This document shows, piece after piece, positions 1-64,000 of a stretch of 64,000 nucleotides of DNA; the stretch's first letter is position 1, and the number at the start of each line of letters is the position of its first letter. Under the pieces are notes generated by a model. It was not told the DNA's origin. It was given only the letters and a program-made list of their open reading frames with translations, and made no database searches. The translations under genes were made by a program, and so were the position numbers. This DNA comes from Hyphochytrium catenoides (Eukaryota > Protista > Hyphochytriomycota): contig FLMG01000137.1 of the NCBI GenBank assembly GCA_900088475.1, positions 11,140 through 75,139 on the forward strand, read 5' to 3'.

Positions 1-619
1 TAGGTCATACAACGCAAGCGAATGTTCGTCTTGGACTTCGGGAGGCGGGTTGACTGAAAGCTCATACTTCTTCATGGTAGGCCAAGGTTAACGGACCGGG
101 GACCACAAAAGCATCTGCTAGAGGTATTTTATTAGCCTTCCACATCGTGAAGTGAGCAGTAATGAAGAGAGAACGGTCGCCGCATCTACAAATCCCATGC
201 AGGATGCCCTGTTGGGACATTAGGATGTCAAGCTCTTTCTTGAAACCTTTTCACATAGTGATCTCTCTTATAATCTCTCAGAGAATTTTCATGATCTCGA
301 GCCTCAACTTTCAAGAGACAGACAGACAAGCACTGGGATCAGTCTGCCTGGAAGTACAGTCAGGAACGCGCGGGTATAGGATATGTATGTTGTGACAATG
401 AGAGCAAAGTAACGAAGATCAATCGTGTTGACTGGCTGTAGCCTGTGTTTAGAGAACTACCCATAAGCTGATCACGAAGTATTAACAGAATCTGGCGTGG
501 ATGCTAGCATAGCAGTGCTGTTGGTCCTCCGCGGGCACTCCAGCCATTCAAAAAAGGGGCCAAGAAGGCAATCATGCAAATTCACTATCTGCTCGTTGAA
601 CAGGAAGGGGAGGCACACT

Positions 620-3600
620 CTACCAGCTCCCCTTCGGCACAACTTCTCTGCCATCCTTGGTGCACATTGAGACAAACTTGTCAAGACATGCCAGTCGCAG
701 CTTCTCAGGCGTCGCTGGACTGTTGAGAAGGAAGTACCCCGTGACGCCATTGTCCTCACGAGAGGAGGCGATGGCGTTCTTCAGAGCAAAAAGGACGGAT
801 GAAGCGAGGAACAGTGGCGGCTCTCCTATTCCTTTCGAGGAATGGACTGCGAAGGGGTTATCTGCGTCCTACATGGATGAATTGTAAATGGAGAAAGGAG
901 ACAGCGGCAGATAGAGCATTGAGGTCAGATCCAGGTCAAAACGTCCTCCCGCCAGCAAGGCAGCGAGAAGCTAAGGCACCAACGAAAAACGCAGAGAAGG
1001 CGAACGAAAGAAGACAGAAAGATACTATGAACACGGGAACCATCATAAATGACATCCTAAAAAGCGGGATCGTGCCAACAGCATGTCCGAGGTAGTCTAA
1101 GGTAGAGACTTATCGATAAGATGAAAAAGGAGAAAGAGCAGGAATATAGCGTGAGACCCGAGCCCTTACCTTCAACAATGTGATCCTATAATCCAGGGGA
1201 GTATCGTTGAAGCTTGGGATTTTGTACGCTCCAGGGCCCCTAGTGAACAGAACTCCGGGCTTAAGCCAAGGATGTGCCTTGTCTCCCCAGACCATCTCTT
1301 CCATGGTAAACATGCCAAAGCCCTGTGCGAATGCCCCTTCAATCTGGCCAATGTCGAGACCCGGGTTGAGAGACTTCCCAACATCCATATGAATCTCTAC
1401 TGCACGCACATGGGAGTCCCCAGTCAGCACATCGAGCTCTACCTCTGAGGTTGCCACTCCGTATGTGAAATAGTTGAAAGGTCGGCCTCTTTCTGCATTA
1501 TTTTTGGTGTCCAGGTCCCAGTTATACCCACACCGATCGCCTGGCACCACGTAGAACCCGTGGGCAGAGAGGTCCGTTCGTTCCATGTACGCCTTCTTTA
1601 CAATCTGAGGGAATGAGGCACCAGGCATAGTGTCTCTAAAGGGCTTCAGCCGATTGTTTATCTCTTCACAGGCATTTAGCACGGCCATTCCATAGAGGTC
1701 TGAGCTCATCGAGGCAGCAGACGGAGAACTGTTCGGTACCTTATCTGTCGACGTCTCGTTGACGTGTACTGCCTTGTGAGAGATGCCGAATGTCTCGGCT
1801 GCTATTTGGATGACTTTTGTGTGCAGCCCCTGACCCATTTCACAGCCTCCGTGCGTCACAAGGACAGTTCCATCCGTATAGACATTCACTAGGGCGCCAC
1901 CCTGGTTCATGAACTTGGCCGTGAAGGAGATACCGAACTTGGTAGGAATAACCGCAATACCCCTCTTTTTCCACTTGTGCTCCCGGTTGAACGCCTCTAT
2001 TTCTCTTTCTTTTTCTGCGAGCTTTCCGTCCCCCATCGCACTAGCCCAAAGCCGCTGCAGTGTGCAATGCTCCAATATCTCTCCATAATGAGTGACATCA
2101 CCTTCTACGTAGAGATTCTTCTCTCTTAGCTCCCTTACTGGGATTCCTAATTCTTGCGCCAAGTGATCCATGTAGGTTTCAGCCACCATCATTCCCTGAG
2201 GTCCTCCAAACCCTCTGAAAGCAGTGTTGCTTGCAATGTTCGTTCGACAGACCTTCCCAATGGTCCTCATATGAGGAATCTTGTATGCATTTTCGCAATG
2301 GAAGAGGGCACGGTCACAGACAGCAAAGGAGAGGTCCTGGGAGTAACCTGCGTTGCAATAAAGCTGCAGGTCAGCTGCTACCAGCTTCCCATCCTTTGTT
2401 GCCCCAACTTTGTATCTTCCGTAGAATGGGTGTCTGGTCCCTGTGATCTGCATATCCACCTCCCTGTCCAAGGAGATCCGCACTGGGCGCTGCTGGAGGA
2501 AAGCTGCAACCGCTACTGCCATAGAAACTACAGCAGAGCGGGTCTCTTTACCTCCAAACCCGCCTCCCAGTCGCTTTACTTTGCTCACAACGCGGTTGTG
2601 GGGCAGGCCAAGGACATGGGAGATAAGATGCTGAGTCTCACTGGGATTCTGGGTGGACGAGATGACAGTGATTCCCTCTCCTTCTTCTGGAATGCACAGA
2701 GCGGCATTTGTCTCCAAATAGAAGTGCTCTTGCCCTCCAATGTTCACATCGCCCTCTACTATCACGTCCGCCGCCGCAAAGCCCCGGTCCACATCCCCTG
2801 ACTCAATCCTATGCTCAACGGGGAAGAAAGATCCAGTAGCTATCGCCTCTTGAATGGAGAAAATGGGGGGAAGCTCCTGGTACGTGACTCGGACTAGCTT
2901 GGCTGCTTTCTCCGCGGAGGCTGGGGAAGTGGCGACAATGATGCCAATGATCTGGCCCACCGCGGTTACCGTCTCTGTTATAAAGCACTCTTCGTCTGGT
3001 GTGACAGGACCGACTCTGTTCGAACCTGGTACATCCTTTGCAGTGTAAAGCGCCACAAACCCCTCTACCTGCCTAGCAGGCTCTGCGTCTATGGAAACAA
3101 TCTTGCCGTGGGGGCACGTTGAGAGCACCAGACCGGCGTAGAGGGTGCCAGGAGGAGAGGGTAAGTCGTCCGTGTACTTCGCAGCGCCAGAGACTTGGAG
3201 GGGTGCAGACTTGTGAGGGATGTTTTGCCCAACCGCTGAGAGCTTTGATTTTGGATAGCGCTGGACGCCGCTGCTAGTCGGCCTTTCCTCCAGTAGGAAT
3301 CCATCAGATGGAGCCGGTCCTATATAGAGTATAGTAAGCAAAGTTAGTGCCATGAGGAGATATCGCCCTGGACAAGGACTAGGTTAAATAAAGCGAAGTT
3401 CTCTTCAATGTGAGACCTTTGAGAAAGTGAAAAAGCGAACAGAAACAGCGCTTACCGTCAATGACACCAGGAAGGTTCCAGAGCTCTGACACTTTGGAAA
3501 AGAACTTATAAAGGAAGCCAAGACAAAGAGATAGACGGTACTCTGACATGCCTCCCGGCACACCTTCCGGCAGTCGGAGCTCTTCTGCCAGGAGGGCTAC

Positions 3601-5784
3601 AGTGGCTTCTGCGTTTTCTTTGGTAAAGGCTTTCCCCTGTTGATAGAAGAGTGAATGCGCTGTCCTCTTAACTGGCATAAAAGCCATCTCTTCAATGAGA
3701 CGGGACAAATAAATTGCTTGGATAGCACAGCCAAGAAATTTGAGGTACAATGACAAAGGCACGGAAATTGGAATGCGGCAACAAGATAGATAAGGGTTAT
3801 CCGCACCTGCAAGTAAGCAGCAGTTTTCAAAGCACCGACGGTGGTCGGAGCCATTCCTCCAAATGCAAAGCACGACTCAGCCACTATCAGAAGGCCTTCC
3901 CGGCGCTCTAGGCGTATTCTCATTCCTGATGTAACGATAGAAATATCGTCTTCTCTTCTTTTTGCCTGCTTAAATGGCATCACCAGCTCCATTGGACACG
4001 TGAAGGGAATCTTCACGGAGACGATGACCTCTTGCGGCTGGAGCGCCACTTTCCGATAACCTAAGAAAAACTGAGATACCTTAACCTCCCTCGTCCCACT
4101 AGTAGAGGCTAGTTCAAGCACGGCATCTGCAGAGTATAAAAGCGGATTGAGGTCGGAGATGGGGCTGGCCGTGGCAATGTTGCCTGCGATGCTAGCAGCA
4201 TTGCGGATATGGTTGGAGGCGAACCACTTAAGCATGAGAACAATGGATCTGAGAGAATGAACTTCGCTCTCCTTTCTGTCTGCAATAACGCCTTCCAGGT
4301 ATTTTTTCAGCTCTGTCAAAGTGACAGATGCCCCGACCCTGACACCTCTGAAGGCCTTCTCTGGGCTCTCTCCGTCCCTCGCGAACTCTTCAATGACCTG
4401 TGTTACTGTCAGCTCAGGAATGTTCGTGGGCTGTATGAGAACTGGATAGTGAAGGTTCTTGAACTTGGTTTCGATGCCTACTTCCGTATTTCCTACGACA
4501 AGTTTAGCCTGAAAAACACAAGCAGTTAGCCAACCAAGTGCCACTTCTTCCTCTGTCTCAAAATTTTACCTCTGGATGGAGCTTCTTCAAGACCAGCAGT
4601 TCCGCAAGAGAGCTTGGCCGGAACCACTTAACTCCTCCTTCTTCATAACATACAGAGCGCGGCGTCCGCTTCAGCAGCTCGGCGGGGAAGGTTGGCGGAG
4701 AGATAGAAAGAGCAGGAGCAGTGCCAAGCTTTCCTTTTGTACAACTAACAACCTCCTCTGCGTCCTCGATATCTCCGACATCCTTCTTTTTGTTAGGGCA
4801 CGCTCCACAACAGCCATTTTTTGTCTCTCCATTTTCTGCTCCGTGGCTGCCACATGAAGGTTTGTCATGCGCAAAAGTCTTGGCAGCGTCCAAGATCGGA
4901 CGATACCCTAAGATTTTTAATAAGGATCAGGCACAAGAACAACAAAGTTTCCGTCAGAGGGCAGCAGGAAGTCAAGAGCGAAAGATAGGGACCAGCATAG
5001 AGACGCAAGCAGGCATTTGGGTGGTATGGAACACAGAGGGTAAGGGGGAGAGGCAAAGGGAGCGAGAAGCAGAGAGAACAGGGCGGAGAGAGAGCAAGAT
5101 GGGTTCCATACCAGTACACCGGCAAAGGTTGCCATCAAAGCTTTCCTCTATATCGCGCTGACTAGGCTCTTTCTCGTTGATTAGCAGTCCATAGAGTGAC
5201 ATAACAATTCCTGGCGTGCAGTACCCGCATTGTGACCCGTGAAAGTCTGCTATCCGCTGCTGCACAGGGTGAAGGCCGCGATTAGGATCCCCAAGCCCCT
5301 CAACCGTCACCACATGATGGCCGTCAACGCTTGCCAAAGGAAACAGGCAGGCATTAACAGTCCTATAGTGCGGGCTAGATCCCTCCTGATTGCCGATAAC
5401 GACCGTGCAAGCGCCACATCCTCCTTCCCCACAGCCAAGTTTAGTGCCTGTGTATCCTTGGGAGCGAAGATATTGCAGTAGAGTAGTGGAAGGGCTGGGA
5501 TTCGAGAGATGATGACGTGTATCATTGACATAGAAGAGGAGGTCGGTGCCATAGCTCACAGGGCCCTGTAGAACAGAAAACATCAAACTTGATGGCGGAC
5601 ACAGGGATACAGGGGAATAAAGGAAGAGACGGTCACTGCAGAAAAGAGAGCAACAACAGAGCAAGGCGGATCAGATACGAAGAGAGCAAGGAGCGCCAGA
5701 ATAGCTTTAGGGAAACCTATCGTAGAACGAGGAGAGGAAACGACCCTGATGGACTGCATTTACCAAGCCGTCTTGCTCCTTCAT
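620..5784 (-). CDS. XDH: Xanthine dehydrogenase/oxidase (2Fe-2S, FAD and Moco domains), 7 exons
   Basis: Motifs GTKLGCGEGGCGACTV, QCGYCTPG, GNLCRCTG|YRPIL, GGQEHFYLE, GGGFGGKE, AFRGFGGPQG, GQIEGAF and SSKGIGEPPLFLA. ATG at 5784 (MKEQDGL|gtaaat); all introns are GT-AG and frame-consistent; stop TAG at 620-622. Confidence 0.97.
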
Positions 5785-6239
5785 GACCGTCCCCATCGTC
5801 CCGCCTTAGCTAAGCAGCTGTAGAGAAGACGCAGAAAGGTGGGGTCAGAGCCTTGGTTAGCTACTCTGCTGGGTCTGCAGACTGGCGTCAGCAGAGCTTG
5901 GAGCTTTCTTCAGAGGCCTGCTCAAGCTTCCTTCAGTCTGCTTGCTGCCTCTGCTTCTGACAGCAATCGCACTTGTGGGCAGGCGAGCGAGAGGCGACAG
6001 ACGGTCTTCGGGTGCATCCAACTTTCTTCAAGTTGAACGAGACAGAGACACCAGAATAAAGCACTAGAAGAGAAAGAGAAACAGACAGAGAGGGCTTGAA
6101 GTGAGACAGAGTGAATATGGAAGGAGAGAGAGTGGAGTGTGAGTGGGCCAGACCTGGTGGGGAAGATAGCACAACGAGAGAGGGAGACAGACCTAGCGGT
6201 CAGACAGAGTCACAGAGAGATAGGTCAATGTACAAACTC

Positions 6240-7870
6240 TCCTCCTTAGCCTTGATGTGATTGTTCTTCTGTGGAGGAGGAATATCCTTAGATCTGATCT
6301 CTCTTCACTCTTAGGGTCTCCACTGCCAGATGGAATATCATTAGGTATCCCTTCAACCTCCGGATAAAACAGTCTTTGGGTGGTCTTGGACCCTCACGCG
6401 GTCAAATATCAGGTCTATCTTCTCACAAATACCGTTGTCTCTGCAAAAAGGCGGCGTATCCTTAGGTTCTCGAGAATGTCATGGCAGGTCATAGATCCAG
6501 CGAGGCTGAGTTTTCCAGAGCGCCAAGTGTCCTGCCTGTCCCACAGCAGCAGCGCCGCAGGTTCTGAAGGATCTGATGGTGTTCGGAAGATGTTGCTGAT
6601 GATGGCAGGCAGCCAGACAGCAGGAGGGAGGAGGAGGATGTGAGTCATTCATCACCATGGACAGGGAGGAGGCGGGTTGTTCGACTGATGCGATGAGCTG
6701 GGGATGGAACAAGGCAGTCGGAAACGTAGGGACCAGCAGCTTGGTGGTGGCAGCATGGGGAGGCGCGAGTGAGGTTGCTTGACCGAGAGAACGTCCTTCT
6801 TGTTTGGGTGCCGCCTTTTATCCTCATCATAAGGTGAGTGAGTGAGTGGCGAAGGCAAGCAATGCCTTCGAGAGAGAAGCGGACCTCAGCATAACTAAAT
6901 AAGATGAAGAAATAAACCACAGCAAGGCGGCGCGGAAGGTGTGAGAGCTATGGTGGGGAACGCGGTGAGATTGATCAAGTCGCTGGAGGAGGAGCTACCA
7001 GGAATAGAAGTATTATCCTTGCAATGGGAAGAGCTCACCCCGCTATACGGACAAGCTCCATTAAAATATCTGCCGGAGCTCCACGACTTCTTTCTCTTCT
7101 ACGTACCCGCTTACCCCTGACAGAAGCTTATGTAGACGCTACATATAGGTCTATCCCCTTATTTCATTCTTCGCTGATCAATGCAGGGGTTCTTCTGTGG
7201 CCGCGCTGAGTGTTACACAGAAGGGTGTGCTTGCTTTCTGGCTTGAGGAGGTGTCAACGAGGAACGTGGTGCTTGTTAAGTTGTATAGATGCCGCATGGC
7301 ATCGCAGGTCCACGGGAGACAACAAATATCCTGCTATTGGTCCTTCTACCTGCATCCTGTCCTTACATTCCTCGAGGATCAAGCAGTTGGGCCATTAGAC
7401 TCCATAGTAACCGGTGGCTGTGTTCCTAGCCCGCTGCCATAAGCTTGAAGTCGTTAGTCAAGAACCATCGCAACGCAATAGTTTAGCTTTTGACACATTG
7501 ATTGATGACCACGTCGTCCGTGACTGTGGACATAGAAGAGCCCTTGATGACTGGCCTCTGCTGCGTGTCAATCAAGACGAAGACAGAGAGCAATAGAAGT
7601 CAATAGACCAGCTCCTTACTAGATGAATGCTGGTGTCTTGGTCCTTGTTCAGCTGATGGATCATCAGCTAGAGGTAAGCTCATCTGCTGTAAGGCGTGTA
7701 AGGATAAGGATGATAAGGCCTTGTAAATCATAGAAGACAGAGCGATGATGATGGAGCTGTGTGAACAGATGCGGCCAAGGATACTGTGGAGGCGGATGGG
7801 TGTGGACGGCTAAGAGTTTGTAGCGCTGGGGTGGGTGGGCTTGTGAGGCTGGGTTCTTGAGTTGAAGATG
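6240..7870 (-). mobile_element. Possible highly degenerate non-LTR (LINE-like) retroelement fragment
   Basis: Broken minus-strand frames give LTADELT (resembles the YADD RT motif, ~7675-7695), SINVSKAKLL (RT-like, ~7475-7505) and LRFRL...CPW**MTHILL (resembles the C-terminal CCHC knuckle, ~6630-6730), in the expected order. Many stops and frameshifts. Confidence 0.3.
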
Positions 7871-8303
7871 TTTGTCCCTTGTCCCGCTCGTTGCGCCTTG
7901 TGATGGACATGCCTTCCCTCTCTTTCTCTCTCTCTCTCTCTCGCTCGCTCGCTCTCTCGCTCGCTCGCTCTCGCTCGCTCTTATGATCCTCTCTCTCTTC
8001 TTTCTCTTGATCTCTTCGTCATCTCCGTCTCACGCCCTCTCTACTGCTGGCCATGCTGTCTCAGTCACTTTGACAAAAGGTCCCAAACTTGACCGGCCTG
8101 TTCCAAAGCTTTGCGGAGGGGTGCGTCTCCCAATCAGTAGCTCCCGCTCTACCGGTGAAGCTAGCTCTCAATAGTCTCCGCTCCCTGTCGCTGGGGCTTC
8201 CTTGCCCTGCCCTCTCTACGAAAGTCTGAATCGCAGGGAAGAGAGAGCGAAGAGAGCTGAGGGGACAGACTGAGACTGTCATATATTGCTAGCAAGAGGT
8301 AAA

Positions 8304-11300
8304 ATGACCTGGACCTGTACCATCTGCACGTTTCCCAATGAGGATGACTCAAGCTCAACCTGCGAGATCTGCGGAGTAACACGACTCCTAGAGAAAAGCT
8401 CCCTCTCGGCCTCCACGACAACGCTCGGTAGCCGCAATGAGCGCCCTCTCTTCTCCTCTCTCTCTGTCGAGCCAGCCCAACCAGCGATCTCTGCTGGCCC
8501 GCCCGTTGGCTTCAGTCATAGCACCAGCACATCCGCCGAGAATGCCCAGGATTCTATGAGTAGGGAAGAGCCTGTAGTCAGGCCCACAGCTTCATCGTTG
8601 CCCACTGCCACTATTGAGCCCGACCTGGGGCTAGAACATCAGTCGTCCCATGGAAGTGTCATCACTAGGCAAGAGGACGAAGAGTTCGACTTGTTCGGAG
8701 GTCCATCAGCATCAGCCGATGTTTCTCAGTCATCGTTCTCTTTCCCCCAGCCATCGCTAAACTCTTCCCTTCCTCTCACAGCCGCTTCTTCCAGCTCTAC
8801 GCCTCTCTCTGCCGCGCCCGATGCAGCTACACCGACAGTCAGGACATCTCTTTCAACCGGTCAGACGGAACAGGACGTTTCGGTGAGAGGTGCCCATCCC
8901 ACAGGTAGAGCTTCGTCCCCTGGTCTTGGTCACGCTCCTTTCGCCTAGCCTCCGTCTGTTCCGTTCGCTTGTTGGGCTAAAGAACCGGTTAACCTTCTTT
9001 AGGTTGACTCTTTGAAAGGCTCTAACTTCTCATCTTGAGGCTGAGAATTCTTGCGCTGTCTCATGTGGGTCTTTTTTTAAGGATCATTTTTCTTGCGTGT
9101 TTCTCAGACTCTCTTTCCCTCCATTTCTCGGGCTGCTCTCTGTCGCTCTATCGCGTTTTCCCCTCTAGTTCAATCTCTTGCTCCTTCACTCTCCCTGCTT
9201 GTCTCTCTGTCTCTCTCTCCTTCCCTCTCTCTTCCTTTCCTTCTCTCTCAATTCCTTCCTTCTCTTCCTCTTGCTTTTCTTCTCTCTCTCTTCCTTTTTG
9301 ATATCTCTCCTGTTGGAACCTCTACTGCTGCCAACTAAACCCTTGCTGCCCCTGCCTTCCTAGGGATTGCAGTAGGGGGTGGCCGAGTCCTTCACTATCA
9401 GGCAGTCCTGCCTTTCTCTCTCCCTTTCAAGACGGTCGATGATGCTTTTGATGGGCGGGTAATCACGATAGGAGAGTATGATGTGCAACAGGGCAGCAGA
9501 GGATCAAGAATACGCCGGCGCGGACTCACGTCTGCTTATTCTGACCGCACAAAGCAGGATGATGGGTCCTGGGGAAGAGTGCTTGAAGATGCACTCACAC
9601 CTGCACTGCAGTATACAGGTGAGAAGGGGCCAATAGTTGGAATAGGAGCCCGCCGGTTTGTAGAGACAGGACCAAGGGTCTACAGGTTGTTCACAGTTTT
9701 TTCTTGCAGTGGCTGTGTCTGCTTCCTTAGGCAGCTAGAATTAGGATGATGACTCCTCACTTCCCAGCTCTACGCGCCGACATTCACTTTCTCATTTCTT
9801 TTGCTCTTCTGGAAACATTTCTGGGTGCGGCTCCTCTCATTTTCCTCCGCCGTCCTTTGAAATTGATCTAGACACGGAGTTTCCGCCTTCACCTTCGTCT
9901 ATTGCTCAAAGCGACAGTCAGACTGCAGCCAAGCTAAGGGGACAAGTCACGCACTGGCGACGTGTTAGTGAGTTCTTTGTCCATACAGAGTGAGTCCTAG
10001 GCATAGTACTGTCCGCGCTGAGTAACCCTTCCTTGCGGTTCTCTTCCCCCTCCGTGTTGACTATAACCTTCCTCCTCCATTTCCTTCTTCTTCCCTAGCT
10101 CATCACAAGTTCTTACTCTCAAAGACGGTGAGCTCCTCCCTTTCTATGGCTATCTTCGAATTCTTATCCTCTATCCGTGTCTCAGCATTCTCATCTCCCT
10201 GTTGTTGCTCTGGGCCCTATATGACCCTAGATACATAGAGTTGAAGCTGAGAGAGGATACTCCTCATGAGCTAGGTGGAATCTCTAATATCACCCCGGAG
10301 GACTATGCAGCTAGAACTAACAGTGGAGTTTCCTCTTCCGCCCTGTCAGTGGCTGAGGAGGTGGGAAAGGATTGCTGCTGCTCTAAGCTTCTCAATCTCG
10401 TCCTTTCATACCGCTGTAAAGAGTTCTTCGGTTACTCTGTGGGCCACCAGCGTGTCGTCCTGCATGGGCAGTAGATCTCTACCCGCGAAAAGCATTAGAG
10501 CCCGTCACTCTATTAGTCTTTCTGTTGCTATGTCATCATGATACTCTTTACCTTCTTTGTCCTCACTGTCACCCCGTCTTCCTTTTGCTTTACAGATTGT
10601 AACTGCGGGGTTGGAGAATGACCAACTGAGACATCATAAGCACTGTTCGCCTTACATAGTCAACTGGATGAACGAAGTTGTTGGAGGAAGCGAAGGCGTC
10701 CCACGCTTTACTCTCTTTTGGCAACTTAACATGCGCAACCGGCTAGAGCCTCTAACTTTTGCCGGATTGGGTCCATTGAAGGCACAAACCGAGGCTCGCC
10801 CAGGCAAAGTTCCGATGCTCGTTCTCGCTGTCCCTGTGATCTTCCGAGCTCCTAACGCGGAGCTGTTCGTTCCTCCAACTCCGTTATCTCCTACGCCACC
10901 GGGGTCTGTACGGCAGGGAAAGCTAGGAGATGGCTACCTGCTAGGGGCTCTCTCTGCGCTTTCCTGTAGCCTTCCTAGACTCCTTTCCCTCTTTCCAGGT
11001 GAGCTAATAGACTGAGTTGGGGGAAATCTTGCTAACGTTATTAGTAGTTACGCGCTCCCTGCTAGTCCACGTTGGGTCTCAGCCTTTAGGTGGACTTGAC
11101 ATCTAGCTGACTGGCCTCCTACTTCTCAACCACTTCAGAGTCTCAAAACACCGTGCCCCAGAGGTACAATGACTTAGGCGTTTATGCAGTCAGATTTTTC
11201 AGGGACGGTGAATGGCGGGTGGTGATTGTAGATGACCAGCTGCCCTGCAACAAGCAAGGAAGACCAGCGTTTGCGCGGTTTGCGGCAGGAAGAACAGAGC

Positions 11301-13009
11301 TTTGGGCGTTGATCGCAGAGAAGGCGTACGCAAAACTCTATGGGAGTTATGAAAGAATTGAGGGTGGACAAGAGAAAGAGGCGCTGGAGGAGCTAACTGG
11401 TGGCTATGCTCTGTCTCAGGATCTGAATCAGGGAGAAGAGGATGCTTGGCAACTCCTAGATCGCACTTTAAGAGAGGGAGGGATCATTTGCGCTTTGCGA
11501 GGAGAGAGGGTCGACTCTTCTACAATCTGCCCTAGTGGCGGAAGAGGCTTTGGCATATTGGGGGTTGCTAAAGTACAAGAAGGCGGTAAAGGCGGAGAGG
11601 AGCGCCTGGTAAGGCTGAAGAATGCTTGGGGCCGAGGTCAGGAGTACACTGGACCTTGGTGCGATTGGGATCCACGTTGGCAAGGGTTGAGCAGGGAAGA
11701 AAGGGACAAGACTGACTTCATAGCAGAGGAGGACGGGAGCTGGTGGATGCCTCTATCACTCTTCCTTCAGTATTTTCCAACAGTGATTACCTGTTTTACT
11801 CCTGCTCTTCATGAGGACTGGTGCACACACAGAGTCAGCGCTTCGTGGACTCCCCAGCTCTCTGGAGGAAGGCGTGCCCCGCACCTCCATCCGCAGTTCT
11901 TCCTTTCTCTAGACGGAGAGAGCCGTGTGGTGATACATATAGAGCAAGAAAGCAAGCGATTGAGAAGAGGAGACGGCAAAGAAGGAGGTTACGATACGGC
12001 TATCAATGTCGTCGTGGCCAGCAACGGAGAGATGGGAAAGCGAAAGATTGACATTGCAAAGGATCTCGTGTATAAAGGAAAATTCCATCGCTCCCAGTCT
12101 ATTGCAGTGGAGCTCTCTCTCCCTGCTGCTGCTACACCCTATGTCATCTTCCCTATCACTTACGAGGCTGGGGTATCTGCCTCGGTCACGCTCTCAGTCT
12201 TCACCAGTGCATCTTCAAGGATTGAACCCCTGTCCGACTCAATTCTTCCTTTCTGCGAAGTCTGTAGGAAGGTACTCGCCGATTCCTTCTCCGTCACCAA
12301 CGATAAGGAACTGGTATGTACCTCCTGCCTGGAAGATTACCGAAGACAGCGCGCGCCCTCTTGTGCTCATTGTACAGAGAAAATCTATGCACTCCCAGGA
12401 CGGTTTTCTGGACAGTTCTTCTCGTTAGAGAGTGGCGAGACAGTGCACCAAGAATGTATGGCAGAGTATAAGGCACAGAAAGCGGACAAGTGTTGTCATT
12501 GCGGTCGGCCGATTGTCCCTGTGCCTCAGATCTTTTCAGGTCGATTTTATTCCTTGGAGGGAGGCAAGAAGTGCCATGAAGAGTGCTGGGAGGTCTATCA
12601 AAAAAACAAAGCAGACAAGTGCGCACACTGCGGTAAGGAGATTCTGAAGCTTCTTCCTCAATTCTCGGGAAAGTTCTATACTTTAGAGGAGGGAGAGCAA
12701 GGAGGGAAGAAGGTCCATGCCGAATGCTGGCAGAGCTATCAAGAGACCACTGCTGAGCAGTGTGAACACTGTGGTGGGCCCGTTTGCAAGATTGAGGGAA
12801 GGTTTGATGGCCGCTTCTATTCGCTACCTGGAGAAGGGAAAGTACACGGAGAGTGCTGGGAGGCGTACAAGCTGCAGAAAGCTGAAAGATGCGCTCACTG
12901 CGGCGTTGGCGTATGTCCAATCCCTGGTCGCTTCGATGGGCGATACTACGCACTGCCCTCAGGAGAGAAAGTGCATGCAGAATGTTGGGAGACATTCAAT
13001 AAGAAATGA
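8304..13009 (+). CDS. Calpain-family pseudoprotease: RanBP2-type zinc finger, CysPc with insertion, C2-like domain III, tandem zinc-finger repeats
   Basis: WTCTICTFPN...CEICG (RanBP2 finger); YT|DTEFPP; VRQGKLGDGYLLGALSAL; GVYAVRFFRDGEWRVVIVDDQLP; ELWALIAEKAYAKLYGSYERIEGG; LVRLKNAWG; HPQFFL; YVIFPITY. Approximate exons 8304-8903, 9364-9618, 9871-9989, 10231-10360, 10596-10998, 11139-13009. Confidence 0.9.
12362..13000 (+). repeat. Five tandem ~44-aa CxHC-x(23-27)-HxEC coding repeats (half-LIM-like)
   Basis: CAHC..HQEC, CCHC..HEEC, CAHC..HAEC, CEHC..HGEC, CAHC..HAEC, each with an F(S/D)G(Q/R/K)(F/Y)(F/Y)xL core. Preceded by CEVC..CTSC. Confidence 0.9.
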
Positions 13010-13506
13010 AGGGGAAGGACATGTGGAGGAGGCTGGGCTGGGGCAGGAGAGGCGAGATTGCAGAGGTCAAATGGGTAAATATAGCAGCCGGGGATCTGGC
13101 AATAAGTTAATGCGGTTGAAGTTGCCTCATACATACCAATTCAGGGAGCCAACTTCAGCACTGTGATACGGGTACACCCTATGACACACCTTGTGGCCCT
13201 ATAAATAAAGTGTCTAAAAAATCTCTCCATGAGACTATGGCGTACTTTCTCCGCTAGGGACGGCCCCTCTCTAGTCTGAGACCGCTTTCTGCCAACAGAG
13301 CTAGTTATAAGCAAAAGGCTCTGCTAATGAACTCGCAAAGTTCTTTCTCTCCAGGGACGGAGTTCTTTTCTGTGCATGAACTCGGATAGTTGGACATCAA
13401 AGGCCCAATCCGTCTTATTGGGAGCTCTTTGACTTTGACTCAATCTTCGTCTAGTCCTCTCCTTATCTTGGCTCCCCAGGCTCCGATCTTTCTCCGTTTG
13501 TATATC

Positions 13507-15379
13507 TCAGACCTTGTCCAAGGGAATCCCAGCGGCGTCCAGGGCATCTCTCACCCACTGTGGCACCTCACCAGCTGGATACTGCTCAGACATGAAGTTC
13601 CGTACGAACTCAGGAAAGGTTCCAGCGATAATACTGGCTCTCAGTCTCTCCATCAACCGGAGCATGTACACAACGTTGTGATACGTGACCAGCTGCCCTC
13701 CAGAGCCTTCAACTTTCACCAACGCGTGCAGGTACGCCCGGGAATAGCTTTGGCAGACAAAGCAAGGGCAGGAATCGTCAATTGGCCGAGCATCTGAGGC
13801 GAACTCGGCTGCCTTCAGCTTAAGAAGCCCGGAGGGGACAATGGCTGTCCCAAATCGGCCAGTTCGAGTGGGCCAGACGCAATCATACATATCGACACCT
13901 AGGGCGGAGCAGACGACCAAGTCAACTGGATAGCCGACACCCATCAAGTATCGCGGCTTGTGGGCTGGCAGGTGAGCTGTGCACTTATCCACGACCTTCC
14001 AGAAGGCTTCCTTTGACTCGCCTCCTGCTAGGCCGCCGATAGCATACCTGTAGCCAATGAGCAGAGTTAATATAATCAGAGAGAAAAGGGTTACGTACAA
14101 GGCCAGATAAGATTCGATAACTAGTGTAGAGAACTCTTAACCTGGCCAACTCTGAAAAGAAGAGAGAGCAGGTGATAATACTCAGGACTGGGTGAGCTCA
14201 GACGACACCCAGAAGACAAATCGAGCGAGCTGAGGTCCAGAAACAGAGAGATCGAGAGACTCACTGGAGGACAGGAAAGAGCAGTTTAGAGCCAAGTGGA
14301 CACGGGACAAGACACTAGATTGAAAGAATATGGTGAGCGCACCCTGGCAGATCCCTCTCCTTCAAGGCATCGAGGCAGATCTCCCTCAATCCTCCGGGGC
14401 TTACGTCCAGTCCGCCCTGGACAATGCCGAATAGATTTTGGCTCTCAGGCTTCTCATGCGCAGCAATACACCGATCAATCCACCTAATTGTCCTCTCACA
14501 AGCTTCCTTGAAGCGGACCGGATCTGAAAGGAACGAGGCCCGACGTCAGTGACTGGCATCAGGTGGGATCTGTCAAGAAGAACAAGAGATAGCTAACACA
14601 GATGAAGCTCTCTATCTTTTGAATAACGGCACGTGGCTGAACTCCGTCACCCTCTCAGGTGGCGGAAGTAGACGCAAGATTTGGGATGATGGAGAGGAGG
14701 AACCGGCCGCAGAGGATGACTGCTTGAACGAGGAGAACGAGTAGAGGATATTGGAAGGCAACATATGCAGATAGAGGCGAGATAGAAAAGAGAGAGGCTA
14801 GCCCATAATAACACAATCGCTATGGGCACGGTTACCATCGATAGTGCTTGGGGCGACATCGTCAAGGGCCATCATGATGTCCGAGCCTATACGATTCTGA
14901 TGCTGGATAGACATTTCCGGGGTGAGAAGCATCCTTGTCCCGTCAACAGGGGACTGAAAATGAACTCCTTCCTCTGTTATCTCGGCCAGTTCAAGGAGCG
15001 AGACCATTTGGAATCCCCCGCTGTCCGTCAGGATGTTCCGGTTCCAGTTCATGAAGCGATGTAACCCGCCCATGTCATCCAGCAACTCCGTGCCGGGTCG
15101 GAGTGCCATGTGGTAAGTGTTGGCCAAGATAATCTTTGCATCTATAGGCGCGGAGGCCATTTGGGTGGAAGTTATTCCTTTGATGGTGCCTTGAGTGCCC
15201 ACAGGCATGAAGACGGGCGTATACACCGGACCATGAGGAAGGTAGATAGTCGCAGCCCTTGCGCGCTTGTAGGAAGCGTGGACTTCAAATTTTAAGGCGG
15301 GAGACTCGAAGCATAGTCCGCGAGGCATCGGGTACTTCTCAACATGGTCTTCAGTCTTCTTCTTGTCAGTAACTGTCAT
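13507..15379 (-). CDS. QTRT1: Queuine tRNA-ribosyltransferase catalytic subunit (tRNA-guanine transglycosylase), 3 exons
   Basis: [64 protein letters not shown] and the zinc site CPCFVC...HN. Middle exon about 14343-14523. Confidence 0.96.
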
Positions 15380-16102
15380 GTTGAGATGGGGACACGATGG
15401 GCTCTGCAGAGCGTCCTACCCTATGTGCTCCTTAACCGGACCGCCACTTTGTCAATGCTGCTCCGTTGGACACTTCCCTTCGCCGCCATGCACCGTCTTT
15501 CGATCTCTCTGGCCTTCTGCGTCAGGGTTGGAGCTGTGTCGTCGGAGCTCTCAACTGTGACTGCCGCTTCGTTTGAGCTGCGGCCTGGAAGCTTGCGAAC
15601 TGCCCATGGAGAAGGCTCAGTCAGCCATCAATCAGCCTGCTGCATAGCTTCCAACAGCTCCTGGGGGAGGTCGACCAGAGACCGCATATCCCTTATAAGG
15701 GGAGAGAGATATGGTAATATAGCAGTTCTTAACGAGCTTTATTTTGTATCTGTCTGATTCTAACCTTGTAGAAGAAAACTTGTCTTTTCTGGTGGTCAGG
15801 CGAACGGACACAGCGGCAGGACCCAGATGGAGCTTCAGATGAAGACTGAGTTCTGAAGACTCTGGCATCGGATTAGTGAAGGCGTAATAGAGGAAAGGCA
15901 GACGATAGAGGATGCAGCGGACTTCACGTGTTGGAGACAGGTCTAGCCCCTGGTGATACGGACATCTTAGGGTCAGAATGCTGGTCTCTCCTTCCTGCTT
16001 TTCCGGTTTTATAGTTTCAAATAAATCATCTTGCTTGTGACCACGAGGGCCACAAGCTTCTGGTCTAACGCTTAAGGATCTAACGCTTCAGCATCTGACA
16101 CT

Positions 16103-19100
16103 TCATGACAGTTCGAAGCCGGCGTTGGAGTGGATAGAATAGAGAAGCTTCGCCCTAAGGACTTCTTTCGAAGAGTACTTGGGCAACTTCAAAAGGTTGA
16201 CGCAGGTCGCACTGTATAAACAAACAGTCAGCAAGCGGCCGTGGCTACGGTAGGAAGTCAATAAGGCTATGACTCACCTGGAAGGCAAACGCTCAGAGTC
16301 ATCCTGGACTCGCACTTGCTGAATCGTTAGCGGAGGATTAAGATGGTTGAATCCGAGCAGCGGCTGCCGAGGACAGCTGAAAATGATAGAGGGTATTGTT
16401 AAGGGGAAACAGAGGCAAATGTTTGTCAGGAATGAATTTGTGATAGCAGGAGGATAGCCTCCCGGAAAGAAACACACGGCCAAGCTAAGGTGCACAATCC
16501 TACCTGGTGATGAACTTCAACAAAGCTGCTCGGTCTTCAACGCTAAACTCCCGCACCACCTCCCAGAACCAATCTATGTAAGCCTGAGAAGGGTGATACC
16601 CGCTACTATACGCAGTGTGCTGCTGCATATCCTCAATGTTGAGGTCATCCGTGCCACCTAGTAGCAGCTGCAGCTCCTGAGGGTTGAACATGCGTATCCA
16701 CTGACTCGGTATGAGATCTCTAAAGCCGCTTAGAAAAGCCATACATTGCTGCGACGTCTGGACATTCAGCTTGTAGTCAGCCATTAGGTGGATGTACCGG
16801 ATCACGTTGTCCTTTGTGACTGGCATCGCTCCGCCATTTGGACAGAGCTCCACTCCACGGGCCTGCCCAAACTCATTCTGCACCATCTCGAAGTTCAGCG
16901 AGAGATCTTCCCAGTCCCCGTCATAGGTCTTCAAATAGTGTAGATTTCGATATAGTTCCGGATCCAAAGACTGCAGATCGTCAATGTAGTTATACTTTCC
17001 AAGCAGCTTGTTAAGAAAGGGCAGGGCGAACCGCGGCTGGATGAGAATCCCCTCGTACAGGCCCTTCCCAACTATTCTTCCCAAAAACCGGAAGTGCTCA
17101 AGATGAGAATCAACCACCAGGTGAGAGGATGGATTGGGGAAGAGCAAGTGATCACTGGTCTCCAGGAAGAGAGCATACTGCGGGTCAAAGGCTTTACTGC
17201 TCAACAGGTCCATGTACTCCTTCAGTAAACCACCGCCATCAATCCCTGATTCATCCAATCCGTGCTCATTGACCAAGCTGATCTTGAAGAGGTACTTCAA
17301 TCTGTGTTGGGTGCCTAGCTCACTCCAGCTTTCAAAGCTCTCTTCGTAGATGCGCTGGCGCTTAATCTTTAGCCAGACAGCAGCGTCCCTGCCTTGGAAC
17401 TGTCTCTTAGCCTTTTCTTCTTCTAACAACCGCTTGAAAATAAGTACGCGGTCATCAAAGGGTAGGACTTGCGGCAATGCGGTAAGTATGGGGGCCACTT
17501 TCCTTGATACACCCGTACCATCTCCATTTCCTTCCATCCCAGGAAGGCGAGGCCAGTGCCAAAATTCTGAGGGAGTGAATTGCCGTCGACAATTGCGGTC
17601 ATAGAGTTGATTATACAGTTTTGTGGCTGAGATGAGAAGAAGGAGATCTGGCACCTTGTAGGGAGGAGATAGCGAAGAGCCGTCTACCCAGAACATCTGG
17701 TAGAGCAGTCCACGAACGAAGGCCCCTATCGCTCTAACCTCGGAGAGGGAGAAAGGGAACTGCTTCTGATAGAACTCCTCGTCATCTTGCGCCAAGAGCA
17801 GGTGGCTGTATCCCGCAAATAAAAGAAAGAGCAAAGAAGAGACCTCCGGAGTTGCAGTGCTTGCAGAACTGGCTTTCTCCACAATCGGCCGAAGAAAGAG
17901 CCAGAGACGACGAAGTATGGGGTTGGAAGGGTTGGAGAAGGCGATAGCATTCAAAATAGAGAGAGCCAAGCCCGTCGGTGGCTTCCGAGCATTAACATAG
18001 AACTCAGCTCCTTGCTGGCAGAGAACGGCAGCATACAGCTGGCAGACCGCGAACGGAGCTTTCCCAGCACCCTCTCCCTCTACCTGCATCCGCTCTGATC
18101 CATCCACAGTCTTATCTTCAACCATTCCTTCCTGAACCTCTTGGAGAGCAGCTTCGAAGAGAAGAGACAAGAGCCTGGAGTCAGCAATGCGCCGAATCCC
18201 TTCACTGACCTTGGACCAAGTCTCAGAATTGCGTGCGCTTCTTCCGGCAAGCTGGACTTGACTGGCCTGCGCTCTCAATGCTTGCCTGACTAACTTTTCC
18301 AGAAAGCTATCTGAGTCTATTTGGAAGGACTCCAAGTTAACCTCCGACGCTTCGTCATCAGACTCTTCGTCATAATCATTTGAAGCAAAGGAGGCAGAAG
18401 CTGGACCGTCTTCAGGGCCGATAGCATGAGGAGGAAGAAGAGGCACGACCAGCTTCAGGATGAAGATAAGATGTCGTGCTACCTCGAAGTCCAAGGAGCC
18501 CAACAAAGAAATGTCCATGAGGTTGGCTACTAACACCTCCAATCCATCTCTACTGCCCTTTGTTGGAAGCAAGTAACTCTGATGGCGCTCAAGAGAGAGG
18601 AGGAGCCATCGTACTTGGGTACCTTCTCCGAAGACCGCGGAAAGAAGCTGTTGCCGTAGGGGAAATGTCGCTAAAAGAAAGGAGGACAGAAAGTACTTAG
18701 AAAAATAGAAATAAGAGCGGAGAAGAAGACTGAAAAGGCTTGACAATCCTCTAAGGTCCTTCTGTCTCTGATCTCCAACGCTCAGAATCTCACGAGTGAC
18801 GTCCAACATAAGCTGGACCCGCCCCTGGGTGGCGCTGCCTGCTCCCATAACCTTTGCCAACTGCATAAAGAAGAGTTCGTTGCCACCTCCTAACCACAGG
18901 AATACCTTCCAGCATCGAATCTTCAATCGTTCAATGCCATCCCCTGAAAGGGAGATTTGCCAGTTCGAAGGGATAAAGCTTGCTCTAAGCTCCATCCAGA
19001 AGTCAGAGAGCGACTGGTCTATTGCCGTTGATGATTGAACAGACGAGGATGAAGGACTGTTCATTGCATGGGCCGATGGGCGAGTCATTGTCTCTAAACA

Positions 19101-19696
19101 AAGCCATAGCAGGCTCTTCATCTGGAATACCCAGCAATTCCCTTCCAGTTCATCATCACTTCCGCCCTTAGCAAGCCAGCTGTATCCTGCATCTGAAGCT
19201 TGAAGCCCTTGTCTGAGGAACTGGGTCATACGCACCAAGCGCTGGACGTCATCTTGGCAAGAAATATGAGGAAGCGCAAACCCCAGAAAGTTCCAAAGAA
19301 GGCCTCGCAAGTGCTGTGGGAGCCGTTCAATAGAAAGATTACGCGTGAGCTCTCCGTCAATGCTCAACGAAGTGGGGACGTTTGAAAGCCTACCTGCTCC
19401 GGAAGTAGAAACTGAGCCCCAGCAGCCGTTAGCAGCTGCTGCAGCTTTTCAATGTCGTGGACCTTCTGGTCCCAATCTGAGCGCAGTCGTCGCTTAAGTG
19501 AACGCTGGGAAGCTTTTGCCCGCCAAGCCGACTGAAGTTTGATCGCCCCTTGCGTCCGGACTCTCTCCTGGGCTCGACCTTCCCTCTCTGCGCGTGCCCG
19601 TTGAAGGACATCTCGCTTCTCTATCTGCTTCTGCTTGCTCCTACCTCCTAAAGAGACATTCCTCCGCTGTTGAAAGTTGACCTTCCCATCAAACAT
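16103..19696 (-). CDS. HECT E3 ubiquitin ligase, UBE3B/UBE3C (UPL6/7) type with N-terminal IQ motif
   Basis: RNVSLGGRS and IQ-like IKLQSAWRA; [11 protein letters not shown]; [10 protein letters not shown]; LLKFIT|[10 protein letters not shown]; RLPS|[11 protein letters not shown] (catalytic Cys); NAGFELS* with stop at 16103-16105. Confidence 0.95.
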
Positions 19697-20634
19697 CGCT
19701 CCTTAGCACCTAGCCTTTCGCCCTCCGGGTTAAGGAAGTGTGGTCTCTTTGACAGTGCCCCAATATTGGAGGATGGCACACGTTCTCTTCAGCGGAATAG
19801 CGACAATATTTTCAAACGGACCGGCATTGATGATTCTTCTAGGCAGAATATTAAAGGGCACTTCCCAGGACAGGCAGTCTGTAGGAGCTTAAAGAGGCGA
19901 GGGAACTTGATGGACCCGACACATAGACACAACAGGCTGCTCTTCCGCGCAATGGTTTTGCGCAATGGTAGTAACAAAGCATAGACTAATGACACTCTCC
20001 CAGTCCCTGGCGGGACATCAAGCCATACGCAATGACAACAAGAGCAGGCAAGCTGGAGCTGACTATGAAAAGCTTCAGAATAGCCTATGAGAAGGAGAAG
20101 ACCCACAGCTCGGCTGCTGATAAAGATTCCTGGCACAAAGCTCCTAGAAGCGACACCACTTTCTCATGAAAAACGCCTTCCTTCTTGTTCTGTGCCTGAG
20201 AGGAAACAATAGGACGAGGAAATGTTTCCACAGAATACCCCTGAAAGCTTAGACTATAGGTAGCAGAAAAGCTTCTTTGAATCTTTCAAATGTTGCAATG
20301 TAGCTATTGATTAATCACCATTATAGATCTACCGTTTCCGATCTTTGAGTTATTGATTTTATTGGCTGTGAATCTTCAGAATTGACGGCAATAAACTTCA
20401 TCATCCATGGAGCTCCAGACTCTTTCTCCATGCTCACTCCTGTTTTTATAAAGGGCAAAAGGAGAAGGGCCGCTCATTGTGCAGCTTGGAAAGTCTTGCA
20501 CGGCCCTTCTTTCCTATCTGTAAACCGCGGATATGTCTCCAGCTGTAAATTCATAAGTCGGGATTAGAGCTGCTCAGAGCTCCTAGCTGAACACTCAGAA
20601 TCGCGCGGGTTTGTACCTCATAGCAAGGGAGAAA

Positions 20635-22370
20635 ATGTTAAGTCGTGCAGGCCTTAGCCGGAACCTTTGGCTGAATGAGACAGCTAGACTTCTGCCTCAG
20701 GTCAGGAGATCCCGCGCTCCGTGCTCTTTGCGCTATCGAGCGTCGCCGGTACCGATAGGGATGACGGAGTCAAGAGATTTTATGACTATCTTCCGCATAT
20801 TCAAGAAGGATAAGAAGGATGAGGTGAAGGAGGATGAGGTCAAGCCAGAGGCTCTCCCAGAAGTGTCTGAGGACAAAAGCGCGTTTTTCTCGGTATTTTC
20901 AGAGCGCCAGCGCGTGTACCGCCACAAGAAGATGAAATCGGAGATTAAGAACGGATACTTCAAGGACTTCAAGGAGTACAATGACAGTATGAAGACTAAG
21001 GTATATTGCCGCCCCCTCGGTTGCACAGACCACTCTCTCCTTCCTCTTTCCTCTAACTATCACAGCAGCAATGTCTCGCGGTCAGAACTTCAACTGTACC
21101 ACCATCTGCGTCGTTTGGACTGTCGTGACCCTCCTCACCTTGTCCTCTCATCTCTTCTTTGCTGTTCTTTCTCTCTCTCTTCTTGCGACAGTATGCATAT
21201 CTTTATCCTGCTTTGCTGTTTTCATCACGAGTCTGACAGCTGTCAACAGACTGTCCATTCTTTTGAATTGCAAGATCCAAAGAAAGCAGTGGCATTCCCA
21301 AGAATGAGAGTGCCTAACCTTCTGGGGCAGGAAGTTCAGCTCCCTAGTGCCTTCCAGGGAAAGGTGACCCTTCTGCTGGTTGCCTTTAAGCAGTTTGGAT
21401 GGAGATTTGTGCCAGACTGGAGAGACAAATTCCTTGAGCTTACCGCCTCGTAAGCAAATCTCTCTCTCTCTCTTTCTCTCTCTGTCTCACACACATACAC
21501 ACACTTAATCATTCGGTGTGCTGCTCGCTTACATCGCTTCAGCTAGACTGCTGCTGAGGTCCTGAGTTTGTCCTAGACTTTGTTCTAGACTTTATCTTCC
21601 GAAGAGTGCCTTCAACACATTTCTATGTCCTGCAGTCCGGCTATAGGAACTCTCTTTGCTGCTGACTCCTGGCTTCCAATTTTTTATCCATCCCCCCCTT
21701 CGATGCGCTTTGTACCTTGATATGGCTTTACAACCTTTGTCTGCGTCTCCTCTCTCACACTTAATCTCCCTATCGACATCAAATCATTGTCCTTTAGCGA
21801 GAAGAACGTCCAGACATATACTCTCTCTGCCACTGAAGAATGGAGATTTAGATTATTCCGGGGTCCCATAAGAGATGCGTTACGAGCGCAGACAGACGAG
21901 AAGCTTCATAGTCACTCTTTGAGTCTCTTTGCACCCATTCCGGTAGGTGGAGAGACTTACACGCCTCCAAGACACCATTCCTATCCTTTGTACGTCTTGG
22001 TCCCCTAGGAAGACTGACGAGATCTAGCGGGTGGCTTTTTCTCTATCTCTTTTCACCTCTGACTTCTGTCTTGCCGCTGTAGGAACTGAGAGCGCTGCTC
22101 AACATGTCCAACACGCTCTTCTGTTATGCCTACATCATTGACTCCAAGGGCAAGGTCCGATGGAGGTATGTCTCCCCAGAAGTTTCTTCTTCTCATTGCC
22201 CACTAAGTAGACTCTTCTGTCACTTCTCATTTTCGCGCTGCCATAGGACCAGTGGGCCGCCATCAGAGGGAGACGTTGAGGAGTTGGCGAGTATGATACA
22301 GCCCTTGGTCAAAGAAATAGAAAGCCCTACACCTGCCACCATTTCCAAAAAGAAGGGTCGAAAGGCGTAA
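20635..22370 (+). CDS. ATP10: Mitochondrial ATP synthase assembly factor ATP10-like, 5 exons
   Basis: Arg-rich presequence MLSRAGLSRNLW; GYFKDFKEY; FPRMRVPNLLG; KVTLLLVAF; LNMSNTLFCYAYIIDSKGKVRWR|TSG (ATP10-type C-terminal motif). Confidence 0.8.
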
Positions 22371-22526
22371 GTTCGTCTATGATCAAGAAGAGGGAGGGAG
22401 AGAGGGGGGAGCGGCGGACCCCACTCAACTCTCTCTCCTAAAGCAATAAATTATTTAGTGGGGACCTTCCTCTGTTGGCCCTGTGTATCGTTGGACTCTT
22501 CCACTTTCTTCCCATCACGTCTCTCG

Positions 22527-25222
22527 TCACGCCTCTGTTTGCCGCTGATCTCTCTTCCCTGGACTGGTGGATCGAGACAGAATCTCCGTAGATCGTGCTC
22601 TTCGTCGCTCTCGCTGCTCCAGTTGACTGTTTCTCAGTCTGCGAGAAGGGGGAGAGTTTGAGATTAAATTGTCAATCTTTGAGAGAAGAGCTAGGACAGG
22701 ATCTCCTCCTTTTCCCGCTGTAGCTGCTCCTTTAGGCTGATACCCGTCAGACGCGCTCCTACGTAGGGTAGAGGGATAAGGAGGAGAATAGGTTTCGGAA
22801 AGAGTAGCCATTGCTGGACTGGTGTTGGCAGGAGCCGGGGAGGCCAGCCAGGCTTTCAGAGCACTAATAACAGCCAGAGAATGTACTGCATATCGCCTCC
22901 ATTCTTCCACCTGCGAGGACGTGGATGCTGGAGATAACAGGACGGATGCCGCCTTCCTACACTGAGCCTCTAAGGCAGTGAGAGCCTTTGTAGCATCAGA
23001 CGTCGTCCCAATTTCTGGCTCCTCGGCCCCTCTGCCCCAAAAATAGGCTGTGGCCTCTCTAGGGCTGAGCCCCGCTGCAGCCGATCTGCTAGGACTTTGC
23101 CTCTCTCCTGCTCTACTTGGACTCCTGTTTCCTCGCTCCGCTTCTCGTAGTCGATGTTGGAGCTGTAGTATCTCCTCTTCTTTACCATCCAGTTCTCTTC
23201 TAAGGTCTGCCAGACATTCTTCCTGCTTGGACTCTTGGGCAAGGAGGCGGCCATGGGCCGCTTCTGCTTCCCCAGACTTCTCAGAGAGGCTCTCAGATAG
23301 ACTTTCAACGTTCTGTCGGAGCTGCGCAAGGTTTACAGACCACACAAGGAAAAGGTAGTTCTTAGCAAAGCATGGACTAACAGTGGGACGATTGGATGAA
23401 TCAAAGGCGGCTACTACCCCAGAAACTCGTCAGACAGTGTAGAGTCAGCACCTCAAACAAGGTGGTAGCATAACTATAGGGCGGAATGGAAGTAGCGGCT
23501 GTTGAGCATTTATCGGCGCTTACTCGACCAAGTAAGCTGCCATGGTAAGATATCACTGATTTGGCCCTTTTACCGGGTAAATACGTGGAAAGTGACTGTG
23601 AGCGAAGGTAAGGAAGAGAGAGAGGCACAACCAAACGCACAGGAGAGGGCGGAGCATGCGCTTTCTTACCTCTAGAAGTACCTGCTCCTGCTGGGTATTC
23701 CTCTGCACGAGCTCGTCGTTCAAGGTTTCCTCTTGAATCAGATCCTCCAAGATCTCTGCGTAGTCACGCTTGGCCACTGCGATAATGTCAATGGCTTTCT
23801 GGAGTTCCTCCTGCAGCCGTGTCTTCTGCTCTCTTTCCGCTGACAAGCTCCTCTCGGTTTCTTCTTGCTGCCTGCGCAACTCTGTCTCTAGGGTTTGTAT
23901 CTTGCCCTGATATTGAGACTCAACATGGGCTAAATGTGTAGAGGTAGCACGCTCCTTCTCCTCTCTTTCCCTATGCTGTGCCTGTAGTTGGTGAAGAGCT
24001 CTCTCCCTTTCCTGAACGACGTGCTGGAGCTGGAAAAGCGCTCTGTCTCTGTCAAAGAGAAGTTGGCCATAGTGCTCAACTCTTGCCTGCATTTGCTGGA
24101 TCAAGCTCTTTTGTGCCTGTCCTACGTCTTCTCTCTCCAGCAGCTTCCTCCCTAGCACCTTCTCGTTTTCTGCTTTCTCTCTCTCCAGCTGTTGGACTCT
24201 TCCTTCTACTGTTTGGAGAGAAGCCTGATATTGCCTTTGGATATTGAAAAGAAGTTTGTCTCTCTCTTCTCCCACTCTTCCTATAGCTCCTTGTAGCTCC
24301 TTCAACTCTTGCTCTAAGGTGGAAATCCTCAAAGCTTGTGTCCGGATAACATCTTCAGAGCCGTTGGGGAGGGCAGAGGAGGGAAGCGAGCGCGGGGAGA
24401 GAGTAGAAGGGGAAGGAGTGCCCGCAGTGTTCTGGGTTTCTTCTCTAATTGGTGACAGTGAAGGCGGAATGTGTTCCACGTCCAGCTGCATCTCCCTCTC
24501 TTTGTCTTGGGGCCTGGAGAGCGACTCCATCGCCAGCCTCAATGCTTGCTTCATCGTTTCAACCTCTCTTAACTCCTGTTGGAGCTTCTCAACCATCGCA
24601 TGAGCCTCTTTCTCTCTTTTGTCCCATTCTTCGGCCCTAATGTCTATTGTCCGGCTGGGAGAAGACTGAAGGTGGGAAGCAGCGGCGGGAGATGAAGGAG
24701 CTATTCCTTGTCTTTGAAGCTGGTAGACGATTTCCTGCAGTCTAGCCACTTGAGAATATTGAGAGGAAATGACTTGATCCCTCAGTAGAGTCATTCGTTC
24801 TCTCTCCTCCACGGACTCCTGCGCAGAAGTGCCATTAGAAAAGGTAACGATGAACACGGGGGAAGTAGGCAACGAAGGAGAAGAGGAGAGAGAGACATGG
24901 AGACATAGGGAACGAGCCAGGACACGGGTGAACGGGACAAGTGACGTTAATGACAGACCTGCAGCTGCTTTTTGTAGAAGTTGAGCTGCTTGTTCAGGTA
25001 AGCGATGCGTCCCTGATAAGCATTTGCCTCCCTTTCCGTTCTCTTCCTCAGCTCCTGCGCCATCTTTGCTAACGTCTCGACACGTCCGTCTGCATCCTTC
25101 AACGCTTCGCTGGCTACTGACCAAGCGGAAGAGCTGGCGCGAGACAGGTTTGAGGGAGATATAGGTAGAGCCTCCGCACTGTAAATCAGGCGTTGTCGAG
25201 GCGAAAGGGTGTAGAAGTCCAT
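22527..25222 (-). CDS. Long coiled-coil protein of unknown function (cytoskeletal or centrosomal-like), 3 exons
   Basis: ORFs 24947-25222, 23553-25124 and 22527-23345 can be joined by GT-AG introns. E/Q/L/R-rich heptads with SP-rich linkers. Confidence 0.75.
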
Positions 25223-26325
25223 GATGGAAGCGGGACTATCCCAGAAAGATGTAGATAGAGTACCGACACTACAGAGGAAGTCGGAGCAACAGTCTCAAGA
25301 GGTGCCTTAGGCAAAAGCGCCGGTCATTGTCGTTTTAAGAGGTAGTCGCTGTCAACATGGCATAGGGACACAGATGACCTAGGACCCATGGACAGGCCTA
25401 GCAGCTATCCAAAGATAGGTCCAGGTGACTCCTGGCTAAAACCTTCTCTACGCCAGTAGCAGGACATTGGTCCAGATTATGGTCGAAGACAATCTCACAC
25501 AAGCAGGCAGGAGCGAAGTGGTAGAGCAAGAGAAGGAATGCGAGCTCTGGACAGCGAGGATAAAGGGATGGCACCCTTAACAACGAGACGTCGCGTCTCC
25601 AGATCAGGCGAAGGACGTGACGCCCTTCTTCCTGAAGAAGGGATAAAAAGGTTAGAGTCTCCTTTGAAGACTGAAAGGACGAAGACCTAGAAGAGTGCGA
25701 TGAATGGCTCTTTATGAGGAGAAGATCAGAACCTTGTATCGTCCGCACTTAACATTGGCCCCAGGCGGCTTCAGTTAGACCGCTATGCAGAAGAGATGGC
25801 AGAAAAACAGACAGAGAAGTGCAAAGCAGCTTGCTCATAGCTTTGTTAATGATGCTCCTTCAGATGGAGAGAGACTGGCCTCGTCACTGAAGAGCCTGTC
25901 GAAGACAGAGACTCTAATCGTTCGCAGTGCGAGAGACCGAGCGCCTGAGCAGAGCAGAGAGAAGACATCTTCAGAGGCTTCAAAGATTCTTCTCCGATCC
26001 GTTAGAACACCAAGGGAGGGCGCTAACGGCCAGCAAACAAACGGCTAGCATAGCGTTAGCGGCTATCTGGATGCTCCCTTTTATAAGGATAACTGAGCCT
26101 GCAAGAAGCAAGGACGATGAGTCATCCTGGCAGCAGTAGCAGCAGCAGCAGAAGAGGCAGAGAGACGTCCAACAGCAGGAGAGGATGCGGGACGGACAGC
26201 ACGGAAGAGAAGAAGGGAGAGAAGAACTGTCTGGAGCGCCAGGTACCAAGTCAAGATGACAGGAGCCCAGCGGCAGGCAAAGGAGGAGGTGGAGCTCGGG
26301 CAGGCAAGATAGAAAACTTAGCGGG

Positions 26326-29001
26326 ATGGCGGCAGAAGACGATGGGCGCAGTCTTCTCTTGCAGGCTGAGGAGCTGAACTGCAGGGCGAATGGATTGTAC
26401 ACTGCAGGCAGATACCAGGAGGCAGTGGCTCTGTATCGAGCAGCTAATCGGGTTCTCGAGACCCGCGCAGAGTTCGCCGCTTACAGGTCGAAGTATCATT
26501 CCAATAGCGCGCAGGCACTCATTCAGGCCCAGGAGCATGAGGAAGCTGAAAAAGGTCAGGGCGCGGAGTGAAAGCAGTTTTCGAGCTTCTCTGCTTTGTA
26601 CCTTTCTCTTACTCCGTGCAAATATGACCAACATCCTCCGACTCTGACCTCAACCCTTCCGCTTCCTCTTGCTATCACATTGCGTATGGACCTGGACCTG
26701 TTAGAAGCCCTCGCTGCAGTGAAGATGGATGTCAGTAACATCAAGGCGTGGATCCGCTTGGGCCTAGCCCAGGAGCAGCAGTACAAGCTGGAAGCGGCCA
26801 TAAAATCCTTGGAGAAAGCTCAGGGCCTTGTCTTCTCCTGTCTCCTACCTGTTGCCTCTTCCGGCTCCACTTCCGCTCAGCCCTACGACCGTCTTCGAGT
26901 TCTGATCGAGAACTCTCTAGCTCGTTTAAAGAGCAATGTCCAAGGAGACGCTGTAGCACTAAAGCGGGAGAGAGAAAAGGTGGGAGAGCTAGTGAACAGC
27001 ACGCAGCACCTTCGAATCAGCTTCAGGTACACGCCGATTCATCCTGCCCAGACCTGAATGTCTATTTCTCCCTGGCTAGCTCTTGCTCTGCGAGTGCTTC
27101 ATGCTAGAAGAGAGCCTTTGCTTAGTCCTCAATGTAGCTTTCAGCCGTCTTTTCTCCTCTCTTTCAATCTCTTCTCCACGTCTTTCTGCCAGGCTCCTGC
27201 TTGTTCTTGCCCCTTCGCCCCTATCGTCTTCACTGTCTGTGCTATTGATCCCTTATAGATTACCGGTCCTGCCTTAGAGTACCGACTCCGCAGTCCGTCG
27301 TCCCTGGTCGGTGGTACGACCTTCGCCTAGTGCTTGGAAACGAGTTTGGACTCTTCCAGAGGTCTCTTTTAGAAGGACAGCCTCCGTTCACTGTTGAGGT
27401 CTCTCTGCTTAGCTTCCCATCACCCAGCCAGAAGGAAAAGGTAACCGGAAAGTCAGGGACTGAAGCCGAACGGAACTGGGAGGTTGTCACGGAGCCAGAG
27501 CTCCTTTCGTTCTCTTCTTCTGGCAAGGTAGACTTCCAGTTTTGCGTCAGACGGGAGGCATCTGGAGAGCCCAAGGCTTTACTGAAGGACAGAGGAATCG
27601 GGCTCTTGGAAGACCAAGAGAAAGAGGAAATTGTGCTAGTGATTCGGCCCCACCCATCGTCTCTGTCCATTGCTATGGGGAGAGAGGTGGAAATCCTCCC
27701 TCTTGCCTCAAGGCCCATGCTACTAGTGGACAGGAAATGCGAGCATCGTCTCCCTGCAGAAAGCACAGTGGGCGACGATTGGCGGGAGCGCAGAACCCAA
27801 GGCCAAGATGAGAGACCAGAGTTGTACGTGAGCGGAGGATGCCGTCTGGTGGACATTGAAGGCTTCTCCTTCCCTATCCTTATCAGCGAGGCACCAGGCG
27901 ACCTTGGTAAGTGCGCAGGATGGCTGAGCAGGCTGCTAGAGGGTCACACATTTGACTAACCGTCGTCTGTACGATAGGCATCGGAGGCAAGGTAGAAAGT
28001 TAGACTCCAGGGCTTACATGGAATTCCTACTATTCCAGACATCTCTCTCTCTCCTCTCTCTCCTTTCTCCAGTCTCTCTCTCTCTCACTTGATCTCTAAA
28101 TATGGATTTTGTCCTCCCTCTTCTCCTTCCGTTCGTTCTAACTCGTACTTCTGGTCCTTCGGTGAAGGTCTGGGACAGCAGCCTCCTCTTAATTCAGTAT
28201 CTTGTGGCTCACGCTACGGAGCTACGCGGTCAGCGATGCATTGAACTGGGCAGTGGGACGGGGATTGTTGGGATTGTTGCTGGCATCCTCGGCTTGCCCT
28301 CTCTGCTGACTGACCTGGCGGTGGGTAACGTAGTCTCTGTTGAAGGCTCGAGGACACTCTTCCCTTCAATCAGCTAGATCGTGGCTGTCTCATTGACACT
28401 CGTACTCCACTCCTTCTTTGTTGTTTTTTGCTCACTCAACTCTCTTTTGCGGTTCATCTTTGTTCTTTATCCCTTGTATGGCTTCCCTCTCTGCCTGTTT
28501 CTACTTCCCGGGGTCTATCTGACGTCAACTGACAGTGCCTTCTGGCCTCCATTTCATGGCTTCTTATTAAGCGGCGCTGCCATCTCTCTCTTCTGACCCC
28601 TCCTCTACCTCCGATTCCCTCACTCTTCTCTCCTTTATCAGGAGGTTGTCCCGCTATTAGATGCAAACATAGCACTCAACGCGGCGCGTCTTCCTTGCGA
28701 CTCCACTCTCCGGGCTCAGGCTCACAGCTGGGGCACCGATACCTCAGGCTTCGAGCCGTTCGACATTATCCTTATGTCGGATGTCGTGTACGACCCGGCT
28801 GGCTATGAGCCTTTACTAGCTTCCCTTCAAGCACTGAGTGACAGGAACTCCAACATTATAATGGCGTACAAGAAGCGGCACCCTAGGGATGACGAGTTCT
28901 TCACTCTGGCGCGGAGAGAATTTGAGATCTGGGAAGAGACGGACACCAGCTTTATAGACCTTCCCTCCAAGATCCTCCACTTTCGACGGAATAAAGGGTA
29001 A
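26326..29001 (+). CDS. TPR domain fused to METTL21/Methyltransf_16-family protein-lysine methyltransferase
   Basis: TPR: ANGLYTAGRYQEAVALY, YHSNSAQA, NIKAWIRLG. Methyltransferase: G|IGGK|VWDS, CIELGSGTGIVG, LLTDL, HSWG, FDIILMSDVVY. Includes a 14-nt exon at 27978-27991. Confidence 0.88.
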
Positions 29002-29605
29002 TCCAGCACAGCATAAACAAAACCAAAGAAGTACTTGTGCCGTAAGCCTGGCAAGGGCACTGTCCTAAAATAGGCAGACGTAAAGCTCGCCCAGAACTTC
29101 CACATTGGTTGCTGGCATCTACTGTAGCAAAACTGCCGCCTTCTTCAAGAGCACGCGGAGGGTTGCGGTCGGTTGAAAGCCAAGGAAGAAGGGCCTATCT
29201 ATTGGGAGCAACAAGCTGCGAAAGAGTGAAGGATGCAGAGTCCCAGATTATGAGATAGCGGGAAAGATGATGGACCGGAAGGAAACAGCATGCGCAGTCT
29301 CTCACTAGGCCTCTTAGCTGAATCCAGGAGCAAAGCAGCCAAGACGTGGGCTCTTATTCGCACTTGAGGGCGTACATGGACATCAGATAGAGACAAAGAT
29401 GTATAGATAAGAAGGCAGAGACCAGACAGACAACGTCGAAGAAGTGATAGCTTGCTATTGGAGGAGCTCTTTAAATATGGAACAGATCAGAAAATGGACA
29501 ACAAAATGAGGACATGCGGCTATGGGGCGCTCGATGGCACTTTATCTTTCTCTCTCTCTCTCTTTTATATCTCCCTCCCTCCTCATGACGCTAATATTCT
29601 CCTAA

Positions 29606-30553
29606 TTATGCTGCCTTTACCTTCCCCTCGACGACAGGGCAAGCAAGCTTCTCTTTCTCTGCAGCAGCTCTCTGCTTCTTGGTAATCTCCCATGCATCGT
29701 GGGCGCGCTTGCGGTCCCAGACCAGCCCCAGCTTTGCGAAGAAGTCAATGAACATCTTGGACGGGTTGAACTGGGAGGAGACGCCGAACTCACTGGCAGC
29801 GTAATCATAGGGGAACTTGTGGTGCCAGTTATGCCAGCCCTCGCCCACAGCGACAATGGAGACAAACCTGTTCTCCGACGGGTTGATTTTTGGGTCGTAA
29901 GGCCTGTCTCCCCAGAAGTGAGCTGCACTGTTGACGCACCAGGTGAAGTGCAGGACCAGCGTGTACCGGAGAACGCCAGCTACCCAGTAGCCCAGCCAAA
30001 AGTTCTCTCCCCAGCAGACAGCAGGGACAATAGCAGGGATAAGGAAGCACCAGACAAAGTTCCACCATGGGTCCAGCTTGTGCTGGAAGCGGACGATAGG
30101 ATCGGCCCAGAGATCATCAAAGTTCAGCTTCTTGCCTGCATCAATAACCTTCTGGTCCTTGTTCACCAAGAGCCAGCCGACGTGGGCGAAGAAGAAACCC
30201 TTCATGGCATTGTGCGGGTCAGCGTCTGTCTCGGAGTGCTTATGATGGACTCTGTGGTCTCTGGACCAATGATAGATGGAGCCTTGGTTAGCAATGGAGT
30301 TGAAGATCATGAGAATCAGTCGGACAGGGAAGGCAGCCTTGTAGCTGCGATGTGACCACAATCTATGAGCTCCAGCCGTGATGCCAATGCCACTGATGGG
30401 CCATAGGATGAAAGTGAAGAGGAGAGTCTGCCACTTGCACTGGTTCAAGTACATCAGCCCAATGATGGATCCGATGTGGATGAATGAGATGTATCCCACC
30501 ATAAACCACCGCAGATTCCCTATGATGCCTTTAGAAGCATCGTAAGCTGGCAT
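29606..30553 (-). CDS. SCD: Delta-9 acyl-CoA (stearoyl-CoA) desaturase, intronless CDS, no fused cytochrome b5
   Basis: His boxes GITAGAHRLWSHRSYKA, HRVHHKHSETDADPHN and GEGWHNWHHKFPYDY; 315-aa ORF. Confidence 0.97.
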   Translation of the reverse strand: MPAYDASKGIIGNLRWFMVGYISFIHIGSIIGLMYLNQCKWQTLLFTFILWPISGIGITAGAHRLWSHRSYKAAFPVRLILMIFNSIANQGSIYHWSRDHRVHHKHSETDADPHNAMKGFFFAHVGWLLVNKDQKVIDAGKKLNFDDLWADPIVRFQHKLDPWWNFVWCFLIPAIVPAVCWGENFWLGYWVAGVLRYTLVLHFTWCVNSAAHFWGDRPYDPKINPSENRFVSIVAVGEGWHNWHHKFPYDYAASEFGVSSQFNPSKMFIDFFAKLGLVWDRKRAHDAWEITKKQRAAAEKEKLACPVVEGKVKAA

Positions 30554-31187
30554 CTTTCGCGATAGGGAAAAGCTTCAAAGAGAAGCTTCAAAAGGCGATG
30601 ACGGAGATCTGGAAGATCTGAGCTGCTCAGACGGAAAGATTTCGAGACCGCGGCAGCAAGCGGCAGATGAGACAGGTTGGACGGATTGCTGTTGGCCTGG
30701 AGAAAGAAGAAGTGAGCTCTTAGGAGCAGAGAACAGAGGATAAGCAACTGGCTCGAGGTGGCAGGAAAGAAAGAGAGAGAAAGGGAGAGAGAGAGAGAAC
30801 AGGAGTGAAGGTTGAGATGAGAAGAGAGCGAGTGGGAGAGTGGGGGAGGAGAGAGGGTGGGGAAGAGAGAGACAGTTGTCCACATCATGTGGAGAAGATG
30901 GGGCGTCAAGGGAAGAGGGAAGAGGATTGCTACCATCTCTGTCTTCTCCTTCCCTCCACCCAGAGCTGCTGGTCTGTGTCTGTCTCTTTACGTGTGTTGC
31001 TTGTCCTCGTCATCAGCCGGCGCTGATGATGTGAGGAGGGAGAGGACGCGCAACTGGGAAAGGGAACGTACAAGGAGATACTACTTGTGGAACGAACGGA
31101 GAGAACAGAGGGAGAGGGGGAGAGAGGAGCCACGAAGAAGATCGGGGTTCGAATCCAGGACTGTCAGCTCTTGGTCCTTGATACCTG

Positions 31188-31430
31188 CTCTCTCTCTCTC
31201 TCTCTCTCACTCTCTCTCGCTCTCTCTCGCTCTCTCTCTCTCTCGCTGTCTTTCTCTCTCTCTTTCCTTCTCTTTCTCCCTCCTCCTCTCTCTTTCCTTC
31301 TCTCTTTCTCTCTGTCTCTCTTTCTTTGGTCTCTCCTTTCCCTCTATCTCTCTCTCTACGCTCTGTCTCACTCTCTCTCTCTTGCCTGTCTCGCTCTGTT
31401 TGTCTTCCTCACTGCTTCTTTCGCTCTGTC
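31188..31430. repeat. (CT)n/(GA)n microsatellite tract
   Basis: Long imperfect CT dinucleotide run. Similar tracts occur at about 7920-7980, 43840-43980, 46020-46200, 47680-47820, 51885-51945 and 63060-63250. Confidence 0.9.
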
Positions 31431-31442
31431 TCCCCTTGGCCC

Positions 31443-31648
31443 TTTTTTATATCTAGAACTTCCATCTCTATGCTCATTCTGTCTCTCGCAATGTCCCCTT
31501 CTCTCTTCCACTCCCGCTTATCTCTCCATTTCTCTTTCTCTTTCCCTCTTCTAAAAGATCTCACGAGAGCCTAAGACATGGTGGTCTTATTCCTGTCATC
31601 CGATTGGCTAGGACCTCTTAGTATCTTAGTCCACTCTCCTCTGATTGG
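31443..31648 (-). promoter_or_regulatory. Putative desaturase promoter: two CCAAT boxes and a TATA-like element
   Basis: Minus-strand AGCCAATC at about 31642-31650 and 31602-31609 (about 41 bp apart); TATAAAAAA at 31443-31451, oriented toward the desaturase. Confidence 0.4.
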
Positions 31649-33925
31649 CTGAGCTCCCTCCCAGGTCACAACAACTTGCACCTTGACCTCACCATATTAC
31701 TACTACCACCATACCTACAATTAAAACCATTCAAAACCTACTATTACTCCTAGTATACTATTATAGATACAATAGCAGTAGGAACAAAAACCTCTCACCA
31801 GAGCAGTAGTAATATCATCGGAGGCTAAACACCTAACACTATCGCCTATGTGGATACTAATACGCGCTGGTCCTGGGTGACATCACGGCGGCCGCGCTGA
31901 TGAGCTGGTGAGAGCACCGCCGCCGCGGGTCGGAAGACAGAAAGAATTTGAAGACTGGACGGAGAATCGCAGTGCGGGCGGCCATGTCGTGCTGTGCGGT
32001 CCAAGTGCACCTGCAGATGTGTTTATGATCATGACGATGAGACGATGGACGTGACAGGATGGACGGAACTCTCTCTCTTTATTTGAGGGCTCACCCACGT
32101 TGCGCTCATAGACGCTTGGAAAGCTGACAGCCATCTACCCTTCTTTCTGTTCTCTGTGGCCGCCCTTCCTCTCCCCTCCCTCTGTACCGTTCGTGCGTGA
32201 AGAAGGTGTCACGGTGGGGTGAAAAGTGCACAGGTGGGCGCTGAGGGCGATGGAACGTGGAAGAGCTGAGCTGCTAGGGTGAAAAGTCGTAACGACATGA
32301 CAGGGCTCGTCACCGCGAGCAAGCTTGTCATCACTCTCTGTTTGGCTTATTATATTACCGATGATCTAGAGAAGAGTAGAGGGCTTAGTTTATAGAAGCT
32401 GTTATGTCATCACACTTCATCTCCACTGTTACTTGCTTTACTGGCGCGGCGGATCCCCATATTTCTCAATGACAACCAGAGAGTGGAACAGGAGAGGTGG
32501 GTCACTTTCCGTGACGCTACAGGCTTTACGTAGAGCTTCAATAGGCGTCATTGAAGCAAGCTCTATACGACGATAATAGCTTCATAATACTTCCCTGTGT
32601 GGTTTGTCGCGTCTACATACAGCTTGGTGTCACGTCATCACTGGATGGGTCCCCAGTATGGACAAAGACGAGTGCAGCGTGACTCATTGATAGGGATAAG
32701 GTGTTCTGAAGCCTCAATGGTAGCCCTGTTAACGTCGTGTTGGGAATCGGTAAGGACGCTGTTAGAGGGCGGAGCTACCGGCAATGCGGTTTGGCAATGG
32801 GCGGCGTTCTTTCCTTCTTCTACTTCTTCATCATCGAGCAGATGCATGCAGTATCGCACTATAAAGAATAGCTATATTTTACTCTAGGAAGCGTCATCCC
32901 GCTTAGGGCTTAGGGGTGACTGGTACAGCCAACCTAACGCCCCACCTGAGTGCCCTCTACTATCTTCTGTACTACTGGGAGGAAGAGGCCAGTGAAAGAT
33001 GGAAACAATAAGTAAGGAACAAGATGAAAGGAACAGCAACGGTCACTAGCTTTCTCTCGGTGCTTCGTGATGGGCGTGAGAAAAGCTAATGCATCTCCTT
33101 CAACGTGTTATTGCGCCCGGTGAGGCGCTAGAGAAAGTGCTTGTCCTGAGATCACGTAAATAATGTAGGAAGAAGAGCAATGATTGGCATATCAAGATAT
33201 TGTATGGCTTGAGCTGCCAAAAGGCATATAAATAGCTGTATGGTGGTGGGGTGCGTACTAGGAGAAGGGAAGAAGGCATCTTGTCTACAAGCAACATGTT
33301 ATGAACCCCTTCCCTGGTACAAGCTATGATAGCGTATGGCGCCTTAGAGCAGCCCAGCGGGCCGACACCCTTCTGTTGCTACACCTTTTTGCCTGGCACT
33401 TGTCTGAAACTCTATTTATTGGCCCGTCCGGCATCTTTATAATGATGAGCACCTTCCACCACAGTGCCCGAGACGTCACCAGCGAGCTGAGAGGCTTCCT
33501 TCTGGAGAAAGCGAAGGAAGAAGAATAAGGCCCCCCGCGAAGGATACGAGAAGAAGTTCAGTCAATAGTCAAGGAAGGCAGGGAGAGGTCCGCCACAGTC
33601 GTAAGACGCCGGTCTTCCTTGATAAGTACTATCCAATTAGAAGAAAGGTGAAGAAAGTGAACAACAAGAAAGAATTCTGCAAATGTCTGAAGAGCAATTT
33701 ACTTTGAAGAGCACAAGCAAGGAGCTCCAACTCATCACAATTTAGCACTCTACCGAACCGCTGCGGTCCCAGAGACAAGCACAGTGCGCAGAGTGAAGCG
33801 GTAAAAAGAGACTCTAGACACTCTGCTCTCGCTCTGGTCTCAAAGAGAATAGGTGGTACAAGCAGCACACGTCACCACATACTAAGCGCACGCATCAATA
33901 TCCCGTTGCTTAGGATGAGTCAGGT

Positions 33926-36672
33926 CTACCTTTTGCATAAGAATCCACTTATGAAGGGATTGAGTCCATTGTTAGCAAGAATGGCTTCGCTGAAGAGTTG
34001 ACCGCTAAAAGAGGCAGATGGAAACCAATCGTCAAAAGGGCCTCCTGTCTTCTTCGCTACTTCCTCTCCGCAGTTTCCTCTGTTCATTCTCAACTCTGTC
34101 ACAAGCAGCCTTTCTTCATCAAAACATCTGCTGCAAGAATCGAGCGACAACGCTTCTCCAGTTCTCCTCGCCTTCATCATGTGAAGGTACTACCGGAGAA
34201 CCAGAAGAGGAAGAAGAGGATTCAGAGTTCACGGCATCAAGTAGAACCTTGATCCCGTCATGGGAGAGGTCATCAAGCCCTACATTCAAGGAGAACAAGG
34301 ACGGGTACTCTGTCGTCTCCTTCAGGAGGGGAACGAATGCACGTGCGCCGTCGTCGCCCATGGGATTCCCGTCCAGAGCCATGTAGAAGCGATACCATTG
34401 CTTACCCTTCTGTTTACCTCTCTTCAGCACCGCTGTCGCAAGGGCCCGAGCCCCAGTGGGTCCAATTGCATTTAGGGATAACCGGAGGTGGTCTATCATC
34501 ATATGCGTAGGGATAACCGCGGCCAGAGCACAGGCTCCTTCATCATCAACATTCTGGTTTATGAGAGATAGGCTGTCCAAGTTAGTGTTGGTCTTTAAAC
34601 TCTCGGCTAGATAGGCTACACCGATTCCCGTGATCTTCTTCCGCGAGGGTTGGGTTGTTTGAGCCCCTAGGACGTCATCACTGAGACCTGGAATGCGAGC
34701 TGGCGGCTGCCAGCATCTTGGCGCTGCTAGTGCGGTTGTGATGCTGCTCTGGCCCCTTTCCTCTCGCTGTCTGCGTAGATCCGCTGAAGAACAAGTAAAC
34801 CTAGACGGTCCACCAGATGCCGTCGTCCTGGGTGATGCACCTGAGAGCTTCTGGTGTCTCATGTCCATGACCGTCTGCAGGCCGTACCACATAAGGTTCA
34901 TTCCATCGAGTGTTAGGTCACCCAAGGATTGATTTACTTTCAATCCGTCTGCTAGCCCCTTGCAACCTTCATCGCCTATATCACACTCAGACAAGTTGAG
35001 CCCTTTTAGTCCCTTGTTATGGGCAAGGCCACGACCGATCGCCTTCGCTCCCTCATCCCCCAGAGGATTCGACGCAAGGGAGAGGAAGTCAACGGTATGA
35101 TTGCGCGCGAGAAATATGGTGAGTCCTTCAGCTTGAGAAGAGGCGATGCTGCAGGAATCAAGAAAAAGAATCATAATGCTCCGGTTCTCCTCAAGCGCCG
35201 CGAAGAGAGGTGAAGCATCTTCCATTGGATTATCAAATATACGAAGGTTCACCAAGCTCTCATTAACCTTGATTCCATCAGCCAGCTCGCTCAGCGCTTC
35301 CCTATCGTGAAGTCCACAGTGACTCAGCGACAATGCAACTAAGGTCTTGTTCACACCCAATGCTGGGCCAATCTCCCTCCAGACCTCACGCGACCGTTTG
35401 GCGTCGTCAAGAGCGGCTCCACAGTCAAGGAGATCGACGAGTTGCAATGTCTTGTTCGTTCGTAAGACTACTCCCCACTGCCTCCATGCATCGGCAGACA
35501 GCTGGACATGGTGAAGGGTGAGACCTGTGACGCTCTTGTTTCTCAGTAGCGCGCGGACAAGTCTCACATCATTGACACCATCAGCTTGGCCACCCAGAAT
35601 CTTAACATCGGTCAGGGAGGTGCTTGTCTCTAGAAGCTCTGCCAGTTGTTGGCCAGACGCTGCCCTGAGGTTTATGATCTCTAGTGCTTTTAGAGTGTTC
35701 CTTTTAGCGATGGCATCGAGAACAGATCCCAAGCCTCCTTCTTCTTCTTCTCTTGTCATTTCCTTGTCAACCGTCTTGGCAGGAACATCACTGATCGCCA
35801 GACTCTGCAGAGATTGACTATTGACGACACCCTCCGCCAATCTCTTCAATCCCATATGGCCCAATGGCACACCGGCAATATCCAGTCGCTTTAGCACTGC
35901 GTGGGCTGCCACTAAAATCTGTCGAAAGTAGTCTCCAGATTGCTCCGTAAGTCGGCACGATTTGTCGAAGACGAGAGAGTCGACCTTTAAGCCTGCATCG
36001 ACACCATTCGCTAGGATGTGCGTCAGTCTGTCGGTCACGGCTTCACCTCCGAGCCAAAGCGTGATCGGCACCTGCCGCTGAAGAAGACTGGTGATAAGAG
36101 CTTCCTCCCATCCTCTATCACTTTCACCGCCGCCGCCCAGGGTAGGAAGGACCGAGCCAATCCACAGTCCGCGGACACTCCGATTCTTCTCCAATCCCTG
36201 CGCCAGTAGGATCATGTCCTTCGAGTGAATGGCCCGGAAGGTCAAGTTCTGAATGAGACACTGTCCTCTCCTCAAGGTCCTGCCCGCAGGATCGGCTGTC
36301 TCCTCTCTTCGTCCCATGGCCGTATCCTCGATCAGGGTCTCTCCATCTTCACTGAGAACTTCAGATAGGAGCTTGACGTCTTGAGAGGTCAACAGAAATT
36401 GCAGATCCAGGTCCGTAATACCATTGCTCTGCTTTAGAGCACTGGCAAGGAGCTTCGCGTCGTCCCCTAGCGGTGTAGTATGGGCGACGAGTGATCTTGG
36501 ACGGGAGGTAGTAGTAGTCGGAAGGGGATGAGGCTAGCCTCAACTCTCTAAGCTGCTCATCTTCGTCCACGAAGGTAACGGGATCGCTTGATTGGTCAGA
36601 AATCGTACCGTTGAGCTCAAGATATCCTAGGCCGCGATTTTGCTTGATGTCTTTGATCACACAGTTCCCCAT
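33926..36672 (-). pseudogene. Ribonuclease-inhibitor/NLRC3-like LRR protein gene, apparently intronless, with frameshifts near both ends
   Basis: Repeats such as LSLASNPLGDEGAKAIGRGL and LNLSECDIGDEGCKGLADGL. The MGNC start (36672) is out of frame with the main LRR frame (PLGDDAKLLASALKQ), and an LRR-like sequence continues in the +1 frame after TTT TGA at about 34120. Confidence 0.7.
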
Positions 36673-37741
36673 GATGCTGCTGGGTGTTTCTGAAGCTCGG
36701 TCCGCAGACGAAGAAGTCTTTGAAGTGATGAACTGGTTGGAAGAAACACTTTGACGCCGTGTCCACCTATAGAAACAAAGATAGAACTCTTCTATGTTTG
36801 CATCTTGCTAGAGAACGAAGAAGAAAGGTTCTTCCGTGTCAGTGCAAGGACAATTTTGCCTACAGAGACCGCAACCCTGACGCATTGTGGCCGGCATAAG
36901 TCAGAATAACTAACCTCAAGACAGCAATGAAGTCCCTCCCCAAGGCACGACCAAGCTCTTCTGGCAGATACTGCGGTGATCAAGGAATACTGTCCTTCAT
37001 CATTCAGAGGAAGAGGAATAAGATATTTTGGACGCCCAGCCATCCTTCTCTCAACAACGCCATGATGTCCAACAAGCGACTTAGACGAACTCAACAACGT
37101 GCTTGGAGCAAGAGTTTCTGAGACCTCACACTCGCCATCTTTGGAGGAACGCTACCACGATAGCAGCACCTTCGTCTCCTCAAGCTCTCTCCTTTCATCG
37201 CAATTGATCAGGCTGCTCAAGTACCAAGCTGCTCATCAAGCTCCTCTCTCTCTCTTCATCAATCCCCTTCTCAAACTCCTCAAGCCGTTTCCCTTCAGGC
37301 TCCTCTATTAGCTACTCTCTCTTCTCTCTCTCTCTCTTTTCCAACCTCTCTCTCTTCTCTCCGCCTCATCCAAGCTCCTCATTCAAGCACCTCCTCCAGC
37401 GCTTGGCTTCGTATCAGGATCCACGAAAGTTTGCTTCCTGACGCGATGGCAAATTTAAAGCTGGCGACCGACGTTAGCTGTCATTGTGCACAGTAGGACT
37501 TCACTCTTATGAGTGAGGAGCTAGATAGGAAGTGATGACTGTATACCAGCAAGTGGGGGAGAGAGATCCTCTCAGCTGAGTGATCCTGTGTGATTGAATA
37601 TACTTCCTTGTAGTTCTGAAGACCTCATTGGACTCAGCTGTAGAGTCTCTGAGCCCATTCTTCCTTTATAGAGCTTTTGTCTTCTGATAGAGCTCAACAG
37701 CTCTGAGCTTGTCTTCCTCTGAGACTCTATTCTTGCTTTGA

Positions 37742-37751
37742 GGTTATGGGC
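37742..37751 (+). promoter_or_regulatory. Primer-binding site complementary to the anticodon-arm region of tRNA-iMet (half-tRNA priming type)
   Basis: GGTTATGGGC matches the first 10 nt of the Drosophila copia-type PBS GGTTATGGGCCCAG and lies about 150 bp upstream of the gag ATG (37898). Confidence 0.7.
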
Positions 37752-39659
37752 ACATTGCATAGCCAGACGATTCTCAATCTTGTCCCAGATTCTGTTTCTC
37801 TGCTTTACCTTTTCTTCTCACTCTGACTTACGCTGACTTACGTTTGTCTCCTCTCCTATTTGTGGTAGTGTCTTCATCATTATGTCTAGTGGTCATTATG
37901 TCTAGTGGTACCGCGACTACTGCTACCGGGACTTCCACCACCACGACTGCTAGTAGTGTTACTACTTCTAGTGGCAGTCGTGAACGTTTTGACGATGCTG
38001 CGCAGCAGCAGAAGTCCAGAACTGGACTCATGCAGATACCGCTTGAGTTCTTTAGACTATCGCCAGATGTCTTCACTCCTGGTGTGACGGACTTTCACCT
38101 CTGGCGGAAGACCTTTTGGGCGGTTCTGGAGTCTTGTGGACTCACTGAGGTCCTTGAAAGACGTCGTCAACCAACTTCAAGTGAGATCACGATCATCGAC
38201 TGGTATCTTGCCAAGTCGCTGGCACACAAGGGTAGTAGGAGTGAAGACACCTGGCGATAGTCTAAAGAATTCGAGCGGTATCTGCATGAGTTAGTCCAGT
38301 GGCGGAAGACCTTTTGGGCTGTTCTGGAGTCTTATGGACTCACTGAGCTCCTTGAAGGACGTCGTCAACCAACATCAAGTGAGATTACGATGATCGACTG
38401 GTATCTTGCCAAGTCGCTGGCACCAAGTGCTATGGCTGCACTGGGTGACTACGATCGAACGACTCCTGCATCGACTTCGACAAGGTTCGTTGCTCAGAAC
38501 ACCCGGACCGATACCAACGCTACGATGCTCAAGCTTGAGCAACTCACTGGCCTTGTCTATCAGTCAGGGACGCCCTTGGATAATCACATCCGTCGACTTA
38601 GGCCCTACTTATGGAGCTGGCAAGAGGCAACTTCGCTGTCCCGACTTTCTACCATTGCCCACTGTTGCTGATCAGCATCCGTAAACCCACAATGTGTGGT
38701 TCATTTGGGTGCTGTCTCGCTGGGTAATGGGTTGAGCTGGAATGATGCCGTAGACACCATTCGAGGGCGGTGCAGCGAGCTGACGCTGAGGTGCTTTCCC
38801 GGGTTAGACCGGGTCAGTTTTCTTCTACCTTAAACTCGACTGGCGCCACCACCTCGCTTGCCTTTCCTCGTGCCCTGAGGGTTGCTATGACGCACAGAGA
38901 TGTGGGTTTGTGCTTCAATTGCTGGAACGTGGGCCTTCACGTTCGCCGGACAAACAACAGTTGGCAAGGAACATCTATTCGCCAGTGCACCCTCCCGGCA
39001 GACAGTGTGGATTGCCCAACTCTCAGGGTGGTGAGTCTTTACCGCCTGCTGCTTGGGTTGTGAGCGTGCCCAGCCTGAACTCTTTTCCTCCTTCCTGGTC
39101 TTCTCGTAGCTCCTCATGACCAGCAGTAGGACTCTATCTTGACGTTGCGCCGAGGACCACTTCTTACCGGATGATAAGTGCTTTACTCAGATCGAAGCTC
39201 TTCCTCCTAGCTCTCCTACTCATGTTGATGGCTGTGATGGTCGTCCAATCCCCATTAAGGGACGTGACACTGCTCGCTTATTTTCAGTTTTCCAGTCCTG
39301 TGGAACTCCGTGGAGCCTACTATGTCCCTGGACTTCTTCCTGCTAGCCGTCTCGATGATGAGGGCCTTGAGGTCCGTCGTACCGGTGGTGCACAGCCGGT
39401 CATCATGAGATCATGAGTGCCAATGGCTCTGTAGTGCATGCAGTGGGCACAACAGAGCGTGGACTTCATCATCTGCATTTTGCCTTATTATAGTCCTCGC
39501 CAATGTTCTAGAGACGACCTCTTCCGCTCTGAGCTTATTGTAAGGGTAGAAAGTAGAAAGGTTACTATCACATACTCATTTTGATAACTATTTCACTAGT
39601 CCTTTTATTGATCTATTCGTGTCATTCTCTTTCTGTTGGTCCTCCCTCTGCCTTCCAGC

Positions 39660-39960
39660 CATCATCATCAGCCACATCATCCCATCGGCCATCAGCCTCA
39701 TCATCCCATCGGCCATCAGCCTCATCATCCCATCGGCCATCAGCCTCATCATCCCATCGGCCATCAGCCTCATCACCCCATCGGCCATCAGTCTCATCAT
39801 CCCATCGGCCATCAGTCTCATCATCCCATCGGCCATCAGCCTCATCATCCCATCAGCCTCATCATCCCATCGGCCATCAGCCTCATCATCCCATCAGCCT
39901 CATCATCCCATCAGCCTCATCATCCCATCGGCCATCAGCCTCATCATCTCAACGGCCATC
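39660..39960 (+). repeat. Minisatellite of 24-bp (CATCAGCCTCATCATCCCATCGGC) and 18-bp units
   Basis: About 12-13 units visible directly; stop-free in all three plus-strand frames (SASSSHRP / ISLIIPSA / HQPHHPIG). Confidence 0.95.
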
Positions 39961-40432
39961 GTACTCATCTTCAAGAAACAGACCGCAGCAGCGCCATCAT
40001 CATCATCAGTGTCCTCCTATCCCGCTTCTTCCTCAGCTGCTACTGCTGCTGCCTACCGGGCCGCCAGAGCTGTCGATAGTCGTTGGCATCTTCTCATCCC
40101 AGCTTCCTCGCTGTCTCTTTCTCCTTCCTTCATTGCCTCTTGCTCTTTCTCTGCCTCTCGCAGGAGACAGCACCGAACTCTCTCTAGACGCCCCCCTGCA
40201 CTCGACTTGTATCTGCTGTTCTGACTCAGCACCAGGTGCAAAGGGCCAAGATGCTAACGGCCCAGTGGTGACGGGCCCGCACTATCCGCGATTGAAGAGC
40301 CATTAACATCTTGCTGGCGCTGCAAGACGTCGGCCGTAAGGTCTCCTCTCTCTTGAGTTGCCCTTCTGTCTTATCTGTGAGCCTTAGAAGAGGTTTAGAC
40401 CACTACCCGGTACCAACGGTGCAAGGCAAAGT

Positions 40433-43400
40433 ATGGCCGTCTCGCCTCCACCAGCCTTTGACAGCGGCACTAGTGCCCTCTCTCGCACTGTTTCCGAGGG
40501 TGGGCACGGGACAGTAGAGCTGCTTGGAGATGTCTCGGCCCTAGAAAGACAGTTTGACTTGAGCTGTTGCGCCAGGCAGATCGCAGCTTATGGTTTTCAA
40601 AAGGTCCGTCGCTGATAGAGGCTTGAGAGATGCTCTTCAGATGGGTTGGCTAAACTTCTATGATTCTTTAGGTTGCACTGCAATTCCCTGATCCTCTCTT
40701 GCCTGTGGCGAGTGAGGTCGTAGAGCTACTGAAGGTAGGATAGGGAGGAACCATCCCTCTTTTCTCTGAGCTTCAGGGACTAGCTCTCTTCTCTGCATTT
40801 CACTGTCATGTTCTGTTTAACAGGTCTCAACGGTCTAACCTTCAGTCTCCCAGTCTCAGGTGCCTTCCGAGACTTTCTTGTTCATCTTAGGGGACACATC
40901 GTACGGTAGCTGCTGTGTAGATGAAGTTGCTGCAGAGGTGATCTCAATCTTCGGGACTTACTCCTTTGTTCTCCTCTCTTCTTTCCCCCTCGACCCCCCG
41001 TCCTCTCTCTTTCTTCACTCTTTGTCTGTCTGTCTCTCTGTCTCTCTCTCTCTCTCTCTGTGTCTATATGTCATCTGCATTTGCTACGCTGCCCTTGATC
41101 ATTCGTCAGATTGCTATTTACCGCTCTAGCCATCGCCCCGTAGCCCTCCCTCTTGATGTCTTCCCTTTAGCAATTGGCCGTCTAGCAGTCATCTGCACAA
41201 AACGACGAAGCAAGGCCATGACCTCACTGACCTTTTTTCTCAGCATCTAAATGCAGATGTCGTGCTGCACTTCGGGACATCATGTCTCAGGTAAAGGCGA
41301 AGTGTACAACTCTATAACGTGCGATCCTACCTTTCCTAACGCGGGTCATCTCTGCCGGCAGTCTTCCATCTAGGATCCCAACTATTTATTGCTTTGGAAA
41401 AGCACCGCTCGATGAACAGCATTGCAAAGCTTCTCTCGAAGAGGTGGAGGCCACCACAGGGAAGCACATTGTGGTCCTCACAGAGGTCTGTGTAGCTAGC
41501 TGTGATCCCTAGGCTGATGGCACAGTGCCGCACTACTTTATATAGAGAAAATAGCGAGTAGAAACAGGTTGATAGACGGCAAAGAGACACTAAAGGACAG
41601 GCTATGGGAGGAAAATAGAGGTGGGAGAAGGACAATCAACATGCCTACATAGACTGTAATGCCAAAGGCTAAATCTCTTCCGTAGACAGACTACTATCAC
41701 ATGACTGCAGTTTTGAGGTCACTCATGAGCAGCACAAGCTTTACGTTTGGGGACCTGGAGAGTTTCCATAACGCCGCTGTGCGAATAGGGAGCAAACAAG
41801 GCTTAGATGACTCTGGAGAAAGGACAGAAGAAGAGGAGGATCTCGGGGCGGTTGACTCTTACACCGTGGGAGGCTTTAATGTGAAGCTACCGCAAGGCCT
41901 CACCATGGAGGACGTTGTGCTCTTCTATATTGGGATGCAGGTGCAGCAGCCATGAGGGTTCTCTAATGTCGTCGTCTTCGTATCCTCCCTCTTCCCATCT
42001 TTTAAACTCCTGTATCTGCCTTTCCACTCAATTAGCATTTCGGAAGCCGTCAAACTCTATATTCTTTCTTAATCTATGACCCTGTGATGTCTTCGCAGGG
42101 CCAGTATCTGAATAATCTGATGCTCAAGTACAATCGCAATGAAGTCTATTCTTATAACCCCGTAGAGCAGACCTGCCAAAAGGAGAGGCCGGCTGTGAAC
42201 CAATCACTCATGAAGAGGTAGGGGGCAATGATATCAACTCTCAATAGCGCTCATTATGGAAACGAGCCCGCGCAATGGCAGAGTCTCTTCCTCTACCTCC
42301 GGCGACTCTCTTTCCCCATTTTTTTAGCTTCGCTAGGTTCTTACAAGCTAATATGGTCCCGTTATTTCCTCTAGGTTTCACCTCATTCAGAGAGCGAAGG
42401 AAGCAGAGATCATTGGCATTTTGGTGGGAACATTGTCTGTGGCTTCCTATCTCGACGTTCTCAGCTACGTTCAGAAGCTCATCACGCGGTAGAGTGTGCC
42501 TCTTCTCCTCCTCGTTACAGCTTCCATTCTGTTCTGCGCTCTTGCTCTATTTTCCTGGATAGCTTTTGTCCACTTCCTTTAGCTACTCACTCCAGCCTTT
42601 CCCTCCTTTATCGCGAGTTTTCTCCTCTATTCTTCGTCCTCTTTTCTGGCGTTTTCCCTTTAATGCTTCTTTCCTGGTTCCCTTATTTCTGCTTGTGCTT
42701 ATCGCCCAAGGTACAACCGGAAGTATTACACGTTTATTATCGGAAAAGTTAACGTGGCGAAGCTGGCGAACTTCGCTGAGGTTGACATCTTTGTGACTAT
42801 CTCTTGCCCTCTGAACTCTATCATAGACAGCAAGGTACGGCCAAAGATGAAGGCGGATGGAGAATGGCAACACTAGGACGGGGTAGAAAAGAGATGCAAC
42901 CTAAGGTGATAGAAGAGAAAGATCTTGCTTGAGAATTCAGAGAGAGAGAGAGAGAGAGAGAAAGGCCACCTGCAGGAAGAACTAAGACCTGTTTAGGAGC
43001 TATACAAGCCAATTATCACGCCCTTCGAGCTGGAGCTGGCTCTGGAGGCGCGCGAGTGGACTGGAGACTATAGCACAGACTTCCAGGATCTTTACCGAGG
43101 TTCCCAGCGCGCAGAAGAGGGACAAGCAAACGAAGACGGAGAAGGAGGAGGAGACATAGAAGACGACGATGCGCCAATTTTCTCTCTTATCAGCGGGAAG
43201 TACGTGCCACGCCCTAAGAGAGCTCAAGGGGATTTGGTTAGTTCAGAAGGATTAGATGCAACTGGCACGGCTCTCGTCGCTCGAAACACTCAAACAGACA
43301 TCATCGCCTTCTCTAGTGCCGCAGGTGAGGAGAGCTTGACTTTCTTTCTCTTTACCCAGATTGTCTGTAGGCCTAAGAACCTCCGCTCGATCGACTCATG

Positions 43401-43712
43401 AGAACCCACATTTACTTCTTCCGTTCTGTTTGCTTGCTCTTTCTCCCATTCTGTACGTGACCTACCATTCTAAGGTCCTTTTACTCTTTCTACCCTTGCC
43501 TCTATCGCTCACACTGCCTTAAGTCCACAATCTCTCTGCTGTTCCTGGTGACTTTGTTCCTAACATTGGTCATCACCGCCTCTTTTTCATCAGGCGACTT
43601 CCTGCAGCAGCGAGAGTATCAAGGGCTGGATGTGAATCTTGAGCGAGAAGTGCACGCTGCTATGGAAGGCCAGCATGGGATCGCTAAAGAATATGACCGT
43701 TTTGATTCGTGA
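40433..43712 (+). CDS. DPH2: Diphthamide biosynthesis protein 2, about 11 exons
   Basis: VALQFPD; [19 protein letters not shown]|[11 protein letters not shown]; GILVGTL; [23 protein letters not shown]; [13 protein letters not shown]; C-terminal REYQGL...GQHGIAKEY typical of DPH2 rather than DPH1. Confidence 0.92.
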
Positions 43713-43873
43713 TATCTATATACCTTCTGAATATTATTTAGAACATGTCGTTGTCCGTTTCAGATTTTTTTGTTGTGTTTTGTTCTTCCCTTCAACTCGC
43801 TCTCTTCCTTCCTTTCAATCCATCTTCTCTCCCTCCTCTCTCTCTCTCTCTCTCTCTCTCTTCCTCTTTCTCT

Positions 43874-43916
<43 letters not shown>

Positions 43917-44798
43917 TCTCTTTTTCTCCTCGCCCTCTCTCTCTTTGCGTTGTCTCTTCTCTCTCTCTCTACCTCTCTCTGTTTTGTCTGACATCGCTCC
44001 TCCTCTTCTCCTCGTTTCACTGGGTCCTATGGCTCCTTCTACGTTGTTATGCGCTGTGTCCATTTTTGCTCCATCCCTTTCCGTCTGTCTCTCTTTCTCT
44101 TCCTTGTCTCGCTGGGTGGATCTCTCTCTCTTTTCTGTCTCTCATTGGTCTTGCTCGTCCTCATATCTCTAGGCTTCTCGTCCTGGTTCCTTTCTCCTTA
44201 TCCTAGTCTCTATTCTCAGCTTTGACCCGTTCTCCTTCCTTTCCTCCCATCACTCCGTCAATAAACAATAAGTCACAGGCTATGCTTCAGCCAGAACTTA
44301 CTCCCACCTTCTCTCTTCCCCTCCCTCTCTCTCCTCTCCTCTCCGTTTCCTCTTCTCATCTTCCTTTGTAAGGATATCTCTTCTCTCTCTCTCTCTCTCT
44401 CTTTCCCTTATATTTCTGTCTCTCTCTCCCCCACGCGCGCTCCTCCGGTCCTCCTCTGTCTTACTGGACCGGACGACTTCATGGCAGAGCGCTTCTTCTT
44501 CCCTTTTCTTTTTATAAACCTTCATGTGCCTCAAGTGCAGCATTGGCACTGACCTACGGAGCGACTAGAACAGAGACAACAGAACGCTTCTTCTGAGAGA
44601 CCAGACCCTTCGTTCTTCTTCCTCTTTCCCTTCTCTTTCCTCCACCCTTACTCTCTCTCTCTCTCTTCCTTCATCATAGTTAAAATGGGACGGAAAAGAT
44701 CTCGATAGATCTCTTCACTCTCACTCAAACCAGAGCTTTGGCGTAGCAGGAACTCAAAAGAGAAAAGAGAGAGAGAGGAGAAGTGGAAGCGTGTAGTC

Positions 44799-47738
44799 AT
44801 GAACAGGAAGTGCCCATTCTACGTCTATGGGAGTGCCTTCAACGTGGACTCGCGGTACAGCCTCATCAATCCCCTTGGCCGCGGCTCCTATGGGATCGTC
44901 TGGTAAGAAGAGATCTGAAAGAGTCCCTACCGTGTGTGTGCGGGCGAGAGGGAGAGAGAGAAAGAGGGGAGAGAGAGAGGGAGAGAGAGAGAGAGAGAGA
45001 AAAAAAGAAGAGAGAGAGACACACAAGAAGAGAACTTTTACGAGAAGTTCGACTTGGAGTTGAGAAGCAGTCTTAACTGTTTCTGTTCTACTTTTTCTCT
45101 GTATGTCTCTCTGTGTCTCTCTCTCTCCCTTCTCCTCATTCTTTCCTGCCCCTATTCCTTCCTTCCCTTTCTCTGTAAATTCCCATACTCTCTCTCTCTC
45201 TCTCTCGCCCTCAATCTCTCGCCATAATAGCTCTGCCGATGACAAGAACAGCGGTCGGCGGGTTGCCATCAAGAAGATCACACCAATGGCCAAAGACATC
45301 ACAGACGCTAAGCACACGCTGCGAGAGATCCGAATTATTCGTTATCTCTCATGCCATCCCAATGTAAGGGAAGAGAGAGGCGAGACGGAGAAAGGGGAAG
45401 AGAGAGAGAGAGAAAAAGAGAATAGCACAGAGAGAGAGCGAGAGGAAATGCCTTAAAAGATGATGGAAAGACTTCGTCACAAGCAGAAAAGAGCGAATGA
45501 GAGAGAGAGAGCCGAAGAATATTCAGGAACGGAGACATTATATTCAATTTCCTAACCCTTGTTTTCTCTCTCTGGCTCTGCCTCTCGTTCTCTATGTCTG
45601 CTTCAATCTTCTCTGCGCGTTCTCCCTCTCTTTCTCATTTTACTCTCTATCACTCCTCTGTCTCTCTCCTTTCTCTCTCTTTCTCTCTCTCAATGTGCAG
45701 ATTATCAAGCTTGAGGATCTGCATGTGAACACGAAGGATGACGAGCTCTACATCATGATGGAGCTCATGGACACCGATCTCCACAGGATCATACAGAGCT
45801 CTCAGGTAACCCACTATATGTACATGTCCTGACTCACAGAGCGTGCCTCTTCCTCTCTCTTCCTCTTTTTCTCTCTTCTCTCCCGATGTCTCCTCCAGTT
45901 TCTCTCTTGGGTTAGCTTTTTTCCATTCTCTTCCTTGTTCTTTCTATTTCGCTCTGTATATCACTATCTCGGGGTGTCGTCTCGCCAACTTCCCCCCCAA
46001 TCTCTCTCGCTCTGTCTCTCCCTCTGTGTATTTGTTCACTCTTCTCTCTCTCTCCTCTCTCTCTCCCTCTCTATCTATCTATCTCTATATATCTCTATCT
46101 ATCTCTCTATCTCTCTCTCGCTCTCTCGCTCTCTCTCGCTCTCGCTCTCTCTCTCTTTCTTTTTTTCTTTCTCTCTCTCTCTCTTTTTCTCTCTCTTTCT
46201 CTCCAATTTACCCCTACCTTCCCCGATCGCAGCCCCTGTCGGACGCACACTTCAAATATTTCCTGCACCAGCTGCTGCACGGCGTTAAGTTCCTGCATGC
46301 GAACGGAATCCTTCACCGCGATCTTAAGCCTGGGAACATCTTAGTCACAAAGAACTGTGACCTCAGGGTAAACAATAAGCGCGTTATGTCTCCTCTTCCT
46401 GTTCCTCTCTCTTAATTCTATCAGTCTCTTTCAATCTTTCTCCCTCTCGCCCTCCCTCTCCGTCCCTTCGTGTCTCTCTCTCTCTCTCTCTCCTTTCTCT
46501 CTCTCTCTCGCTCTCTCTAACATCCTCTCCTCTTGCTCTTCTTACTTCCTTTCCAGATCACAGACTTTGGCCTAGCGCGGAAGTCAACGACGAGCATTTC
46601 CTTTGCCGAGGCGTCGCAGCGCCGCGGGCGCCCGCCGCCGATGACGGAGCACGTAGTGACGCGCTGGTATCGGCCTCCAGAGCTGATGTTGCAGCCGGAC
46701 GGACTCTACTCTGGAGCCGTCGATATGTGGTCGGTCGGGTGCATCTTCGCGGAGGTGAGAGAAGGAAAGAGGAAGATGGGAAGAGAGAAAGGAAGTGGCA
46801 GAGTAGTCGGAGCAAATAGAGAAAAAAGACAAAGAGCGAGAGGAAGTAGGCAATAAAAGGAGAGAGAGTAGAGAGAGCAGAGAGCAGGGAGAGCAGGGGC
46901 CGCAGAGAGTAGAGGGCAGAGAGAGAGAGAGTTATGCAGGTCCGTAAGGTTCTCAGTATCGGGCACTTGCTGGTCTCATTGTCTCCCTCTTGCTCGGCCT
47001 CCTTGCGTCCGTCTTGGTCGTTCCTTTCCCTTTGTCTCCTTCCTTTGTCTCTCCCCCATCTCTCTCTCTCTCTTCTTTATCAATAGATGCTGGGCCGTCA
47101 GCCGCTGTTTCCTGGGAAGAACTTCATTCACCAGCTGACTCTCATCTTCGACGTGCTGGGATCTCCCTCTCCCTCTGAGATCTCTTATATCAAGAGTCCA
47201 CAGGCCAAGAAGTTCCTCGCGTCCATCGCATCCAAGAAGAAAGTCTCTTTCTCCAAGCTCTTTGCAGCTGCTAGGTCAAACGTCATACAATGACTAATNN
47301 NNNNNNNNNNNNNNNNNNNNNNNNNNNNNNNNNNNNNNNNNTCGCTTCCCCTCCCGCCTCTCCCGTTTGTCTCTCTCTCTTTCTTTTTGTGTTTCTTTCT
47401 CTCATTGTTCGGTTTGTCCTTTCTTTCTCGTTTGTTCTGGTCTTGCCGTAGCTCATCCGCTTATCTTTTTCCCTACTCACCTGCAACATTTCTCCTGGTT
47501 CTCTCTCTCAACGTTGTGTTCCCTCTCTCTTCTCCTCTATCACAGTCCTGAGGCGCTGGACCTCCTCGAGCGCATGCTCGTGTTCGACCCTTCACATCGT
47601 TGCACCGTCCAGGAGGCACTGGCCCATCCTTACCTCGCCTCACTGGAGCAGAAGTACACTAAAACTGATCCTGAGGTGCTCTCTCTCTTTCTCTCTCCGC
47701 GTCTCTCTCTCTCGCTCTCTCTCTCGCTCTCTCTCTCG

Positions 47739-47795
<57 letters not shown>

Positions 47796-50351
47796 CCTCT
47801 CTCTCTCTCTCTGTCTTTCTCTTGGCGTCGGGTTCGTCGTTCCGTAAAGTCTCTCCGTCATTGTGAACTTGACTTCTGTCTAGGCTTTCCATGCGGTCTG
47901 TGACTCACTTTCTCATTTTTTCTGTGGCTTTCATCTCTTTTTCTGTGCCTCCTCGTGCTCTCTTCTGTATCTCTCTCCTTGTGTTATTGCTTGCTACATG
48001 TGCTCTCTCTCTCTCTTCCTCTCCCTCTATTTCTCCTTTTCCCTCTCTTTCTCTGTCTCTCGGTTTGCTTTTTTTCCCTCGCTGCCTTCCTGTTCCTCCC
48101 CCACACCCTTCTCTCCCCTCTCTCTGTCTCTGTCTCTCCTACACATCTCTCTCCCTCCGTGGTCCTCAATCTCACTTACTCTCTCTGTGTCTCTCTATCA
48201 CCTCTCTCTCTCTCCGTTAAGGTATCCTCGGAGTTTGAGTTTGACTTTGAGTCGTCCAACCTGAGCCGGTCGCAGATCAAACAGCTCATCGCTAAGGAAG
48301 TGAAGTCCTTCAAGGGAGACAAAGACAAAAAGAAGAGACAACTCTCTCTCATTCCTTCTCCTCCGCCGTACTCTTCATCTCCTTCTTCCTCTTCCTCAAC
48401 ACCACTTCAGCCTTCCTCCGTCTCTCGCATCCCTAAAATGATGGCGAAAGGCTCTAAAGCTCTCGATTTGGGCTTGACAGAGGGAGAGAAGAAGGAGGAG
48501 AAGGGAGTGAAAGAGGGAGAGAAGAAGGAGGGAGAGAAGACAAAGAATAAAGAAGAGAAAGAGCCAGGAGAGAAGCTGTCAGAGAAGAAAGGAGCAGAGA
48601 AGAGAGAGGAGAGAGGTACAGCACAGCCCTCAGCTCTTCGCACCGAAGGATCCACTCGTCTTAGATCGCAGATGAAGCCTCACATTCCAAGGCAAAGGGA
48701 GACTCTGACAAAGAGGAAAGACGGCCAAGAAAGAGAAGCTACGGTTGAGGTGGGAGAAGACAGAAGAGGAAGAAGCGTATCTGAAGCTACCTCGTTCTCT
48801 CTCTCTCCTTGCTCCGGGTCATCTCTTTCTCCGTACTGCTCTGGGTCGACGCTCCATTTCCTCTCTGTCTCTTTCTCCCTCTGGCTTTGTCTCTCCCTCT
48901 TCTGTCTTTCTTTTTCTCTCTTTCGGCCGGGCCTACTATCTTGATTTCTGCCACTTCTCTCTTCGCTCTCCTCTTTCCCTCTCTATATTCTAACAGCAAG
49001 CTGTCCTCAGGTTACTTCTGTGGACCACACCGCTGCTACGAAGAAGGAGGAAGAGGAAGGGAGAGAGCCGAAAGTTACCAGTCACAGGCTTTCTCCTGCC
49101 TTCTCTTCCTCTAACCTCCATGCAGACAAGCCTACTGAAGAAGAGGGCAATAAGGAGAAGAGAGAGAAGGACAGTTTCCCCGAAGAGAGAGAGAGCAATG
49201 AAAAGCAACCGAAAGGAGAGAAAGAGGAAGAGAAAGAGGACATTGACAGGAAAGAAGACCCTCAGCAAGAGGCTGAAGGCAAGAAGGAAGAGAACCACGA
49301 GGACCACGCAGACAACAATAAGAAAAACGCTCCCAATGAAGGCAAAAAGGTGTGGGCCCGCTTTCTCTTCCTCTCTCTCTCTCTCTCTCTCTCCCTCTCT
49401 GTCTCTGTCCCTCTGCCTGTCTCTCTCTCTCTGTCTCTCGCCCTGTCCCTCTCTCTCGGGGTTTCTCCACTCCTATGCCTTGTCCGTAGTCGCTTCCTCT
49501 TTTCTTCACACACCCTCTCTCTCGTAACTTTCGTTAGGTACAGGAGAAAGCGGAAGGTCTTCTTTCTCCTCAGAAAAGCAACGTGGGCAGCTCCCCGCCG
49601 ACAGGACAAAAGGCTGGTTCAAGAGTCTCTCCTTCGAGGCCTAGAGAAGAAGAGACCAGAGGAAGAGAAAGAGGGAGAGAGAACGAGAAAGAGAGCAATA
49701 ACCAGACCTCGGAAGATCAGCCTGAAGCCGCGTTGCCGCAGAAATCTTCACTGGAGCCTCAGCAGGGCCATGGCGCCAGCGCAGGCAAGACAGACTCAGT
49801 GCTGAACCTCCCAGCTAAGGTACGACAGAGAGAGAGAGAGAGAGAGAGGGAAAGGTGTGCTGCAGTGATGCTGCTCAGTAAACGTACTAGATACAGATAA
49901 AGCAGCTTTTGTTAAAAAGGGAGGGAGGAAGAGAAAGGATAAGAAGAGAGAAAGAGAAGAGAGAGAGAGAAGATGCGAAGAGAGGAAAGGACGAACGAGA
50001 ATGAAAAAGAGACAGAGAGGGAGGTTTCTCATGGAGTTTATGGAAAAGGGAGAATAGGAGAGATGTGCCATACGGTGCGAGAAGGAGCATTCGAGGGTTG
50101 ACTTAACCCCATTTCTTTCCCGCCTTGCTTCGTCTCTCTCACTCTTTGTTTCCCTGTGTCTCCCTCTTCCTCTCTTTCGACGGCCTAACACTATCGCATC
50201 AAAGAAGCAAGGGACAGTGACTGCACAGAGGAAGAATGTGAGGGCGAAGGTGACGGTGCCTGTCAGCCCTAAGTTTAGCAAGCGTTGGGAGCAGAAGAGA
50301 GAGAAGCAGGCGGCGCAGATTGCAGCTCTGGCTTCACACTATAGACGGTAG
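44799..50351 (+). CDS. Atypical MAP kinase (TEH activation loop) with long charged C-terminal extension
   Basis: [99 protein letters not shown]. Terminal exon about 50205-50351. Confidence 0.93.
47299..47341. other. Assembly gap (N run) inside MAPK intron 6
   Basis: Run of N bases. Confidence 1.
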
Positions 50352-50902
50352 CCCTAGCCACCAGTTGCGCTTGGCCGTGCGCTAGGCCGTGTTTCTCTTT
50401 TATTTCTCTCAACTGTGTACACGTCAAGCTCTCTCTCTCTCCTTATCCAGCAACCACCCTTGCATGCGAGCAACCCCCTTGTATGGGGAGGTGTCGAAAG
50501 AGAGAGGAGCGAGAGAGAGAGAAAGAGAGAGAAAGAGAGAGAAAGAAAGAGAAAGAAGGAGGCCGGGGCGTCTCGTCAGAAGAGTAGCTGCTCAAATCAT
50601 TAAGTTATTTACTCGCCACAAGGGCAAGGTCTTTCTCTCTCCCAGCACGGTCTCTACGACCATCGGAGATCCTCTCTCTTTGTCTCTCTCTCTCTCTCTT
50701 CCACTCCTTTGGACGGGTTCCATGGATCGTCCCGCATACTCTCTCAACATATCCAGACTCTCTCACTGATTCGCTTGCGATATTTCCTAACATAAGAGTC
50801 GATCCTTGATAGAAAGGTTATCTGTTTCCCCTTCTTCCGTTGAGCCTCTCTCTCTTTTGCCGTCCCTGCTCTCTCTCTGTCTCAAGTGCGAAGACTGCCC
50901 GT

Positions 50903-51770
50903 TCACTTCTTGGGCTTCTTCAGTTCTGCCAGCTCTTTCTCTAGCTTCACTACTTTCCTTCCCAGCGCCTCATTGGCAGAGAAAGCGTCTGCTCTTAGTG
51001 CATTCACTGCATCTTCCAGCTGCTTGGTGCTGTGCTCAATGTCATTGTGAATGCTATAGAAGCCCGCGCTGCCGCCCACCACCGCGCCGACGGAGAAGGC
51101 TGCGAGGCGCTGGCCGATGGAGCTTCCTCCCGCTTTCTTTGGCGGCTGTGGGGCTACCACGGGCTGGAGACGGGGATCCAAAAGCATAAGAAAGAGAGAG
51201 AGTCACAAAGGGAAACATGGGTGTCGTGATAAGTGGAGACAGAACGATAAGAAATCCATAGAGTAGAAGGGAGACAGACAGAGAAAGATGGTAGATGGAA
51301 TAAAGAGGAGAGCCATTAATTGATTAGCTGAGCCATAACTATAGAGTGAGACAGAGAAGGAGAGAGAGAGAGAGAAACAGGTACCGAGACAGAGAGAGAC
51401 TCACGTCCACGAGAAGAGAAATGCCGAAGGAAGCTAAGTGTTAGGGGAGGGGACAGAGAAAGACACAGATAGATCACGGGGCGAGAGGAAGAGAGGAGGA
51501 GAGAAAGAAGGAGCTCAATGTCAAGGAGAATGAGAGAATGAGCAGCAGATGGAGATGAGAGACGAGAGTTCTTCCTTCCTTTACCGGTCTTGATGTCTCC
51601 TTTGGCACAGCTAGCGCCGTCTCAGACGCCTGCCGCCTGACAGCGGACGTTGATATTCTTCTGACCTACAGGGTAACAGGATCGCCGTTAGCATTGTGAA
51701 GAGACAATGGCAGGCTGAGAGGGAGAAGCGCTTCTTTCACCTGTCCCGCGACCGTTGTAGAGCGCCACAT
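50903..51770 (-). CDS. Small (~120 aa) putative mitochondrial membrane protein: presequence, Gly-rich TM helix, coiled coil; 3 exons
   Basis: Spliced product MWRSTTVAGQ|VRRISTSAVRRQASE...SRP|PVVAP...AFSVGAVVGGSAGFY...KLEKELAELKK; both introns are phase-0 GT-AG. Confidence 0.75.
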
Positions 51771-51883
51771 ATTGCTAGCTGAGTAGAGAGTGTCACGAGT
51801 GCTCTGGTCTTCACGGGCCTTCTTGCCTTTCCTTTCCGGAACGAGCTCCTTCTTGAATCAGGTCCTCTTCGCCTCTCCCCGCT

Positions 51884-51920
<37 letters not shown>

Positions 51921-53419
51921 CTCTCTCTCTCTCTCTCTCTCTTCCTCCCTCGACGTGCGGCGATGACTGCCGAGAAGTGATCCATCAGACCATCAGCCTG
52001 TTGACTTCCCACCGTAAGATTCAACGGATGCATTGAAACATTTCCTTAAAATCCCTGTCCATACCTTAGAAGCAAGAGTATATAATCTTTCCAAATATAG
52101 GTTTCAATGAAGGATTCATCTAGTGAAGATTATTGAGGTCTGGTGAAGTGCGGACAAATCTCTGCAGATCCGCAGATGGAGATTTGGAGCTTCTCTTCCT
52201 CGATGACGGGGAAAGAACACTGAGGCTGAGGATGTATGTATGGCCTCTAATCAAAGAAAGATCGCTGGTGGGGTCTTCGATGAGTTAAGGCGGCTGAGGA
52301 CAGGAAAAGCGGCTGCAAGCTGATCTTTGCGAGATTCGATAGGCTACTCTCCTCTCCGCCTTGTGCGGTAGATGCTCGAACTTTGAATATCTGTGGGTTG
52401 CTCACCTCATCTGGCCCCGGCGGCTTATGCGGCAAGATGGAAAGAGCCGAGGGAGACCTGAAAGGCTCTTGACGTAGGCGAAGGGCAGGGATATATCGCA
52501 TAGGCGGGATATCCTTCATTGTATATCTAAAAAGGGAAGATTAATAGAGGATGTGGAATCTCAGATCTGTGGCGCGAGCAGCGCTCTGCCTGGCTATTGA
52601 GCACTTTATCATCCCTATTCAGGTTATGATGCACGTGCGGGCGTCTATGCACTGAAGACAGCTGCATTGCTTGTCTCGACATCCGCTTAGTGAGATGGAA
52701 GAAAGGCCACTATCATCGGCATGTGCAATGCCGTAGCCCTGAGGGTGTGCTGGCGCGGGTTACTCCTAAAATCTTTGTAAGATGGCAGTGTCTCAATGAG
52801 GCCCCGTGAGCTTAGTCAACCCCGCGCCGGTCGGGCAAGATCGTTGCTCTCTGCAGGTCACTTTTCCGCTCATCCTTCTGTCTCACGAGACTTGAAGCGA
52901 TATTGATGATGCAATTATTGGTCTTGAAGTCTTACGATGGGACTGGAAGATTAGCACCCGTCCGCTTGACCAAGCTCAAGAGAATGGCAGAGAGGACAGC
53001 AGGAAATATGGGACAAAGTTCTATTTAAGGGAGGGAAGGGCTCCAACTCCGCTGAAGACTGAGCGGTGGAGCTTAAATAGGCACTGAAAGCTAGTGCATT
53101 GACACACCCTAGCAAGGGCTGATCTGGAAGAAGCTGAGAGCATTCCAGAGGAAACCAAAGAAGACAGAGAAAAAGCAAAGAAGATAGCGCTTTGAGGCGC
53201 TGCTGCGGTCCCTAACTAACGCCTCTGTCTCTTCCTTCGCTTCCACTGTCAAATGAAAGAGTCCAATCAGGGCAATTGAGGTAAGGCCGATAAGACGGCG
53301 GTAGGGAGTAACAGCCGAGGAGAGAAATGAAGAGAAAAGAGACTAGAGAGCGAGTAGGACAGAGAAAGAGACAGAGGAGTCGAGAATAAAGGTGTTGGCG
53401 ACTTCCATGCACATGCTGC

Positions 53420-56400
53420 CTACCTCTGAATAGTCTGGTGAGAACTTAAAGTCTTTATAATAGTAAGCAATCATCTCACGGACACTGAAGCTCGGATCCA
53501 CTTCACGCTGAATGTCATATCCCCGTCCGCAGGCGAGCGGATAAATGGGAAAGGCCAGGAAGAGAGCCAGCCACAAGAAGAGAGAGAGAGAAAGAGAATG
53601 CTTGTCAGAGAGATATAGCAAAAGCGGCTAGGAGCGTTCTTGTTTCCAAGATTTTACTGACCCGAATGGCGACAAAGTCCTTTCCTCGCCTCTTGAAAGC
53701 ATCCGCAAACCTTCTTCTGTGCTCGTCAGTCCACCTACCAGGGGCCAGGCAGTGCCATCCGTGGAAAGAATCGGATAGGAATACAAAGAGGGGAGGTGTA
53801 GGGTCATGTGAGGTTCTGCACAAGATCCAGAGGCACTGGGAACAGAACCGCCACTAACCTCAAGCCAACTGCGCTGGACTTGAGCTTGATGAGAGGGACC
53901 ACGCGGCTAAAGTCTTCCATAGAAAAAGACGGAGACTTGCGCACCTGCAAGGAGAACGATATCCCATTAGGACGAGGTTGAAGTCATAGCTCTGCGAACA
54001 AGCCTCAACTGCTGAGACATGGAGAAGAAGGCTGATGCGTCGGCCAGAACGCAAATAGGAGACATATATAATAGGGAACCCCTTGGGTCAACGGTCCAGG
54101 AAGGATGGCCGGGCGCATAGGTCGAAGAGTAGAGGACAGTTGACCGGAGGTGAGATAAAGATAGCAATGAGTAAAGATGCTGCAATTTTTGCTGAGGAAT
54201 AGAAGTGAGCTCCGCAGGTATGGGAACAATGAAAGAGCGAAGAATTCCCATGAGATGCGCAGATGAGGGACCATGGCAACGATGGAGAGAGGTGAAGTTT
54301 GAAGCTAACGATGGGCACTTACAACCTCATCCAGCTGCTCATTTGATAAGCTGCCCAAGTACGATACCAAGAGCTTGTGTCCTTGCTCAGTGCTGCTAAC
54401 TTGCTCTGCCTTCCTGAGAAACGGAGACCAGAGCAGATCCGGCTCTCGGACTTCTCCATCCTCAGAGGAAAAGAGGCCAGACCAGTCTCCTACTTCCGCC
54501 TGAGCGTTCGGACCGATTTTGATTACATTGTCCTGCCGTGACAGTTGGTGTGCGCTGCTGGCATCATGGCGCTTTTCTACTCTCTTCTCTTTCTCTACTA
54601 TTCTATCTTGATTAGCTTCGTTAGCTTGAAGCGTGACCTGAGGGGCTGTGGAACCGCTACTTCCAGAGTTCATGCCAGAACTTGAAGCTTCGGGCTCTCC
54701 TTCCTCTGAAGCGAAATGCTGGCCATAGGAGCTTCTGGCTTCAGATTCTTTCTTCTCCTGCTCTCCCCCATGTTCGCGGCTATTGTTACCCTGCGCTGCC
54801 TTTGCGTGGGAGAGGAAGACGTTGAGAATCTTCCTTCCTCTCTCCTTGAAGACTACATCTTGAGAACGGTACTCCTCGCAATACTTCTGGAAAGCCTCTT
54901 TAATGGAGTCCTTGTCTTCAAAGGCCTGGAAGCCACCAGGGAGGACGCTGATCTGGCGCAGATACACGCCATTGACCAACGATTCTTGGGTTTCTACCTC
55001 TGACCTAACCGTATCTCCTCTGCGTGGGCAGTGTCAATAGAAGAAGGTAAATGGAACGTGTTAGAGCATAAGCAAGATCGAACTCAGAAGTAGGGGACGA
55101 GCATCCTGAAGAGGTCTAGAGACTGATATCTATTTCTGCTAGGAATCGGATAAAGGGCAGCTTTTGTTAAAACAGGAGAGATGGCTTCTTAGGGACATAG
55201 AGAGGAAGAATAGTGGCTCCTCGGAGGGGTGGGAAAGGTTAGACCCGTCTCAGAACCTGCTCTGTCGTTTGCTCCGAGCTTCAGAGATAATCTTATCTAT
55301 TTGGGATTCCGTGCTCGCGTCAGGCTTCCTAGGAGGCCGCCCGTGCTGCGATATCTTCAGAAGTTGGAACATATGCATAGTCACAAAACAGGGGAAAAGA
55401 TAGAAGGCGTCAGCCAAGAAGCAAACGAACGGGATGGTGACTCGGGCCATAGATACTTATAGCTTTCACTTTTGCCAAAAAGTAGAGGCGGTCGGTCGGC
55501 AGACAGTACGACAGCCATCGGAATTTCATCTCTAACAACATCGGTGGCAAGCATCCTAGCCCTAGCACCTCCGGTAGAGATCTTACCTTCTGAAGTGCTC
55601 GCAGCAGACTGATGGCAACGCTGTGTAGAGTCTGTGTGGAGGGCTGGGGTAACACAAGCATGTTAGAGCCTCTCATAGCAAAGGGCTGACGGGCAGCTTA
55701 CAGGGCTACGTAGGACACGGACAAGGACCCAGAGTAGATAAATACTCCTGGAACTTCACGATGACGAAGAACATAGAGCCAAGTAACGAGGCAACCCGCA
55801 AGATGAAGCCAAAAGAGTGCAGTGCCCTGACCTTCCTCAGCAGCTCCCATGTCTGCTTGAGAACAGTCTTCGATAAATACTTTAGGGAAACATCATCCAA
55901 GCGCACGGCCCAACGCTTTAAGGACGTCGCAACCGGCTCGACGTCTTGCAAAGTGAGAGCAACGCCCTTTCTGTGGCAAGTCTCTGCTTGTTGACGAAGC
56001 TTCACCACGTTCTCGTAGAACACGGTCAAGAGACGTAGAGAAGACTTTGGCAAGTAACAGATCTGTGGGAAGGAATAAGACATTAGCTGTGGCCGCAACG
56101 TGGCGGATAAAGAGACGTAAGAGAGAGTGAACGGAAGAACTCACAGATGGAGTAGGATTATAGAGGAAAGGATGGGAGAAAGCAACACAATGAAGCGAAC
56201 GAGTGTGCATGTAAATCTCATAGAGCAGTTTATCAAGAAAGATGTGGGTACCTCCGTTGACCTGGCATACTCCTCAAAGTGCCGTTGGAAGCGAGCTTTA
56301 TCCTCCTCCACGCTATAACCCTAATGAAAAGAGAACGGATGCCAGCCGTTAAGATGCCAACAGACAATGGACATGACAGGCAACAGGCCTAAGCTAGGAG

Positions 56401-57400
56401 CAGGGCAGCGAGTGAGCTTGGAAGCGATGATAACTGACCGGAGGGGCAACTCTTGAGACCGGCGCCGACACTTCTCTCTGCTCCCGGTCTGGATTTTGAA
56501 AGGGTTTGACATCTCGCTCAATTGTTCCCGAAGGTTGCTCTTTGTCCCTACTTTCTCCTGATGGTGCCCCTGCCCCGCTGCCACTGGCGCCACTATCCTC
56601 TCCTCCCGCTGTCCTATCAGTCTCTCTGTCATTCGCAGCTGGTGACCTAGGCGGTGTGGCATTACTCTGCTCATCCTCACTGCTGTCATCGCCAATGAGG
56701 TCAATGACTTCTTTCCCTCCTGGAAGAGACTGCCGAGAAGCGTTTATTCTACTGCTGCCGGGAGGGGAAGGGGTAGGGAGAGTCGCACGGGTTGCACCGG
56801 CAGGGGTCGGAGCTACTGCAGTGCTAGGAGCTTCCTTCGCTTTAGCTCCTGGAGCGCCCAGTAGTGGCCTGGATGTGGAGGCCTTCATAGGGACAGGCTG
56901 TTTCTTGCTCCGGTGAGTGCGCGCCGGTTCTTGCTGCTGCTGCTTCTGCTGATTTAGCGCTCCAGCGTCACGCAAAGGCGTGGATGCTGCTACCTTCCCG
57001 GAGGCAACCACCACTTCCGAGCTAACCAGCTCCTCTTCTTCGGACGAGGTGCCTCCACCTTTACCAGGAATATATAATAAATCCCCGACAGAGAATAAGG
57101 GTGAGCAGTGCGTGGCCTTATTAGCAAGAGTCAAAGGGCAGGCATAAGCTACCTGATGGATTAGAGCCCCGGGCCATCCCAGTACCGTTTGCTTCTGATG
57201 CTTGGGTAGTGTTATCGCCCTTCCCTGCGATGCTAGAGGAGACCTCATTTGACTAGAAGGACACGCGGTTGTCAGAGTTACCAAGCCAACACCCTCAACG
57301 TCTACAAGCAGCCAAGGCCCACCTTGGAACTCTCCCAATTCCGCCTGCGGCTCGGGCTGTTCATGCTTTAAATTATAGCGCAGGTACCTTTCGCTAGGCC
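53420..57400 (-). CDS. ELM2-SANT domain protein (HDAC co-repressor-like); gene ends uncertain
   Basis: ELM2-like IKIGPNAQAEVGDW...LLWSP (~54430-54525); SANT WTDEHRRRFADAFKRRGKDFVAI...VREMIAYYY (~53460-53735); low-complexity N-terminal exons. Confidence 0.72.
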
Positions 57401-58006
57401 AGTGAAGAGTTCATGGTGGTGATGGGCACCGTAATGTGTTCTATCGCTCTTGACTCCATCCAGGCCGTAGACCATCGTCAGTCTAAGCCAAAGCGTTAAA
57501 GCCAAGGAAGCTAAGAAGCAAGGCAGGCAGTCTGCTTGCCCAGCGGTGACCTCCGCCAGGCTCTTATGCCTTGACTGATCGCCTTAGTGAAGATTAGGAA
57601 TGGGCTCTCGTCTGCCGATGCCAGAGCTCAACAGAGAAAGCATATTCCTGTCTAGATGAAGCTCGAGATAGCCAGTAATCCCCCCGGACTGAGCTATTCT
57701 AGATGCCTTAACATAATGATCTGACAAGCAAAGGGCCTAATGCCTCGGATTCTGAATTACTTTGAGTCTGGTTCTGAATAATGAGACGGTGTTGGCGCTT
57801 TGAACCCAAGCTTGAAAAGTGCGAGCTTCAGAATGCAGAATGTCGGTCAAGACATCTGCAAGCGGAGATTAGAACGGAGATACTTGCGGAGGTGCACAGC
57901 GGAGTCGTGGCCGTACGTCTGTCCCTAACGGTGGCTCTCAAAGTAGCACTGAGCTTCTCTGGTGAGCAGCAGTGAGGAGATCTCGCTTTATCTGCAGCAG
58001 CTGGAG

Positions 58007-59431
58007 ATGGAGAGGTCTATGCGCCACCTGTCAAGCCTCTGGTTGAAGGTGCCATATTTGAGCCTTATTGCATTTTGCCTTGCACTCCTGCTTGGTCACG
58101 CTAGAGGAGTGAGCTGCGACAATCCACTTTCGGGTCCGGAAGCGGTGCAGAGCTTGAAAGAAGCGTTAGGTAGGACGACTGCTTCTATTGGCGCGCAAAA
58201 TGAAACTAAACAGGGCAAGACGCCTTGCAATTTTGCTGTTAGGCCTCTACAGGCCAGGGGATTTGACGGCCACCGAGGCGCTGGAAGATGTGATCTCCGC
58301 CAATGAGTGTGTATGGCTCTAGTTCCCTCTCTTGAGCTGGCAAGGACTAATAGCCTTGCGCTGTGTCCAGGCTGGATGACCATCGTCTGCCTCTAGGGCT
58401 TCTACTGGTCGCCAATGACAAGGATGTGAGTACGCACGTCTACTTGACCGCAAGATATTCATCTGCACCTCTTAGCTGCTATGTCTGGTCTGGCAGGAGG
58501 TGAAGGCTCTATTGGACGCCTTAGAGTGCGCTTACTTTAGGAGCTCCAACTCTTGCGTGTCACACATCAACCTCATGGTAAGTCATACCAAGTATCCTCT
58601 TTCGTAGGCCTGAATTCCGTGCTCTTGTTATTATCTCCACGGTTCCTACTGACAAGGGTGTTCTCCTTATGGGTTGCTTGTCTCTCGCTCCTCTTCTTGC
58701 TGCCTCTCTTCTCTCCTCCCTCTATCTTCATTTGGAAGGATACTCCCAAAGAAATGGCTCCGCCCTGGCTGAGGAACGAGCTGGAAAGTCACCTTGCACG
58801 CAGCAGCCGGAGCCGCCAGTTATTTGTTCTTGACAACCTTCAGGGACTAAGGTAGAGTGCTAATATCCTAGCAGTTCTTTCCGGGTTTCGGATGCTGAGG
58901 TCTGACTACTGACATGCCAGAGGGAGCCAGCGCCGGGTGCTGGACGCGCTCTTAGAGCCTTTGAATGGGGACGCTGAGGGTTTTCGCAATGCATTTATTC
59001 TCCTGGTTCTCCGACTAAGAGCAGAGAAAGAGAACGGGCACATTCCGGCAATTGGAGCCTTTCAGAGAGACTGGAGATCTGCTTTTGAGTCATTCTTGAG
59101 CTTTGAAGGTAGAGCTGCCCGATGTATAGGGAGCATATCGATCCCTATCCTCATCATCAGCCTTTCTCTTGAGAAGCCTCAGCTGTCTGCCTTGAACTCT
59201 ACGTTCTTCGTTCTCTCTGGTCTACTCTCTTGCCTCCACCGCTCAATCTCGCCTATGGTTCACAGCTGTCGGCCCTCCGTCCCTTGTCGCACAGGACCAG
59301 AGTTCAGTCCAAAAGCTATACTGGGAAGGATTACCGACGTACGCCGAAGTATCTAAGTGACCACTCGTGGCTGACTCCTCACAACTCGTCCTCTCGCCCT
59401 CGCGCTCTGCTATCGCTGTGCAATTCAGCCA

Positions 59432-59471
<40 letters not shown>

Positions 59472-59952
59472 TCATCCTTTATCAGTGACGCCCATGTTCA
59501 CTTGCCCCCTGCAGGCAATTGTCCTCCAAGCTCCTGAACTTAGCTCCAAAAGAGCACGTCCAGACTTGTGTCCTCTAGCCCCAGGGGCGACACAGATAGA
59601 AGCCGGGGCTACGACTCTTCTAGTTGTACTAGGATTCTTTGCATCCTCTATTATGCTCTTTCTCGCCTGGGGAGGCTGCCGACAGGTGAAAGAGGAGTTT
59701 TCTAAAAGGCCAACCATGTCCAGATCTGAAAGTGTCGAAGGCCGACAGAAGATAGGGGAGCTGGGGAAAGGCAGACAAGTTATCAGAAGGGTTGTGAAGA
59801 GGAAAGTGGTCAGAAAAGTGAGGAAGCAGACATCATTAGATGATGAAGGTGAAGAGCGGACAATATTAGATGAAAAGGAGGGATGGCTGCAGAAGACTAG
59901 CGACTCTGAAACATCATCAGCATCGGACATGAACCATAACAGAGCCCGCTAG
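58007..59952 (+). CDS. Type-I membrane protein with luminal AAA+-like pseudo-ATPase domain resembling the torsin activators LAP1/LULL1
   Basis: Signal peptide LSLIAFCLALLLGHARG; GLLLVANDKDEVKALLDALECAY; QLFVLDNLQGL; FRNAFILLVL; KAILGRITD|AIVL; TM LLVVLGFFASSIMLFLAW; basic tail. Seven frame-consistent exons. Confidence 0.65.
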
Positions 59953-60075
59953 AAGCTCACGGTCGATTTACCAGGTTCTGGCCTATGAGGGCCAGGAAAG
60001 ATTTTTAATAAGTTAAATATAGCGTGAGATTGGGCGCGGAAACCAGCGTGTGAGCCACTCAGTCCCATCTGTGCC

Positions 60076-62612
60076 TTAAGAGTAGAGGGAGACGGAGAGA
60101 GACTTGAACAACTCCTTTTGACTCTCATCAACGTCCTTCAGTTCCTTTAGCTTGTTGGCAGAGAGAGAGCCCAAAGCACAGAGGTGGGTCCGCTCCAGCT
60201 GTTTAGTCCAGCGGTTGCTATAGCTTAAGCACATCTTTGCGAGCCTTTGGCTGTTCTGGCTGGCTGCGCATGCGAGCTCTGGCTGGCGCAGATGTAGATA
60301 CTCTAGCGCTATGTTGTTATAGCAGATGGAGATCATACAGAGTTTCTGAGCTGCAGACTCGGGTCCCTCTAGCTCGTTTCTTTCCACCATCTCCAGCACG
60401 CGCTGTAGGGTTCTGAGTGCCTCGGAGTGCTGTCCCTTTCTGGAGAGGATGGCCCCAAGATGTAGAAGACACTTAGCAAAATGAGTCGCCTCTTGCCGTG
60501 CTTTGTGACTGGCAGATGCTCTCTCGACATATTGAACGGCAGCATTCAGCTTTCCCCTGCGATAATAATAGTATCCATAGGTGTCTGAGAGGAAGGCGGT
60601 GACCTCTTCTTGCGTCTCTCGAGGGAGTGATGGATGATCCTTTAGCTCCTCGCCCTGGGAAGAGGAAGAGATGACGGTAAAGGGACAAAGTTTAGCGCTA
60701 AGTCTCAGAGATTAAGCCTTCTTTGCCGGTATGACTTCCTCGTCTATCCCTTCTTCTCCTTCAAGAGCTCATGCTACTGATCGAACTTCAGATTAGGGCG
60801 AGAGAGGCACAGAGAGAGAGGAGAGACGCAAGATGGCTCTACAAAGATAAATGACCGACCTTCTTCAGCAGCTCCAAAGCCATCGTGTAGCTCTTCCCTT
60901 CAATCTGACGGGTACTAAAGGCCGCACAAGTGACTACAAGCTGTCGCCACTGCTGCGCTTCAACATCAGACCTCCCGTTAGCCCTCAGTCGAGCAGTGAG
61001 GAGCGCTTCTACCACCGCCACATACTTCGCACACTGATTGGATGCTTCCAAAGCTCTCAGCTCAAGACACAATCTGTGCCCACAGGAGAGATCGGCTGTT
61101 GCCAGGGTCTCTCGGTTACTCTCCTCTATCTCTCCCTCCGCCAGCCGGCACCAGATAGCTTTAATGCTTCCCGCGCCAGCAAACCAGACCGGCGTCGGGA
61201 CTGCTGGGGCGTTAATTACTACGCTGCCATCCTCAGCCACGTGAGAGGGGATCCAGGCCTTTCCTACCTGGCCCTTGAACCTCGTAGCTGAGCCAGATGG
61301 AGAGAGGATTCCAACCTTACGGCTCTTCATGGGACTCGTAGCTTTCTTCGGACCTCTTTCTCTTCCTTGACGCTCCTCCTTGCTCTCCTTGACGACATCC
61401 TCATCTCCTTCCCTGCCCTTGTTGTCAGTCTCCCCTTCTTCTCCTAAGCCTGAGACGTGGATCTCTTCCTTCTTCTTTCTCTCTGCCTCCATTCCCACGC
61501 AGTAGAGGTTCAAGATATTACGGGCAACCTCATTCTCCCACTCTGAATCCTTTTCTACTGCCTCTTGGCTCTCTCCCTCTGCTTTCTCTCCTCCCTTTTC
61601 CTTAGAGTGTGATAGCTGTGGTGACTCTGACTCTCCTACTCTGCTATCCAAAGGCATCAGTGACTCTAAGGAGTCAGGATCGGCTTCTCTCTCCCGAAGA
61701 ACAACCTCATTTGGTGCTGCTTTCAGAGCTTTGCTAGAGGCAACACCGAGTAGAGACTCCGCCTCTTTTAGCAGCCTCTCTGTTGTCTCTTCATATTGCA
61801 CTGGCTCCTCTGGCTCATCAGGACGTGTGAGAGAGGAATGCTCTGTTGCACTTGGGGAGCTGAGGCCTGCCTGGAGCTTTTTTTGCTGACTTCTAACCGG
61901 CTTCTTCCCAGGGCCTACCTTCTTGGCAGGAAGGGCCGCGGGTCGGCTCAACGGAGACATCTGTAGGCTTTTGGGAACAGACTTCGGCCGGTTCTGATCC
62001 ACCCTCGCTCCGGCAATGACCTGCGCCCCAGCCTTTGCTAGAGGGCCGGTGGATCTTCTGGGGCTGGCAGGACGGGGCGGAGGAGGGCTAATTACGGGCT
62101 TGCTAGGTTTGTTGGCGGCTCTATAAAGGCTGGGATAGCTGAGGCCTTCCTCACGCACTGCCTGAGCGGCTAGAGCCTCTACTGTCTCTGATGGCCGCAG
62201 GCGGGAGAGCTCTTCGAGGTCTGAAGGAGTCACAGCGCCCGGCCGTATCTCAGTTCCAGTGAGTAGTTCACTGTCACTCTGAGGATCTGCCCCTGGGCAA
62301 TCTGTGAAGTCCTTCGCGGTCAGATTTCTAGGAGAGGGAGCCGGTTGAGTCTCCTCTTCCCCTTGCTGACTCGAAGGTGTGACAGGTACTGGAATTTGTG
62401 CTTGGTGTTTGAGAGATGACAGGACTTCCTTCACGATCGCTGCCTTCTGCTGCTCCAGCACCTGCCGGGTCTCCTCACGGAGTTGCTGGGATCTTAAAGG
62501 TAAGTAGGATATGACAGGCTTAGGAAAATAGCGTCCAACCTACCGCAGCGAAGTCCTGGAGGATGCGGTCATGCTCTTCCCTAGAGATGGAGCCCCCGCT
62601 TGTCTGCTCCAT
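60076..62612 (-). CDS. Protein with N-terminal coiled coil, disordered linker and C-terminal TPR repeats
   Basis: MEQTSGG..QDFAA|QLREETRQ; TPR-like YYYRRGKLNAAVQYVERA, LHLGAILSRKGQHSEAL and ICYNNIALEYLHL. Confidence 0.8.
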
Positions 62613-63080
62613 CCTGCAGAGACTACTATGCCTCTCACAGTCTCAGGCTAGTACTATGCCGTCTGATGGGCCGGCTTTGCCCGTCATATCTCCGTGGAGT
62701 TTGTATCACCTGCCGAGAGCTACATATAGTGGCCACATGGGAACTAACGGACTGCAGAGACACCTTCTGGCTCGCTTCTGGAGTCAGTCCGCCTGTAGGG
62801 ACAAATAGCAATAATCTCCGTTGATATCACCTTTATCCTCTTGCTCTTCTGGAGCCCTGCAGATGGGGCTGCGACTCTGTTGGAGGCGCAATAATCTTCA
62901 TGCAGACAAGAAAAGGCAATAAATCTTCAGTAATTCGCGTTCTCAAGCAGAATGTAACGCTCTTTGCCCCACTCAAGTACTTGCGTTCGGAATGAAGGCC
63001 ATCTTGGTTGTTCTGATGAGGAATATGCATGATGGCGTGATTGTGTCGTTTGGGGCTTCGCATCTCTTTCCTGCTCTCTG

Positions 63081-63114
<34 letters not shown>

Positions 63115-64000
63115 TCTCTGTCTCTGTCTGTCTCTCTGTCTCTCTCTCGCTCTCTCTCGCTCTGTTTCTCTGTCTGTCTCTCTCTCTCTCTCTCTCCCTT
63201 CTCTCTGTGTGTCTCTCTGCCTCTCTCTCAGTCTCTCATTCTCCCTCATCTTCTTTCCCTTCTTGTTGCTCTCCTCCTCCCCTCTCGCTCTTTCCTCTTC
63301 TCAACTCTCCTCATCTCCCTTCTCTCCCCCTCTCTCCCTCTCTCTTCTTTTCTCTTTTTTCCTCTACCTCTTTCTTGTCCTTCTAGCTCCTCCTTCTCTC
63401 TCATCACCATCTCATCAGCTCTACAATTTGATGGCTTGCTCTGTCTCTGCTGTTGTTCCTTTCTCTTTTGCTCAATTCCCTCCTGCTCTTTCCTTTCTCC
63501 ACGCCCTCTCTCCCACCCTATCTTATGACAACCTTAGCTCTTCCTTCCTCTCTCTCCCTTTCTTTTTGATAGACTGGTGACTCTTAGTTTGGCGACAGCG
63601 TCTCGGCGTCTATCCTCCTCTACGAAGCGGTGATCTGTGTCTTCCTCTCTTTCTCTCCTTCTTTCTCTTCCCTCGGCCATTTTTAGTAAAGCCTTGACTC
63701 TATCGAGAGAAGAAGCGTCCCGGCCACACAGTGAGGGCAGCGAGGGCTTAGGCGTCAGAGATCAAGAAGAAACAGAGGGAGGACAGTGAGAGACAGAGAC
63801 CGAGTGCACAGAGAGCAGGACAGGGAGAGAAGAAGGAAGAGAGAAATGCGGTATGAAAGAGAGAAATCTTGAGACGCAAAGATAGCAGGATGGAGCTCTC
63901 AACACTCAGCTGCTCGACGAAGCCCTGTCCAATAGTCAGAGAGAGTGCGCTACCCTATCTCTCCCGCAGATAGTGGGGAGAGAGAGAGAGAGAGAGAGAG

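Follow-up and report, generated by a model that had tools for sequence, protein, structure and literature searches.

An orphan protist gene encoding a predicted type-I membrane protein whose luminal domain may derive from an AAA+ ATPase

In this work, we analysed the eight-exon gene located at 58007-59952 (+) of the window, i.e. the whole 64-kb stretch of DNA under study. The locus is a real gene, an orphan belonging to a family that is known from two genomes in the collections searched, and its product is supported as a type-I membrane protein composed, as predicted from its sequence, of a signal peptide, a luminal domain, a C-terminal membrane helix and a basic tail. The luminal domain is rather probably related to the large subdomain of Clp-D2/torsin-type AAA+ ATPases, a relationship for which an exon-wise comparison gave modest and non-decisive support. 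We tentatively read the whole as a decayed AAA+ module of the endoplasmic reticulum (ER) or nuclear envelope that would donate an arginine to a neighbouring ATPase, and give this complete reading somewhat less than an even chance.

The torsins, together with their activators, are regarded as a system restricted to animals. The torsin system has been described for metazoans and is kept in all of them (PMC7175109), reviews report no obvious torsin orthologues in unicellular eukaryotes, and why non-animal eukaryotes can do without torsins is still a matter of debate for students of the nuclear envelope (PMC7353140). If our reading is true, a protist protein working on the same principle with inverted insertion would provide both a second independent example and a handle on the partner ATPase. 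Should the AAA+ reading fail, the finding shrinks to an orphan membrane protein known from two genomes, whose interest would be only local.

The spliced gene comprises 1146 nt, i.e. 381 codons, with the last codon as the sole in-frame stop according to a frame and junction check, and its introns are of the GT..AG type in seven cases out of seven. Exon 1 (58007..58169, +) provides the start codon and a signal peptide covering approximately residues 1-34, whose hydrophobic core (residues 15-29) reached a signal-type Kyte-Doolittle score of 2.45; the rest of this exon encodes the first conserved luminal Cys and the onset of the helix preceding strand 1. A helix placed on the Clp pre-strand-1 helix is encoded by exon 2 (58243..58306, +), and a strand-1-like hydrophobic run leading to the Walker A site by exon 3 (58371..58425, +). 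The stretch devoid of Walker A straddles the exon 3/4 junction. Exon 4 (58497..58577, +) specifies a helix-1-like segment with two Cys, then a strand-2-like segment, and exon 5 (58739..58851, +) ends with a degenerate Walker B strand (LFVLDN, 58820-58837). Exon 6 (58921..59108, +) encodes eleven invariant residues resembling helix 3, the FRN strand (58982-59011), which would stand at the position of the sensor-1 strand, and then a long helix. Exon 7 (59295..59338, +) carries a PEF motif and an invariant Arg (codon AGG, 59327-59329) at what would be the Clp arginine-finger position. Exon 8 (59515..59952, +) starts with a strand-5-like segment and encodes the fourth conserved Cys (59569-59571), the membrane helix (59611-59676) and the tail, with the stop codon at 59950-59952.

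Exon-by-exon hydropathy revealed a single membrane helix of 22 residues, with a mean Kyte-Doolittle value of 2.24 over 19 residues. The tail that follows counts 91 residues, 23 of them Lys or Arg, and includes a basic run at 59785-59826. The luminal domain of the predicted protein amounts to about 230 residues, and approximately 32 residues separate the strand-5-like segment from the membrane helix, a distance too short to accommodate a small subdomain. An earlier note on this DNA had described a signal peptide, a membrane helix, a basic tail and a series of short motifs including the Arg codon; the sequence and frame check found all of them in place. The type-I layout it had proposed was likewise borne out, and it is kept in the second species described below.

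To search for relatives, exon 6, intron 6 and exon 7 were used together as a HMMER query, as they form one stop-free reference of 139 residues. A full scan of 1.84 billion representative proteins returned one match (P0001, E 1.6e-7), a read-through ORF on the 4.2-kb Logan contig L001. This ORF was called by a prokaryote-style gene caller because intron 6 is open in frame. Such openness of intron 6 in the exon frame is found in both species (59109-59294, 186 nt in the window; L001:1194-1286, 93 nt), and retention of the intron would put an in-frame insertion just ahead of the Arg motif. L001 holds an orthologous gene of nine exons, of which exons 2-7 are identical in phase to those of the window gene and nearly so in length (64/55/81/110/191/44 nt versus 64/55/81/113/188/44 nt in the window gene). 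The two proteins share 38% identity over exons 2-7. The L001 gene also begins with a signal peptide (exon L001:239-359) and encodes a membrane helix near its end, followed by a basic tail of 26 residues; compared with the 91 residues of the window gene, neither the length nor the sequence of the tail is conserved. One extra intron was found in the region L001:1410-1744, where it separates the Cys motif from the membrane helix; together with the far shorter tail, it indicates that the extraluminal part evolves freely.

Other searches added no further member. No transcript or annotated protein was on record for the gene in the protein collection searches, no relative was detected in the viral and prokaryote genome scans, a word search with part of exon 8 gave no match, and a word search with the exon 6-7 alignment of both species gave no relative beyond P0001. 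A metagenome match, L004, was obtained at a sole locus and rejected: L004:4584-5606 is a bacterial tyrosine recombinase that shares a nine-residue motif of exon 6 by chance, and short motif matches to this protein therefore mean little. The missing transcript and protein records would suit a reading in which open frames were joined through chance splice-like sites and there is no gene at all. We regard this as extremely improbable, given the in-phase GT-AG junctions, the exon lengths and phases conserved in L001 and the fact that conservation at the protein level between the two loci is limited to exons.

Throughout this work, "conserved" refers to two sequences, i.e. the window gene and L001. 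The elements invariant in both are the hydrophobic strand before the missing P-loop, the two Cys of exon 4, the VLDN strand of exon 5, the 11-residue block and RN strand of exon 6, the Arg of exon 7 and a DLC motif located 22-23 residues downstream of this Arg. Exon 7 is the best conserved exon (9/14 residues identical and 13/14 positive), and four luminal Cys in total are common to both proteins; these would suit two predicted luminal disulfides. The order of genes is conserved as well, since the convergent neighbour at 60076..62461 (-), which gave weak TPR matches, is orthologous to L001:1756-3489 (-). This neighbour is intronless in L001 and split in the window, and the stop codons of the two L001 genes lie 11 nt apart. 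To our knowledge, no functional link between it and the eight-exon gene has been described.

The earlier note had further claimed that the core lacks Walker A and has a degenerate Walker B, and both species agree with it: GK[ST] is absent, i.e. the Gly-Lys-Ser/Thr of the P-loop is missing at its expected place, and Walker B reads Asp-Asn for Asp-Glu, the Asp being kept and an Asn standing in for the catalytic Glu. The FRN strand likewise lacks the sensor-1 Asn in both. With these three nucleotide motifs and the small subdomain all gone, the protein is predicted to be unable to bind or split ATP itself.

Whether the luminal core is an AAA+ module was assessed by standard searches and by a dedicated rank test. 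Pfam, PDB and hhalign searches of the spliced model were run exon by exon. With exons of 14-62 residues, which confer little power, the Pfam search yielded no match to any profile at E values up to 10, those of the LAP1 luminal domain, Torsin and AAA included. No torsin, LAP1, LULL1 or Clp chain was retrieved from PDB by phmmer or hmmsearch, using single exons and two-sequence exon profiles. hhalign gave no significant match exon by exon (best P 0.046); its non-significant placements of exons 6 and 3 fall at the same places as those of the rank test. Per-exon Smith-Waterman alignments and a free local chaining against ClpB, ClpX and Lon both remained within the null. An AlphaFold model covering exons 6 and 7 with the open intron between them was all-helix with a pLDDT of 40.6 and was discarded.

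In the rank test, which was devised for this analysis, exon peptides were kept separate, each was aligned end to end, and placements had to follow exon order. The comparators were ClpB, ClpX, Lon, ClpA and HslU of E. coli. The 183 decoy windows came from E. coli K-12, where they were cut out of long ORFs in five stretches of 50 kb each; many alpha/beta enzymes are among them, as are further proteins with a P-loop. In total, 190 windows were ranked. Tested with single species, ClpB-D2 reached z values of 1.8 and 2.3 for the two species, every control being lower. With two-sequence exon profiles, ClpB-D2 and ClpA-D2 ranked 1 and 2 of 190 by score (49.0 and 45.5, the best decoy reaching 41.5 and thus trailing by a small margin); by z, they ranked 3 (3.5) and 1 (4.2) of 190, and one decoy reached 3.5. 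Clp D1, Lon and ClpX were not at the top. ClpB-D2 and ClpA-D2 stayed on top whichever exon was dropped, and the true exon order outscored 298 of 300 permutations for ClpB-D2 and 284 of 300 for ClpA-D2. The two species contributed unequally: L001 alone ranked ClpB-D2 and ClpA-D2 at 2 and 1, the window sequence alone only at 8 and 13.

The placements themselves concern recognizable elements. Strand 1 and the beginning of Walker A (ClpB 591-608, ClpA 481-498) received exon 3, Walker B received the final part of exon 5, and helix 3 together with the FRN sensor-1 strand received exon 6. Exon 7 was placed on the PEF..R motif, in which both ClpB R756 and ClpX R307 lie. The conserved Arg was thereby aligned, in an alignment that is not significant, with ClpA R643, equivalent to ClpB R756. 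We take ClpA R643, ClpB R756 and ClpX R307 to be the arginine fingers of their respective modules. The AAA+-ordered core put forward in the earlier note thus gained modest support from the rank test (Clp D2 at ranks 1 and 2 of 190), its standing by the standard tools being non-significant.

Comparison with known systems helps to delimit what the protein could be. The D2 modules of ClpA and ClpB (HCLR clade) are its best comparators in the exon-wise test; strand 1, Walker B, the FRN sensor-1 strand and the PEF..R finger motif would follow one another as they do in these modules, at similar distances. Clp D2 modules differ in being cytosolic, active ATPases with a small subdomain, and identity to them lies below any standard test; the window protein has five extra residues between PEF and Arg, and its insert before sensor 1 is shorter than in Clp and torsins. 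With torsins, the predicted protein would share a luminal location with a signal peptide and a Clp-D2-like core, and the stretch from Walker B to helix 3 is presumably similar to that of torsinA. In torsins, by contrast, the P-loop works, the catalytic Glu, sensor 1 and the small subdomain are in place and the finger Arg is missing, the window protein showing the reverse. As judged from these features, the predicted protein is not a torsin: all four torsin features are absent, the Arg is present and no Torsin profile matched any exon.

A further comparison is offered by LAP1 (TOR1AIP1) and LULL1 (TOR1AIP2), the torsin activators of animals. LAP1 is devoid of Walker A and of the small domain, has a disulfide between helix 1 and its C-terminus and bears a strictly conserved finger Arg, R563 (PMC4358337). 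The window protein is likewise predicted to present, in the lumen, a membrane-anchored AAA+-like module that holds no nucleotide and has no small subdomain, with an Arg that is invariant in two species and would occupy the finger position according to the non-significant alignment, and with a non-luminal tail that might set its location. Both sites analogous to those of the LAP1 disulfide, i.e. the helix-1 region and a position about 20 residues after the Arg (PMC4358337), hold an invariant Cys, one lying in the helix-1-like segment, the other 22-23 residues beyond the Arg. The differences are that the window protein has a signal peptide and a C-terminal helix whereas LAP1 and LULL1 are type-II proteins with an N-terminal anchor; that it matched no family profile exon by exon; that its Walker B remnant keeps an Asp where LAP1 has His-Arg; and that it comes from a protist-like genome whereas the known system is metazoan (PMC7175109). 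The topology being opposite, it does not appear to be a family member. For the LAP1/LULL1 likeness put forward in the earlier note, no exon-wise match to LAP1, Torsin or AAA profiles or to solved LAP1, LULL1 or torsin chains was obtained; on the evidence of orientation and profiles, the protein should not be filed under LAP1/LULL1. It may work like an activator, and its ancestor may have been a torsin-like gene, a member of the LAP1 lineage or some other Clp-type module.

The mechanism that we propose would be as follows. The protein would be a type-I membrane protein of the ER/nuclear envelope system, whose luminal domain would be a degenerate version of the large subdomain found in Clp-D2/torsin-type AAA+ ATPases, with its elements in AAA+ order, and selection would retain the four Cys as well as the Arg, the latter as a finger acting in trans. 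We infer that this domain could join a luminal AAA+ ATPase to make up a mixed ring or dimer, where the Arg would complete the active site of the partner, and that the membrane helix and basic tail could fix the site of action. The working principle would be that of LAP1/LULL1 with torsin, but in opposite membrane orientation and with no family relationship detected. Nuclear-envelope targeting is a guess drawn from basic clusters in differing tails, which would fit ER retention equally well. A search for GxxGxGK[STN] in any frame of the window found none, and no torsin-like gene occurs in it.

The luminal domain might instead be an alpha/beta domain unrelated to AAA+, carried by a type-I membrane protein particular to this lineage, in which the Arg and Cys would have a role in folding or in binding a ligand. 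Hydrophobic strands alternating with amphipathic helices can produce a chance likeness of the kind ranked here, every library search was blank, a single relative emerged from the 1.84 billion representatives, a short motif of exon 6 was met by chance in the bacterial recombinase, and the rank test was weak with the window sequence alone. Against this, the Clp D2 modules, which had been singled out beforehand as the closest relatives of LAP1 and torsin with solved structures, score above the 183 decoys, and the placements fall on functional motifs in order; we hold this alternative to be possible and on the doubtful side. The same exon-wise evidence of AAA+ origin would serve equally a dead paralogue of a torsin-like ATPase in which the Arg no longer acts, the protein being a scaffold, an oligomer cap or blocker, or a luminal substrate adaptor. 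The details of PEF..R and FRN are of the Clp D2 kind, unlike the LAP1 segments quoted in the earlier note, and would agree with such a paralogue. The exon bearing the Arg is however the most conserved part of the protein, as a functional finger predicts, and we consider this explanation unlikely.

Returning to the preferred reading of an arginine donor, its widest extension would be a stramenopile-like protist lineage equipped with a torsin-like AAA+ machine in the lumen, in which a type-I, tail-targeted finger donor arose independently of, or long predates, animal LAP1/LULL1. Animals would in that case not have invented the pairing of a luminal ATPase with its activator; we rate this extension as improbable at present. 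The rest of the window is eukaryotic, with 51% G+C, and encodes a xanthine dehydrogenase (1110-4544, -), a calpain (11153-13006, +), a HECT ubiquitin ligase (16500-19364, -), a stearoyl-CoA desaturase (29609-30553, -) and an LRR_6 protein (34119-36389, -). The best named matches of the desaturase were ochrophyte algae, and the closest enzymes were those of Pseudopedinella, Chrysophaeum, Chromulina, Bigelowiella, Heterosigma and Nannochloropsis (63-68%); overall, identity amounted to 63-69% with enzymes of ochrophytes and other marine protists versus 51-53% with animal ones. These affinities probably point to a stramenopile-like protist, consistent with the assignment to a protist in the earlier note.

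Finally, the window is rich in (CT)n arrays. Such (CT)n/(GA)n arrays were located at 31188-31382, 43826-43980, 46001-46203, 47679-47822, 59436-59470 (inside intron 7 of the eight-exon gene) and 63074-63345, and also at L001:1-26. They cause the strong strand skews observed at 44-48 kb, and long dinucleotide arrays are a habit common to the genomes of the window and of L001.
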